A DNA stretch of 55,089 nucleotides from a virus. Lineage: Duplodnaviria; Caudoviricetes. Under the pieces are notes generated by a model. It saw nothing but the letters and a program-made list of their open reading frames with translations, did no database searches and was not told the origin of the DNA. Location of the stretch: positions 1 through 55,089 of IMG/VR virus record IMGVR_UViG_3300028388_002422. One strand, 5' to 3'. This document shows, piece after piece, positions 1 to 55,089 of the stretch (position 1 is the stretch's first letter; each line of letters starts with the position of its first letter). Position numbers and translations under genes: made by a program.

Positions 1-136
1 TCGCTAAATTCCCACCGACCCCCAGAGCTGCGGCTGTGAACAACAGAACGATCCTGTTTTCTAAAGCACTAGCGAGATTGCCAAGGCCCCCGCCAGACCT
101 ACCATTGCTGCCAGTAGGATCAGATCCGTTAGCCAC
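1..136 (-). CDS. Partial putative membrane protein running off the left edge (MANGSDPTGSNGRSGGGLGNLASALENRIVLLFTAAALGVGGNLA...)
   Basis: Read by eye: GAGGA RBS then GTG at 136, open to position 1, hydrophobic segment; not in the ORF track. Confidence 0.4.
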   Translation of the reverse strand, partial: MANGSDPTGSNGRSGGGLGNLASALENRIVLLFTAAALGVGGNLA

Positions 137-227
137 TCTTCTATCCTCTGCTTTGTGTTACGCATTACACTCTGTGTCGTAATCGGTCAAAATCGGATTA
201 GCTCATTTAAATGGTATTACCCTAGCC

Positions 228-401
228 TTATTTAGCTGCCGGCTTTGGTGCTAGTTCTGTTGCCGCTTTTTCTTCCGGCTTCAGCGTGCTGTGAAACTGC
301 TTCAAACAATCGGCCAAAGAAGCTTGCTTTTGTGCTTCAACTTTTTTGCCTTTTATAGCGGCTTCATCATTCGATTTTTTCAAATCTTGAGTAGTTGCCA
401 T
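228..401 (-). CDS. Small Lys/Ala-rich hypothetical protein (57 aa) downstream of the major capsid gene
   Basis: GAGGATATATC-ATG at 401; MATTQDLKKSNDEAAIKGKK...KPAAK then TAA; below the ORF-track cutoff. Confidence 0.7.
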   Translation of the reverse strand: MATTQDLKKSNDEAAIKGKKVEAQKQASLADCLKQFHSTLKPEEKAATELAPKPAAK

Positions 402-444
402 GATATATCCTCGTTAACTGCACGTCCTTGTGCAAGGTCAAAAC

Positions 445-1455
445 TTAACCGTTGGTTTGCAGGAATGCCATCCCAATGTTTTTACGGTCAGCGTAAACAC
501 GGTTCCAGTTAGCAGCTGCTGCGAGTTCAGCTTCGGTCGGCGAAACGCCAGCAACCGATGCGGACTCAAAAGTAAAGCCAACAGGATGGATGATATGGGT
601 TTGACGGGTGTGGATAATATCTTGGCCACCACCATCACCAGCAGAAGCTTCACGTTCCATTTCTGATGGAACCGGCGGCTGACCAATACCGTGGGCCATT
701 GCACCTTCTGCGAACAGAATCGAGGTGTAGGTAATACGGTTGGTACCAGCAACAGCCGGAAGAGCGTCATCAACAACAACACGATAGCCGAGATAAGTAG
801 GAATCTGAATATCGGTATTGGACGGCTGCAAATATGCAATCAAATCTTGCACTTGCAAACGCTGATAAACAACAGAGTGCATAGCAATGACAGAAAGCAT
901 TGGTGCATGGTCACCCATAGTGCCCGCTGCTGCAATAACTGCTTCGCCACTAATCAGCTCTGAGGCGGCAGGTGCGCCAACTGCGTCCGTTGCAATGCTA
1001 TACAGCATATCGCCGCTGTCATTGGCAACGTTATCGGCTAGAACGCCCATTGCAGACTGAATAACACGACGTGACAGCGTAGTACGCCAGTATTGGCCAA
1101 TACGGCCAGTAATAGCAGCCAGGGGATCAGCAAGAGCAAGCTCACGAGACAGATCCATCGTGGACCAAGATTTGTTCATAGCAGCCAAACGCCAGGTTTG
1201 AATGCCAGAACCGATTTTAGCCGGCGTACTACTGGATGCCGGATCATCAGATGAGTAATTCGGCTCATCGTTAGTCAAACCAGCGTAGAAAGGCAGCTCG
1301 CCAGTGCGACCACCCATGTTAGCCATGCCGGAAAGTTCAGTAGATTCCGCAAGAATACCGCCTCCAACAAAAGTGTTGAGTTCGACGGCCTGTTCTTGCA
1401 TCGTCTGGTTAAAAGTAGTCGGTTCGTAGATGTCAGCAAGTTGTACTGTTGCCAT
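445..1455 (-). CDS. Major capsid protein (SETP3/Jersey-like siphovirus type)
   Basis: Motifs EPNYSSD, IAMHSVVY, TYLGYRVVVDD, EREASAGDGGG, ANWNRV; follows scaffold and portal; GAGGA RBS. Confidence 0.93.
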   Translation of the reverse strand: MATVQLADIYEPTTFNQTMQEQAVELNTFVGGGILAESTELSGMANMGGRTGELPFYAGLTNDEPNYSSDDPASSSTPAKIGSGIQTWRLAAMNKSWSTMDLSRELALADPLAAITGRIGQYWRTTLSRRVIQSAMGVLADNVANDSGDMLYSIATDAVGAPAASELISGEAVIAAAGTMGDHAPMLSVIAMHSVVYQRLQVQDLIAYLQPSNTDIQIPTYLGYRVVVDDALPAVAGTNRITYTSILFAEGAMAHGIGQPPVPSEMEREASAGDGGGQDIIHTRQTHIIHPVGFTFESASVAGVSPTEAELAAAANWNRVYADRKNIGMAFLQTNG

Positions 1456-1503
1456 GATATTCCTCGATTAATTTAAATATTGCGCTAGCACAACTAGCTA
1501 AAT

Positions 1504-2313
1504 TTACTTGTTTGCCTCCGCGGCAAGTTTTTCGGCTAATGCCGGATCAGATTTACGTAGACGAGCTTGCTCAGTCACGTTATAATCTTTAGTACCTTTC
1601 ATAAACGGATTTGGCGTATTCGCCGTACCGCTACCACCTCTTGCGCCACCACTCTGGCTTTCAGGCCAGTAATGAGGATACTTTTCTCGGAGTCCTGCTA
1701 CAAACAGCTCTGGGGTTAAAGGTTTACCGTCGACTACACGTAAATTGCCTTCGTTGTCACGTGCTTCCAACGTTCCATCAGAAGAAACGGTAAATAATCC
1801 CTTGCCACGAAGCAGAATATCGTCAATTGCAGTGTCACGGACACCAGCTTTCGCTGCTACTGCGCGAATAGCATGACCGGCTTCCGACTCATGAAACAAA
1901 GTCTCATATTTTGACCCAGTTTCTTGTGCTTTAGTTAGTTGTTCTGACAAATCTTTTACTTGATTTTGAAAATCAAGCTTTAAACGTTCAGTATGCTTCT
2001 CAAGGACGTCGGTAAACTTACCTTCGGCGACAAGTTTAGCATCTTCGTTATTTTCGAATTGCTTAAGCATGTTGCTAATTGTTTCTGGGTCGCCGAGTCC
2101 TTCAAAAGCCTTGAATTGCTGTTGAAGTTGTTTCTTTTCGTCTAAGATTTTAGCAGAATGGTTACGCAAGCGATCAATTTCTTGACTTTGCTCCGTCATT
2201 TTGCTTTCCATCTCTTTTAAAGATGCTTGTAATGAGCCTAAATCTGGCCCACCAGCACTTCCACCGGTTCCGTCTCCGCCCTCATCTTGTAATTTATGCT
2301 TTAAAACGAACAT
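1504..2313 (-). CDS. Capsid scaffolding protein
   Basis: Coiled-coil, Gly-rich N-terminus, C-terminal SGGARGGSG...NPF; lies between portal and capsid genes. Confidence 0.85.
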   Translation of the reverse strand: MFVLKHKLQDEGGDGTGGSAGGPDLGSLQASLKEMESKMTEQSQEIDRLRNHSAKILDEKKQLQQQFKAFEGLGDPETISNMLKQFENNEDAKLVAEGKFTDVLEKHTERLKLDFQNQVKDLSEQLTKAQETGSKYETLFHESEAGHAIRAVAAKAGVRDTAIDDILLRGKGLFTVSSDGTLEARDNEGNLRVVDGKPLTPELFVAGLREKYPHYWPESQSGGARGGSGTANTPNPFMKGTKDYNVTEQARLRKSDPALAEKLAAEANK

Positions 2314-2331
2314 TTCTACCTCACAAAGGAT

Positions 2332-3852
2332 TTATCCCGCAGAAGTACCGACTGCGGGGTTAGGTTGAGAACCTTCCGGCAAACCACCATCCGGTCCTTT
2401 AGTGTCACCAGTCTCTTCAACTTCGCCTGCGGCGACAAGAGCGGCATAAGTATGCGTATCATTTTTAATACGCTCTAATTCAGCTTTTGGATCTTCCCCC
2501 TCCTGTAACATACCGGCTCGGCGGAAGTTCTCAAGAGTTGTTTCAGACGAAAGAATACCAGCTTGCCAAGACTGAACAAGAGCAATTTGCTCGTTAGCAG
2601 TCATCTGGAAGCTACTGAATTCTTTGTTGACTAAAATTTCAACATTTGGAGTCCGAGACATCCATTCTGCGATCATGTTGCATAAACGCTGAAGTCCGTT
2701 CCCGGTAGTTGCAACCACTGAAGCCACAGTGGCGGCAGCCATGGATTGACGCAATCGAATGGCTTCACCAGACTCTGCGAGTGTGTTGTCATTACCAAGC
2801 AAATTAGCCCCAAGCCGAATAGCTTCAGACATTTTGTCCTTAATATACATTCGAACATGATCAAGTGCCGAAGTATCAGTTTTAGGATAATAAGCTTTTG
2901 CTTCTGGTTGCTCAAGAATTAAAGCAACATTACTGCCGATAGCCGTTGGAATTTGTTCTGGATCAACTCCAGACAATGTCAACATAGGGTTACAGCTCAT
3001 ATATTGAGCATTTCTTAAATCCGCATCGACCTGGTAGATACTGACTGCGAGATTCGCAAGTGGCCAAAGAGGCGGGGCGTCAATATCCGGCGTGAGGTCG
3101 ACAGTTCCGAGCGCAATGAAAGGTATGTAATTGAGAGGCTTTCCTTGCACGGTGGGCACAATGCTTTCATAAAGCTTGCCATTTTTATACTTACCGATTT
3201 CGTAGACGCCCTCGTTGTTGATAATGAGCAATAAGTGATAGCGGTCGGTATTGCCTGCTTCCCAAAAGCTAGATCTAGTAGCGGTGTCTCGAAGTAAAAC
3301 ACCGGTATAAACCAGATTCTCATCCGACCCTTCCGTTTGCCAGTTTACAATATCTTCCGTTTTGTAAACAACAATTTTAGGCCGGCCAGTAATTGGATCG
3401 GGATCAGCTAAAATGCCACAACGACCCAAGGACATAACTTCAGTATTTAAATAGAGTTCTAGCTCGCTAAAATTTTTACCGTCTGGCGTACAAGAATTTA
3501 AAAATTCTTCGTAGGGCAAATTGTTATATGCGGAAGGATTTCGTAAAATAAGACCAACGATGCCACGTAAAGTAGCATCAGTGAACTCAGGAAAACGTGC
3601 CCGCATTTTATACGACGCATAAGGTTTATTTTTATGGTCGTTATATGGATATGCTTCGTAGTATGAAGTAGAAGTTGGAGCTACAGCCTCAACTTTCTCC
3701 ATAGCCGCCGGCATCGGCAAATAGCGAGTATTCGACGCTTTAATCGCCGTCTCACCTTCTAAAGCATCACGAACGGTTTGCCACTTACTAGCAGCATTAA
3801 TATAATCGCTATGAACTTGCTTTTCTTCAATTTCTAAAGGTAGAGTGCTCAT
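2332..3852 (-). CDS. Portal protein (DUF4055-like)
   Basis: 506 aa; WQTVRDALEGE, YLPMP, YKMRARF, AESGEAIRLR motifs; directly after TerL. Confidence 0.9.
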   Translation of the reverse strand: MSTLPLEIEEKQVHSDYINAASKWQTVRDALEGETAIKASNTRYLPMPAAMEKVEAVAPTSTSYYEAYPYNDHKNKPYASYKMRARFPEFTDATLRGIVGLILRNPSAYNNLPYEEFLNSCTPDGKNFSELELYLNTEVMSLGRCGILADPDPITGRPKIVVYKTEDIVNWQTEGSDENLVYTGVLLRDTATRSSFWEAGNTDRYHLLLIINNEGVYEIGKYKNGKLYESIVPTVQGKPLNYIPFIALGTVDLTPDIDAPPLWPLANLAVSIYQVDADLRNAQYMSCNPMLTLSGVDPEQIPTAIGSNVALILEQPEAKAYYPKTDTSALDHVRMYIKDKMSEAIRLGANLLGNDNTLAESGEAIRLRQSMAAATVASVVATTGNGLQRLCNMIAEWMSRTPNVEILVNKEFSSFQMTANEQIALVQSWQAGILSSETTLENFRRAGMLQEGEDPKAELERIKNDTHTYAALVAAGEVEETGDTKGPDGGLPEGSQPNPAVGTSAG

Positions 3853-5165
3853 ATACTCACAACACTTAAATAAGACTTACGATCTGTGATCGGCATAATA
3901 TATGCAATTGGATAGCCACCGGCATCATTGATATGATCAAGACCACTGGTCTTATCTGGCCGACCATTTACGTCGTAAGTTTGCTGTTCTAATGCTTGTG
4001 TATATTCAGGACAAGTTTCAGTATTAACATACAGAAGTCCTTTTTCAAAAGCACCATTAACTGCGGCAACGCGATCCTTTACAAAAGGATTGGACGCCCG
4101 CACCTTAACTAAAAATCCAGCTTTCTTTAATAAACTGTGATCACTTTTACCTGCGTTGGTTGTATTACCACTGCGTCCCGTTGCATCAGGATACACATAA
4201 ATTGGGTTATGCGGAAAACGATCTTTTATAACTTTGATCATTTCGGGAGTATCAAGCTGATCTTTAAACTCCCAAACTGCGTGGTACTGTTCTCCTCGCT
4301 CTACATAGACCACCGCCGCTTGTTTACGGACGTTAAAGTCCATACCAATAATTAATTTTTCTTTTTCACCAGGTAACGTGTCAACATGGTGTACGTTACG
4401 ATCAAAAGTATAGTATACAGCGCCAGAAGTAAGATTAACAAACTCTCCATTTAGATATGCCTCGATTAATTGCTCAGGATACGTGTCACGGAGGGACTGT
4501 ACAAAATCACTTGGGAGATAAGGATTATCAGCAGTACGAGCCTTAACCATCCCATAATCAGCGCCTCCCAACTTGACCCAGCGCTTATAGCAGAATTTAA
4601 AGCCTTCAGGTGTACTGAAAGCCCAAACTCTGTTAGATACGACTTCTCCGTTTGCCTGGCGATAAACTTGACGAGTACGAGCTAAGGTTTTATTCCACGC
4701 CACTTCCATTTGAGCAAGTGTAGGAATATCAGCCTCGTCAATGTATGAACGTGCCACTTCAAACGCAACAATGCGAGAAGGATTGTCCATCGATCGACAT
4801 ATAATTTGAGAACCATTCTCTAAATGGATAATATATTCAGATTTATTGAATTGATACTTAACGCCCCATTCGTTAAATATCTCTTGTAAACCAGGTACGT
4901 TATTCAATCGCAACAAGTCGTAAGACGGCGCAAGAACAAGTAAACGAATTCCTGGATATTGAATAGCGTCAAGAGTGACGCAGAGGTGTAATGCGTGGCT
5001 TTTACCTGAACCATAACCAGCAACAAGAAGCATAAACTTCTTATTTGCATTAATCATGGCTGCTTGATGCTTGAGTGCTTTAATACGGCGGACACTACCC
5101 GACTGCCGCTTCCGCGAACGGAAACGGGCCGGATTGGACGTACGCTGTACTGCGCTTAAACTCAT
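3849..5165 (-). CDS. terL: Terminase large subunit
   Basis: Walker A AGYGSGKS, Walker B YIDEAD, STPEG, nuclease motifs IGMDFN and DHINDAGGY. Confidence 0.95.
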   Translation of the reverse strand: MSLSAVQRTSNPARFRSRKRQSGSVRRIKALKHQAAMINANKKFMLLVAGYGSGKSHALHLCVTLDAIQYPGIRLLVLAPSYDLLRLNNVPGLQEIFNEWGVKYQFNKSEYIIHLENGSQIICRSMDNPSRIVAFEVARSYIDEADIPTLAQMEVAWNKTLARTRQVYRQANGEVVSNRVWAFSTPEGFKFCYKRWVKLGGADYGMVKARTADNPYLPSDFVQSLRDTYPEQLIEAYLNGEFVNLTSGAVYYTFDRNVHHVDTLPGEKEKLIIGMDFNVRKQAAVVYVERGEQYHAVWEFKDQLDTPEMIKVIKDRFPHNPIYVYPDATGRSGNTTNAGKSDHSLLKKAGFLVKVRASNPFVKDRVAAVNGAFEKGLLYVNTETCPEYTQALEQQTYDVNGRPDKTSGLDHINDAGGYPIAYIMPITDRKSYLSVVSI

Positions 5166-5187
5166 TTACAATGGCGCCTCTTAACCA

Positions 5188-5646
5188 TTATTCCACAACC
5201 TCAATTTTGATGGCTTTAATAGTATTATCACTGCCGCCAACTTCGGATTGGAATGATTGCGCAAAACGGTTAAGATACGCAAGACTTGCCTGTGTGCCTT
5301 GTACTCCTCGCATATTTTCGAAGAGCGCTGCTACTGCGTCTGACTTTGCTTTGACTCGTCCTTGTAGGTAAGTTGATACGAAGTACAGAGCATCATATTC
5401 AGGCAGTACTCCTTGCGTTAGTCCATAATAGTTTAAGGCCTCTTCAATAGTGAGGCCCCGCGCTAATGCTTGAATTTCAGGCTTGTGCTCTACCGGTTTA
5501 AAAAATTTAAGACGCTCATTGTCCCATTGACGAGGGATAGGTTTGCCCCAGTCCATTATGACGGTGCGCGCATAATCCTCATCGGAGAGGACGTCGTCAT
5601 CATCAATGTCGGTACTTACTGGTAATTTATCGTCTGGGACAGCCAT
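5188..5646 (-). CDS. Putative terminase small subunit
   Basis: Immediately upstream of TerL; HTH-like LARGLTIEEALNYYG; start moved to ATG 5646 because a promoter lies at 5692-5720. Confidence 0.65.
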   Translation of the reverse strand: MAVPDDKLPVSTDIDDDDVLSDEDYARTVIMDWGKPIPRQWDNERLKFFKPVEHKPEIQALARGLTIEEALNYYGLTQGVLPEYDALYFVSTYLQGRVKAKSDAVAALFENMRGVQGTQASLAYLNRFAQSFQSEVGGSDNTIKAIKIEVVE

Positions 5647-5691
5647 AACTGGGAATCCAATAAGATTCTCCCCTTCGCACACCTTTTTTAT

Positions 5692-5720
5692 ATTATAGCG
5701 CGTCCTCTGCGAAAAGTAAA
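5692..5720 (-). promoter_or_regulatory. Sigma70-type promoter for the packaging/head operon
   Basis: Minus strand TTTACT-N17-TATAAT. Confidence 0.6.
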
Positions 5721-5970
5721 GCGATATTTTCGCCAATTTTTCTCCGCGCGAATGGAAAAACATATAAGTTGGGGCTATAGGGGGGCCCTAAGTGTAGGTT
5801 CTGATATCGCATGTGCGATAAGGAATACAGAGACCAAGGATAGCGGACGAGTATAATGGTCACCAGGGGCGCCCCATAGGCCCGAGCTATGACCCCATAG
5901 GGCCACCCTATATCGCCAGCTATTAATATTACCAATAAGATTAGCTAATATCAATTATAGAAAATTCGAA

Positions 5971-5999
5971 TTGTACTTTTTTTAAAAAGGTGATATAAT
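5971..5999 (+). promoter_or_regulatory. Early promoter P1
   Basis: TTGTAC-N17-TATAAT; same -35 hexamer as four other promoters. Confidence 0.8.
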
Positions 6000-6148
6000 T
6001 ATAATCATAGGGAGTTAAAAATAATTTGATGAGGATAATATAAATTAATTTTATATGATATAAAAATGATTTATCATTAAGTATATTTATATAAGTATAT
6101 TTAATGATACATCATAAGATGTATCTAACACAACGATAGGATAGACAA

Positions 6149-6508
6149 ATGACTGACTCATATGAAAAAATGATGGCCTCTGCGGTAGAACTTATTGAAG
6201 CTGGCGCAACTAAAGGTAAAGTTGAAGGCTTCATGAAATATATGTATGATGCATCCACTAATGAAGCTAAAGAATGGAGTGCTAAAGCTTTCGAGCAATG
6301 TGGAATGTCACCAAATGCTTATGGACATGCAGATCATAAGGAAACTGTTGCATACCTAAGAGAAAACTATGGTAAGCTTGCTAAGAAAGATCTCATCAAT
6401 GGAATGTGTGAGGTTAATGGTAAAACTTATAAGACCAACCAACATGCATATAATTATATTGCCATGATGCAAGAATGGGCAAAACAAGAAGTTGAAGCAA
6501 ATAGCTAA
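6149..6508 (+). CDS. Hypothetical helical-repeat protein, paralog 1 of 3
   Basis: C-terminus YNYIAMMQEWAKQE matches the ORFs at 7427 and 18275; AGGA RBS. Confidence 0.85.
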   Translation: MTDSYEKMMASAVELIEAGATKGKVEGFMKYMYDASTNEAKEWSAKAFEQCGMSPNAYGHADHKETVAYLRENYGKLAKKDLINGMCEVNGKTYKTNQHAYNYIAMMQEWAKQEVEANS

Positions 6509-6521
6509 CTTCTAATATGAC

Positions 6522-6545
6522 AAGATTCCAAGGATGGAATCTTTT
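6522..6545 (+). terminator. Hairpin / weak intrinsic terminator
   Basis: AAGATTCCA-AGGA-TGGAATCTT followed by TT. Confidence 0.5.
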
Positions 6546-6559
6546 AATGGAGATATATT

Positions 6560-6673
6560 ATGACATTCTCATATGGTATAATTGTTGAAGAGTTAACTTG
6601 GGAAGAACTGACAGTCGAGGAAATTACGATATTCTTGCGTAGCCTCATGCTTCTACGCCCTCAAGCTGAATAG
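6560..6673 (+). CDS. Small acidic hypothetical protein (37 aa)
   Basis: GGAG RBS; MTFSYGIIVEELTWEELTVEEITIFLRSLMLLRPQAE; followed by a terminator. Confidence 0.6.
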   Translation: MTFSYGIIVEELTWEELTVEEITIFLRSLMLLRPQAE

Positions 6674-6687
6674 CATCATACACTAAT

Positions 6688-6722
6688 ATAGCCAGGTCCT
6701 TCGGGGTCTGGCTATTTTTTTT
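6688..6722 (+). terminator. Rho-independent terminator
   Basis: ATAGCCAGGTCC-TTCG-GGGTCTGGCTAT followed by a T-run. Confidence 0.85.
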
Positions 6723-6790
6723 AACTCGTCATAAGCCAGCGGGAGGAAAGCTTCGATACTACTACAACCCTGCGCGACGTTTACCGTATT

Positions 6791-7260
6791 GCCATACCAT
6801 ATGCGGCCATACCATATGAGGGGTGCGCGAGGTGATGTAGTGTGGAACGCGGTGCGTGATGTGGTGCGGCTTGAGGTGCGCTGCGCTGAATACGGCGCAC
6901 ACTTATGGCTTGAGGCAGTATAATTTGGACTAGGGCCTGGCAATAATCATCAGGTATTAGTATTAATTATATTATATATATATTTTTTTTTTTTTTTTTT
7001 TTTATTATAAAATGCTTATCAGAGCCTAGGTTCCTGAGCCCACTCAAGCCCGGACACTAGGCTCTGATGGCCTCCGGGGGTGTCAAGCACGCTAGGCACT
7101 CTCGCTTAGCCTGCTAACTGCACAATGCAAAGCGCTTGCTTAATCGCACAATGCGAAAGAAAAAAGGCAGATAAATCAAAGACTTACGACAACTAGTGAC
7201 TTTACATTAGCTCTGAAAGGGCCAAGCGCTTACTCAAGCACTACCTTGCAGAAGCGTTAT
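6791..7260. repeat. Non-coding repeat-rich region (candidate origin or terminus)
   Basis: GCCATACCATATG x2, GGTGCG x4, GGCTTGAG/CTCAAGC in opposite orientations, T21 at 6983-7003, 12-bp inverted repeat 7018-7029/7057-7068, GCACAATGC x2. Confidence 0.7.
7174..7186 (+). promoter_or_regulatory. IHF-binding consensus site
   Basis: AATCAA-AGAC-TTA matches WATCAANNNNTTR, with an upstream A-tract. Confidence 0.5.
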
Positions 7261-7294
7261 TAGTCAAACTTATAGGGTCAATAAGAATTTTTAA

Positions 7295-7324
7295 TTGTAC
7301 AAATTTTAATTTATAGGCTATAAT
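7295..7324 (+). promoter_or_regulatory. Early promoter P2
   Basis: TTGTAC-N18-TATAAT. Confidence 0.8.
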
Positions 7325-7426
7325 TAAATTGAAAGTGGGGAAAATGTCCTCGCTACAACCAAACTGCGGTAATGTCTATCGCAGTATATAAACTTTAATG
7401 GCACAGCCATTATAATGGAGATTATT

Positions 7427-7783
7427 ATGTCAAAAGCAACTGAAAACACCATGAAAACCAAAGTTACCGAAATGTTGACCGCAGGTGAGCGTATTGGCAA
7501 GATCGAAGGCTACTTGCTGTATGAGCATGATCTTTCCACGAACGAGGCCAAGCAGTTTGTTTCTGATACGCGGGAAGAGCTTGGAATTGAGTCTAGGGGC
7601 CAAGGTCCTGTGAAGCTACCTGAGATCGTGGCCTACCTGCGTGCCAACACTGGCAAGCTTGAAAAGAAAGAGCTGATTAACGGTATGATGGAAGTCAGCG
7701 GTCATACCTACAGCACGTGCCAGCATATGTATAACTATATCGCAATGGCACAAGAGTGGGCACGGCAAGAGACAGAAGCATGA
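7427..7783 (+). CDS. Hypothetical helical-repeat protein, paralog 2 of 3
   Basis: Collinear with 6149-6508 (GKIEG, STNEAK, VAYLR, KKELINGM, YNYIAMAQEWARQE); GGAG RBS. Confidence 0.85.
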   Translation: MSKATENTMKTKVTEMLTAGERIGKIEGYLLYEHDLSTNEAKQFVSDTREELGIESRGQGPVKLPEIVAYLRANTGKLEKKELINGMMEVSGHTYSTCQHMYNYIAMAQEWARQETEA

Positions 7784-7986
7784 ACCTGCTCGAGGCTCTC
7801 AATACCGTCCAATTTGATTGCCCTTCAGAGTATGCCCGGTCATACGCCGGGTATGCTCTTAAGATGGATGTAACAGATGAAGGGTTCAGAACACAGCTGT
7901 TATATGTACGCAGTAATTTGAGTTCATGGCGCGGGCCACTCGCACGACAAGCAAGGGCCGCCATAGATGAAGCGCTAAAATCCTGA
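7780..7986 (+). CDS. Hypothetical phage protein
   Basis: ATGA overlap with the previous gene; QLLYVRSNLSSWRG motif familiar from phage early proteins. Confidence 0.7.
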   Translation: MNLLEALNTVQFDCPSEYARSYAGYALKMDVTDEGFRTQLLYVRSNLSSWRGPLARQARAAIDEALKS

Positions 7987-8055
7987 TTCGCACGCGCGAA
8001 TTAGTACCTGCACAGGGACGTGCTCTTTCTTATAACATGTCTTCAGGAGTATAAC

Positions 8056-8283
8056 ATGTCATCACCTACTACTATCCGTTACGCCGCATCAAAAGATGAG
8101 ATCTACATTGTTACCACTTACTTTGATAAAAGCGGCCTAGGTTCTGGTCGGTTTTTGTCGGTGTTTCAGGTATACAATGTTTATGACACGGGCCGCACCG
8201 TGCTTACACTTAGCCAAGTGTATATGACGGAAGCCGGCGCCATCGCAGAATGGCAATCGCACGTCGCAGGTTTGGTAGCATGA
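8056..8283 (+). CDS. Hypothetical protein
   Basis: AGGAG RBS before ATG 8056. Confidence 0.65.
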   Translation: MSSPTTIRYAASKDEIYIVTTYFDKSGLGSGRFLSVFQVYNVYDTGRTVLTLSQVYMTEAGAIAEWQSHVAGLVA

Positions 8284-8369
8284 ACTTTCCTGGTTGGCTA
8301 CTGTTTTTGATCGGTCTTAATCTTGGGGCCGCCTTAGTCGGGGCCGCATTAACTTTGGTATGTGTTTGA
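8280..8369 (+). CDS. Small hydrophobic peptide (29 aa, single TM)
   Basis: ATGA coupling; MNFPGWLLFLIGLNLGAALVGAALTLVCV. Confidence 0.5.
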   Translation: MNFPGWLLFLIGLNLGAALVGAALTLVCV

Positions 8370-8388
8370 TAAACAAAAAGGCATAATT

Positions 8389-8571
8389 ATGACGTTAGAT
8401 AATGTACAATTTGACGTACGGTGGGCATTCGGTAATCTTACGCTTTCATGTAAAGTCGAAGAGCTGCCGCGTGACTTTTGGATCGAGGCCATCCGGTATC
8501 TTGAAACGAAAGGCCTTGACCTCACTACGGATCAATACTTTGCTTTGGAGAGCTGGTTAGATGATGAATGA
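8389..8571 (+). CDS. Hypothetical protein
   Basis: ORF in a tightly packed early operon. Confidence 0.6.
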   Translation: MTLDNVQFDVRWAFGNLTLSCKVEELPRDFWIEAIRYLETKGLDLTTDQYFALESWLDDE

Positions 8572-8812
8572 AATACCGATGAAATTAAAGCTTCTTATTC
8601 TGCGTGCAATAGCTGAACGCGCGGCACAGTTAGAATGGGGCACAGACGAACAAATCGATACCGAGGATGCATTTTATACTTTATCAGAGCGCTGGTTTGG
8701 TATTGATTGGGAAAATCATACTTACTTATTAAAAGCCACTACGTCTGAAGCTATGGCTTACGGTTTGAAAATAATTGCAGCTATAATTGAAGGATTAGGT
8801 TATGAGGTTTGA
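8561..8812 (+). CDS. Hypothetical protein
   Basis: ORF overlapping both neighbours. Confidence 0.6.
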   Translation: MMNEIPMKLKLLILRAIAERAAQLEWGTDEQIDTEDAFYTLSERWFGIDWENHTYLLKATTSEAMAYGLKIIAAIIEGLGYEV

Positions 8813-9284
8813 ATCTTACATTAGCCAAGCTACTATAGTACGCGGCGATGAACTTGACCAATATGGCATCAGTGATGATTGTTTGTATGCTTTAGTCTAT
8901 CCTGGCGGTTCACATATTGTGCGGTCTGATGGTGATGATGGCTCCTGGTGTCTGACAATAGGCAATGAAAGTGAATTGTCCGAGGATTTATTAACGCTCG
9001 AGGCGCAGCTTTACCTTTGGGCCGCAGACGAGGGCCACTTCGACGATACCATTAATACTGACACTCTTTTTGAATGGATAATTGCTCATTGTGCTCAAGC
9101 TAGGCGATCGGCTATCGATACAACAGAATATGTTGTAAGCTACGAAAATTTTCGTGGCTATATTAAAACTGAAAAGCATTTTAGCCCACGGTCTGCGTTA
9201 ACTCTGGCATATTGTAAAGATACAGTACAAGAGTATTTTAACTTAATCAACCGCAGTATCTATACGATTAAGGGGCTGTCATGA
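8802..9284 (+). CDS. Hypothetical protein
   Basis: 160-aa ORF with AGG RBS. Confidence 0.65.
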   Translation: MRFESYISQATIVRGDELDQYGISDDCLYALVYPGGSHIVRSDGDDGSWCLTIGNESELSEDLLTLEAQLYLWAADEGHFDDTINTDTLFEWIIAHCAQARRSAIDTTEYVVSYENFRGYIKTEKHFSPRSALTLAYCKDTVQEYFNLINRSIYTIKGLS

Positions 9285-9478
9285 CAATTAAGCACGAAGA
9301 CTTCATTATCACTTATCATCCTAGTGCAGGTTGGAAAGCGGTATATTATTGGTGGAATCCCGATCTTAAAATGATGGAACCACTTAATACCAGTCCAATT
9401 GCATTTAACACAAAAGACGGGGCAATACGATATGCCAAACAGTGGGCTATTGATGAGGGCGTCCGATATGTGGACTAA
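9281..9478 (+). CDS. Hypothetical protein
   Basis: ATGA coupling, AGGGG RBS. Confidence 0.65.
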   Translation: MTIKHEDFIITYHPSAGWKAVYYWWNPDLKMMEPLNTSPIAFNTKDGAIRYAKQWAIDEGVRYVD

Positions 9479-9668
9479 ATCTGCCATTGAACATTTTATG
9501 CAGCAAATACATAAAGCTACTCTAGACGAAAGCAAAATATGTAAAAGCTGTATTCACGTTGACGGTGATGTTTGCGGTTTGGATAGCGGGCTAGATAACT
9601 GCTTAGGCGTGCAGTACGCATCGCAGCAGTTTGTACGATACATTGACAGCGAAGGAGAATGGATATGA
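9468..9668 (+). CDS. Hypothetical Cys-rich protein
   Basis: CKSC...C...C; GAGGG RBS. Confidence 0.5.
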   Translation: MWTKSAIEHFMQQIHKATLDESKICKSCIHVDGDVCGLDSGLDNCLGVQYASQQFVRYIDSEGEWI

Positions 9669-9871
9669 CTAACAAGCAAGGTGAATTACCTGTAACACTC
9701 GGTTTCTTTGCCACACCAGAAAACTGGGTAGAGCTTAGTGCTTGGATCGAGAGCCACCCTAGAGAGGAACATATTCATCTTTATACGGCGGCATGTATGG
9801 CCTGGAATCTTTGCGTTAAATATATGGAGATTGCAACAGCTAATGTAAACGAGCCACATAAGCCAAACTAA
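9665..9871 (+). CDS. Hypothetical protein
   Basis: AGGAG RBS, coupled to the upstream ORF. Confidence 0.6.
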   Translation: MTNKQGELPVTLGFFATPENWVELSAWIESHPREEHIHLYTAACMAWNLCVKYMEIATANVNEPHKPN

Positions 9872-9892
9872 TAGGCTTATAGGAACAATTGA

Positions 9893-9922
9893 TTGTACAA
9901 ATTCTTTGTAATTTGTTATAAT
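9893..9922 (+). promoter_or_regulatory. Early promoter P3
   Basis: TTGTAC-N18-TATAAT with a TGn extended -10. Confidence 0.8.
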
Positions 9923-9962
9923 ATAATAGTAGTAGCCAGCTACTTTAACTACGGAGACTGTT

Positions 9963-10169
9963 ATGCCTACGTTAACACAACGCCAAATTCTAGCACGGCG
10001 CAATGTTATTGATTTTCTCATTAACGTATGTGAAAATTCACCACTTGCTGATGACACCGAAGACTGGGTTGAATCTCAAAACATTACCGAATTCAATGCA
10101 GCCGACCTTGACGAAGCACTACTCGACGTCAAAGTTGCACTCGAAGCAATGCGGAGTTTTCTTTCATGA
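9963..10169 (+). CDS. Hypothetical protein
   Basis: GGAG RBS, first gene after P3. Confidence 0.7.
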   Translation: MPTLTQRQILARRNVIDFLINVCENSPLADDTEDWVESQNITEFNAADLDEALLDVKVALEAMRSFLS

Positions 10170-10417
10170 AACATCGCAAGCCGTGTTATACGACACCATT
10201 CTATTCTATGCGTACTACTGGTCCATTACGTCCGGGCGCTGATGACTATCGTAAGCTACCCAGCGGCGACGGCATTGGCACTACTGCGCGCGTTGACTTA
10301 CCATACTACACCGGCACCGAACTACTCGGTATTGCCACAATGCATAAATCCAATGCTGTGCCGATTACTCGCAGCAGCGACATGGCAATTGCTATATCTA
10401 AAATGAGACGAAGTTAA
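10166..10417 (+). CDS. Conserved phage hypothetical protein
   Basis: YTGTELLGIATMHKSNAVPI motif recalled from environmental phages. Confidence 0.7.
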   Translation: MKHRKPCYTTPFYSMRTTGPLRPGADDYRKLPSGDGIGTTARVDLPYYTGTELLGIATMHKSNAVPITRSSDMAIAISKMRRS

Positions 10418-10608
10418 TGTATGATGAACATGATTGGTATTGCGAAGAATGTCAGCAAAAATGTGAAATAATCGAGGAGTCATTTGATTATGCGGGTACC
10501 CATTGCACTTATGGTAAAAGTGGGACGCATTATACTGGGCATTTTGTTAGTAAGTGCTGTAATGCTCCATTGGTAGATTTTGAAGACTTAGGCTACGCAG
10601 AAGAATGA
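10417..10608 (+). CDS. Hypothetical Cys-rich (Zn-ribbon-like) protein
   Basis: CEEC...SKCC; TAATG coupling. Confidence 0.6.
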   Translation: MYDEHDWYCEECQQKCEIIEESFDYAGTHCTYGKSGTHYTGHFVSKCCNAPLVDFEDLGYAEE

Positions 10609-10832
10609 AATATATACTGCTAACTATGGGCTTAGGTTGGGCTATTTTGGTTATTCCATCATGGCCCTTACCAGATGACGGCGGGTCTCGATCATTATTA
10701 GACAGCGCGATATTAAGTTTAGGTTATATATTGGCCTTTGGTTCGCCAGGAGCTTTACTGTTACTTATTCTTAATAGACTTATCAATGTGTCTTTTGATA
10801 TTCATTATGGTAAAAATAAACATGACAAATGA
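10605..10832 (+). CDS. Putative two-TM membrane protein
   Basis: Two hydrophobic segments. Confidence 0.6.
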   Translation: MKYILLTMGLGWAILVIPSWPLPDDGGSRSLLDSAILSLGYILAFGSPGALLLLILNRLINVSFDIHYGKNKHDK

Positions 10833-11016
10833 TTACGATTATATATTAATGAATGATGGATGGCAAGCATTCTTAAACGGCAAGCCAGAAAGTACTTGTC
10901 CTTATTGGGACGACGGTGAAGCGGCAGAACTTTGGCTTAAGGGCTGGCGTAACGCAGATTGGTACCACAACCGAAAGGAGAACATAGATGAGCGTTGGAA
11001 AAACATACAGTCCTAA
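10822..11016 (+). CDS. Ribosome modulation factor (Rmf/CrpP-fold)-like protein
   Basis: GWQAFLNGKPESTCPY...WLKGW parallels RMF GYQAG...CPY...WLGGW. Confidence 0.6.
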   Translation: MTNDYDYILMNDGWQAFLNGKPESTCPYWDDGEAAELWLKGWRNADWYHNRKENIDERWKNIQS

Positions 11017-11290
11017 TTATATAATGCATCCTAATTGGCATAAATTTATTTGCTTTGAAGGTAAAGCCGCAGGTATGCCATGCACAATTGGATTTACGTG
11101 GAGTCGTGGCTATCGGGGCTACCGTGAACCTGGCGGCCTTCAACTCGAGCCTGATGAACCGGCAGGTGTAGATGAAATAGTATTGTTTGATCGTCAAGGC
11201 TACCGGGCAGAATGGTTAGCAAAGCGTGTTGATCAGATGGATGATTGGGACAATATTTACGATCAAATTGAGGATTACATGCATGACTAG
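10988..11290 (+). CDS. Hypothetical protein
   Basis: AAGGAG RBS. Confidence 0.65.
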   Translation: MSVGKTYSPNYIMHPNWHKFICFEGKAAGMPCTIGFTWSRGYRGYREPGGLQLEPDEPAGVDEIVLFDRQGYRAEWLAKRVDQMDDWDNIYDQIEDYMHD

Positions 11291-11507
11291 GGAATTCAAA
11301 ATTACGTCAACCAATCCGCAGACAAACGAATTGTTACAGCGAACCATACCGTGTACTTGTGGCGGGATTAAGCGTTGCTATCACTACGAGCCGCCTTGGT
11401 ATCTGAGAAATAAACGTCGGTGGACTGAGCCGTACTTCTGTTTTGTTTGTGATGAATGTGATGCAAGCGACGTGCTTACAGCTTTGGAGTTAGGCATAGA
11501 TGACTGA
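11283..11507 (+). CDS. Hypothetical Zn-finger-like protein
   Basis: CTCGG...CDEC; GAGG RBS. Confidence 0.55.
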   Translation: MTREFKITSTNPQTNELLQRTIPCTCGGIKRCYHYEPPWYLRNKRRWTEPYFCFVCDECDASDVLTALELGIDD

Positions 11508-11772
11508 CAATATTTATGTAAATAAGAACGATTATCTTAAGCTTAAAGCTAATGTAAATCGTTTACGGGCGCAAGTTGGTGGTTTATCAAAATCTAATGA
11601 AAATTTACGTAGAGTAAATAAAACGTTAGAAGCTGAAAACGAGCGGCTACGTAGAAACGCCAAGCGGTATCAATGGGTGCGGGATAACCACACCGTGCTG
11701 ACAACAAGTCAGTACAGCGACCTTTACGACCAAGCTGTGGACGAGGCGATGAAAGATGAAAAACAAAATTAG
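11500..11772 (+). CDS. Coiled-coil hypothetical protein
   Basis: ENERLRRNAKRYQWVRD...DQAVDEAM pattern common in phage early proteins. Confidence 0.65.
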   Translation: MTDNIYVNKNDYLKLKANVNRLRAQVGGLSKSNENLRRVNKTLEAENERLRRNAKRYQWVRDNHTVLTTSQYSDLYDQAVDEAMKDEKQN

Positions 11773-11950
11773 GTACATCTTGCTAATGGCGACCTATCGA
11801 ATTTGGCATCCAGTGGTATTTTCGATACTCAGCTACGCCTATCGTAAGCGCATTATTGACTCGCACAAACTGCATGAATTGCTGGCGTTATTTGACAGGA
11901 CACAAGTTAATAATGTGCTGCGCACAGCCGCGCATAGGTGTTTGCCATGA
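11756..11950 (+). CDS. Hypothetical protein
   Basis: Fills the gap and overlaps both neighbours. Confidence 0.45.
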   Translation: MKNKIRYILLMATYRIWHPVVFSILSYAYRKRIIDSHKLHELLALFDRTQVNNVLRTAAHRCLP

Positions 11951-12309
11951 CTGACACTATCGGATCAATAGACGGCCCAACGCATCTCGCAGCCGTTCAG
12001 CGTATTGCCGAACTTGAAGCAGAGTGTGAGGCACACGTAGACCGTCTAGCCGCGCTTATGGATGAAAACACTAGGCTCAAAAAAGAAAACGAGCGGCTGC
12101 GTAATAGGATTGAATGGCTTGAAGATAAGTGTGAGGGACACATAGACCGCCAGGCTCGTTTAATAGACGAAAACAAGCGGCTGCGTAATGCACTGGAGCG
12201 ACTTTTAGATGCCGTTGAGACTTACAGCTCTGGATCGCTGGGGGATGCAGAAGACCAAGCTCGAGACATCTTAGAAAAAGCAAGAGGCGATAAAAATGAC
12301 CACACATAA
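11947..12309 (+). CDS. Coiled-coil protein with an internal duplication
   Basis: CEAHVDRLAALMDEN / CEGHIDRQARLIDEN repeat. Confidence 0.65.
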   Translation: MTDTIGSIDGPTHLAAVQRIAELEAECEAHVDRLAALMDENTRLKKENERLRNRIEWLEDKCEGHIDRQARLIDENKRLRNALERLLDAVETYSSGSLGDAEDQARDILEKARGDKNDHT

Positions 12310-12448
12310 ACACGCTGATCTGATGGCTCTGTACGCAGAGGATGCAAAGAAGACTGAGACCCCTTGGAAACAATGGGAGTTTCGTCAGCATAGTAAATAT
12401 GCCTGGGAGCCTGTGAAATACCACCCTGGATGGCATGAAAAGTTTTGA
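12296..12448 (+). CDS. Short phage protein (HKHADLMALYA...PWKQWE type), possibly truncated
   Basis: GAGG RBS; 50 aa read by eye. Confidence 0.55.
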   Translation: MTTHKHADLMALYAEDAKKTETPWKQWEFRQHSKYAWEPVKYHPGWHEKF

Positions 12449-12519
12449 TCGCATTATTGGCCCAGCCGAATGGACAAGGATCGAAGTAGATGAATCACAA
12501 ACTTATCGGAGATTGAAGA

Positions 12520-12843
12520 ATGACTGACAACATCAACCGCCCTAAGCACTACACAGAACACCCTTCTGGAGTTGAATGCATCCAGATAACCGAACACATG
12601 GGTTTCAACCTCGGCAACGCATTGAAGTATATCTGGCGCTGCGATCTAAAAGATGACGCCATCGAAGACTTGCGCAAAGCGATCTGGTACATCAACCGTG
12701 AGATCGAAAAGCGTCAGCAAGCCACGTTAAAGCAGGCCACGTTAAAGCAAGCCCATGTTAGTGGTGTGCCATACCGCGTGGATGTGAGCGGTATGCCATA
12801 CCGCGTGGATATGACCGATGATCTGCGCACACGAACGAGTTGA
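12520..12843 (+). CDS. DUF3310 protein (related to T7 gp1.7 nucleotide kinase / SaV)
   Basis: DNINRPKHY...ECI...GFNLGNALKYIWR...EDLRKAIWYI. Confidence 0.85.
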   Translation: MTDNINRPKHYTEHPSGVECIQITEHMGFNLGNALKYIWRCDLKDDAIEDLRKAIWYINREIEKRQQATLKQATLKQAHVSGVPYRVDVSGMPYRVDMTDDLRTRTS

Positions 12844-12863
12844 AAAGTGCGGGAGAGTGAGTT

Positions 12864-13061
12864 ATGGCAATTTATAACTGTGAAATTTGTGATGAAATGA
12901 TTGATGATGATTATAATTCTGGTATTGAATATGGGGAGGGTTTAATTTGCGAAGACTGTGTAACCAACTGCCATGCTGACGTTGAAGACGAACTTGGGTC
13001 AGCGCGTTATGAACAAATGTCGGACGAGGAAGTGTTGACATTTCACTTGAGGAACTTATAA
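12864..13061 (+). CDS. Zn-finger-like hypothetical protein; frame continues past TAA to 13175
   Basis: CEIC...CEDC; GGGAG RBS. Confidence 0.6.
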   Translation: MAIYNCEICDEMIDDDYNSGIEYGEGLICEDCVTNCHADVEDELGSARYEQMSDEEVLTFHLRNL

Positions 13062-13201
13062 ATTGAAGCTGAAAAACATGTTGCACGTAAGAAAATGGTA
13101 GATTTATATACTGAGGCATTGCAACTGACGGGCGACCAAGATCTGAAGAAATTGCTTAAAGGCCAGATAGAATAATTTTATGGGCGCATAAAAATAAATG
13201 A

Positions 13202-13231
13202 TTGTACAAAAGGTTACAATTGCGCTATAAT
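13202..13231 (+). promoter_or_regulatory. Promoter P4 (small RNA/tRNA unit)
   Basis: TTGTAC-N18-TATAAT. Confidence 0.8.
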
Positions 13232-13239
13232 TAAATTTT

Positions 13240-13333
13240 GTTAGCTAACTTGGCTTAGCCCCACTCCAAGAATGATATGTATGAATGCGTCTATCCTCAG
13301 AAGTTACAATCATTCGGGGGCTAAGTCTTTTTT
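13240..13333 (+). ncRNA. Candidate small hairpin RNA preceding the tRNA
   Basis: GGCTTAGCCCC/GGGGCTAAGTC and GAATGAT/ATCATTC stems, then T6; directly after P4. Confidence 0.5.
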
Positions 13334-13423
13334 GCCGGGGTGGTGGAATAGGTAGACACAGCAGACTTAAAATCTGCCGCTCAAAAGTTTAGCGTGCGGG
13401 TTCAAGTCCCGCCCCCGGCACCA
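13334..13423 (+). tRNA. tRNA-Leu (anticodon UAA)
   Basis: GCCGGGG/CCCCGGC acceptor stem, GCAGA-CTTAAAA-TCTGC anticodon arm, long variable arm, GGTTCAAGTCC, encoded CCA. Confidence 0.95.
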
Positions 13424-13438
13424 TATTTGAGGTATTTT

Positions 13439-14011
13439 GTGAATATCTTTGTATTAGATTTAAACTTTCAACTCAATGCGCAGTATCATGTTGATAGGCA
13501 CGTTGTAAAAATGCCAAGTGAAGCCGCACAAATGTTAGGCACGGCATATCGTTTAACACATGGCGAAGAGTTAGATGTTTATGTATTATTTAGTGACGGC
13601 TTCCATTTAAAAAAATGGTGGTTAATCGATTCAGACGAATATCGTTTAAGTAAAGGCAATATTTATTTGGATAGATGGAAAGTAATGGGGGTAGGCTATC
13701 CCCATCATCCATGCACACAATGGGTATTAGCAAGTAAAGCTAATTTTCGTTGGCTGCAGCAATATGCTCTTGCTTTAAATGCAGAGTGGAAATATCGTTA
13801 TGGACATACAAAAAATCACGCAAGTATTAATCGAATGATCCAAACGCCAACTCCTGACATTCCTGATATTGAACTTACGCTTTTTGCGCAAGCAATGCCA
13901 GATGAATGTAAAGATTCAGATCCAGTCATCGCTTATCGTAATTATTATTCTAAGCACAAGGGCCACTTGTTCGCTTGGAAGAAACGATCAAAACCTGACT
14001 GGTTAGACTAA
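13439..14011 (+). CDS. Pyrimidine-dimer DNA glycosylase / endonuclease V-like protein
   Basis: MNIFVLD...HVVKMPSEAAQML...HPCTQW...FAQAMPD...AYRNYY; GAGG RBS before GTG. Confidence 0.8.
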   Translation: MNIFVLDLNFQLNAQYHVDRHVVKMPSEAAQMLGTAYRLTHGEELDVYVLFSDGFHLKKWWLIDSDEYRLSKGNIYLDRWKVMGVGYPHHPCTQWVLASKANFRWLQQYALALNAEWKYRYGHTKNHASINRMIQTPTPDIPDIELTLFAQAMPDECKDSDPVIAYRNYYSKHKGHLFAWKKRSKPDWLD

Positions 14012-14029
14012 TCTCTTGTGGAGATAATT

Positions 14030-14284
14030 ATGCTTAGTAAAAGACAATACGAGGTTCTTAGCCATATTGAAGCACATCAGCGTCCAATTGAAAAATGGAT
14101 GCACACCGCAACGATTGCTTCTTTAATCAAGCATCGGTACGCAGTGGTGGTTTGTAATCGTAAATCAATTTCACTGAAAATTACCGATCTAGGTAAAATG
14201 GTTAGAACAAGCAAAGAATTGGATTACCGCGCAACGTTAAAAGATACGGCGGCTCTTCGGAGAAAATACCGTAATGTCGCGTGA
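14030..14284 (+). CDS. Hypothetical protein, winged-helix-like
   Basis: LSKRQYEVL...LKITDLGK; GGAG RBS. Confidence 0.6.
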   Translation: MLSKRQYEVLSHIEAHQRPIEKWMHTATIASLIKHRYAVVVCNRKSISLKITDLGKMVRTSKELDYRATLKDTAALRRKYRNVA

Positions 14285-14753
14285 TCCAATAATTTGTAGC
14301 TATGCCGAGGTTGTATCTTTCATCGAAGGATACATCCGGCGCGCTGAATCTCTCGAGTCTTTAATTGACGACATTGACCAGGGTGTCCTTGAGAAAGAAA
14401 TAAAAATCGAGGTGGAACTAGAGACAGCATCAAATGAGCTACTATTGGCTATAGAACGATTAAAAGAATTATCGAGCTTAGCTGATGACCGTCAAGCTCT
14501 TGTTTTGAAGACTTTCAATTTACAAAAAGAGTATTTTGCAAAGTTTAAAGAAATGGATGCTGTTGTAAATTCTGTTGTACAAGATGTTATTGATGATAGA
14601 AATGCAAAACTTGAAACAGACGTAGCACATACTAAAATATGTGAGAATCCAGAATGTAAAAAAGCTTTTGTACCTTCTACACCAACAGCCAAATATTGCA
14701 GCATGAAATGTAGTTCTAGAGTTAGATACCTGAGAATGAAAACAGCCAGATGA
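14274..14753 (+). CDS. Hypothetical protein with C-terminal zinc finger
   Basis: CENPECKKAF...KYCSMKC. Confidence 0.7.
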   Translation: MSRDPIICSYAEVVSFIEGYIRRAESLESLIDDIDQGVLEKEIKIEVELETASNELLLAIERLKELSSLADDRQALVLKTFNLQKEYFAKFKEMDAVVNSVVQDVIDDRNAKLETDVAHTKICENPECKKAFVPSTPTAKYCSMKCSSRVRYLRMKTAR

Positions 14754-15037
14754 GTAATGATAGTGACATTTCAGAAGCTTTCAAAGATTTAAGGAAAGCC
14801 GCGCAACAAAAACGTGAGCATAATCGTAGATATAGCACAAAGTTACTTTCTGCGAAAAGAATAAAATTTAGGTCTGCTAATAATGGGTACCATCTCATTA
14901 TTGCGGTCCATGAAGACACCATTGACTTCTGGCCTACAACAGGGCTATGGAAGATAAGGTCGACAAACACTAGTCGGCGCGGAGTGAGACAGTTGTTGGA
15001 GTATATACAAAATAATGAACCTCGCAGCACTGATTGA
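14750..15037 (+). CDS. Conserved phage hypothetical protein
   Basis: NNGYHLII...IDFWPTTGLW...RGVRQLL. Confidence 0.7.
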   Translation: MSNDSDISEAFKDLRKAAQQKREHNRRYSTKLLSAKRIKFRSANNGYHLIIAVHEDTIDFWPTTGLWKIRSTNTSRRGVRQLLEYIQNNEPRSTD

Positions 15038-15269
15038 TAAAGAAAACAAGGTAATTTATATTCCATTAACTGATGACATTTATGATCAAATACATTCTGT
15101 GCAATCATATGGTGAAAGATTTCTACCTGAGTTATTAATACTTGGTTCTGCGCCAGGTGAGGTAGAACTAAGCCCTCATTGGACTTGGAAGTTTATTGTA
15201 GATCCAGGTCTTTATGACTTAGATCAATCACTAACGGGGATACCGATGTATAAAGATCAACAACATTAG
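15015..15269 (+). CDS. Hypothetical protein
   Basis: GGAG upstream; in operon. Confidence 0.55.
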   Translation: MNLAALIDKENKVIYIPLTDDIYDQIHSVQSYGERFLPELLILGSAPGEVELSPHWTWKFIVDPGLYDLDQSLTGIPMYKDQQH

Positions 15270-15278
15270 GCCGAAAAC

Positions 15279-15449
15279 ATGAAACAGAAAACTGCATTAG
15301 AATTGCTAGAAGAATTATTAGAGGGTAATTCATCGAATACCTTGATTGTGTCGAGATTCGCTATACTAGCAGTTATCAAGCAACTAAGAAAAGAACAGAA
15401 CTTGACTTGCGAATCATATGAGCTTTCAGACAGAAGTAGAGCAGTCTAA
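15279..15449 (+). CDS. Small hypothetical protein (56 aa)
   Basis: MKQKTALELLEELLEG... read by eye; fills the gap before the primase. Confidence 0.5.
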   Translation: MKQKTALELLEELLEGNSSNTLIVSRFAILAVIKQLRKEQNLTCESYELSDRSRAV

Positions 15450-18144
15450 AGAACTATTCAAGAATAGGAAACCAATAGACCTGGTCCAACCCTATCTTGA
15501 ACATATTGAATTATTTTTGTCATGTATATCGCCAGAGTACGCAGATGAAGCTATAAAAAAGTTAACCCAATACCAGCTAGAAAAGACAAAGCCAGAGGAT
15601 TTTATTGTCCCTGACTCGAGAGTCTCTTTTAATTGGCAAACCACTGATGATGCTGGTGATACAATTAAGGGAGAAAAAGTTCTTAATGATTATGCTGCTC
15701 GAGCAATATACGGACCGCTATATGATGTTTATCCGCGGCTGTATAGTCTTAATCGAAAGGCCGCTGCTGTTTATGTGGCAATTAATAAGCTACAAGGTTC
15801 GCGGCGTGTAAAAGATGCCGTTACTGCGTGCCGAGCAATATGGGTTGAAGATGATGAAAAACAATCACGCGGCCCTCGGTCACCAAAAGATTTTCCTTTA
15901 CCTTATTCGCTTGTCGTAGAATCAAGTGATAAGAAATATCATTACTATTGGCTGACTTATACTGAGGATTTACGTACGTGGGAACGTATACAAAAAGAAG
16001 TAATGTCCGAAAAGTTTGGGTCAGATCGGGGAGCCAATGGTCTGAATCGTGCAATGCGCGTACCAGGCTTCTGGCATAAAAAGACAAATAAATTTGCAAC
16101 AAGAATCGTCTACATGCTTGATCATGAGCATGTTAAAATTGAACCTGTACCTTCAGACGATTTCTTGGAATTCTCAATACCAGCCGGAGGTAAAGAAGAA
16201 TATGCGTTCACATGCAACCTCGCAACCGAAGTACGTCGTTATGATTGGGAAGAAATCATGGCCACCTTCGGAGAGCATCTTACCACTTCATCTGAGGTCA
16301 CGGGAGAACTTGCCGCGTCATATGCGATCTTCGACCCAATTGAAGCCATGGAGCGCGTATTTACGGGCAACGATTATCATAGCTCTCTTCATAGCTTATG
16401 TATGCATTTTGCTAATTTTGTACAAGACACTACTTATGTCACTGATGTAGTTCAGTCATTAATGTGTCGTGTACCAGAGGGCTCACGAGATTCCCGATGG
16501 AACGCACGTTTTAATGACGTCAAGCGATCGGCGCGTGCTGCTGTAATGCGCAAAGTCGATGAAATGACAGCACAAACACTTGAAGTAAAACCAACAATCG
16601 GTGCATCATCTGATGTTGGTATTCATGATGGTAATTGGGTTATTGATTTTCCAGATGTCAGCGATGCATGTGTGCCACTTGATTTATTGATGAACGATTT
16701 TGATCGGATCCTGATCAATCCTATTCGTTCTTTTAATTTTGCTGCGATCATATCGCTTTTTTCACTAATTGCACAGAACATACCAGTTATGCCTGTGTTA
16801 AAGACACGGAAAGCAAATGGCTGCCATTTATTACTCGCACGGTCGGCAGGAGGGAAAGACATTAATGTATCAGGACCTCTTAGAGCACTTGCTCACAATA
16901 TTCTCCAAGGTGGTCATATTAGCCCCACCGACCTCCGGTCCAATGAGATTGTGTATTCATTGTTATCTGGAAACACGGAAATCACCAGTCTATCGGCTTT
17001 TCATAAGTGGGCACACGGCGGTCACAACAATTCTGGAGCAATATGGAGAAATACAGAATGCACGTCTATCATTGCAAAGATGACCGATGAAAACGCGTCC
17101 GTTGCCAATCTTTCAGAAACTGTTATTTCCATTCAAGACGGTCTCCCGATACCCCCGGTCACAAAATCGACTGGCAAGGAAAAGAAAGAGGTAGATCATC
17201 CACTGGTTGAATCATATAGTTTGCTCTTTGCAACACAGCCTGCTTCAATCAAAAAGTACATGAACCCGCGCCTTTTATACAAAGGGGTCATTGGTCGGTT
17301 TGATTATTACGTTCCAGAACAAGAAGAATCAGATGAAATTATATCATTTCTGGACGCAGAAGTTACAAATGATTATGTATTTAGCGACGAAACAATTGAC
17401 TTTATTCGGTACGCCTTGACCGTTTGCAGTAGTCATGTAAGACACACTTCTAAAGATGTGTCGGACGAAATCTCTCGTAACGTAATATTACAGTATGATA
17501 AAGACTGGGTAAATGGGAAGAAAAATGGACCAAACCGTCAGATGCACGTTGACTGGGATCGCAAACGTCGTGAAGAGTATTACTCGGACGATATCGAGTT
17601 TAGAACCTTCATCGATCGTGTCGCCATGTCAACTGAGCGGTACCTTACCATATTATCTTTTATGCAGCACCTCTATACGCATTACAAAGCAGGAACAGAT
17701 CCTTTCGCAGAACAATTTGCTGCGACGCCTGAGCTTATCACCCTTGCTACCAAGCTCGGAGACTATCAGTATGAGGTCCGTGTGCACCGCATATGGAGTC
17801 TTATCGCGCGAGACAAGGGACTTGACGAAAAGCATCAGGGGATGCTTGATGCCATTAAGCAGGCTGATGCAAAGCCTGACCGATGGCAAAAAATCATTGC
17901 TGGAACACCCCAGGAACGGGCCTATATGCATTTATTCGAAAAAGAAAGATACATACCAATGAGTGGTGTGTTGCGCTATTTGAATAAAGATAGCACAATT
18001 TTAACTAAGGATGGTATAAGTATTTGCTTAGCACTGGCCGATTTTGGCTATGTTGAATTTGCCAAGCTTAAGCAAATTGATGTACGGATATCAGATAAAC
18101 CTATCAAAAATGTGGTTCGATTGACAGCCCAAGGTAGGTCATAA
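15418..18144 (+). CDS. DNA primase (RepB-like AEP domain) with C-terminal P-loop/helicase-like domain
   Basis: AIWVEDD, VVESSDKKYHYYW, RAMRVPGFWHKK; later ARSAGGKD Walker A-like, ATQP, GRF. Confidence 0.8.
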   Translation: MSFQTEVEQSKELFKNRKPIDLVQPYLEHIELFLSCISPEYADEAIKKLTQYQLEKTKPEDFIVPDSRVSFNWQTTDDAGDTIKGEKVLNDYAARAIYGPLYDVYPRLYSLNRKAAAVYVAINKLQGSRRVKDAVTACRAIWVEDDEKQSRGPRSPKDFPLPYSLVVESSDKKYHYYWLTYTEDLRTWERIQKEVMSEKFGSDRGANGLNRAMRVPGFWHKKTNKFATRIVYMLDHEHVKIEPVPSDDFLEFSIPAGGKEEYAFTCNLATEVRRYDWEEIMATFGEHLTTSSEVTGELAASYAIFDPIEAMERVFTGNDYHSSLHSLCMHFANFVQDTTYVTDVVQSLMCRVPEGSRDSRWNARFNDVKRSARAAVMRKVDEMTAQTLEVKPTIGASSDVGIHDGNWVIDFPDVSDACVPLDLLMNDFDRILINPIRSFNFAAIISLFSLIAQNIPVMPVLKTRKANGCHLLLARSAGGKDINVSGPLRALAHNILQGGHISPTDLRSNEIVYSLLSGNTEITSLSAFHKWAHGGHNNSGAIWRNTECTSIIAKMTDENASVANLSETVISIQDGLPIPPVTKSTGKEKKEVDHPLVESYSLLFATQPASIKKYMNPRLLYKGVIGRFDYYVPEQEESDEIISFLDAEVTNDYVFSDETIDFIRYALTVCSSHVRHTSKDVSDEISRNVILQYDKDWVNGKKNGPNRQMHVDWDRKRREEYYSDDIEFRTFIDRVAMSTERYLTILSFMQHLYTHYKAGTDPFAEQFAATPELITLATKLGDYQYEVRVHRIWSLIARDKGLDEKHQGMLDAIKQADAKPDRWQKIIAGTPQERAYMHLFEKERYIPMSGVLRYLNKDSTILTKDGISICLALADFGYVEFAKLKQIDVRISDKPIKNVVRLTAQGRS

Positions 18145-18187
18145 TTCTGATATAAGCAAAATTTATTGGAAGGATAAAAACATTCTA

Positions 18188-18217
18188 TTGTACTTTTAAT
18201 TTTTTCCGGCCTATAAT
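18188..18217 (+). promoter_or_regulatory. Promoter P5
   Basis: TTGTAC-N18-TATAAT followed by the hairpin AACAGTTG/CAACTGTT. Confidence 0.8.
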
Positions 18218-18274
18218 TTATTTAACAGTTGAGCAAAACAACTGTTGTGGACAACCTAACTAATGGAGCTCAAA

Positions 18275-18853
18275 ATGAGTGAAGCACTTGAAACCATGAC
18301 CGAAGAAACTGAAGTTGAAGCTGCGCCTGTCAAAGAAGACGAGCTGCTGCCTACCTTCCAGGCCTGGATTGACGAAGGTATAGAGGAAGACGAGATTATC
18401 ATGAAGCTCCACAAGGAGCATAATTTGTCGCTTCCTTCTGCTGTGTCTCGCTTCCGTAAGCTGAAAAGTCAAGCTGGCCTGACTTCGCCTCGTGGCCACA
18501 AGTCGGAAGATGTCCAAGCGTTTATCCAAGAGCGTGTTGACGCTGGTGACGAGCGTGCTGTTATCATTGAAGCAATGGTGGAGAAGTTTGGTTACACCAA
18601 AAACTCCGCCGCTTCTACTTTCAGCACGCAAGGCAAAAAGCTTGGTCTCACCGGTGAAGGCGGCGCAAGCGTGCGTGTTCCGATGGAAAAGACTGTTGCT
18701 TTTTTGCGTGCTAACAAAGACCTCAAGAAGCAAGAGCTGGTTGCAAAAATGTCAGAAGAATTGGGCTATGCTCAGTCGACCTGCGGCGCGTTCTATACGT
18801 ACATTCCGATGGCCGAAGAATGGGCCAAGCAGGAACTGGCAGCTGCTGAATAA
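18275..18853 (+). CDS. Helical-repeat protein, paralog 3 of 3 (three repeats), possibly DNA-binding
   Basis: Three ~55-aa units; ends TVAFLRAN...YTYIPMAEEWAKQE; GGAG RBS. Confidence 0.85.
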   Translation: MSEALETMTEETEVEAAPVKEDELLPTFQAWIDEGIEEDEIIMKLHKEHNLSLPSAVSRFRKLKSQAGLTSPRGHKSEDVQAFIQERVDAGDERAVIIEAMVEKFGYTKNSAASTFSTQGKKLGLTGEGGASVRVPMEKTVAFLRANKDLKKQELVAKMSEELGYAQSTCGAFYTYIPMAEEWAKQELAAAE

Positions 18854-18867
18854 GTAGCATTTGAAAT

Positions 18868-18928
18868 TACTCTTGCCCCTTCTATTAAAACATAGTTACC
18901 TCCTGGCTATGTAGAAGGGGCGAGAGTA
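18868..18928 (+). ncRNA. Long intergenic hairpin with ACCTCCT loop
   Basis: 17-bp stem TACTCTTGCCCCTTCTA/TAGAAGGGGCGAGAGTA plus CATAGTT/GGCTATG. Confidence 0.6.
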
Positions 18929-18945
18929 TCTAATTGGAGAAGCTT

Positions 18946-19638
18946 GTGGCTTTGAAGATTCAATCAACCCGTGATACAGCTACGTCGCAATACATTAATG
19001 CGATTATTTATGGCCAAGCGGGTATCGGTAAAACTGTACTTTGTAGTACAGCTCCTCACCCAATTATACTTTCTGCCGAAGATGGTCTATTGTCACTTGC
19101 TGGCAAAGATATTGACTTCGTTAAAATCACATGCTTCCAAGATCTCATTGAGGCTTATAATGAGCTAAAGAAAGGTGAGCATGATTATCAAACGGTTTGC
19201 ATTGATTCTTTATCAGAAGTAGCAGAGACAATTCTCGCAGAACGTAAGAAAAACGAACGTGATCCACGTCGTGCTTATGGCGACATGGCAGAAGAAATTA
19301 TTGCTGCGGTTCGTAAATTCAAACGTCTTCCTATGCACACCTTCTTTATTGCAAAGCAAGGGCGTATTGAAGATGCTTTCACTGGTAAGCAAAGCTTTGG
19401 GCCATCTTTTCCTGGCCAAGTATTGCAGGCTAATCTACCCTACCAAGTCGATTTACTTTTTCCCATGCGTTTAGGCAAGCATGAAGGTAAAGAGTATCGT
19501 TATATCCAAACTGCGCCTGATATTCAATATGAGGCGAAAGATAGATCTGGAATCTTTGATGCAAAAGAGAAGCCAGATTTAGGCGTCATGATCGAAAAAC
19601 TTCGCAATCATGTCCAAACTACTCAAACAGGAAATTAA
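18946..19638 (+). CDS. Sak4-like AAA ssDNA-annealing protein/recombinase
   Basis: IIYGQAGIGKT, TVCIDSLSE, AKDRSG; upstream of SSB. Confidence 0.85.
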   Translation: MALKIQSTRDTATSQYINAIIYGQAGIGKTVLCSTAPHPIILSAEDGLLSLAGKDIDFVKITCFQDLIEAYNELKKGEHDYQTVCIDSLSEVAETILAERKKNERDPRRAYGDMAEEIIAAVRKFKRLPMHTFFIAKQGRIEDAFTGKQSFGPSFPGQVLQANLPYQVDLLFPMRLGKHEGKEYRYIQTAPDIQYEAKDRSGIFDAKEKPDLGVMIEKLRNHVQTTQTGN

Positions 19639-19641
19639 AAC

Positions 19642-20085
19642 ATGGCACTACTTGATAAAACGTTTGTAACTGATGACGAGGCTGATGCCAACCTTGATCC
19701 TATTCCGGCTGGTACAGTTGCAACTGTAATCATCAAAGATTCAGAAATCAAAACAACTCGCGCTGGAACCGGTGAGTATATCAAAATTACAATGGAAGTG
19801 GCGGAACCCGAGGAATACGCCGGTCGGCTTGTTTGGCACAACTTCAATGTTGTAAACCCAAACGAGAAAGCTGTACAAATTGGTCGTGGCCAACTAAAGC
19901 GGCTAAATCAAATTCTCGGTATTAAAGAATTGCAGGATACTGCTGAGCTGCATGGGCAACCATTTAAAGTCTCTCTTGGAATCCAAAAGAGCGAAGGTTA
20001 TGATCCGCAGAATACCGTCAAAAAGTTTCTGCCACTGACAACTGAAGAATCTTCTGCCGAGAGTGACGATCCTTGGGATAGTTAA
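19642..20085 (+). CDS. ssb: Single-stranded DNA-binding protein (DUF669)
   Basis: PIPAG...GRLVWHNFN...AVQIGRGQL; acidic tail ending DDPW. Confidence 0.85.
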   Translation: MALLDKTFVTDDEADANLDPIPAGTVATVIIKDSEIKTTRAGTGEYIKITMEVAEPEEYAGRLVWHNFNVVNPNEKAVQIGRGQLKRLNQILGIKELQDTAELHGQPFKVSLGIQKSEGYDPQNTVKKFLPLTTEESSAESDDPWDS

Positions 20086-20387
20086 GGAAGTGATGCAATG
20101 TAAACAGTCAAGATGACTGCATTTCACGAGTGAGCTAAGGTGGTTCCTTAAAGCTGGACGTAAGCGGGAATAACAGTGTCAAAGCCTTTGCTGCCCGGCC
20201 ACCATCTAATATTATGCGATTACAAAAATACATTGCAACTGTAATAATTTTGACTCGCTAATGCAGGCCAATTTAGATTTGATAAAAGAAAATCAAAGAT
20301 TGTTTACTGCCTTGGTTCAAATCAGTTGTCTTAATAAAGACCACATAAAGCTTATTATAGAAATAGCAGAGAATGCAATTAAGAATA

Positions 20388-20570
20388 ATGCCAAGTAATC
20401 CACAAATGATGCTACTTTCACCACAGTATGAAGAAGAATATGTAAGACGTTATGGCAAGCAACCAAAATTTATACCAGTTGATTTTGTATCAAATCATTT
20501 TTTACCCCGTGGTATAGAAGTACGTCGCAATTATAGTCGAGTATGGATTAAAAATGCCAAATCTAAGTGA
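20388..20570 (+). CDS. Hypothetical protein
   Basis: Short ORF overlapping the exonuclease start. Confidence 0.45.
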   Translation: MPSNPQMMLLSPQYEEEYVRRYGKQPKFIPVDFVSNHFLPRGIEVRRNYSRVWIKNAKSK

Positions 20571-21366
20571 TGTTGCCTTAGGCATCAAAATTGCAATGAA
20601 TGCGGGAACTATCACAGAGTTTCCGCGTCCTTATTTGGGAATGAGCCAACTCGGCAATCCTTGCGCGAGGCGCTTGTGGATGTACTTTCGTTGGGCTGCG
20701 CAAACCAAATATAAAAAGAAAAGTAGACGTATATTTGAACGCGGTGATATTGAAGAGCAACGTGTACTACAATATTGGCGTGAAATAGGAATAAAAATTG
20801 AAGATACTCAACGCACGTTAATTGGTTGTGATGGGCACCTTAAAGGACATACTGATGGTGTGCTACGAAATATACCTGGCATAGAAGATGTACCGATGGT
20901 CGGTGAAATAAAAAGTATGGCTCATAAATATTTTGTGCCACTAACTAAAAAAGGTTTAAAAGCGTCTAAACCTGAATATTATTCACAAGCCCAAATTTAC
21001 ATGCACTATGAAGGCCTGAAACATTGTTTACATCATACTACAAATAAAAATGACGAAGATTTCTACATTGAAATAATTGAATACGATAAAGATCATGCTG
21101 AAGACCTCGACAACAAAGCACGAGATATTATCTTTTCCGCTATGCCGCCTCGAAAAATATCAGAAGACCCTACCTACTGGATGTGTCAATGGTGTGATTT
21201 TTACGGGCCCTGCCAGCTTAACGATAACTTTCTGCGAACCTGTAGAACCTGTCAGCACTCAACACCTGCGCCTGGTGGTAAATGGGAATGTTCCGAGCAT
21301 AGTAAAGAGTTAACGATTGACGAGCAAAAAGCAGCTTGTACAAAATATGACTGTCTTAAAGTATGA
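20554..21366 (+). CDS. PD-(D/E)XK Cas4-like exonuclease
   Basis: YLGMSQLGNPCARRLW, GHTDG, GEIKS, YYSQAQIYM, C-terminal Cys clusters. Confidence 0.85.
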   Translation: MPNLSDVALGIKIAMNAGTITEFPRPYLGMSQLGNPCARRLWMYFRWAAQTKYKKKSRRIFERGDIEEQRVLQYWREIGIKIEDTQRTLIGCDGHLKGHTDGVLRNIPGIEDVPMVGEIKSMAHKYFVPLTKKGLKASKPEYYSQAQIYMHYEGLKHCLHHTTNKNDEDFYIEIIEYDKDHAEDLDNKARDIIFSAMPPRKISEDPTYWMCQWCDFYGPCQLNDNFLRTCRTCQHSTPAPGGKWECSEHSKELTIDEQKAACTKYDCLKV

Positions 21367-23084
21367 TCTTTGAACCTTTCTTTTACCAGGAAGAAGCCGT
21401 AAAAGCATTCTTCCGCTTTATTGGTAATAAACCGAATAAAGGAAAGAATCCACTTATTGTCGCACCGACAGGTTCAGGCAAGAGTCACATATTAGCTTTA
21501 ATTTGTGCTCGCATTATTGAAAAGTGGCCACATACTAATATAGTTATCCTTTCGCATACGCGAGATATACTAGTTCAAGACTACGAAAAACTCGTAGCGT
21601 ATCTTAGCGATGAGTCGTTGGTCGGTTTGTACAGTGCCGGCTTAAAACAACGAGATAAGCGCCAAATAACAGTAGCAGGAATACAATCTGTATACAAGAT
21701 GAAGTCATTATTCTCTGACACTAATCTTGTAATTGTTGATGAAGCGCATATGATTCCTCCAACTGGAGAAGGTCGCTATCGCACATTTCTTGCTAATAAC
21801 TCGCCGCAGTTTGTTTTAGGTTTAACTGCGACGCCCTATCGTTTAGGTACAGGTATGCTCACAGATGAAGGGCATATATTTGATCGTATCATTTATGATA
21901 TAGATATACGTAAATTAATTGATGAAGGTTTTTTGTCTAAATTAAAGTCGAAGCAACCTGACGCACGCATGGATACAAAAGGTATAAAGGTTGTTGCTGG
22001 TGATTATTCAGCTAAATCTCTGGCAGAAAAATTTGACAGAACTAATATTTCTGATCGCATCTGCGAAGAATTGTCTTACTATAAAGATAAGCGTAAACAT
22101 TGGCTAGTATTTGCAATTGATATTGATCACGCCGAGCATATAGCAGATAAATTAAATGAGTACGGTATTACAGCAGTTAGCGTACATAGTCGTCAAGATA
22201 ATTCTATTAATACTTCATTACTTCGCCTATATAAGGCAGGTCAAATCCAAGCTCTGGTAAATGTTGAAAAATACACAACTGGTTTTGATTTTCCTGGCAT
22301 TGATTTAATTGCAATGTTACGACCAACTAAATCACCTGTTTTACATGTACAAACTATAGGACGTGGGTTACGTGTTAATTATAATACTTCTGCTGTTGAC
22401 AATTTTGATATACACAATCGTAAGCATCGTATGTTGGCTATCGAACAATCAGATAAGCGCGATTGTCTAATCCTTGATTTCGCCGGAAATATCGAACGGC
22501 TTGGACCAATCGACAAAGTCGAAATTATTAAAAGAAAAGGCAAAGGTGGTGGAACTGCGCCCACAAAAACATGTCCAGACTGTTCAGAAATAGTTCCATT
22601 ACATATAATGGCCTGCCCTGATTGTGGGTATGAATGGCCAAAGATTGAAAAACTTGAATTACAAGCAACAAGTGCGTCAGTATTAAGTGAACCAAAAGCG
22701 CCAAAAACATATAATGTAAAACATGTTTACTATATAAAGCATAATAAAATTGGTGCAAGGCCCACGCTTAAAGTAACTTACGCTTGTGGTATAATGGATT
22801 CATTTAATGAATGGATTCATTTTGAAAATCCAAGACTGCGGAGTCATGCTCACCACTGGTGGAAATTCCGTGCTGGTACAGCTGCGCCGTCTACAGTAGA
22901 CGAGGCGTTAGAAAGAATTAACGAATTATCAACACCTGCCCAAGTAGAGGTAGATTTTAATGAGCGATGGCCAAAGATCAAGCGATACCACTTTAGGTAC
23001 GATAAACGGCTTGAAAACGTTAGACGCAGTCTTTCGTCGCCAAGCGGAATACCAAAGGGTGAAGAAGTATCCAATGGGACATGA
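21363..23084 (+). CDS. Superfamily 2 DEAH helicase (YejH/RadD-like)
   Basis: PTGSGKS, IVDEAH, GLTATP, TTGFD, QTIGRGLR, CPDC x2. Confidence 0.92.
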   Translation: MIFEPFFYQEEAVKAFFRFIGNKPNKGKNPLIVAPTGSGKSHILALICARIIEKWPHTNIVILSHTRDILVQDYEKLVAYLSDESLVGLYSAGLKQRDKRQITVAGIQSVYKMKSLFSDTNLVIVDEAHMIPPTGEGRYRTFLANNSPQFVLGLTATPYRLGTGMLTDEGHIFDRIIYDIDIRKLIDEGFLSKLKSKQPDARMDTKGIKVVAGDYSAKSLAEKFDRTNISDRICEELSYYKDKRKHWLVFAIDIDHAEHIADKLNEYGITAVSVHSRQDNSINTSLLRLYKAGQIQALVNVEKYTTGFDFPGIDLIAMLRPTKSPVLHVQTIGRGLRVNYNTSAVDNFDIHNRKHRMLAIEQSDKRDCLILDFAGNIERLGPIDKVEIIKRKGKGGGTAPTKTCPDCSEIVPLHIMACPDCGYEWPKIEKLELQATSASVLSEPKAPKTYNVKHVYYIKHNKIGARPTLKVTYACGIMDSFNEWIHFENPRLRSHAHHWWKFRAGTAAPSTVDEALERINELSTPAQVEVDFNERWPKIKRYHFRYDKRLENVRRSLSSPSGIPKGEEVSNGT

Positions 23085-23331
23085 TGCAGGCGAAGCAATT
23101 CGTAATAATTGTCTTGCTTTAATTGTAGAAGCAACAGAGGTGCTAAATGAAACACACTGGAAGCCGTGGAAGAAATATGACAACCCACCTAATCTTGATT
23201 TATTGCAAGAAGAAATCGCCGATTGTTTGGCCTTCATTTTTAATTTAGCATTTGAAGCGGGATTAGACGCGCAAGATTTAGCAAAAATATTGTATGATAA
23301 GCAAGATAAGAATATGGAGAGATTTCCATGA
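23011..23331 (+). CDS. MazG-fold dimeric dUTPase/dCTPase-like NTP pyrophosphatase
   Basis: VEATEVL, WKPWKK, EEIADCLAF; start uncertain (TTG 23011 or ATG 23074). Confidence 0.8.
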   Translation: MKTLDAVFRRQAEYQRVKKYPMGHDAGEAIRNNCLALIVEATEVLNETHWKPWKKYDNPPNLDLLQEEIADCLAFIFNLAFEAGLDAQDLAKILYDKQDKNMERFP

Positions 23332-23822
23332 GCGGATGTAAAAATGATTCAGACAAACCAATTGCTGGCACGGTACTGCAGGATTTTGGTAATGCGCTTA
23401 CAGCCGTATCAGTTGTTGGCACATTTGGTGCAAAAAAATATGCAAAAAGTAATTGGCTTAAAGTAGAAAGTGGCATCGAACGTTATACCGATGCAATGGC
23501 TCGTCATTTTTTAATTGAAGCTTATCAAACATACGACCCAGAATCAAATATTATTCATGCAGCGCACACGGCATGGAACGCTCTTGCACGTCTTGAATTG
23601 ATGCTGCGAGCCGGTGATAACATAATGGATATGGGTGACAAATATTATGAGCAAGCCAAAAACGACTTCCTCCAGGGTGTTGGACGACGAGAAGGAACAA
23701 ATACTCGCGGACAAGTTCCTTCGACAGTGCATCACTCACATCAGCCAGGCGTCAGAGACCCAGAAGAAGATTTTGATGAGGACATTATTATCACGACCTC
23801 CGGAAGCCCAACAAACACTTGA
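23328..23822 (+). CDS. dATP/dGTP diphosphohydrolase N-terminal domain protein (DUF5664)
   Basis: KNDSDKP...FGAKKY...NW...RYTDAMARH...DPES...HAAH.AWNAL. Confidence 0.85.
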   Translation: MSGCKNDSDKPIAGTVLQDFGNALTAVSVVGTFGAKKYAKSNWLKVESGIERYTDAMARHFLIEAYQTYDPESNIIHAAHTAWNALARLELMLRAGDNIMDMGDKYYEQAKNDFLQGVGRREGTNTRGQVPSTVHHSHQPGVRDPEEDFDEDIIITTSGSPTNT

Positions 23823-23943
23823 GGCAGCTTATTCTATTTGGAATGGTTTAAATCAAGCTGAGATAATGAAATTGCTTGGAATAGTTCAGAAGCAATTTGA
23901 TCAAGAAACATGGGAGTTTATATCTAGATGGCGAACGAAATAG
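23647..23943 (+). CDS. Hypothetical protein overlapping the DUF5664 C-terminus
   Basis: Alternate-frame ORF bridging to the next gene. Confidence 0.5.
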   Translation: MSKPKTTSSRVLDDEKEQILADKFLRQCITHISQASETQKKILMRTLLSRPPEAQQTLEAAYSIWNGLNQAEIMKLLGIVQKQFDQETWEFISRWRTK

Positions 23944-24632
23944 CTGAAATTGATAACCTTGTAACATCAGAAGATAGTTATGAAGAAATAAAACGAGTTG
24001 GTATTTTATATCAGAAAAAGACTGTTGAATCTATTCTTGCCTTTGCTCGTGTTGTATTTACATTGAAACAAAAATGTGATAAAGATGAAGACAAAGATTT
24101 TAGCCAAGCGGCAAACGAATTCTTTGGCCTCTCTCAATCCGGCGCAAGTCAGTTTGCAAAGACGGGACAGAATGCAGAAAAACTTGTTGCATATGCCCAA
24201 AGTTTACCGCCAAGCTCACGTACATTATATGAGCTCACGCAGCTATCCTTAACTGATCTTGATAAGCACATTAATACAGGTGATATCAATCCTAATAGTA
24301 CAGTCAATGATATCAAAGCGATCAAAGACACAATTAAAGACACAAAGAAAGCAAAAAAAGGAAAATCTGATGATGTCAATCCTTTCAACGTGGAAGCTGA
24401 GGACGAAGATGGAAATCCTATTGATGCAGAGTTGGTGGACGATGAGACAGGCGGAGAAGAAAATACTAAAGCACCAAAAAAATCAAAAGATAATAAAAAA
24501 ATGTCAATAGTGGAAGCACTTGCTATTTTTGATATTGACATGAATATGTTATATATGGAGCATCTGCAAAAAGGTAAGGATAAAGAAGTACTAGATAAAG
24601 CTTTCTTCATTATTACAGGTGAAAAGCTGTGA
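23928..24632 (+). CDS. Hypothetical protein, DUF3102-like N-terminus
   Basis: FFGLSQSGASQF...LPPSSRTLYEL; acidic/Lys-rich linker; GGGAG RBS. Confidence 0.6.
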   Translation: MANEIAEIDNLVTSEDSYEEIKRVGILYQKKTVESILAFARVVFTLKQKCDKDEDKDFSQAANEFFGLSQSGASQFAKTGQNAEKLVAYAQSLPPSSRTLYELTQLSLTDLDKHINTGDINPNSTVNDIKAIKDTIKDTKKAKKGKSDDVNPFNVEAEDEDGNPIDAELVDDETGGEENTKAPKKSKDNKKMSIVEALAIFDIDMNMLYMEHLQKGKDKEVLDKAFFIITGEKL

Positions 24633-25438
24633 TTAATTATCAAGCACTACTCACGGATGTATATCTGCGGGGGGAAGATCGGCCAAGTCGCACTGGGATT
24701 GGTACAAGGAGTTTGTTTGGAACTCGTCTTAGTTTTAATCTTGAAGAAGGTTTTCCAGCTGTAACAATTAAAAAATTATATTTTAAATCCGTAGCAGCGG
24801 AATTAGCAGGTTTCCTTGAAGGCACAGAAAGTGCTGCTCGCATGCGCGAATTGGGAACTAAGATTTGGGACGCAAATGCAAACGCAAAAACATGGCAAAA
24901 TAACCCTGCTTGTCGCGGGCCTGATGATATGGGTGTCGTTTATGGCAGTCTCTGGCGCAGCTTTCATGGTGTTGACCAGCTTGACAGATTGGTTAGAACA
25001 CTTATTGAAAATCCCTACGACAGAAGACAAATTGTTACTGCTTGGGACCCCAGTGAGTCTCGTCAGTGCTTACCTCCTTGTCATATATTCTGGCAAACCT
25101 ATCTTAGGGAAGGTCACCTTCTTGATCTCCAGTTCTATATGCGCTCTGTTGATCTATTCTTGGGCTTGCCGTTTGACATCGCATCCTATGCTTTGCTCAT
25201 GCACATAATTGCACAGCAAGTTGATTTGGGCGTTGGTCGGCTTACAATTATTATGGGTGATACTCATATTTATCACAGCCATTTTGAACAAGTAGAACTT
25301 GTTCTTTGGCGTAAACCGTATAAACTACCGCGGCTGGATCTGTGTGAAAGCGCTTCCATTGATAATTTCCATCCAGATATGGCACGTCTTGTGGACTATG
25401 AACATCATCCTGCGGTGGAGGCACCCATGGCCGTGTAA
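24629..25438 (+). CDS. thyA: Thymidylate synthase-family enzyme with Asn-to-Asp change (possible dCMP methyltransferase)
   Basis: SRTGIGT, LPPCH, RSVDLFLGLPFDIASY, GDTHIY. Confidence 0.9.
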   Translation: MINYQALLTDVYLRGEDRPSRTGIGTRSLFGTRLSFNLEEGFPAVTIKKLYFKSVAAELAGFLEGTESAARMRELGTKIWDANANAKTWQNNPACRGPDDMGVVYGSLWRSFHGVDQLDRLVRTLIENPYDRRQIVTAWDPSESRQCLPPCHIFWQTYLREGHLLDLQFYMRSVDLFLGLPFDIASYALLMHIIAQQVDLGVGRLTIIMGDTHIYHSHFEQVELVLWRKPYKLPRLDLCESASIDNFHPDMARLVDYEHHPAVEAPMAV

Positions 25439-25690
25439 ATGTTCACTGAACTATTAAAAGCAAAACGTAAATGGTATGGCAAAGAAGGTAATTATCCTAC
25501 TGCTATTAAAATGACAAAAAGGGCTTATAAAGAACTAGATGAAGAGGCTAAAGTTTTAAAAATTGGCATTAATCAATCTTATACAGGATACAGTGTTAAC
25601 GGAATGCGTATTTTTATTGACGATAAACAAAAAGAATTGTTTATTTTTGGTTATCATTATAAAGATAAATTTGAGCTACAGGTGTTTTAA
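25439..25690 (+). CDS. Hypothetical protein
   Basis: Abuts both neighbours. Confidence 0.55.
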   Translation: MFTELLKAKRKWYGKEGNYPTAIKMTKRAYKELDEEAKVLKIGINQSYTGYSVNGMRIFIDDKQKELFIFGYHYKDKFELQVF

Positions 25691-25872
25691 TGAAATTCAA
25701 AGTAGGTGACAGAGTAGTTAAAGTAACAGGCGATTATTCAATAATTGGTACTATTATCGCGGCGTTTAAAACATTATGTGGTAACGAACGTTACGTACTA
25801 GAAGCCGAAGTTCCGCCAGGTCTTTTACATATTTACGGACCAAATAATTTGGAACCTTACCGTGAGACCTAA
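25690..25872 (+). CDS. Small SH3-like hypothetical protein
   Basis: MKFKVGDRVVK...RYVLE...PGLLHIY. Confidence 0.65.
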   Translation: MKFKVGDRVVKVTGDYSIIGTIIAAFKTLCGNERYVLEAEVPPGLLHIYGPNNLEPYRET

Positions 25873-26317
25873 TATACATCAGTATTATATAGACATGGCG
25901 TTTATTGCTGCGTCTCGCGCCGGATGCCCTAAGCGTAAAGTCGGTGCAATAATAACTGATAAAAATAATCGTGTATTAAGCATAGGTTATAATTCGCCTC
26001 CACGGAATCTACCAACTTGTTTTGAAGTTCCTTGCGGCGCAGGAATAGACGACAATCCTTGTATCGCAGCACACGCAGAGATCGCAGCTTTAACTGCGTG
26101 CCGCTCAATACAAGAAGCACATAATATTTATATTACATGTAGTCCCTGTGTTGATTGCACTAAAGCTGTCATGACTACACCAATACAAAATTTATATTTT
26201 GCAGAGTTTCACAAAACGTGGAGCAGGTCTAAACTTATATGGACAGGCCATTGGGAGCTAACACCATATTATGAAATTCCTAACACAAATGAAGTCATGC
26301 GACGTCGTGACGGTTGA
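25862..26317 (+). CDS. dCMP deaminase family protein
   Basis: CPKRKVGAII, IGYN, HAEIAAL, SPCVDC. Confidence 0.9.
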   Translation: MRPNIHQYYIDMAFIAASRAGCPKRKVGAIITDKNNRVLSIGYNSPPRNLPTCFEVPCGAGIDDNPCIAAHAEIAALTACRSIQEAHNIYITCSPCVDCTKAVMTTPIQNLYFAEFHKTWSRSKLIWTGHWELTPYYEIPNTNEVMRRRDG

Positions 26318-27122
26318 TGATGGCACAATACAAGCTATCAAAGGACCCATTGCTTATTTTGGCTATCACCCAGCATTTAAAAAGAAGCAATTTGCTGTTG
26401 ATGCCAAAATGTTTGTTGCCGCACTTAAGAAATTCAAAGGCGACTTCTTTGTCTCGCAGTCAGTCGATAGAGTGGTATTTGCCGATGACCAGCAGGAAGT
26501 TGATTTTGTTCACCAACCAGCGGAAATCTTGCTTGACCAGTCTCGTATCGATTGGTGTCATTTGCCTGGTTTTGCTAACGCCTGGAATATTGCACAGAAA
26601 TTTATTAGCGCCGACTTTCCCGGTGTTCGAGTTGAAGACTATAATTATTTAGAAGTTGTATCCGATGCGTCAATTGTAAGAATTGCAACCGAAACCAACG
26701 GTATAAACGGTATTTTTGCATCTGTTAAGCTACCTGCTGGGGTTAAATTTATATCACATTATAACAATAAATTATGGTTCAGTGTTACACCAACTGACAT
26801 AATTGTTGTTAATGCACTTGATGTTGTGTTCCCAACAACAAATCGTTATTTTAACGATTGGGAACAGTATACAATGGAGTCTATTCCATATATCCTGCGG
26901 GAACGATTTGTAGAAACCGATCAAACAGTTTTTTCAAATAACGAGGTGCAATTTGTACAAAAAGAAAAAGCAACAGCTGTCGTGGAAGGCGTCTCTGGTA
27001 CTGGCACTTATAGCGGCAAGTTGTTTCGTAATATTATTGAGCATGGCCAACGGTATGCTTTTTTAGATCAATTTGTTGCTTTTGAATCTGACTGTATTAA
27101 AGGTATAGTTGCCCGTGTTTAA
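26271..27122 (+). CDS. Hypothetical protein, possibly a divergent sliding clamp
   Basis: 283 aa alpha/beta protein directly before the polymerase; FAVDAKMFVAAL, FPT motifs. Confidence 0.45.
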   Translation: MKFLTQMKSCDVVTVDDGTIQAIKGPIAYFGYHPAFKKKQFAVDAKMFVAALKKFKGDFFVSQSVDRVVFADDQQEVDFVHQPAEILLDQSRIDWCHLPGFANAWNIAQKFISADFPGVRVEDYNYLEVVSDASIVRIATETNGINGIFASVKLPAGVKFISHYNNKLWFSVTPTDIIVVNALDVVFPTTNRYFNDWEQYTMESIPYILRERFVETDQTVFSNNEVQFVQKEKATAVVEGVSGTGTYSGKLFRNIIEHGQRYAFLDQFVAFESDCIKGIVARV

Positions 27123-29136
27123 CATTAAACCATTTAAGGACATTAAACGTGGATCGAGAATTACTTTACCTCAATATAATAGATCGTGGAGGCCACCACG
27201 CGACTTCCCCAATCTTGATGCCGCGAGCACTCTGGCAATTGATACAGAAACGTGGGATCCAGAACTTATTGAAATCGGCCCAGGATGGGGTCGTAAAGTT
27301 GGACATATCGTTGGAGTCTCAATCGCTACAAATGATCACAGCTGGTACTTCCCGGTCCGACACACAATTGACAAAGAAGACAATCTCGAACCAGAAGCCG
27401 TCTTTAAATTTCTTAAAGATTACCTTGAAAGGGATACGACCAAAGTCGGAGCTAATTTAATTTATGACTGCGGGTGGTTCCTTACTGAAGGTATTCGTGT
27501 AGGCGGGCCAAAATACGATGTGCAATTTGCAGAGGCTATATTAGACGGTAACGCATATAGCTATGCGCTAGATAATATAGCTAAACACTATCTCGGTGAA
27601 GGTAAAGTATCAAATGACTTATATGAGTGGAGTGCTAGGGCATACGGTGGTAAACCCGACGGGACCCAACGGGCCAACATATATCGTTGTCCACCAGCAT
27701 TGGTCGGACCCTACGCAGAATCTGATGCCTATCTCCCTTTTCAAATCTTACGTCGGCAGTGGACCCAACTCGACCTTGCTAATTTGGTGGACGTCTTCAA
27801 ATTGGAATGTGAGCTCATTGATGTATTGGTTGACACCCGTTGGCGAGGAATGTGTATCTCAGAAGAACGCGCCGCTATCGCTGAACGAAACCTTGATAAG
27901 GTCATTAATAAGCAACAAAAAGAATTAAATGATATTGCCGGCTTTCGTGTTAATGTAAATGCTGGGCAAACTGATCTTGCTCAATTATATGATAAATTAG
28001 GAATAGAATACAATGTCACAGAAAAAGGAAACCCTTCCTTTACTCGAGACTGGCTCGAGCAACAAATTGATCCAGCTTCTCATCTCATTGTGGACATTAG
28101 GAAGAGCACTAAAGCGCGTGACACGTTTATTAAAAATGCAATCCTGGATAAACACACCAACGGAAGAGTTTACCCGTCATTCCATCCACTCAAGGGCGAA
28201 GGAGGTGGCGCGGTCACAGGTCGCTTTGCGGCGAGCAATCCGCCAGTACAACAGATACCTAGTCGTGACAAAGTCCTCGCCCCAATCATTCGTTCCTGCT
28301 TCGTACCAGAAGAAGGAATGGAATGGGTAAAAGCTGACTTTAGTTCAATTGAACTGCGTATGATGGCACATTATAGTGGCGATGCGCGGCTCATAAAACA
28401 ATATAATGATGATCCATTTACTGATTATCATGCTTATGTAGGTAAAATGCTAGGTGGTAAACTCCCTCGTATAGCTGTTAAAACAATGAACTTTTCATTG
28501 ATTTATGGTGGCGGGGTACGCACAATAAGTGTACAGATGGCGCGAATCTTTAGTAAAGAACAGCGTATCAAAATGATAAAGGAGCTCGGACACAAGCCAC
28601 TAACTAATACTGCTGAACAATTAGCTATTCTATTTATGAATATCTATTTTGAAAAATTCCCAATAGCTAAAGATTTGTTAGATGAATGTTCAGCTATTGC
28701 CACGGCTTCTGGCCAAATGCGTACAATACTTAATCGGCGGACAACATTCGATACGTGGGAGCCAGCAAGAGGTAAAGGAATACCGCTGCGTTTGGATTTG
28801 GCACAAGCTCGTTATGGACGGGCTATTCGTCGTGCTTATACGTATAAAGCATTAAATTATCGCTTACAAGGTTCTGCTGCTGACTTGATTAAGAAAGGCA
28901 TGGTGAACGCCTACAAAGCTGGTTTATTTAAATCGATACCTTTACATGGAACAGTTCATGATGAATTATGTCTTTCTTATCATCCCGATTTATTGCCTCA
29001 ATTACGTCAATTAATTGAGTGTATGGAAACAGCAATAGAATTTAATGTGCCCATTATTATGGAACCAGATAAAGGTCCAACATGGGCAGATGCAAAAGAA
29101 CCCATCGATATTGGAGAAAGAACATGGCTGAATTAA
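27109..29136 (+). CDS. polA: Family A DNA polymerase with 3'-5' exonuclease
   Basis: AIDTET, YAESDA, TGRF, ADFSSIELR, KTMNFSLIYG, LQGSAAD, TVHDEL. Confidence 0.95.
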   Translation: MPVFNIKPFKDIKRGSRITLPQYNRSWRPPRDFPNLDAASTLAIDTETWDPELIEIGPGWGRKVGHIVGVSIATNDHSWYFPVRHTIDKEDNLEPEAVFKFLKDYLERDTTKVGANLIYDCGWFLTEGIRVGGPKYDVQFAEAILDGNAYSYALDNIAKHYLGEGKVSNDLYEWSARAYGGKPDGTQRANIYRCPPALVGPYAESDAYLPFQILRRQWTQLDLANLVDVFKLECELIDVLVDTRWRGMCISEERAAIAERNLDKVINKQQKELNDIAGFRVNVNAGQTDLAQLYDKLGIEYNVTEKGNPSFTRDWLEQQIDPASHLIVDIRKSTKARDTFIKNAILDKHTNGRVYPSFHPLKGEGGGAVTGRFAASNPPVQQIPSRDKVLAPIIRSCFVPEEGMEWVKADFSSIELRMMAHYSGDARLIKQYNDDPFTDYHAYVGKMLGGKLPRIAVKTMNFSLIYGGGVRTISVQMARIFSKEQRIKMIKELGHKPLTNTAEQLAILFMNIYFEKFPIAKDLLDECSAIATASGQMRTILNRRTTFDTWEPARGKGIPLRLDLAQARYGRAIRRAYTYKALNYRLQGSAADLIKKGMVNAYKAGLFKSIPLHGTVHDELCLSYHPDLLPQLRQLIECMETAIEFNVPIIMEPDKGPTWADAKEPIDIGERTWLN

Positions 29137-29345
29137 AAATGTATGCGGTAGCACACATTAATTTTATGAATAATGAATTACATATTGAATTTATAGAAGC
29201 TGAATCAGAATTCTATGCTATGACGCAGTGTAAATTTTTTCATGAATGTAGTGAGGAAGAGTTTGAAGATTTTGGCGAGGACGAAGAGCAACTAAAACAA
29301 TTTGCTTTTGATATGGATGGAATGGTAGCAGCAAAATTATGTTAG
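29124..29345 (+). CDS. Acidic hypothetical protein
   Basis: GGAG RBS before ATG 29124. Confidence 0.6.
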   Translation: MAELKMYAVAHINFMNNELHIEFIEAESEFYAMTQCKFFHECSEEEFEDFGEDEEQLKQFAFDMDGMVAAKLC

Positions 29346-29845
29346 ACTATGTAATTGGTATTGACCCAGGGGCATCTGGTGCTTTAGCTTTATATTGCCC
29401 GCAAACAGCTGAAGTATTAGATCTACAAGACACACCAAATAGTGTAAGAATCTTAACAACAGGAAAAAGATCTACACGTATCGATGTTGGTGGTTTTATT
29501 AAAATTATCGATACATGGCAAGAAAAAGCGTTAAGAATGAATGCGCACTTACATGTACATATCGAGGATGTAGCCGCTTATGGAAAACAATCTGCTCCCG
29601 CTGCCTTTAATTTTGGATATTCTGCTGGGCTTGCTTACGGTATTTGTGCTGCGTATGGTATGGATATACTTCTTGTGCATCCTGCCACGTGGAAAAATCA
29701 ATTTGGTCTTAAAGCGTCCGAAAAAGATGAAGCCCGTATCTTGGCTTTAAAATTGTTTCCTTATTTAAACATGCATCTTAAAAGAAAAATGGATGTAGAC
29801 AGAGCTGATGCAGTACTTATTGCAGCATATAAGAGATCAATATAA
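29339..29845 (+). CDS. RuvC-like Holliday junction resolvase
   Basis: IGIDPG, HIEDV, FNFG, PATWK, RADAVLIA. Confidence 0.88.
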   Translation: MLDYVIGIDPGASGALALYCPQTAEVLDLQDTPNSVRILTTGKRSTRIDVGGFIKIIDTWQEKALRMNAHLHVHIEDVAAYGKQSAPAAFNFGYSAGLAYGICAAYGMDILLVHPATWKNQFGLKASEKDEARILALKLFPYLNMHLKRKMDVDRADAVLIAAYKRSI

Positions 29846-30909
29846 TGTTACATGAACTTGAATCTGTGACACTTTATTATCTTGGTGCTAATAATGCCAT
29901 TTACGAATGGACAATAAGCGTTGATGATAATGTGTTAATCATTAAACACGGGCAAGCTGGTGGAGCAAAAATTACAACCTATGAAGAGATAGATCGAGGT
30001 AAAGGCGGCCGGTCTCTTTATGGGCAGATTGCGTCGCGGATGAAAAGTCGTATTAATGCGCAAAAGCTGAAGGGATATAAAGGAACGGAAGAAGAAGCGA
30101 AAGAAGGCCGCACAAATGCTTTGGATCTCCCTAAACCAATGCTTGCGCAGCCTTGGAATAAAGTTAAAAATATTTTATTAAATGACTGTTTTGTTCAATA
30201 TAAGTATGATGGGAATCGTTGTTTAATCGTTCGGCGAGGAAATGAGGTATTAGCTTATAGCCGTAAAGGTAAATTAATTACTTCAATTAGCCACATTTTA
30301 CAAGACATAGACATACCAGAAGATGTCGTTATAGACGGTGAGTTGTATGCTCACGGTGTGCCTTTACCTACTATACGGTCTTGGATTTCAAAAGAGCAAA
30401 AAGATACATCTAAATTACATTATCATGCATATGACGCGATACTACCGCTCGAATATAAGTATCGACTAAAATTTCTCGAACAATGTAAATTTGGGGGGGC
30501 AGTATCAATTGCACCAACGACCTTATTTCGCGAACGCGAATTAAGTCTTAGTTCATTAATGGACGAATCTCGTAACGCAGGCTACGAAGGATTAATATTG
30601 CGGGCGCCTGGTACAGGATATGAAATTGGCAAACGATCTAAGTCTTTAATTAAAGTTAAATCTTTTCTAGACGCTGAATTTGTTGTTGAAGATATATACC
30701 TTTCTGAAAAAGGTATGCCAATGGCTATGTGTAGAGTTGACGAGCATCAATCATTTGATGTGGTATTACCTGGTACACATGAAGAAAAATTTATGCAGTA
30801 TAAAAACAAAGAACACCATATTGGTAATGTTTTAACTGTTGAATTTAGTCAATGGACTCCAGACGGAATCCCCTTCCACGCAGTTGCTAAATCTTGGAGA
30901 GAAGTATGA
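29845..30909 (+). CDS. ATP-dependent DNA ligase
   Basis: KPMLAQ, QYKYDGNR, IDGELY, EGLILR, KRSKSLIKVK. Confidence 0.92.
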   Translation: MLHELESVTLYYLGANNAIYEWTISVDDNVLIIKHGQAGGAKITTYEEIDRGKGGRSLYGQIASRMKSRINAQKLKGYKGTEEEAKEGRTNALDLPKPMLAQPWNKVKNILLNDCFVQYKYDGNRCLIVRRGNEVLAYSRKGKLITSISHILQDIDIPEDVVIDGELYAHGVPLPTIRSWISKEQKDTSKLHYHAYDAILPLEYKYRLKFLEQCKFGGAVSIAPTTLFRERELSLSSLMDESRNAGYEGLILRAPGTGYEIGKRSKSLIKVKSFLDAEFVVEDIYLSEKGMPMAMCRVDEHQSFDVVLPGTHEEKFMQYKNKEHHIGNVLTVEFSQWTPDGIPFHAVAKSWREV

Positions 30910-31127
30910 GCCTTGAAATAAATAATGTTATTTTAAAGATTGAAACTATACATAAAGATCTTGTTTTATTATATCAATTAAAAGCAATAGGTCGTAATCG
31001 TGCTGCGACTGATTTGTCGTTAAAGATTAATAATGATATGTTAGAAGCAGCTGTATTATTTGCTAATGTGACAAAAAACACATTGTCAGATGAAATTAAT
31101 AAACAGCCACAATTAAGATTAATTTAA
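30906..31127 (+). CDS. Hypothetical protein
   Basis: GGAG RBS, ATGA coupling; last gene of the rightward arm. Confidence 0.55.
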   Translation: MSLEINNVILKIETIHKDLVLLYQLKAIGRNRAATDLSLKINNDMLEAAVLFANVTKNTLSDEINKQPQLRLI

Positions 31128-31156
31128 AGAAAAAAGACCCCCCCGGAGAGGGGCCA
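31126..31156 (-). terminator. Intrinsic terminator ending the tail operon
   Basis: Minus strand GGCCCCTC-TCCG-GGGGGGTC then TTTTTT; at the convergence of the two arms. Confidence 0.75.
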
Positions 31157-31185
31157 AAGGGCGGACAACCTTATTTACAGAGCTG

Positions 31186-32649
31186 CTATACAACTACGCC
31201 TGTTGTTCTTCTATAAATGTTTAAAACTTCTGCTGAAGATAGAGCACGAGTCCAAAACGAAAAGTCATTATAATATCCTTCAAAAGTTGTACCGTTAGCA
31301 GAAGCTGGATCGCCAGTTGTTGTATCAATATTTATAAATGCTGTTGCAACATTCGGCGCGCCAGGTGTACCATCAGTCCAGTCTATGGTATAAGGGGTGC
31401 CACCACTATCACAAACATTGCTTCCATTCAAATAAAGAGTCACGCCTGCTATTGAATCGACGGTTAAACAAACATGATAAATCGTGCTTGTGCTACTTAT
31501 ATTTGGTGTACCGCTATTGTTTGTTATCATAGACGCGCCACCTGTACCTATCTCATATCCTAATCCATTAGTGTTGTGTGCTGTTATTACAACTCCTTTC
31601 CTTGCAGAACCATTCCAATCGACGGGTAAAAATGCAGCAATGACTTCTCTGCTAGCTACACTGTTATAGGATTTAACAAGTATAGAAAATGTAAAATCTT
31701 GTACTTTCCAATCATTCGGCAGACTTCTATACATATATTGGCCAGTACCGACAGCTCTATTAGAATAATCTGCTCCTAAGCTAATGCTTGGATAATCAGC
31801 AGGTACAGCTTTGTTTGTAAAATCATAACCTTTTATTGCTGGCCAAGTTACAACAACTTGAGAAGGCAAACTAAATTGATTATATGTTTGACAAGTTACG
31901 TCGTCTGTATAAATTGATGTAACGCCTTTCCGATGTGCCTCAGTTAAGCTTGCTACTTCTGTGTCACTTAAAGCATGATCAACTACAGCTATAAAACCAG
32001 TAAGTGCATTACCACTAGCTATATTAGACGGTGTTGAATCAGTCGTTCCATGTATTGTGTCTTCGTATGATGTATCGCGAGTTTCATCTTGAAATGTACT
32101 GGCCCAAGCGCTGTTACCAGTTCCAGGATTATAATTATAAACTAGATCTCCATTTATCCATGTTTTCATCCTAAATTCATTTACAAGATTACAAGTATTT
32201 ATCCACATAGCACCAAGTCCTGTAACACGGTCGCCAGGTGTTGACATTAGAAGACTTGTCGGCGAAGCACCAGCTTTCGCAGCCCATTGTACCCTAAAAG
32301 ATCCTGAACTGGGATAAAGTCTAAATCTTTCTCTTGCGCCTTTTTGTGACAACTCCATAACATAGCCACTATCTGCTGTGTTAACATTAGTGCAAAGAAT
32401 TATTGAACCGCTGGTTTGTCCACTTAAAATATCAGTTAGCCCTATTCCGCATTTTACATAGCCTGAACCATTTTGAACTATAGACGCAAAATTTTCTGAA
32501 CAAATAGAGCGAGAAGTAGATATGTTAGTACATGTACCAAAAGTAGTGCTGCCGCTTACCCAATCTTTAACATTGCCACTAGTTGTAGCGTCATCTAATG
32601 GAACTATTGCCCCTGCACCTACGCTAAATAATGCATTAATTAAATAGCC
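31186..32649 (-). CDS. Tandem LamG/concanavalin-like lectin region; in-frame continuation of 32650-36201 beyond a TAG
   Basis: Frame open from 32649 to 31186; aligns with the C-terminus of the 1697-aa paralog (WKVQD, WNGSARKGV, TIDWTD). Confidence 0.8.
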   Translation of the reverse strand, partial: GYLINALFSVGAGAIVPLDDATTSGNVKDWVSGSTTFGTCTNISTSRSICSENFASIVQNGSGYVKCGIGLTDILSGQTSGSIILCTNVNTADSGYVMELSQKGARERFRLYPSSGSFRVQWAAKAGASPTSLLMSTPGDRVTGLGAMWINTCNLVNEFRMKTWINGDLVYNYNPGTGNSAWASTFQDETRDTSYEDTIHGTTDSTPSNIASGNALTGFIAVVDHALSDTEVASLTEAHRKGVTSIYTDDVTCQTYNQFSLPSQVVVTWPAIKGYDFTNKAVPADYPSISLGADYSNRAVGTGQYMYRSLPNDWKVQDFTFSILVKSYNSVASREVIAAFLPVDWNGSARKGVVITAHNTNGLGYEIGTGGASMITNNSGTPNISSTSTIYHVCLTVDSIAGVTLYLNGSNVCDSGGTPYTIDWTDGTPGAPNVATAFINIDTTTGDPASANGTTFEGYYNDFSFWTRALSSAEVLNIYRRTTGVVV

Positions 32650-35600
32650 CTAGCCGCGATCAAATTCACCAGTACCTTTTCTTCCTCTACCCATAATAGC
32701 ACTTAATTGATATATATCAACAGCAAAGGTGCCAAGAGTATCAGTTCCATCACTCTGTTGCTGCGCTAAAGTATATGTGTAAGCAGTAGATGCTGATACA
32801 GAATATGTACCTAATACAGCTTGAGTTGATGTGTTAACTATGTCTATTTCATATGCTTCTACATCTTCATTTATTGGTCCGCCAACATTATCAGTGAGAT
32901 TATTATCCCCGCCTAAACTTCCACCTTTTCTTGTTCTGCGGGTCCATGATATATCAATATCATCACCGTCTAATACAACGTCTATTTGAATCGGACTATA
33001 TGGCAATAATTGTTGCCCAGATAGATATACTTCGTTTCTTTGAACATCAGCTATTGTTTCATAGCTTTTTAGCGTTTTGTAATAAACAGTTGTATTCAGC
33101 TGGTTTATTTGAAGTGAATGGCGAGTAATATAAGCAGGGTCAAGTTTGATTAAATAATCTTTTTCTTCATGTGAATCAATATATACATTTGTGCCACGTC
33201 TTCCACGTAATAAATTACTTAATTGATATATTGTTTGTGTTCCTGATGAAATGAGTGTGACAGTAGCAGCATTTAATAATTCCCATCTTCCTTGTCGTCC
33301 ATAAGCAAAAGCATTTATTGTTGGGTCAGCCTCTATTGCTGCTTTTGTGGAACTAGCTATTGTTTTATTATTGTATGCTTGTACAACGATAGTTTCTACG
33401 TCGTCCCAATTTTCCCATGTTGTCGAATTACTTGCTTCTTGGACAAGACCAACAAATGGTTGATCAGCTTGCGAGTCAATTGGAAAATAATTTACGTCAT
33501 CAAAAGAATAAAAATGTGTTACTTGAGGGAAGTTATCGCCATAAATGTAACTTGTTAAATATGGTCCTGGGTGGTCAAGATCAATGTCTTGTAATAATGT
33601 AACATCAATTAATTCAGTTCTTATTGGTAAAGAATAAGCTATATTGCTTAAAAAGGCTTCATTACCAAAAGCAGTAGCATTTGTCGTAGAAAATTCTGCT
33701 GCGTCAGTTATTCCTTTACATTTTAGTATCCAATTAACGCCACGATCAATACTAACAATTCTTACTCTTTCATTTACGCCATTTACTGGTAATTCTATTA
33801 TGTCTGTTGGTTCAAGATACGAATAAATAATTGGTAAATAAAATTCATAAACAGTTGTGTCAACCATTTGATTATGTAATCTTGCTACTGTATCTACTGC
33901 TTGTTGATCAGATAGAAGTAGAGCAAGTTCAAATGAACTTTTTGATAAAGCATCTCCAGTAGCATAATAAGATTGAGCAATACTTCTTGTTAATATATTC
34001 TCCAATGAAATGTAATTCATTTCATAAATTTTTGGTACAGACAAATGGTCTGGTTTAACTATTTTTACTAATGGATAGTTACTTGTTGGTCCAGACGGTT
34101 CAGTAACGTCTAAGTGTTCGGGATTTATTGTTACGTCAGTATTGCCTCCTCTTAATTTAAATTTTATTTTGTTATCACTTTGGTAACCATCTGCATTAGC
34201 AAATAATAAAAGAGCTTCAATTGCTGCTCTTGCGCTATATGTTCTATTTTTTACGTAGCCATAAATATATGATGATGTGAGACCTGTAGTATCAATTTCA
34301 TTTGTTGTTAATCCAACTTTTTGACATAGGTCAGATACTATATCACTTACTGCAATTTGGCTAGTTGTTACATATGCTGTTACTTCTCGCATTAAATATT
34401 CATAATCAGGAGCTTTATATTCCGTTAATGAGCACCAAAATGAATTTCTGCCAGGATAGTAAACAGCTGGTCTACCATGTAAACCATTCGCTGGATATTT
34501 TTTGACAGCATGGCTGTATATATTTATTCCAAAAACAGAGTCTAACGCAAGCATAAAATATACTTCGTTTGAATTTATGCTATAATCAAATACACCATCA
34601 CCATCAAAAGTGCTCCAAGTAAGGTTATTCCCAGAATCATAACCTTCTCTGTATGCATTAAAGTGATTAATAATGCTGCCATCATCTGGATTCATCATTA
34701 ATACACCAACAGTGTATCCAGAAGCAACAGGCGCTGTGCATTTGTATCCAAACCAAACTTCATTTGTTTCTTTTATATATACGCCACGTCTTACACCAAA
34801 AGCAAAATCTGCTGAAGTTACACCAAAATTAAGATAATCTGGAAAATAATTTTCATCGGCGAATGGATGAGATAGACGGAATATATTTCCGTTCGCGTCA
34901 AATTTAAAAAGCTCATAATCTATTTGATTAGAATCTTTTCCAACAAAACACCACTCAGCTTCAAACCAATTGACACAAGTAGCGGTTCTTGCTAATACAC
35001 TACTATATAAGTTGCTTGTCCCGGCATTGGTGTTTATGTTATAGGCTGTATTTACCTCTGGTAAAACTAAGCCTGTGTTTCCTTTACTTAAAACCCAAAA
35101 ACTGACGCTGAGGTTTCTAACACCACAAGGAACGTGAGAAGCTGATTGTTCGCCTAAAAAAACACCACCATCAGCTTGACTCCATGATGTTGTTCCTGTA
35201 TGCTTTCCAGAAGGATATTCAATACGATGTACTGTTGCTGTAAAGCCAGTATCTCTTTCACTTATATAAAAAGCATCAGGATAAAGTTCATAACTAATAC
35301 CAGTTAAAATATCAAAGCGGCTGTCCCATGTTGAATTTAATATAGTATCAGTTGCTGTTTCATTGATAATTGAAACATTACGTGAGCCCATGTCCGTCAT
35401 GTAAACTGGCTCAGTTGCCACGGCAGGAGTAAAGTTATGAGTTACAGTTGTTAAAAAAACATTTTCACTTGGATGACGGAGAACAGAAACAGCATATATA
35501 TTTTCAACACTACCACCATAATAAATACCTAGATCAATATCTGAGCTTGTATTAGATACTTCTGTGGACCAAAATTCTGCTTCAATATTTGGTAGTCTAT

Positions 35601-36201
35601 TTGCATAATCATTCAATAATAAAGATTCAAAAACAATCACTGTTTGATTTTTATAAGATGGACAATTGCCTTCGCCGACATCTGCTTCAATCAAAGAATC
35701 AATTTCATTTGTGGACGGCGTGTGAACCGTGAAATTAACGCCATCGCCATCAACAGCAGTTTGTGACTCTCCGGATTGATCTAAAACCAATTTTCCATTT
35801 AACCACATTCTGCGTGGTTGCGCTTCAAACATACCAAAGGAAACAGCAAATGTTTGGTAGTATTCATATCTTGTATATGTTTGCTTGGGCGCACCGCCAC
35901 CCTTGCCACCGCCTGATGATGTTTCTATTTTTACTTCTTTTACTTCATCTAACCATATAGGCACGCCTCTAATTCTACCACCGCCCCATAGCTCTGGAAT
36001 GTCCGCGCCTTCTGGCGTTCCAGCATACGTTGAATCATTTAATCTTGGCCCTTCAATATGTAAACCTTTCGGCTGGTCTAATAAACCGCCAATAACAGAG
36101 CCAGCCATCCAGCCCCATGTAGACGCAGCTACGCCAAGAAAAGTTCCACCAATTGACCCACCAATTGTAGCACCGAGAGCAGATATTGCAATTGTTGCCA
36201 T
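32650..36201 (-). CDS. Tail tip / central fibre protein B (GTA megatron-like, Phage-tail_3)
   Basis: Hydrophobic Gly-rich N-terminus, EGPRLND, GGGKGGG, NRLPNIEAE, LLRGRRGT, ISWTRRTR. Confidence 0.88.
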   Translation of the reverse strand: MATIAISALGATIGGSIGGTFLGVAASTWGWMAGSVIGGLLDQPKGLHIEGPRLNDSTYAGTPEGADIPELWGGGRIRGVPIWLDEVKEVKIETSSGGGKGGGAPKQTYTRYEYYQTFAVSFGMFEAQPRRMWLNGKLVLDQSGESQTAVDGDGVNFTVHTPSTNEIDSLIEADVGEGNCPSYKNQTVIVFESLLLNDYANRLPNIEAEFWSTEVSNTSSDIDLGIYYGGSVENIYAVSVLRHPSENVFLTTVTHNFTPAVATEPVYMTDMGSRNVSIINETATDTILNSTWDSRFDILTGISYELYPDAFYISERDTGFTATVHRIEYPSGKHTGTTSWSQADGGVFLGEQSASHVPCGVRNLSVSFWVLSKGNTGLVLPEVNTAYNINTNAGTSNLYSSVLARTATCVNWFEAEWCFVGKDSNQIDYELFKFDANGNIFRLSHPFADENYFPDYLNFGVTSADFAFGVRRGVYIKETNEVWFGYKCTAPVASGYTVGVLMMNPDDGSIINHFNAYREGYDSGNNLTWSTFDGDGVFDYSINSNEVYFMLALDSVFGINIYSHAVKKYPANGLHGRPAVYYPGRNSFWCSLTEYKAPDYEYLMREVTAYVTTSQIAVSDIVSDLCQKVGLTTNEIDTTGLTSSYIYGYVKNRTYSARAAIEALLLFANADGYQSDNKIKFKLRGGNTDVTINPEHLDVTEPSGPTSNYPLVKIVKPDHLSVPKIYEMNYISLENILTRSIAQSYYATGDALSKSSFELALLLSDQQAVDTVARLHNQMVDTTVYEFYLPIIYSYLEPTDIIELPVNGVNERVRIVSIDRGVNWILKCKGITDAAEFSTTNATAFGNEAFLSNIAYSLPIRTELIDVTLLQDIDLDHPGPYLTSYIYGDNFPQVTHFYSFDDVNYFPIDSQADQPFVGLVQEASNSTTWENWDDVETIVVQAYNNKTIASSTKAAIEADPTINAFAYGRQGRWELLNAATVTLISSGTQTIYQLSNLLRGRRGTNVYIDSHEEKDYLIKLDPAYITRHSLQINQLNTTVYYKTLKSYETIADVQRNEVYLSGQQLLPYSPIQIDVVLDGDDIDISWTRRTRKGGSLGGDNNLTDNVGGPINEDVEAYEIDIVNTSTQAVLGTYSVSASTAYTYTLAQQQSDGTDTLGTFAVDIYQLSAIMGRGRKGTGEFDRG

Positions 36202-39200
36202 TAAATTTCCCCAAACATTGGTTCAGTCAATGTTTCAATATCTGTCAAAGATAATTCTTTTGACCAAATTAAAATTGATTGCAAATAAGAATAAGCTGAT
36301 GAAGATGGCGAGGTAGTTGAATAGAATGTTGCACCATTATTTGTTAAATGCCAATGCATATTACATGTATCTGGTACGCCAGAAGCTGCATCTGTCCAAT
36401 CAATAGTGTGCGTTGCGCCTGACGACGTTATTACAACGACATTATCAACATAAACTTTGAATCCATTTGTTGCGGAACATGTTATTGCAATATGATATGT
36501 TCTAAAAGCAGTAAATGAACGAGTAGTCCCTTCACTATAGTCAGTCCATGTACCTGTACCGGTGCCAATACGTAATGTTAAACCATTTGTTGTGTCATAA
36601 AATAGATGAATACCTTTTTTAACTGCGCCGTCCCAACCTTTTGGTTCAACACTAAATAAATAATGTCCATTATTGAAGTTTGCCCAGTTATCAGTAGTAA
36701 ATGCCCAATGATAACTTATATCTTGTACTTTCCATGTTGACGGTATATTTTCAAAGCCAAATGCGCAAAGATCTGGGAAGCCACTAATACTTACACTTCT
36801 TCTAGTAAATAAGCAAAGTCCATGTTGACTGCCGCTAACTAATAATACTTTTAAATCTGGACCAAATTCGGAATTTGTTAATAATCCAGTATATGTTGTA
36901 ACATCATTGTCTACTGGATGAAACGCTAGTAAATTATCTGGATCATAATTTTTAATCGCTGTACGCATTGCAGTAAAAAAATTATTACCAATTGTTGCTA
37001 AATTTGAATGACTAAATGAAGCACTTGTACTTATACCAACTACACCAATACTTATATTACTTGGCGCTTCATTTTGGGTATTATCCATATCATTCCCAAT
37101 CATATCGTCATAAGCTGCGTTGTTTGTTTGAGTTTGATATGTTGAAGCATATGTGCTATGACCTGTGTTATAAGCTACGGAGTTTGTTTGTATTCCAAAA
37201 TTGAATGATCTTGTTGCATACTCGCCAACAAGATTAAACCAAATAGATATAATTTGAAATCTACTTCTATAACCGGACGGAGATTCACCAGTTAAGCTCA
37301 TACTAATGCCTGTTCCAACTGAGCCCGATTCAGGCGCATGAAACACTGAAATAGACGTTCCTCTATGTCGTATTTGGAATCTATAGCTTGCTGCACCTTG
37401 GGTGCACTCTAATATATACCCAGTATTTGGAGTAGAAGTTTTTTGATCAAATATATATGCAAATGCAATATGTGCTTGAGTTTTACCTGTTGTTAAATCA
37501 CGAATTGTACGATCTAAATTAAGACCATCACCGGCGGCTGCGCCTGGGTTTTGCATCGTCCCACGGCCATCACCAAATATTGTGCTTGCATTTACATTTG
37601 TATATGTTCCATAAGAATTTCCACTAATATAATCAAAAGCACTGCCACTGGCTGTAACGTCATCTAGGCCAAGTAGCATGTCTATTTCAGGCAGTTCAAT
37701 AAATTCGTTTAATAAAGTTCCCCATCCTTTATCTATTATGCTGCATTCTTCCCATCCTCTGCCTACAACTGCTGAATTTTGATAAACACAATATTTTAAC
37801 TTACCATAAGAATCAGCGCCGTCTGTTGTTTGTTGAGCATCAGTATATATAAGAGCAGTTGTTGACGATTGGAATGAATTTAGAAGTATATCTCCAATGG
37901 TTTTTATATCAATATCATAACTTTCAGAGTCTTCAGATAAACTGCCGCCTACATTATCAATTACACCACTATCACCACCGAGTGACCCGCCTTTTCTGGT
38001 TCGTCTTGTCCAAGTTAAGTTATAATCTCCAGCGTCTTCAGTTGCAGACAATTGTATTGGGCTATATGGTTTTAATGGATAGCCTAATATTACATGCTCT
38101 TCTTCTACTGCTTCTGATAAATACGTTCCTTTTGGCACTATTTTATAATAAATAGTTTGCTCATATTGTGAATTAAGCAAGACATGTCTTACAATACTTC
38201 CATTTGAAGTAAGTACAACAACAAGATCCCATGAATCATGGGTATCTATAAAATTATTAGTTCCTCTGCGGCCACGTAATAAACCAGAGATTTGATAAAT
38301 TTTTGGATTAGCTCGGAGCTGTGTTGCAGTTTCAAAATTTATATATTCCCATCTATTATTTTTGCCATAAGCTATTGAATTAATAGTCGGGTCTGCTTCA
38401 ATAGCTGCTTTTGTTGAACTAGATAATGTAACGTCAGAATTATAAAAAGTAATAGTTATTGTATTGTTATCATCCCAATCTTCCCATGCGGCGCCACTAA
38501 TATTTGATGATGATTCAACATAACCAACGTCTGGTTGCTCGGTTATTGCACTTACTAAATTATAATTAACATTATCAAATGAATAATAAATTGAACTTGG
38601 AGTAAAATTACTACTATATGAATATGCCGTTAAATAAGGTCCTGGGTGATCTTTATCAATATCGCGCAATAATGGCGAGTCAAAAATTAGAAGGTAGGTG
38701 TTAACACCTAAAGAAATATTTGATAAAAATTCTTCAGAACCAGCAGCAGATGTATTTGATATATAATTTTCTGCTGCGTCTAATACAGCCTCACAATTCA
38801 TTATCCAATTCGTTCCTCGTGTAATCTTTGTTAATCTTACACGATGATTGATACCATCAATTGGTATTTCTATTACGTCAGTTGGCTCAAGATTAAAATA
38901 TTTTACAGGTAATTTGAAACTATAAACAATTGATTCAATTATTTGTTGATGCAGTTCTGCTGCTAAATCTGTCGCATCTTGGTCATAAAGAGCAACACTA
39001 ATTTCAATTGTTTTCTTTCCATAAGATCTCGAAACAGCGGTATATGACTGAGCTATAGCGATTGTATAATTGTTATCAGCAGAACGATATTTAATTTCAA
39101 ATTGCCGCGGGATTTCCAATTCCATTGGAATATTAACTGTTGTTTGTTCTTCTTTTTGTATTGGACCAGATAATTCAACACAATTAATTTCATCAGCAGA

Positions 39201-41294
39201 AATTGTTGCTGCGACGCTACCACCTCTTATTTTATACTCAATTTTATTGTCGCCATGATACCCATCTGCATTAGCTGTTGATAGTAGTAATTCTATGTCA
39301 CTTCTGCCTGAGTGCCTTGTAGCATGAACAAAACCTGCTACTTCTTCCGAACCTAAGCCTGAAACATCATATTCTGTTGGGTCGATGCCAGATCTTTCCA
39401 TAATATCAGCAATAATTGATGCAATAGTTACACTTGTCCTTTGTATCTCGGTAAGATAAATTTCCCATATTGATCCAGTGTTCGCATCATAAGTACTTGA
39501 TGCATCATCAAGACAGATAAGTGTATTTCTTGGAGGAAAAGGTGCATAATTAGCAGCTTGGTTAGTACTGCCTGGGAGACTAAGTGAATTATATATTGTT
39601 GCCTTTGGGCCATCTAGATCTATTTTTATAGCTGACTTCACATTACTTGGGTTACATACAGACCATAGCGATCTTGTACGATGATCGTATGACCACTGCT
39701 CAGTATATGCTGGAATGAAACCGTCTACGCCTAATGAAAACCATTTTTCTATTACTCCTGTATCAATATTTACTGCTATTACAAAGTCGTAATCTCCTCC
39801 AGATGCGGTGTATACTTTCCACCATAAAAGTTTATTTTCTTCGTCACAGAAACCAACTTCACTGTCTGCAATTAAATCTGTTGTTCCATTTAAGTCCAAA
39901 ACTTCACGCTTAAAGTCTGGGCTATCTTCAACAATATCAGAAGTTATTAAAGATGCTGTTATGTCAAGAATTTGAAAATATTGTAATTTATAAGAATTAG
40001 TAGGATGGTTTAATATTGTACCAAACTTATCATCAAGAAAATTAATTGGTGTAAAAGTCTCAACAATGTCTCCGCTATAATTGGCTAAAACACTTAATGG
40101 GCCAGTGCCTAAACTCAAAGCATCTTGAGACAGGCCTAATGTACCCGTACCAAAAGTTGGCATAGTGTCAACTCTTGTGCCAAGATTTCTTTGACCAACC
40201 CAAATTCTATTTTGGCTAGGAGCAGATAAGCTAGCACCTCCACTGTAGCCATTAACAACATGTTGTCTAAGTAATTTACCAGAAGGCCAGTCAAAAACTC
40301 TTATATCAGCGTTGTTATTCGTTGTATCTCTTTGTGAGAAATAAACTTGATTTTGACTAAATTGGGGCTGTGGAAAATCTGCATCTTGGGTCGCTGGAAC
40401 AAAACGTAAGTACCAAACTTCGTGCCAACCATAATTACCAAGATAAATTTGTGTTTTTGATTCTAAATCTAAAAAAATTAAAGGGCTTGATACATAATTT
40501 GAACTTCCGGCGGGACACCATGCAACTTTACGATCAGTAGGATGATAACAAAATTCTTGTGTTCCACCGCTCCAGATAGGGCCAGTATCACCACCAATAT
40601 CTTGCCAAGTTCCTAAAAATGTTTCTTCTGTAGATACAACACTTGTTGAAGTAGTTTGAAATTCGCATTCAACAACTGGTATTCTATTACTAAATCTTTC
40701 TGATAGATTCAAATCATCAAAAACAATAACAGTGTGACCTTTATACGAAGGACAATTGCCCTCACCGACATCTTGTTCAATTAGTGAGTCAATAGATTGA
40801 TTTCCAAAAGGATAATATGTGAAACTTATATCAATATCAGAAAGAGTTCCAGCTCCTGACACATCATAAACCAATTCTTGATTTAACCAGATACGTCTTG
40901 GATTATCAGCTGGTACTTCGCCAAAACTTACCGCGAAAGTTTGAAAATATGTATATGTTGTTTGTGTACTTTCGCTACCACCACCACCTTTGCCGCCGCC
41001 AGAAGATGTTACTGTTTTCTTCTCACGAACAGGTTTTACCCAAATTGGTTTACCGCTGAGTCTGTCACCGCCCCATAGTATAGGTAAATCAGAGCCTTCA
41101 ACTTGCCCTGAAAATGTAGAATCATTTAGCCGTGGGCCTTCATAGTCAAAGCCTCCTCCACCACCACTAAATAGCATACTACCTACTGCGGACCCAATCA
41201 TCCATCCCCACGACGCAGCGGTGACTCCTAAAAATGTACCACCAATAGCGCCACCAACAAGACTGCCCGCAGCCGCAACAGCTATTACTGCCAT
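36201..41294 (-). CDS. Tail tip / central fibre protein A (megatron-like) with fused C-terminal LamG domains
   Basis: Same motifs as protein B plus a ~500-aa lectin-like C-terminus. Confidence 0.88.
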   Translation of the reverse strand: MAVIAVAAAGSLVGGAIGGTFLGVTAASWGWMIGSAVGSMLFSGGGGGFDYEGPRLNDSTFSGQVEGSDLPILWGGDRLSGKPIWVKPVREKKTVTSSGGGKGGGGSESTQTTYTYFQTFAVSFGEVPADNPRRIWLNQELVYDVSGAGTLSDIDISFTYYPFGNQSIDSLIEQDVGEGNCPSYKGHTVIVFDDLNLSERFSNRIPVVECEFQTTSTSVVSTEETFLGTWQDIGGDTGPIWSGGTQEFCYHPTDRKVAWCPAGSSNYVSSPLIFLDLESKTQIYLGNYGWHEVWYLRFVPATQDADFPQPQFSQNQVYFSQRDTTNNNADIRVFDWPSGKLLRQHVVNGYSGGASLSAPSQNRIWVGQRNLGTRVDTMPTFGTGTLGLSQDALSLGTGPLSVLANYSGDIVETFTPINFLDDKFGTILNHPTNSYKLQYFQILDITASLITSDIVEDSPDFKREVLDLNGTTDLIADSEVGFCDEENKLLWWKVYTASGGDYDFVIAVNIDTGVIEKWFSLGVDGFIPAYTEQWSYDHRTRSLWSVCNPSNVKSAIKIDLDGPKATIYNSLSLPGSTNQAANYAPFPPRNTLICLDDASSTYDANTGSIWEIYLTEIQRTSVTIASIIADIMERSGIDPTEYDVSGLGSEEVAGFVHATRHSGRSDIELLLSTANADGYHGDNKIEYKIRGGSVAATISADEINCVELSGPIQKEEQTTVNIPMELEIPRQFEIKYRSADNNYTIAIAQSYTAVSRSYGKKTIEISVALYDQDATDLAAELHQQIIESIVYSFKLPVKYFNLEPTDVIEIPIDGINHRVRLTKITRGTNWIMNCEAVLDAAENYISNTSAAGSEEFLSNISLGVNTYLLIFDSPLLRDIDKDHPGPYLTAYSYSSNFTPSSIYYSFDNVNYNLVSAITEQPDVGYVESSSNISGAAWEDWDDNNTITITFYNSDVTLSSSTKAAIEADPTINSIAYGKNNRWEYINFETATQLRANPKIYQISGLLRGRRGTNNFIDTHDSWDLVVVLTSNGSIVRHVLLNSQYEQTIYYKIVPKGTYLSEAVEEEHVILGYPLKPYSPIQLSATEDAGDYNLTWTRRTRKGGSLGGDSGVIDNVGGSLSEDSESYDIDIKTIGDILLNSFQSSTTALIYTDAQQTTDGADSYGKLKYCVYQNSAVVGRGWEECSIIDKGWGTLLNEFIELPEIDMLLGLDDVTASGSAFDYISGNSYGTYTNVNASTIFGDGRGTMQNPGAAAGDGLNLDRTIRDLTTGKTQAHIAFAYIFDQKTSTPNTGYILECTQGAASYRFQIRHRGTSISVFHAPESGSVGTGISMSLTGESPSGYRSRFQIISIWFNLVGEYATRSFNFGIQTNSVAYNTGHSTYASTYQTQTNNAAYDDMIGNDMDNTQNEAPSNISIGVVGISTSASFSHSNLATIGNNFFTAMRTAIKNYDPDNLLAFHPVDNDVTTYTGLLTNSEFGPDLKVLLVSGSQHGLCLFTRRSVSISGFPDLCAFGFENIPSTWKVQDISYHWAFTTDNWANFNNGHYLFSVEPKGWDGAVKKGIHLFYDTTNGLTLRIGTGTGTWTDYSEGTTRSFTAFRTYHIAITCSATNGFKVYVDNVVVITSSGATHTIDWTDAASGVPDTCNMHWHLTNNGATFYSTTSPSSSAYSYLQSILIWSKELSLTDIETLTEPMFGEI

Positions 41295-41296
41295 TA

Positions 41297-41719
41297 CTAA
41301 TCCTCTATATTTAAATAGTCAAAAACACCACGTAGACGTTTTTGCCATCTTTTATCAAATCTTGTTTTTACAACATTTTTTTCAGGTTCAAATGCATGAA
41401 TAAAAAAATCATTGCCTAAAGATATTCCAACATGTTGAGGAATACGTCCATAAGCAAAAAGTAATATATTTCCTTTTGTAAATTTATTATTTACAAATGG
41501 CACTCTTTTTAAGTGTCTATCAATTTTTAATTGTAATGCTTTTTGTGGATCCATGCTATAAGTTGTATCATCAATATAATTATTCGTGTCTGCGTTAAGT
41601 GACTTGCCAATACAATAAACTAATCCTATACAATCTACACCATGTTTTGATCGTCCTTGATGAGCAAATGGCACACCTAACCAGTCAAAAGATTCATTGA
41701 TTATTTCATCTCTAGTCAT
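41297..41719 (-). CDS. NlpC/P60 tail-associated peptidase
   Basis: WLGVPFAHQGR...GVDCIGL...QHVGI...FIHA. Confidence 0.9.
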   Translation of the reverse strand: MTRDEIINESFDWLGVPFAHQGRSKHGVDCIGLVYCIGKSLNADTNNYIDDTTYSMDPQKALQLKIDRHLKRVPFVNNKFTKGNILLFAYGRIPQHVGISLGNDFFIHAFEPEKNVVKTRFDKRWQKRLRGVFDYLNIED

Positions 41720-43554
41720 GTTGCTTTGTCCGCTGGTGCCGCTATTCTATCTATATTAGGCAGTTCTGGCTCGCCACCATAATTTATTACATTATTGAAC
41801 TTTACTCTGCAGTCTCCAGTATATGGCGAGCCTTTTACATCGCCGGGCATTTTTAAAATATGATTACAACCAGCAGTAACAGTAAATGTATCACCAACAC
41901 TTATAGGATAAGGTGGTTTTTGTCTCAATATCATTTGTCCATTTGTAACTTGAGACTGCTTTATATCATTTGTATAACCACTATTATTACCAGTAACCCA
42001 AGTTAACACACCATATGTAAACCACTCAGCAGCATATCCTGTTATATCTGTCTGGAATGAATAGTCACTTGTTACGACAGTGACTTCACCTGCTTGTTTT
42101 AAAGCTTTTTCTGTCGTCCATTCTAGCCCTGACGCTTCTGAAACAGTATTACCAACTGTTGTCGGCCATACCGGTTCTGCTGGTGTTATATCATCAATTG
42201 ATGCACCATATCTTATTGAAACCTCTTCTGCTGTTAAACCAAAATCATATAATGCTACTTCGTCAATTCTTCCATCAATATATAAAGGAGTCGAACCACC
42301 ATTTGGATCTCTCCTACCAATATTAAAATCACAAGCGTCATCTGGCGCAACTAAATGTAAGTCTAATGGTGTCGTCGAACTTGCAATTGTTGCTGCTGAT
42401 CCGTTTATATAAATTATGGGAACATTTAATCTAGTGGAACCATCATAGACAATAACAATATGATAAGTTGTTCCAGTTAAAACACTATTTGTTGCTGTTG
42501 TCCATGAACCGTCACTTACTGCGAGAGACAAGTGTCTAAATCTTTGATAAAATGTTATGCTTTGATCAGAAGAATCATAATGAATGGCCCAACCACGTGT
42601 ATCAGTATCTGTTTGCGTACTAGCTTGATCTTTTGAAACAATTACGCCACTACCATCTAAATTAAGGACCACTTCAACAGAGGCAAGAGTATGAAAAAAA
42701 TTCTCAATAGAAACAGCGCTTGCAGCTGCTAAATTTAAATATTGTGAACTAGCTGCATTAAAATCAATACAAGTATCTGCGTCATTTGTTATAAGACCGG
42801 TTGTACTGAAGGTTGGGCTATTTACAGCAGTTAAATTTATAATACCTTTTCTATCAACAGCTGTTGGGCCAGATGATTCGCCTAGACGCCAATGATTTAA
42901 TGGTCCGCCATTACTATCAACTGCGTCTATATATTCTACTATTTCTGTATTTGATACGCCTGGATTTGTGCATCTATATCTATAGCTATTTAATGTTGTG
43001 GGTTCAACCAGATCATTTAATGAATATGCTGTATTTTCTTGCCAAGTACTTGTCGTAAATATAACGCCACAATTACTGTCGCCTAGTTCCCAGCGGCAAT
43101 ATCTAGAATATTTATCACCAAATTCTTGCGAAAGCATTGTTGTCAATGATCTAAACTCTGCGGTGAAATTTGTTTTTTGAACAGTTATTTCACCAATGTA
43201 GCCATAATCAAGTTTTAAATCACCCCAAGATAAATCTCTAGGTGAAACTAAAAAAATTTGGACTTGTGCGCCTTTATATATACCGGCTAATAAATCTTCT
43301 TCTGTTATTGAATCGTCATCAATAATACCAACAACATCCATATTGTCAACATTTAATCCTTCTTTTTGATCAATAGCCGTACGTTGATAACCACCTGATG
43401 ACTTATATAAAAGTCCATCATATGTAAATTCATCAGGCCAATCTGTGAAGCCAAATATAACACCGTCAGTTCTTTCAATCCGCCAACACGTTGCTATAAT
43501 CGGAGCTCCACTTTCTATCTCAGTTAGTAAGTTAGCACTAATTTCTTTTGTCAT
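41716..43554 (-). CDS. Baseplate hub protein (DUF2163/BR0599) with inserted CBM-like and LamG domains
   Basis: ATCWRIERTDG.IFGFTD, CRWELGDSNC, AGCNH...CRVKFNNVINYGGEP; internal LamG. Confidence 0.88.
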   Translation of the reverse strand: MTKEISANLLTEIESGAPIIATCWRIERTDGVIFGFTDWPDEFTYDGLLYKSSGGYQRTAIDQKEGLNVDNMDVVGIIDDDSITEEDLLAGIYKGAQVQIFLVSPRDLSWGDLKLDYGYIGEITVQKTNFTAEFRSLTTMLSQEFGDKYSRYCRWELGDSNCGVIFTTSTWQENTAYSLNDLVEPTTLNSYRYRCTNPGVSNTEIVEYIDAVDSNGGPLNHWRLGESSGPTAVDRKGIINLTAVNSPTFSTTGLITNDADTCIDFNAASSQYLNLAAASAVSIENFFHTLASVEVVLNLDGSGVIVSKDQASTQTDTDTRGWAIHYDSSDQSITFYQRFRHLSLAVSDGSWTTATNSVLTGTTYHIVIVYDGSTRLNVPIIYINGSAATIASSTTPLDLHLVAPDDACDFNIGRRDPNGGSTPLYIDGRIDEVALYDFGLTAEEVSIRYGASIDDITPAEPVWPTTVGNTVSEASGLEWTTEKALKQAGEVTVVTSDYSFQTDITGYAAEWFTYGVLTWVTGNNSGYTNDIKQSQVTNGQMILRQKPPYPISVGDTFTVTAGCNHILKMPGDVKGSPYTGDCRVKFNNVINYGGEPELPNIDRIAAPADKAT

Positions 43555-44195
43555 ATTCTTATCTCAATAACACTTATATTTGTATTACTAATTAGAGGTC
43601 CAGTTAAAGACATAGGCAAACGGTCATTGTCAAAACGACAAGGAACATGAAAATGAAAACCGCACGTTACAGTATCTGCCTCTGTCAAAGCTGAATTAAA
43701 CGTAATTATACCTGTTGTATAATCAATTGTATAGTCTGTTGTTTCAACTTTAGGAGAACCATTAATTGCTAAAACTACTGTTCCACTAATTGGTTTTTTT
43801 ATTGCTCTAGTAGTTACTTGTCCACCTTCGTTATATTGCTTAAATATTTGTTGTGTTGTTTCACCTCCAACTGCTGATGTGATTAAAGTTATATCCAAAT
43901 TTGAAACTGTTTGATCCATATCTTCAGTTGATTTCCAATCAAATGGATCTTTATAACGAAAGCCATATGTTTTACCTTTCATGGCATGAAAAAATTTAAG
44001 CAAAGCGTAGCCTTGAGCCGGAGTTTTTACGCCATATTGAACTTCATAATAATGACGGCCATATGGCCATGCTTGAATACGTTGCTCGTAGCCACTTTGT
44101 GCACTTTGAACAAAAGTTAAAAAGGTTGGCCCACCAGTACTTCCATTAGAAATTTCCGTAGGAAATATAGCAGCTTCTATAAATGGCGCACTCAT
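43551..44195 (-). CDS. Distal tail protein (DUF2460, GTA-like)
   Basis: FPTEISNGSTGGP, SGYEQR, GFRYKDPFDW, FHVPCRFD. Confidence 0.9.
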   Translation of the reverse strand: MSAPFIEAAIFPTEISNGSTGGPTFLTFVQSAQSGYEQRIQAWPYGRHYYEVQYGVKTPAQGYALLKFFHAMKGKTYGFRYKDPFDWKSTEDMDQTVSNLDITLITSAVGGETTQQIFKQYNEGGQVTTRAIKKPISGTVVLAINGSPKVETTDYTIDYTTGIITFNSALTEADTVTCGFHFHVPCRFDNDRLPMSLTGPLISNTNISVIEIRI

Positions 44196-47100
44196 GTATA
44201 TTTACCTGCTCTTTTTACCATATCTCTAAGTTGCATTTCCATTTGGCCTCTTGACGCATTAAAACTATCTGCATTAGGACTAGTGACATTAAAGTTCACA
44301 CTTATATTTTGCACAGTGCCACTATTTTTACTTTCTTTTTGTTGTGCTGGAGTCTCAACAGTTACTCTCTCATTTGGCGATGCTTTAAATGCAACAACTT
44401 GTGAATCTGTTCCGCCACTGCCGCCAACTTTAAATTGGCCGCCTGTTGCAAAACCAAGCGAAGCAAATTCTGGGCTAGTCATACCCATTCCAGCTGTACC
44501 TGCTGTAAAGCTACCAATTGATGTTCCTCCAGCTGATCCAATACTGGGCATTGCTGGTACGCCTAAAACGCTGCTGGCAAAAGTACTTACAATAGTATCA
44601 AAAATACCGCCTCCGCCACCACTTTGTCCTACACCCATAATATATTGACTAAGTTGTGCTGCCGCTGCATCTGCTACCATTCTGTTTAACATATTAGTGA
44701 AAGAATCAGCAAGATTATCAAATTCACCATTCATGAAATCAAAGAAAAAGTCTGAGAAACTATTCTGCATTCCTTTCGCAACTTCTTCGGTTATGGCTTC
44801 TATTGATTTTAAACCTGTATTTGACTCATCAACTAATTTTGCCCATTGTTGCTTCATTACATCTGTAATTTGTGCATTTGTGGCGCCAGCTGCTCTCAAT
44901 GCTGGTATTAATTCGCGTACGCGAAGTTGGAACTTTTCTTCTAATGATAAAGTTTCTCGTAGTAGTTCTCTGCCTTTTTCTTCTAATTGCTGGCGCTCTT
45001 TAAGTGCTTCTTTACGTTTCTTTTCAGCTTCTACTAAGTCGATATTTTGTTGTTTCAAATTAGCTAAAGTAACAATTTGATTTTTCATTACAGCAACGCG
45101 CTCAAGCATTGCTGTTGTTGTTGCACGTGTTTCTAATGCTAAAACTTTTTCAGTAATTGCAGCAATTTCGGCTTGAGCATTTGACTCTGCTAATTGACGT
45201 TCATTCATACCAACTTGTTCATTTCGAAGTTTTAATGCTTGTATATTATCTGTAATTGATTCTTCTTGTTGGTTTAAATCAGTAAGCAATTTTTTAACTG
45301 TGGAAGCATAAGCTTTATTAGCTGCGTCTTGTGCTTTTCTTGCTTCGGTAGCATTTACAATAGCTTTACGTAAATCACGTTGCTGATAAATTTGCGCTAA
45401 TGCTTCTTCATCAACTTTATTAGCTCCGCCTGCTTCTAAAGTTAGTTTATTAGCCTCTTCTTGGGCGTCTAGATTTATTTGCTTAATTTTACCTTGCACA
45501 TCGGTTATGCTACCTTTAGCAACAGCTAAATCAATTTCTAAACTTTTTGTTTCAACTTGTGCAGCAAACTGCTTCATTAAATCAACAGCCAAAGCTAATT
45601 GCGTATTTACTTTAGTTGCTTCTTCCTCTAATCTTTCTGTTTCAAGAACATTTTTACCCATTTCTAAACGAAGAGCATAAACTTCTTGATTAATACCGCT
45701 TATTTGGCTAGTCATTCTAGCGCTATTATCTGTGACTAAACCAAATTTTTTGTTAATCCAATCCCATGCAGTACCTTGATCTTCAATGTGTTCTTTCATT
45801 GCGATCAAGCTATCAATATTATTTTGTAGCTGTTGTTGTCTAGTTGATAGCATCGCTGCTTCTGCTGCTAATGCAGCTTGACCGGCATCAGCCATTTTAG
45901 ACATTATTTCTTCAGCTGTAGTAATTATACTCTTTGATTCATTATTAACAGCAGTTAAACTACCTTCTACATCTTTTAATACATTATCTAATTCGTCTGC
46001 GTCGTCAATGAATGATGCCAAAGCAACTGATGCCGCACCTATCGAAGCGGCTATTGCTGTAAACGGATTAGCTAATGCAACCAAAGCTAAACCAGTAGCA
46101 GCAGATTTAAGATAAACAATAAAGCCACTCAAACTTGCACCAAGTTTTGTAACTGCTCCAGCTAGACCTGCGGCGCCAAAAAATTTAACTGCAGTTTTAA
46201 CAGCATTAACTAACGGTACAAATGGTCGTACAAAAGCTAATAAACCAGCCTTTAGCCAATCAAAGCCTTTCTTTAATGCTGCGAATGCTCCACCTAATCC
46301 CGAGGCGCCAACAGTACCAATTAATGCAACGCCTGCCATATCCATGGCATTCATATCTTTTTCTAATATATTAATTTCGCCAGTTAAGTCTCTACTTGCT
46401 TCTGCTACTTGGGTTTCGCCTACACCTAAGGACGTAAAAGTAGACGTAACTTTTGTTGCCGTTTGTTCTAATGAATCTAATGATGTAGTTAGTCTATTTG
46501 ATTCATCACCAAGGATAGTTGTTAACGGAATGATGTCTGTTAATTTTTCAATAAACCAAGTAAAGCCGCGAAGTAACATTCCAAGAACTGGTGTTAATGC
46601 ATCACCAATTTTTACTCTTAATAAATCAAGAGCATTAATTGCTGCTTGTAATTCGGCGCTAAACTTTCTTAATGATGAAGCTAACTGAGGCTCGGTTCGC
46701 ATTCTTACTAATTTACTAAGCTTTGTAACAAGCTCTACTGAATTAACATTACCATTTGCAACTTCTTTAATAAATTTAGCAAGTTCGTCTGTACCATAAC
46801 CCATTGCTTGGGCGGCTAAGTTCATTGCGCCAGGAATATGCTCACCCAACTGCCTACGTAATTCTTCCATAGACACGGTGCCTTTAGAAATCATTTGTTC
46901 TAAGGCAAGAAACATGCCGGCAGTACGTTCTTGGTTTAAGTTTAAGACTCGCGCTGCTACAGCAAAATCTTCAAAAGTACTTGTTGCATCTTTAACAGAT
47001 AATCCAGCGATTGTTGCTGCGTTTGTAAATTTAGAATATTGTCTTGTTACATCAACAATTGATAGTTTTAATTTTTCAGCAATACCAACAGCGGTGTTAA

Positions 47101-48217
47101 GTAAAGTTGATGCTTCTTTTTGATTACCTGTGACCAATGCTAATGCGTTTCTAAAGCCCAGCATTTCAGACGATAGTTGTGGTGCGGCCTTAAATAAATT
47201 AATAAAGCCTTGCCCCATACGTCCTAAAACAGCTAAAAATCCACGCATTGACGTTTGAGCAATATTTGCGATAGAAATAGTTTCTCTAAATTCTTGTTTA
47301 ACCAATTTCCAAGAAGTAGATAGTCTATTAGCAGCACTTGCTTGTGCAAGACCGACTGTCGTTAAACGTTTAGCTGCGGCCGCTAATGTAGTTTGACTTT
47401 GAGCAACATCACGATCAGCCGCAGATTTATTTTTTTGTTCTTTTGCTGCCATGCGAGCTAATGCTGCTTGTTCTTTTAGCAGTGCATTATTTGCGCGCAT
47501 TCCACCCAAAGACGCAGTAGAAGAAAGTCCTGCTGCTGATGTTTTTTGTAAATTAATATAAAGTTGTTTTATGCTCTTTAATTTATCAGCCGTTTCTTTA
47601 GCGTTAACACTAGAATTCATCCGTTGCCAGAATGAATTTACTGCATTTTCTTGATTTTTTAATGCTTGACGTTCTGCTGCGTTATATTGCTGTCTTGCTT
47701 GTATTCTTGCTTGTAACTGTGCCTGTTGCTTAGCTAAAGCACTGCGTCGTAACGATTCAAGATGTTGGTTATGTTTTTGTAATGCTGCTTGTTCTTTCTG
47801 ATAAGATTGTTGCAGCTTAGACATATATTGCTGTCTACGCTTTTCATTGTCGTTTCGTAAACTTGCTGTTGCGGGTACTTGCGAAGCATTAATTTTTGGT
47901 AAGAAATTTTTGCCTATAGATTGAATTGCGTTTTGCGTGTCCTTAACTTTTTTAGTTATTGCATCAAAAGACTTAGCGTAATTTTTATTACCTTTAATAG
48001 CTTTGTCTGTAGCGGATGCAGTTACTGCGCCTAATTTTTTAAGCTCATCCCGAACTTTTTGAGTGGCATCTTTAACTTCATCGCCCCAAATAACACCAGA
48101 ACGTTTTAGTCTATTGTAAAGATCATCGGCTGAGTTTAATTGACGTGCTAAATCACGTAAACCAATTTCAGCACGTTGCTTATTTAGTTCTATTTGAACT
48201 TTGACGTCTTCGCTCAT
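44192..48217 (-). CDS. Tape measure protein
   Basis: 1341 aa helical; QMISKGTVSMEELRRQLGE tape-measure domain; FATGG C-terminus. Confidence 0.93.
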   Translation of the reverse strand: MSEDVKVQIELNKQRAEIGLRDLARQLNSADDLYNRLKRSGVIWGDEVKDATQKVRDELKKLGAVTASATDKAIKGNKNYAKSFDAITKKVKDTQNAIQSIGKNFLPKINASQVPATASLRNDNEKRRQQYMSKLQQSYQKEQAALQKHNQHLESLRRSALAKQQAQLQARIQARQQYNAAERQALKNQENAVNSFWQRMNSSVNAKETADKLKSIKQLYINLQKTSAAGLSSTASLGGMRANNALLKEQAALARMAAKEQKNKSAADRDVAQSQTTLAAAAKRLTTVGLAQASAANRLSTSWKLVKQEFRETISIANIAQTSMRGFLAVLGRMGQGFINLFKAAPQLSSEMLGFRNALALVTGNQKEASTLLNTAVGIAEKLKLSIVDVTRQYSKFTNAATIAGLSVKDATSTFEDFAVAARVLNLNQERTAGMFLALEQMISKGTVSMEELRRQLGEHIPGAMNLAAQAMGYGTDELAKFIKEVANGNVNSVELVTKLSKLVRMRTEPQLASSLRKFSAELQAAINALDLLRVKIGDALTPVLGMLLRGFTWFIEKLTDIIPLTTILGDESNRLTTSLDSLEQTATKVTSTFTSLGVGETQVAEASRDLTGEINILEKDMNAMDMAGVALIGTVGASGLGGAFAALKKGFDWLKAGLLAFVRPFVPLVNAVKTAVKFFGAAGLAGAVTKLGASLSGFIVYLKSAATGLALVALANPFTAIAASIGAASVALASFIDDADELDNVLKDVEGSLTAVNNESKSIITTAEEIMSKMADAGQAALAAEAAMLSTRQQQLQNNIDSLIAMKEHIEDQGTAWDWINKKFGLVTDNSARMTSQISGINQEVYALRLEMGKNVLETERLEEEATKVNTQLALAVDLMKQFAAQVETKSLEIDLAVAKGSITDVQGKIKQINLDAQEEANKLTLEAGGANKVDEEALAQIYQQRDLRKAIVNATEARKAQDAANKAYASTVKKLLTDLNQQEESITDNIQALKLRNEQVGMNERQLAESNAQAEIAAITEKVLALETRATTTAMLERVAVMKNQIVTLANLKQQNIDLVEAEKKRKEALKERQQLEEKGRELLRETLSLEEKFQLRVRELIPALRAAGATNAQITDVMKQQWAKLVDESNTGLKSIEAITEEVAKGMQNSFSDFFFDFMNGEFDNLADSFTNMLNRMVADAAAAQLSQYIMGVGQSGGGGGIFDTIVSTFASSVLGVPAMPSIGSAGGTSIGSFTAGTAGMGMTSPEFASLGFATGGQFKVGGSGGTDSQVVAFKASPNERVTVETPAQQKESKNSGTVQNISVNFNVTSPNADSFNASRGQMEMQLRDMVKRAGKYT

Positions 48218-48530
48218 CTTTTCGCCTCATCTGCTGCCGATAATCTATCGCTGTATCATCCATCCGAACGATAGTTCTAACAAATTGATCTAAGGGGCAC
48301 AATAGATCAAAATAATCGGAAAAGATAAGTATTTCCGAGATGGGAATTGAACCTTGTGGCTGCCGCGATGATTCTAGTAATTTGTATGTGTCTAAAAACC
48401 ATATTACTAGATCGTCATTAACCGGCTTTAATTCGTCCAGGGGAGAAGCTTTACCCCTCCCCTGTAAATCGCGATAGAATGAAATATCATTAGCATACTC
48501 TAAATTCCATCGCAGCAGCCTTATTACTCC
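48180..48530 (-). CDS. Tail assembly chaperone frameshift extension (gpGT-like), -1 frame
   Basis: Start-less 116-codon frame GVIRLLRWNLEY...LLESSRQPQGSIPISEIL...; fills the gap before the tape measure gene. Confidence 0.75.
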   Translation of the reverse strand, partial: GVIRLLRWNLEYANDISFYRDLQGRGKASPLDELKPVNDDLVIWFLDTYKLLESSRQPQGSIPISEILIFSDYFDLLCPLDQFVRTIVRMDDTAIDYRQQMRRKDERRRQSSNRTK

Positions 48531-48904
48531 TTTGTAACTTTGGCTTCTTCATCTTCGAGATAATTATTAATATCACCTGCGTAGTCCATTACGAATAATC
48601 GACAGTCAGGGTCATTAAGTAATAAGTCTATTGCATTTTCTTTTGAATATTCTACTTCACCAGGAAAAGTAGATTTATCCCAATCAACTAAGACACCTTC
48701 TGCTAATGATTCACAAATAATACGATCACTCGTGTCGTCGTCTAATGTATTATTATCAATTTCTTTTTGATAAGGTTTCATTAAACGACGAAAAGCAGCT
48801 TTATATCGATTATTATTTAATCTTGCAATTTTAAGCTTTACATTACGATAATAACCCCACGCACCTAAATCAGCTTTATTACCTACGGGTGTAATCTTCA
48901 ACAT
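48524..48904 (-). CDS. Tail assembly chaperone (gpG-like)
   Basis: LKIARLNN, GVLVDW, EYSKENAIDLL; AGGTG RBS; between tail tube and tape measure. Confidence 0.85.
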   Translation of the reverse strand: MLKITPVGNKADLGAWGYYRNVKLKIARLNNNRYKAAFRRLMKPYQKEIDNNTLDDDTSDRIICESLAEGVLVDWDKSTFPGEVEYSKENAIDLLLNDPDCRLFVMDYAGDINNYLEDEEAKVTKE

Positions 48905-49005
48905 TTTAGTCACCTTTATTTGTCCGCGTTTTAGGTTGGCCTCAGAGCTCAGAGCCGGTTCTCTGGAGTTTCGTCGAGCTTTAGCCAATACGACCGGTTA
49001 ACCTG

Positions 49006-50184
49006 TTATGCCGAGTGGAAAGAAAATTGAACCATCATGTTGGTAGTTGTATCACGTAGAGCACGCAATGAACCACTTTCCATTAAAAAGTTGTCTTTTC
49101 CGTCTATTGGCTCACTTAACTCTTCAAATTTACAATAAGGTAAATACATGACAATATTATTACCAGATGTATCTTGTAATGTAAATGCTACACTAAAACT
49201 AGAAGAGTTTTTATATAAGTTATATACACTTGTGTCTTCAAAATATAACTCAATATCAGCCGTTGCCTCTAAACTAAAAGGCACTAGATCGACTGCACCA
49301 AGAGTTCCAATTGCTTCGGCCTGATTGATTTGGTTATTAACAGTTAAATTGAGCGTTTTAAACTCGACGCCAGCCGGAAGGCCAGAAATGTCAACTGACG
49401 TAACCGAATTGACTGAGTTCATGATGTCATAAGATGGAACATCAACAAACGTTTCGCCTGCGATACCCGTATCGGTACCTTCTGACGTCAAACCTACGAT
49501 GTTCATATCACCGTTAAGAATTGAGCCAGTTTCAAAGTTGAATGACATTGAGTTAATCATACAACCACGATAGAAGAAAATTGCATCCGTAGCACCCGGA
49601 GCATTCATCTGTTTACGGAAAGTATACGAATCAGGAGCAGCCGCACCATTACGAATAATTTCAGCATCAATATCAATGCTTTGGCCAGCGCCCTCATCGA
49701 CAAGAGTTGCATTTGCAACTGTCATGCTATTTGCACTAACCGTCACGACACGAAATACGCCATTATTTGCCGCGTTAGAGAAGCCACTAATTTTCACAAA
49801 ATGGCCAACAGCAATACCTTCTGATACAAAATCAGTGGTGCTAGACGTAAATTCGCTGGTCGCATTAACTGCTGCAATATCGGTTGAACCAGTTACAGCA
49901 ATAGTAACAGTTGACGCAGCCTGTAATAATGATGTCAGCAATGGCTTATACGGTGCATAGCTTAATTCGTAAGAGCAATCACCGCCAATCATTGAATTAA
50001 CAACAACAAGATCGTCGGTTTGGCGATCAGAGCGAATCACTTCTGATACTTGCGTATCAATTTGATCAGACAAGCCGACACTAGTGATCGGCAAACGTTG
50101 GAAAGCCGGAGTAGCCGGCGTAACTCCGTTGGTTACCTCTGCGATATACGCAAAGTCAACATAGTTAGTTGACGGAATAGGCAT
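49006..50184 (-). CDS. Major tail tube protein
   Basis: YIAEVTNGVTP, SEVIRSDRQ, ELYFED; position after tail terminator. Confidence 0.88.
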   Translation of the reverse strand: MPIPSTNYVDFAYIAEVTNGVTPATPAFQRLPITSVGLSDQIDTQVSEVIRSDRQTDDLVVVNSMIGGDCSYELSYAPYKPLLTSLLQAASTVTIAVTGSTDIAAVNATSEFTSSTTDFVSEGIAVGHFVKISGFSNAANNGVFRVVTVSANSMTVANATLVDEGAGQSIDIDAEIIRNGAAAPDSYTFRKQMNAPGATDAIFFYRGCMINSMSFNFETGSILNGDMNIVGLTSEGTDTGIAGETFVDVPSYDIMNSVNSVTSVDISGLPAGVEFKTLNLTVNNQINQAEAIGTLGAVDLVPFSLEATADIELYFEDTSVYNLYKNSSSFSVAFTLQDTSGNNIVMYLPYCKFEELSEPIDGKDNFLMESGSLRALRDTTTNMMVQFSFHSA

Positions 50185-50186
50185 AA

Positions 50187-50576
50187 CTAAATCCTCTCAT
50201 GAGACCAGTAATTTACACGTACGTTTAATTGGAACCAATCGTGACCTTCGTCACCAGTGCGCTGAACATCAGACGCATAACATACAATGTCATCAAATTG
50301 CACATTACTAAATAAGGCGTCTAACATATCCGCCAGTTCGTAAGCGCGACCCGTGCCGGTAAGTTTAGGTACAAAAATTTGTACCCAGAAAATACCGTAA
50401 TTAATTTTTGACGTACCGATTTCATTATTTTCGGTAGTCGAAGGCAATAAAGTACACCGGATCCATTCTTGCCCTTCAACCGGTGTATAGTCAACGTTAT
50501 CCCAGGCAATAGGAGTTTCAATCCATGTTGACATACGTTGACTAAATGAATTGTTAATTTCGCTAAAATTAGCCAT
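50187..50576 (-). CDS. Tail terminator protein (DUF4128-like)
   Basis: IAWDNVDY.P, GIFWVQIFVP..TG. Confidence 0.75.
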   Translation of the reverse strand: MANFSEINNSFSQRMSTWIETPIAWDNVDYTPVEGQEWIRCTLLPSTTENNEIGTSKINYGIFWVQIFVPKLTGTGRAYELADMLDALFSNVQFDDIVCYASDVQRTGDEGHDWFQLNVRVNYWSHERI

Positions 50577-50931
50577 ACTTTGCAATATTCTTTTGAATGG
50601 CTAGCTGAATAAATCCAGCCGGCGCTTGTTTTGACGACCCTGCATTCAAATCTTCAATGTACGGCGCAGTATTGGCAATATACCATTTTGTCCAATTCCG
50701 CGTATATCTATCAAGATTTGGCGGAGATGGTATGCTATAAGTACCATCTGGAATTTCTTTAGTAAATGGCGCGCCAGGTGATATTTTCCAACTAGCTCGT
50801 GCTTTACCTGTTTTGACTGGCGTAGTCATTACTAAATCTGTCCAAGTGTCAAGAAGAAATTGTCTTGACTTTACATCAACAACTTTAGCAATTAAATTAC
50901 CAGCCTCTCTAAAGTTTTTTACTCGCGGCAT
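50569..50931 (-). CDS. Neck / tail completion protein (HK97 gp10-like)
   Basis: TPVKTGKARASW, NTAPYIEDLNAGSSKQAPAGF. Confidence 0.8.
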   Translation of the reverse strand: MPRVKNFREAGNLIAKVVDVKSRQFLLDTWTDLVMTTPVKTGKARASWKISPGAPFTKEIPDGTYSIPSPPNLDRYTRNWTKWYIANTAPYIEDLNAGSSKQAPAGFIQLAIQKNIAKYG

Positions 50932-51278
50932 TTTAATGTCCAAGCTACATCAGCGGGATCGGCCATGACCGCTTCAATTGTGTATGTTGCATCGCTAGTT
51001 ATAATGTTAGCATTTTTAACTGGCGTTACTTCTAGCTCTTCTTTGAGTACAATTACTTTAACTTTAGTATCTAAAACACTTTCATCTTTAACCAAAGATT
51101 CTTTGAAAGCATCAAAAACACCGCGGCTCATATAATCTGCGGTTACAACTGAAGTCGTATTACTTACAGGATCAAACGTTACCGTTTCAACTTGATAAAT
51201 AAATGACTTCACGGCATCTGCTAGCGTCGTATTGAACGCTTTGGCTATAGCTTTGGATGCAGATGCACGTAAACCCAT
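50919..51278 (-). CDS. Head closure protein
   Basis: FDPVS...DPADVAWTL; synteny. Confidence 0.65.
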   Translation of the reverse strand: MGLRASASKAIAKAFNTTLADAVKSFIYQVETVTFDPVSNTTSVVTADYMSRGVFDAFKESLVKDESVLDTKVKVIVLKEELEVTPVKNANIITSDATYTIEAVMADPADVAWTLKCRE

Positions 51279-51280
51279 GA

Positions 51281-51697
51281 CTAACTCCTTATTAAGAATG
51301 TTGACGCTTTAGAAAAGGAGCAGATACCTTTAAGCACGCCTCGAACAATTCCTAATGAAGCGGGCTTGTTACTTGCTCCACTAAAATATTCATTTTCGCT
51401 AATAACTGAGCCCGCTTGAACTAATTCTCTTTTTAAATTTGCACCTGAATCAAAAATAGTTTGATCGCTAATATAATCTAATGCAAGTAGTGAATTAGCA
51501 TATTTTAGTTCATCTGGTATTGTATCTAATTCACCAGGATCAACACATGTAAAATTTTGATCAATATAATATCTACCATAAATTAAGCCATCTAATTTGG
51601 TTTGTTCTTCTGCTTCTAGCCATAAAATTGTATCTTCAAAGTAAAGATCAGCTTCATCTAATGTTGCATATGATTCTTTGACAGTTAATGTAACCAT
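51281..51697 (-). CDS. Head-tail adaptor (DnaT-like)
   Basis: SYATLDEADLYF, IPDELKYA. Confidence 0.75.
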   Translation of the reverse strand: MVTLTVKESYATLDEADLYFEDTILWLEAEEQTKLDGLIYGRYYIDQNFTCVDPGELDTIPDELKYANSLLALDYISDQTIFDSGANLKRELVQAGSVISENEYFSGASNKPASLGIVRGVLKGICSFSKASTFLIRS

Positions 51698-51981
51698 TAC
51701 TGCTCCTGAATTCTAAAAATAATACTACGATCTACTGTCCTACCTTGTACGGTCGTCATTCTGACAGTTACAGTATATCGTTCACCCGCTATTCCACCAC
51801 CTATCCAAACAGTGACTTTTTGATCATCATTTGAAGAACTAACTATTGTAATACCAGCATCAGCGTCAACTGAATGCGACACTATTGTATCGCCAACCGC
51901 CAACCAATTCGTAAAGTCCCAAGTATAGTCTAAGACTGACTGAGGATCTTTAGTAAGTTTAAGATTTTTTCTCCATTCCAT
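51697..51981 (-). CDS. Conserved virion structural protein
   Basis: KDPQSVLDYTWDFTNWL..GDTI...VTVWIGGG...GRTVDRS. Confidence 0.75.
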   Translation of the reverse strand: MEWRKNLKLTKDPQSVLDYTWDFTNWLAVGDTIVSHSVDADAGITIVSSSNDDQKVTVWIGGGIAGERYTVTVRMTTVQGRTVDRSIIFRIQEQ

Positions 51982-52027
51982 TTAGTCACCTATAATAAAT
52001 ATCCTCAATTAACACCTAAAAATATCA

Positions 52028-52456
52028 ATTTCTCTTATTTCGGCGAACTCAAAAATCTTTTTCTGGCGGCTGACTCTTTGAATGTGACGATAGAGTTATC
52101 CGACTTCTTAAAATGCAGGATGCCATCAGCGGTAGTCAGGCCAATCTGCCCATCAACAAGAGCACTCGCTTGCCATGTATTGCTTCCTACATTCTTTCTT
52201 TTGTGCCAGATAGCCCTGACTTAGAACATACCATCATCCACATCCTAGACAAATTCAATTGCATTAGCTACGGCGTTTACCCTTGCAAAAAGGTTGGCTG
52301 ATCCGCTGAAATTTACAGGATATCATTAAGCGCAACAAACGTCATCGCGCCGCCCCATTGTTCCACCAGAAGGAATAAGATTAACCAAAAGCCAGCAAAT
52401 TCTGTATTTAATGCAGTATATGCAGCTGGCAATTGGCTAATCTCTCTTTTGGACAT
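52028..52456 (-). pseudogene. Decayed structural/fibre-like gene
   Basis: AGG RBS and ATG at 52456; frameshift near 52320; two internal stops; recognisable fragments in two frames. Confidence 0.55.
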
Positions 52457-52486
52457 ATCTGCTTACCTAAATAATAACAATAATTA

Positions 52487-52993
52487 TTAAGGTGCGTTGG
52501 CCGCGGTGAGTGTCACAGTTACATTAAGTGTATCGCCACTTTCGACAGATTTATCACCGCCAGTAAACGCGCCTACACCATAAAGTACACCTGACGTACC
52601 CGTAGCTGCGGTACAAACAAATGCTCCACCAACAGTAGCAATACCTGTAATAGAGAATTGAGCTTTATTAGCTGAATTATCAACGGAACCTGCTGACACG
52701 GCGCCAAGAACTAAACCTTGACGATCACCTGAATAATCGGCTACTTCTGTCCAGCCAGGATGAGAAACAAGAGTATCGCCAGCTGCGACAGTAACCGGTG
52801 CGCCACCTGTTAAACCAATATAAAATGCAGCAGTATATGCCGAACCTTTAAAATATTTATCAAGATTATCATTAAGGCCTTCAGTAACTACATCATTTAT
52901 AATTTTATCTGTCCACTTCAAATTACCCTTTTTGTCATAACATTCAATGACATAGTAATTTTCCATTTTCATGCTACTTTGCATTAATTTCAT
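52487..52993 (-). CDS. Conserved virion structural protein
   Basis: ECYDKKGNLKW, YIGL, HPGWTE, GDTLNVT; AGGAG RBS. Confidence 0.75.
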   Translation of the reverse strand: MKLMQSSMKMENYYVIECYDKKGNLKWTDKIINDVVTEGLNDNLDKYFKGSAYTAAFYIGLTGGAPVTVAAGDTLVSHPGWTEVADYSGDRQGLVLGAVSAGSVDNSANKAQFSITGIATVGGAFVCTAATGTSGVLYGVGAFTGGDKSVESGDTLNVTVTLTAANAP

Positions 52994-53003
52994 AACTTAC
53001 TCC

Positions 53004-54368
53004 TTAACATTCTGGAAGTTTAGCTGAACGATCGTCATTTTCAGGTGTAACTGTACGATCTTGTATTGTAATCTCAAATGTTCTACATTGAGGGGTAACA
53101 ATTCCAACAACTAATTTAAAACCAACTGTTGAAATAGATTTAATAGCAGATAAATCTAAACCTGCTTCGTAAATTGCTCCAGCTATACTTTGAATAGCTG
53201 CTTGATGGGCTAATGTTGTTTGCACATTTAAATTACTTTGGACATTTGTATTTATTGTTTTATTGACGCCAAACGCAATTAATCCTTCAATAGTTATTGT
53301 TGCATTAGTTACAAAATCATTCTGAAGTGCATAAGTAATTGCACTTTCTATCACATTAGCACCAGTAAAAGTCAGTGCTGCTTGATGATTAAGAACAGTT
53401 ACGGCATAAAGATTAGCAATGTTTAATGCTTCAATACCTTGTACAATACCTATATTTAAAGAGCCTTCAAATGTAACAGGTCCAGTAATTTTTTGACTAT
53501 CTGTTACAAAAGCTTCATTTATTTCAAAATTAATAGCCGCAACAATAGAAGCTATATTTCCACTAGCCGCCGATTGCTGTGAATCTAATGATAAACCAGT
53601 TTCATAAATTGCATTCGCAGAAGATATCGATGAGAGCTGTTTAGACAGCGTAGTAGCAGTATTTAATATTGTTGTTACTGAACTCAGTATTGATAATTGA
53701 GTTCCAATAGTTAAATTACCTTCTAATGTAACAGGGCCGTTAATTACTTCCCCAACAATACCATAGGTTTGTTGAAGTGCAACCGCGACCTCCGCTGACA
53801 GCTCAAGCGTCCGGCTCGTAAGTAGTCCCATTTGCGCTGCGAGCAACAGAGTTGACTGAATATATGACTGCGCAGCATGGTCGTCAGTCAGCGATTGACC
53901 AAGCGTTACTATAGCGTCGTACAACGCCTGTGATTCCAGCAAATCAGAGAGCGTTAGAGAAAGCGTTGTTTCCGGCTGATAGTCTACCGTCTTACCGTGT
54001 CCATCGTCTAACTGCTGCGAAAGCGTTGTACCAGCTTCGAGGATAGTGTCCTTGCTTGGCGCAACGTCCAGTGAGGCACCGAGGGAGAAGCTCGCTTCTA
54101 TCGCCGCACTCAGCGTCGTAAACGCATCGCCAGCCGCAGGGAACACCGCCGTGTCGTTAACGCCATCGGACCAGACGAAATAGGACTTATAGGCTGTGCC
54201 TTCGGTCAGGTTTACCGCGTCGAACGTATACGGTTGCGTCGTACTGGCAGGCTTGCTTGACGCATACGCCGCAGCGCTGCCCGTGCCATCCTGCCCAGCC
54301 TTAACCTGCGCGACACTCGGCGCTGCGGTGGCGCTGGGTTGGACAACGACGTAAAGCAGATCAGCCAT
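53004..54368 (-). CDS. Repeat-rich virion structural protein
   Basis: Ala/Ser/Thr/Leu-rich quasi-repeats; GPVTLEGNL / GPVTFEGSL duplication. Confidence 0.7.
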   Translation of the reverse strand: MADLLYVVVQPSATAAPSVAQVKAGQDGTGSAAAYASSKPASTTQPYTFDAVNLTEGTAYKSYFVWSDGVNDTAVFPAAGDAFTTLSAAIEASFSLGASLDVAPSKDTILEAGTTLSQQLDDGHGKTVDYQPETTLSLTLSDLLESQALYDAIVTLGQSLTDDHAAQSYIQSTLLLAAQMGLLTSRTLELSAEVAVALQQTYGIVGEVINGPVTLEGNLTIGTQLSILSSVTTILNTATTLSKQLSSISSANAIYETGLSLDSQQSAASGNIASIVAAINFEINEAFVTDSQKITGPVTFEGSLNIGIVQGIEALNIANLYAVTVLNHQAALTFTGANVIESAITYALQNDFVTNATITIEGLIAFGVNKTINTNVQSNLNVQTTLAHQAAIQSIAGAIYEAGLDLSAIKSISTVGFKLVVGIVTPQCRTFEITIQDRTVTPENDDRSAKLPEC

Positions 54369-54369
54369 G

Positions 54370-55089
54370 TCAGAAAGTCACCGTGCAGCCGACCGTTGCC
54401 GTGGTCTGGCCGATGGATGTGGCGGTTGCGGCTGAGAGGATGGGGGCGCCACCCGCATCAGGTACGGCTACCAAGTAGGGGGTGGCGTTGGCGGATATTA
54501 TTATTTCATTTTGTTGCTTTATAAAATTTTGACAGTCTTGCAACGATTTATCATGGTCAAAAACAAACGCGCTATATATGCGACCAATAGCGCGGCCGCG
54601 TGACCCAAGACAACCGACTACCCATATATCTTTGCCGTACAGACTAAGCGAGGTGCCTTCGCCTGTATTAAGGCTCATATTGCTTGTCCCATTAGTGTTT
54701 CCAATTACCTCCACATACCTCTCATCTCTAAACCGCAGGCCGTATTCATAATATGGATTGGTATATGATGTAAAAGATTTCAATAAAATATGAGCAAAAG
54801 CAAAAGCTCCTGGGTTAGTAACGCGACAATGAACAATCATTGTGACAGAAGAAGTGTTATATATTTGGTTGTATGGATACTCGATATAAGTATTGATTCC
54901 AGTAGACCGCGAATAGCACAATTCATTTACAAATGCGCTATAAGTTGCTTGTTTATTTAGCGCTAAATCAGAAGGAGTTTCTCCGCAGCTTTTATAGTGC
55001 GCTAAAATAAGCCCTTGCGCTAATGGATGCGACCGGTCAATCCCAACTTGGCCGGTAGGCTTTTCCCCAGGCCCAGGCCAACCCCTCGC
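54370..55089 (-). CDS. Partial LamG-like virion protein (5' end outside the window)
   Basis: Frame open to the window edge: ...KPTGQVGIDRSHPLAQGL...; beta-rich body. Confidence 0.7.
   Translation of the reverse strand, partial: ARGWPGPGEKPTGQVGIDRSHPLAQGLILAHYKSCGETPSDLALNKQATYSAFVNELCYSRSTGINTYIEYPYNQIYNTSSVTMIVHCRVTNPGAFAFAHILLKSFTSYTNPYYEYGLRFRDERYVEVIGNTNGTSNMSLNTGEGTSLSLYGKDIWVVGCLGSRGRAIGRIYSAFVFDHDKSLQDCQNFIKQQNEIIISANATPYLVAVPDAGGAPILSAATATSIGQTTATVGCTVTF

Follow-up and report, generated by a model that had tools for sequence, protein, structure and literature searches.

A ThyA-family gene within a phage nucleotide module

The window analysed here is the whole 55,089-nucleotide stretch of an uncultured Caudoviricetes phage (IMG/VR record IMGVR_UViG_3300028388_002422), a record estimated to be 93% complete. 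On its plus strand, an open reading frame (ORF) at positions 24629..25438 encodes a 269-residue ThyA-family protein, for which we predict dCMP C5-methyltransferase (5-methyl-dCMP, 5mdCMP, synthase) activity on the basis of its PF00303 match and an audit of its active site. The ORF includes MRSVDLFLGLPFDIASY and CLPPCH, and its GTG start codon overlaps the stop codon of the upstream ORF (GTGA), with AGGTGA located a few bases 5′. The thymidylate synthase (TS) family PF00303 matches the protein over the full length of the profile (E 7.9e-81; residues 3–269 against profile positions 2–266 of 266), and TS chains in the PDB match it at E 5e-60 (about 1e-60). An earlier note on this DNA had warned that automatic annotation would call the gene plain thyA, and this is indeed what such labels say: the NCBIfam model TIGR03284, 'thymidylate synthase', scores 229.7 on the protein against a cut-off of 108.35, homologues of the same type (for example P0021, P0029 and P0042) carry the JGI label 'thymidylate synthase', and the Xp12 and PaMx74 records label their own enzymes thymidylate synthase or thyA.

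The gene lies in a plus-strand module comprising two NTP pyrophosphatase-like genes, the TS gene, a DfrB/R67-like mini-dihydrofolate reductase (DHFR), a dCMP-family deaminase and a DNA polymerase A, a gene context that is the module published for phages containing 5-methylcytosine (5mC). The first gene, at 22960..23331, encodes an all-alpha NTP pyrophosphohydrolase of the dUTPase_2 family (PF08761, E 2.1e-12; phrog_173, E 4.3e-12), and a gene of this family is conserved upstream of the TS in loci L001, L043 and L046; its product is a candidate dCTPase/dUTPase that could supply dCMP while excluding dCTP from DNA. The second pyrophosphatase-like gene, at 23328..23822, matches PF18909 (dGTP_diPhyd_N, E 1.3e-19). 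Since this domain can suggest a 2-aminoadenine (Z) genome, a PurZ-like PF00709 match was sought; none was found in the record, and the gene is therefore not assigned to the 2-aminoadenine pathway.

Downstream of the TS gene, an 83-residue ORF (25439..25690) with no Pfam or PHROG family is kept at the equivalent place in L001, with 43% identity. It is followed by a 60-residue ORF (25690..25872), a putative homologue of DfrB/R67-like (type II) DHFR: PF06442 matches it at E 2.5e-4 but scores 21.3 bits where the cut-off is 25, and a profile built from six of its homologues matches the type 2 DHFR structures 2p4t (E 2e-5) and 1vie (E 1.1e-3) in the PDB. The site of the VQIY pore motif reads LHIY in this ORF, with H-I/V-Y in all six aligned homologues and HIY in 2p4t; published work on DfrB/R67 DHFR reports that none of the residues of the motif is strictly essential. 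A homologue of the ORF also occurs at another locus with the same type of TS, L038. The 151-residue zinc deaminase (25862..26317), which starts 424 bases downstream of the TS gene, belongs to the dCMP deaminase family (PF00383, E 1.5e-17; phrog_174 dCMP deaminase, E 8.5e-30; PDB dCMP deaminases 2hvv, E 1.7e-13, and 7fh4, E 5.2e-7), and further downstream lies a family A DNA polymerase carrying a 3′–5′ exonuclease (27109..29136; PF00476, E 1.2e-55; PF01612, E 1.2e-4). The order of the module matches in L001, L043 and L046.

Searches across the phage record returned a single PF00303 match, the TS ORF itself, and found no ThyX (PF02511). A search for Thymidylate_kin also gave no match in the record, and no dNMP kinase was identified there. 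One pointer to a nucleotide kinase encoded by the phage is a DUF3310 protein on the plus strand at 12520..12843 (PF11753, E 1.8e-13), which matches several 'nucleotide kinase' PHROGs, such as phrog_236 (E 9.2e-32); that it might phosphorylate 5mdCMP is speculation. Two neighbours of 283 and 234 residues were considered as kinases and set aside, as the Atlas indicates a fold like that of sliding clamps and a DUF3102-like domain.

Active-site residues and the predicted product

Residues were numbered by alignment with E. coli K-12 ThyA from NC_000913.3. The alignment bears out two observations of the earlier note, namely that an aspartate (Asp183; GAC, 25175..25177) occupies the pyrimidine-specificity position held by E. 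coli Asn177, and that the catalytic PPCH is intact, with Cys151-His152 (TGT CAT, 25079..25084) aligning with Cys146 and His147. Canonical TS (EC 2.1.1.45) is characterised by Asn177, the residue that selects dUMP, in place of which the phage enzyme has Asp. Two other differences lie at Gln165, where the phage has Met171 (ATG, 25139..25141), and at Ala142, which together with Leu143 corresponds to Cys147-Leu148 (25067..25072; TGC at 25067–25069 encodes Cys147). Besides the catalytic Cys146, the enzyme has Glu58, Tyr94 and His147 of the general acid/base network, along with Trp80, Arg21/126/127/166, Ser167, Asp169 (Asp175 of the phage enzyme), His207 and Tyr209, and its C-terminal tail, ...EAPMAV, resembles the ...KAPVAI of ThyA.

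[quoted passage not shown] T4 gp42, with Asp143 and Asp177 in our alignment, obeys this rule. The background on which the earlier note had relied also agrees with the literature, in which Asn177/Asn229-to-Asp mutants are reported to methylate dCMP, the T4 dCMP hydroxymethylase to have Asp at this position, and the TS homologue of Xp12, likewise with Asp in our alignment, to make 5mdCMP.

Asp177 and Met165 are both common to T4 gp42, and could also indicate a dCMP hydroxymethylase (5-hydroxymethyl-dCMP synthase) of that kind, which would place 5-hydroxymethylcytosine or a derivative in the DNA; the deaminases described in a 2024 preprint are moreover reported to act on 5hmdC (bioRxiv 10.1101/2024.12.05.627091). 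The T4-type enzyme is characterised by an acidic residue 143, which is Asp in gp42 and Leu in the phage enzyme. His147 and the full ThyA tail are retained too, a putative DHFR homologue adjoins the gene, and a Pfam scan of 39 ORFs showed no glycosyl- or carbamoyl-transferase; we consider hydroxymethylation improbable. Formation of a different C5 product, be it 5-hydroxy-dCMP or one so far undescribed, is more improbable still. It would accord with the report that TS homologues have lately proved more versatile than expected (PMC13326640), and with the preprint, in which two of the seven tested Asp-type enzymes gave no 5mdC (bioRxiv 10.1101/2024.12.05.627091), but the Asn169 of 5-hydroxy-dCMP synthases (RB69 gp48 type) is replaced by Asp169 in the phage enzyme, and this residue is Asp in 87 of 87 Asp-type homologues. 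Together, Leu143, Asp169 and the retained ThyA tail argue against both kinds of product, the hydroxymethyl as well as the 5-hydroxy.

The Asp form is conserved across a viral clade

Among the best 120 protein matches, which include the phage's own protein, position 177 is Asp in 87 and Asn in 33. A sequencing error, which the earlier note had allowed for, or an assembly error would require only a one-base change from AAC to GAC, and a gene in decay was considered as well. Error is ruled out for the codon by conservation, as Asp is found in 86 of the 119 matches other than the phage's own; in addition, the ORF is intact and full-length, its translation is coupled to that of the adjacent gene, and synteny is kept in L001, L043 and L046, leaving error or decay with a negligible probability.

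The Asp form is accompanied by Cys142 in 85 of 87 homologues, by Met or Ile at position 165 in 84 of 87 and by Leu143 in all 87, and Ala142Cys is typical of the Asp clade. Gln165 is replaced by Met, Ile or Leu in the Asp clade, T4 gp42 and Xp12/PaMx74. Met165 is not a strict marker of the Asp type, because some Asn-type proteins have it too (P0039, P0064, P0090, P0106, P0120, L002, L006 and L012). A differential-conservation scan over all columns placed positions 191, 246, 247 and 163 among its top positions, which probably mirror how narrow the Asn-type set is in its ancestry.

Cellular genomes almost entirely lack the Asp motif: its exact pattern matched one contig in the scan of species genomes. 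On the trees, the Asn/Asp state must change three or more times, so the Asn-to-Asp switch may have arisen more than once. A common origin of the phage clade with the enzymes of Xp12, PaMx74 and T4 gp42 was considered; these enzymes lie on long branches whose placement was flagged as unreliable. Against cultured phages, megablast with 10 kb of the phage record gave no match. Whole-protein tblastn reached at best 45.4% identity among the matches listed, two of the top-listed being Pantoea phage Phynn and T4-like IME08, both Asn-type. With a 41-residue motif query, the best identity over the full length was 70.7% among the best 60 matches listed; one further cultured-phage record was seen in the 80–90% identity band.

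Linkage to the deaminase and the choice of substrate

Of 14 Asp-type IMG/VR records, 11 carry a PF00383 gene and 8 have it within 1 kb of the TS, compared with 6 and 0, respectively, of 27 Asn-type records (Fisher p 3e-5 for adjacency). The deaminase is missing from three of the 14 Asp-type viral records and is 15–108 kb distant in three large genomes. In 10 of 22 additional metagenome loci, a deaminase follows the TS within 1 kb on the same strand; of the remaining 12 loci, 7 have less than 1 kb of downstream sequence.

These data bear on the reading in which the enzyme is still mainly or partly a thymidylate synthase, acting on both dUMP and dCMP, with an ordinary dCMP deaminase feeding dUMP and with little or only partial 5mC. 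The protein is 45% identical to genuine phage td enzymes and close to solved TS structures, every folate and phosphate ligand that we checked is canonical, no other TS is present in the record, and the combination of TS, dCMP deaminase and DHFR would serve the classical dTMP route as well. The mutagenesis cited in the literature, in which Asn-to-Asp shifts the preference to dCMP, points the other way, as do the conservation of Asp over a large viral clade alongside the changes at 142 and 165, the tight TS–deaminase adjacency of Asp-type but not Asn-type viral records, and the near absence of the Asp motif from cellular genomes. We regard this dual or residual thymidylate synthase as unlikely, though less so than the other alternatives.

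A proposed route to 5-methylcytosine in phage DNA

Taken together, the residues point to a TS-fold enzyme that has probably switched from dUMP to dCMP, within a phage nucleotide module that would place 5mC in DNA. From the observed residues, fold family, gene order, conservation and absence of a second TS or ThyX, we infer the substrate and product of the enzyme, the roles of its neighbours and the presence of 5mC in virion DNA. In the proposed pathway, one or both of the NTP pyrophosphatases would convert dCTP (and dUTP) to monophosphates, and the Asp-type TS would convert dCMP and 5,10-methylene-tetrahydrofolate to 5mdCMP and dihydrofolate. Kinases would then raise 5mdCMP to the triphosphate for incorporation by polymerase A, such that phage DNA would contain 5mC instead of C. 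No PF00145 (C5 DNA methyltransferase) match was found in the record, and the idea that 5mC would arise by post-replicative methylation was rejected. A search for Tet/JBP gave no match either, its control being silent as well.

By analogy, the adjacent deaminase is predicted to turn some of the 5-methyl-dC nucleotides into thymidine nucleotides, in which case a dUMP-using TS would not be needed. The DfrB-like small reductase would recycle the dihydrofolate, and the presence of a putative DHFR homologue beside the TS fits a reaction that releases dihydrofolate.

If this holds, an uncultured siphovirus-like phage swaps cytosine for 5mC, a base that blunts many restriction systems and alters the behaviour of DNA in sequencing and cloning, and the record would be mis-annotated as carrying a plain thyA. 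The paired deaminase would be a candidate member of the 5mC-selective deaminases that methylation sequencing now employs, and the enzyme is a clean experiment of nature on the smallest number of changes that make a TS into a dCMP methylase.

Comparison with known enzymes

The Asp signature and the pairing of TS with a deaminase have been published in MetaGPA (eLife 2021, PMC8670742) and likewise in the 2024 preprint, in which five of seven deaminase-linked Asp-type TS, plus the Xp12 TS, are reported to yield 5mdC in vivo (bioRxiv 10.1101/2024.12.05.627091). As the signature and the pairing are already published and partly bench-tested, the finding is correct but not novel, and its value lies in a correct annotation and a new ThyA-like representative rather than in a new mechanism. 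The deaminase-linked TS of metaviromes, which come from uncultured phages, have Asp177 in common with the phage enzyme, and the two neighbourhoods share a deaminase, a MafB19-type deaminase match, a pyrophosphohydrolase and a DNA polymerase A with exonuclease; the phage pyrophosphatases, however, belong to dUTPase_2 and PF18909, and those of the metaviromes to PRA-PH. MetaGPA also reports that position 147 differs between modified and unmodified contigs. This residue is Pro in Xp12 and Thr in T4 gp42, while His is kept in the phage enzyme, which may thus not be of the subtype behind the MetaGPA association.

Phages Xp12 and PaMx74, in which C is fully replaced by 5mC, have enzymes that resemble the phage's in their ThyA fold, Asp177, hydrophobic residue 165 (Met in the phage, Leu in both of these), catalytic Cys, Glu58, Tyr94 and Asp169, and their TS, deaminase and DHFR genes follow one another, downstream of a gene for a hydrolase or pyrophosphatase. 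They differ in having Pro147, Tyr176, a C-terminus ending in …PEVIE and a FolA-type DHFR, whereas the phage has His147, Phe176, the ThyA tail and a DfrB-like mini-DHFR. Identity to the Xp12 enzyme is only 32% over 225 aligned residues, which indicates that the phage enzyme belongs to a different lineage. T4 gp42, the dCMP hydroxymethylase, is very distant; it shares Asp177, Met165 and the catalytic Cys, but has Asp143, Thr147, gaps at E. coli positions 263–264 in the ThyA tail and another ending, where the phage enzyme retains Leu143, His147 and the tail.

Canonical ThyA is closer, with 45% identity between the phage enzyme and T4-like td. Among the 12 residues within 6 Å of C5 (NAR 2026 list), 8 match E. 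coli (W80, Y94, L143, C146, H147, S167, D169 and G173) and 4 differ (N177D, Q165M, A142C and C168V), C168V being also present in T4-like td. The nearest chemical analogues of the phage enzyme are the dCMP methylases made in the laboratory, L. casei N229D and E. coli N177D, which are reported as ThyA enzymes with a single Asn-to-Asp change and with His147 and the tail intact; unlike these mutants, the natural Asp clade is altered at positions 142 and 165 too. In its fullest form, which we put forward tentatively and hold to be somewhat less than an even chance, our reading is of a lineage of dCMP methylases that is large and almost confined to viruses, distinct from that of Xp12 and much nearer to ordinary ThyA, whose only first-shell changes would be Asn177Asp, Gln165Met and Ala142Cys; all thymidylate would be made from 5-methyl-dC nucleotides by the downstream deaminase, the folate cycle would be completed by a DfrB-type mini-reductase and dUMP would be dispensable as a DNA precursor, making the enzyme the natural counterpart of the N177D and N229D mutants.

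A thymidylate synthase homologue with Asp at position 177

The open reading frame (ORF) at 24629-25438 (+) encodes a 269-aa ThyA-family (TS) protein from a GTG start that overlaps the stop of the upstream ORF; the protein contains both RSVDLFLGLPFDIASY and CLPPCH, and its match to Pfam PF00303 is full-length (E 7.9e-81). We aligned it with E. coli K-12 ThyA, the enzymes of Xp12 and PaMx74 (phages with 5mC for all C) and the T4 dCMP hydroxymethylase gp42, and residues are numbered as in E. coli ThyA unless stated. The alignment bore out two earlier observations: the Asp at the pyrimidine-specificity position, where the GAC codon at 25175-25177 encodes Asp183 of the protein, aligned with E. coli Asn177, and the intact catalytic PPCH, with Cys146 and His147 retained. 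Also retained are Arg21, Glu58, Trp80, Tyr94, Arg126/127, Leu143, Arg166, Ser167, Asp169, Gly173, Phe176, His207 and Tyr209, together with a ThyA-like C-terminus (…EAPMAV vs …KAPVAI in E. coli), while the substitutions relative to E. coli ThyA include Ala142Cys, Gln165Met, Cys168Val and Asn177Asp.

Among the best 120 matches in a collection of 5.8 billion proteins, the window's own protein counted, position 177 is Asp in 87 (Asp-type) and Asn in 33 (Asn-type). The Asp-type proteins share Leu143 and Asp169 without exception (87/87 each), and nearly all have Cys142 (85/87), Met or Ile at 165 (84/87) and His147 (86/87). The earlier note had raised the possibility that GAC was a sequencing error for AAC; since Asp occurs in 87 of the 120 best matches, with co-varying positions 142 and 165, such an error is excluded. 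Val168 is not specific to the Asp-type form, because T4-like td enzymes carry it too, and Met165 is not exclusive to it, being found in eight Asn-type proteins. Replacement of Gln165 by a hydrophobic residue is common to all three dCMP-using kinds examined, namely the window clade, Xp12/PaMx74 and T4 gp42.

[quoted passage not shown] By these residues, the combination of Asp177, Leu143 and Asp169 in the window TS is the pattern predicted for a methylase. In TS enzymes the C-terminal tail helps to shut the active site so that hydride can be transferred; its intact, ThyA-like form here points the same way, as does the adjoining reductase homologue. The window TS is thus probably a dCMP methylase; production of m5dCMP, as proposed earlier, stands as the best inference for this predicted enzyme, but not as a new one, the system having already been described.

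Gene neighbourhood and virus record

The gene lies in a run of plus-strand genes: a helicase (21363-23084), a dUTPase_2-type NTP pyrophosphatase (22960-23331), a PF18909-domain protein (23328-23822), a 234-aa DUF3102-like lead (23928-24632), the Asp-type TS (24629-25438), an 83-aa ORF without assigned function (25439-25690), a 60-aa DfrB-like ORF (25690-25872), a dCMP-family deaminase (25862-26317), a sliding-clamp-like protein (26271-27122) and polymerase A (27109-29136). Three other loci (L001, L043 and L046) all run from helicase through pyrophosphatase, TS and deaminase to polymerase A.

The 60-aa ORF scored 21.3 bits against Pfam R67 DHFR, below the cut-off of 25. A profile made from it, four database homologues and an ORF from another Asp-type TS locus (L038:1775-1945) matched solved type II DHFR chains (2p4t, E 2e-5; 1vie, E 1.1e-3), and on this comparison the ORF, with its Pfam score under the cut-off, is a predicted homologue of type II (DfrB/R67) dihydrofolate reductase. 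It has HIY in place of the family motif QIY. DfrB homologues adjoining ThyA genes in tailed phages have been reported in PMC12486381.

The 283-aa clamp-like ORF begins 47 bases before the deaminase gene ends and matched none of the Pfam and PHROG families. Its Atlas model can be laid over beta sliding clamps of DNA polymerase III with a TM of about 0.8, although the protein is the shorter of the two.

At 55,089 bases, the window spans an entire IMG/VR virus record, with a CheckV completeness estimate of 93% and a GC content of 36-45%. Structural genes comprise a terminase, a portal-like DUF4055 protein, a Gp13-like capsid protein, a tail tube and a GTA-like tail-tip module, and the plus-strand replication block comprises a primase-like 908-aa protein, AAA_24, DUF669, a Cas4-like exonuclease, helicase, polymerase A, a resolvase-like protein and ligase. 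One PF00303 gene is present, and neither ThyX (at the estimated 93% completeness), PurZ, a C5 DNA methyltransferase nor a thymidylate-kinase-type kinase was found in the record. If the dCMP-methylase reading holds, phosphorylation of 5mdCMP would be required in this phage. The sole kinase lead in the record is a DUF3310 protein (12520-12843, +) matching several PHROGs named 'nucleotide kinase'. A 205-aa ORF at 13394-14011 (+) only just clears the Pfam cut-off for pyrimidine dimer DNA glycosylase (PF03013, E 7.1e-5, 23.5 bits, cut-off 23) and also matches a PHROG named DNA binding protein.

Deaminase pairing and distribution of the Asp-type form

Scanning IMG/VR with a degenerate Asp-motif pattern gave 13 loci and, with L001, a relative of similar gene order, 14 Asp-type records, each with a single TS gene. 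Of these, 11 carry a PF00383 deaminase gene, among them all five with a completeness of 90% or more; the distance to TS is under 1 kb in eight, and 15-108 kb in three large genomes. Among 27 Asn-type IMG/VR control records (the partial L027 was left out), six have PF00383 and none within 1 kb, the closest being at 5.5 kb. The difference in adjacency, 8/14 vs 0/27, gives a Fisher p of 3e-5, with many of the controls small fragments and TS reaching the contig end in several.

Applied to metagenome contigs, the same pattern hit 24 loci; two are contigs already among the IMG/VR loci, which leaves 22 new ones, and these we searched with a profile HMM of the deaminases from this analysis. In 10/22, a deaminase ORF on the TS strand follows within 1 kb downstream, and in one it is 7 kb from TS. 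Seven of the 12 loci without an adjacent deaminase have less than 1 kb of downstream sequence; in the five with enough, the HMM found none.

In the species-genome collection the exact pattern matched one contig, in a MAG, and the Asp-type form is therefore essentially viral. This sole cellular-genome match belongs to a Robiginitomaculum MAG (L048). The window's tail-tip genes (41297-44195 (-) and 32650-36201 (-): DUF2460, phiJL001 Gp84-like hub, BR0599, NlpC/P60 and Rcc01698-like C-terminus) resemble a gene-transfer-agent-type module, which is common in Alphaproteobacteria phages; with the MAG match, they are no more than a lead to the host.

The Asp-type TS of L038:4603-5961 (G005) and L042:533-1924 (G009) each occupy one open frame (453 and 464 aa), and an in-frame insert of ~180 aa, possibly an intein or inserted domain, breaks the Pfam match in two at profile position 104/105; of the pair, the L038 insert was searched against Pfam and matched no family. 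A further interrupted gene comes from a phage genome of 306 kb: this Asn-type TS (L028; G040, 34698-36608) has a 655-aa open frame with its family match in two parts ~1 kb apart. In record G023 (L010), the canonical Asn-type TS stands at 43.8 kb. The stretch 13221-15197 of this record holds a second, weak match to TS (E 6.9e-8, 246-aa frame), some 1.3 kb upstream of the dCMP-family deaminase gene; this match may be a divergent pyrimidine-modifying TS homologue.

Kinship and comparison with described systems

In a first FastTree of 123 rows, with T4 gp42 left out, the window TS fell within starred all-Asp groups, one starred clade united 30 Asn-type proteins, E. coli ThyA among them, and three changes of the Asn/Asp label were required. 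Four Asn-type proteins with Met165 and Val168 (P0039, P0064, P0090 and P0120) nest among Asp-type sequences in this tree; they may have reverted to dUMP use or be intermediates. A 157-row tree, from which partial or insert-bearing sequences (L017, L027, L028, L038, L042) and near-duplicates (L010, L015, L019, L020, L047) were dropped, required four changes, at least three of them forced by starred branches; in it, Xp12 and T4 gp42 sit on long branches whose placement was flagged unreliable.

Three reports describe precedents. MetaGPA (PMC8670742) found mostly Asp177 in TS homologues on modified-cytosine contigs, with position 147 differing as well. A 2024 preprint (10.1101/2024.12.05.627091) found deaminase genes within 3 kb of TS on 104/149 modified vs 17/277 unmodified contigs, co-localised TS, MafB19-type deaminase, PRA-PH and polymerase A domains with the polymerase's exonuclease, 5mdC in vivo from 5/7 linked Asp-type TS and from the Xp12 TS, and one deaminase preferring 5mC; its authors propose that such phages obtain dTTP via 5mdCTP deamination. 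The AXL1 paper (PMC9206674) describes a row of DHFR, dCMP deaminase, TS and pyrophosphohydrolase in relatives of Xp12, which we also saw in the Xp12 and PaMx74 records. The window module is thus another instance of an already described system. Its TS is only 32% identical to the Xp12 homologue, compared with 45% to the genuine T4-like td, and retains His147, a position occupied by Pro in Xp12 and by Thr in T4 gp42.
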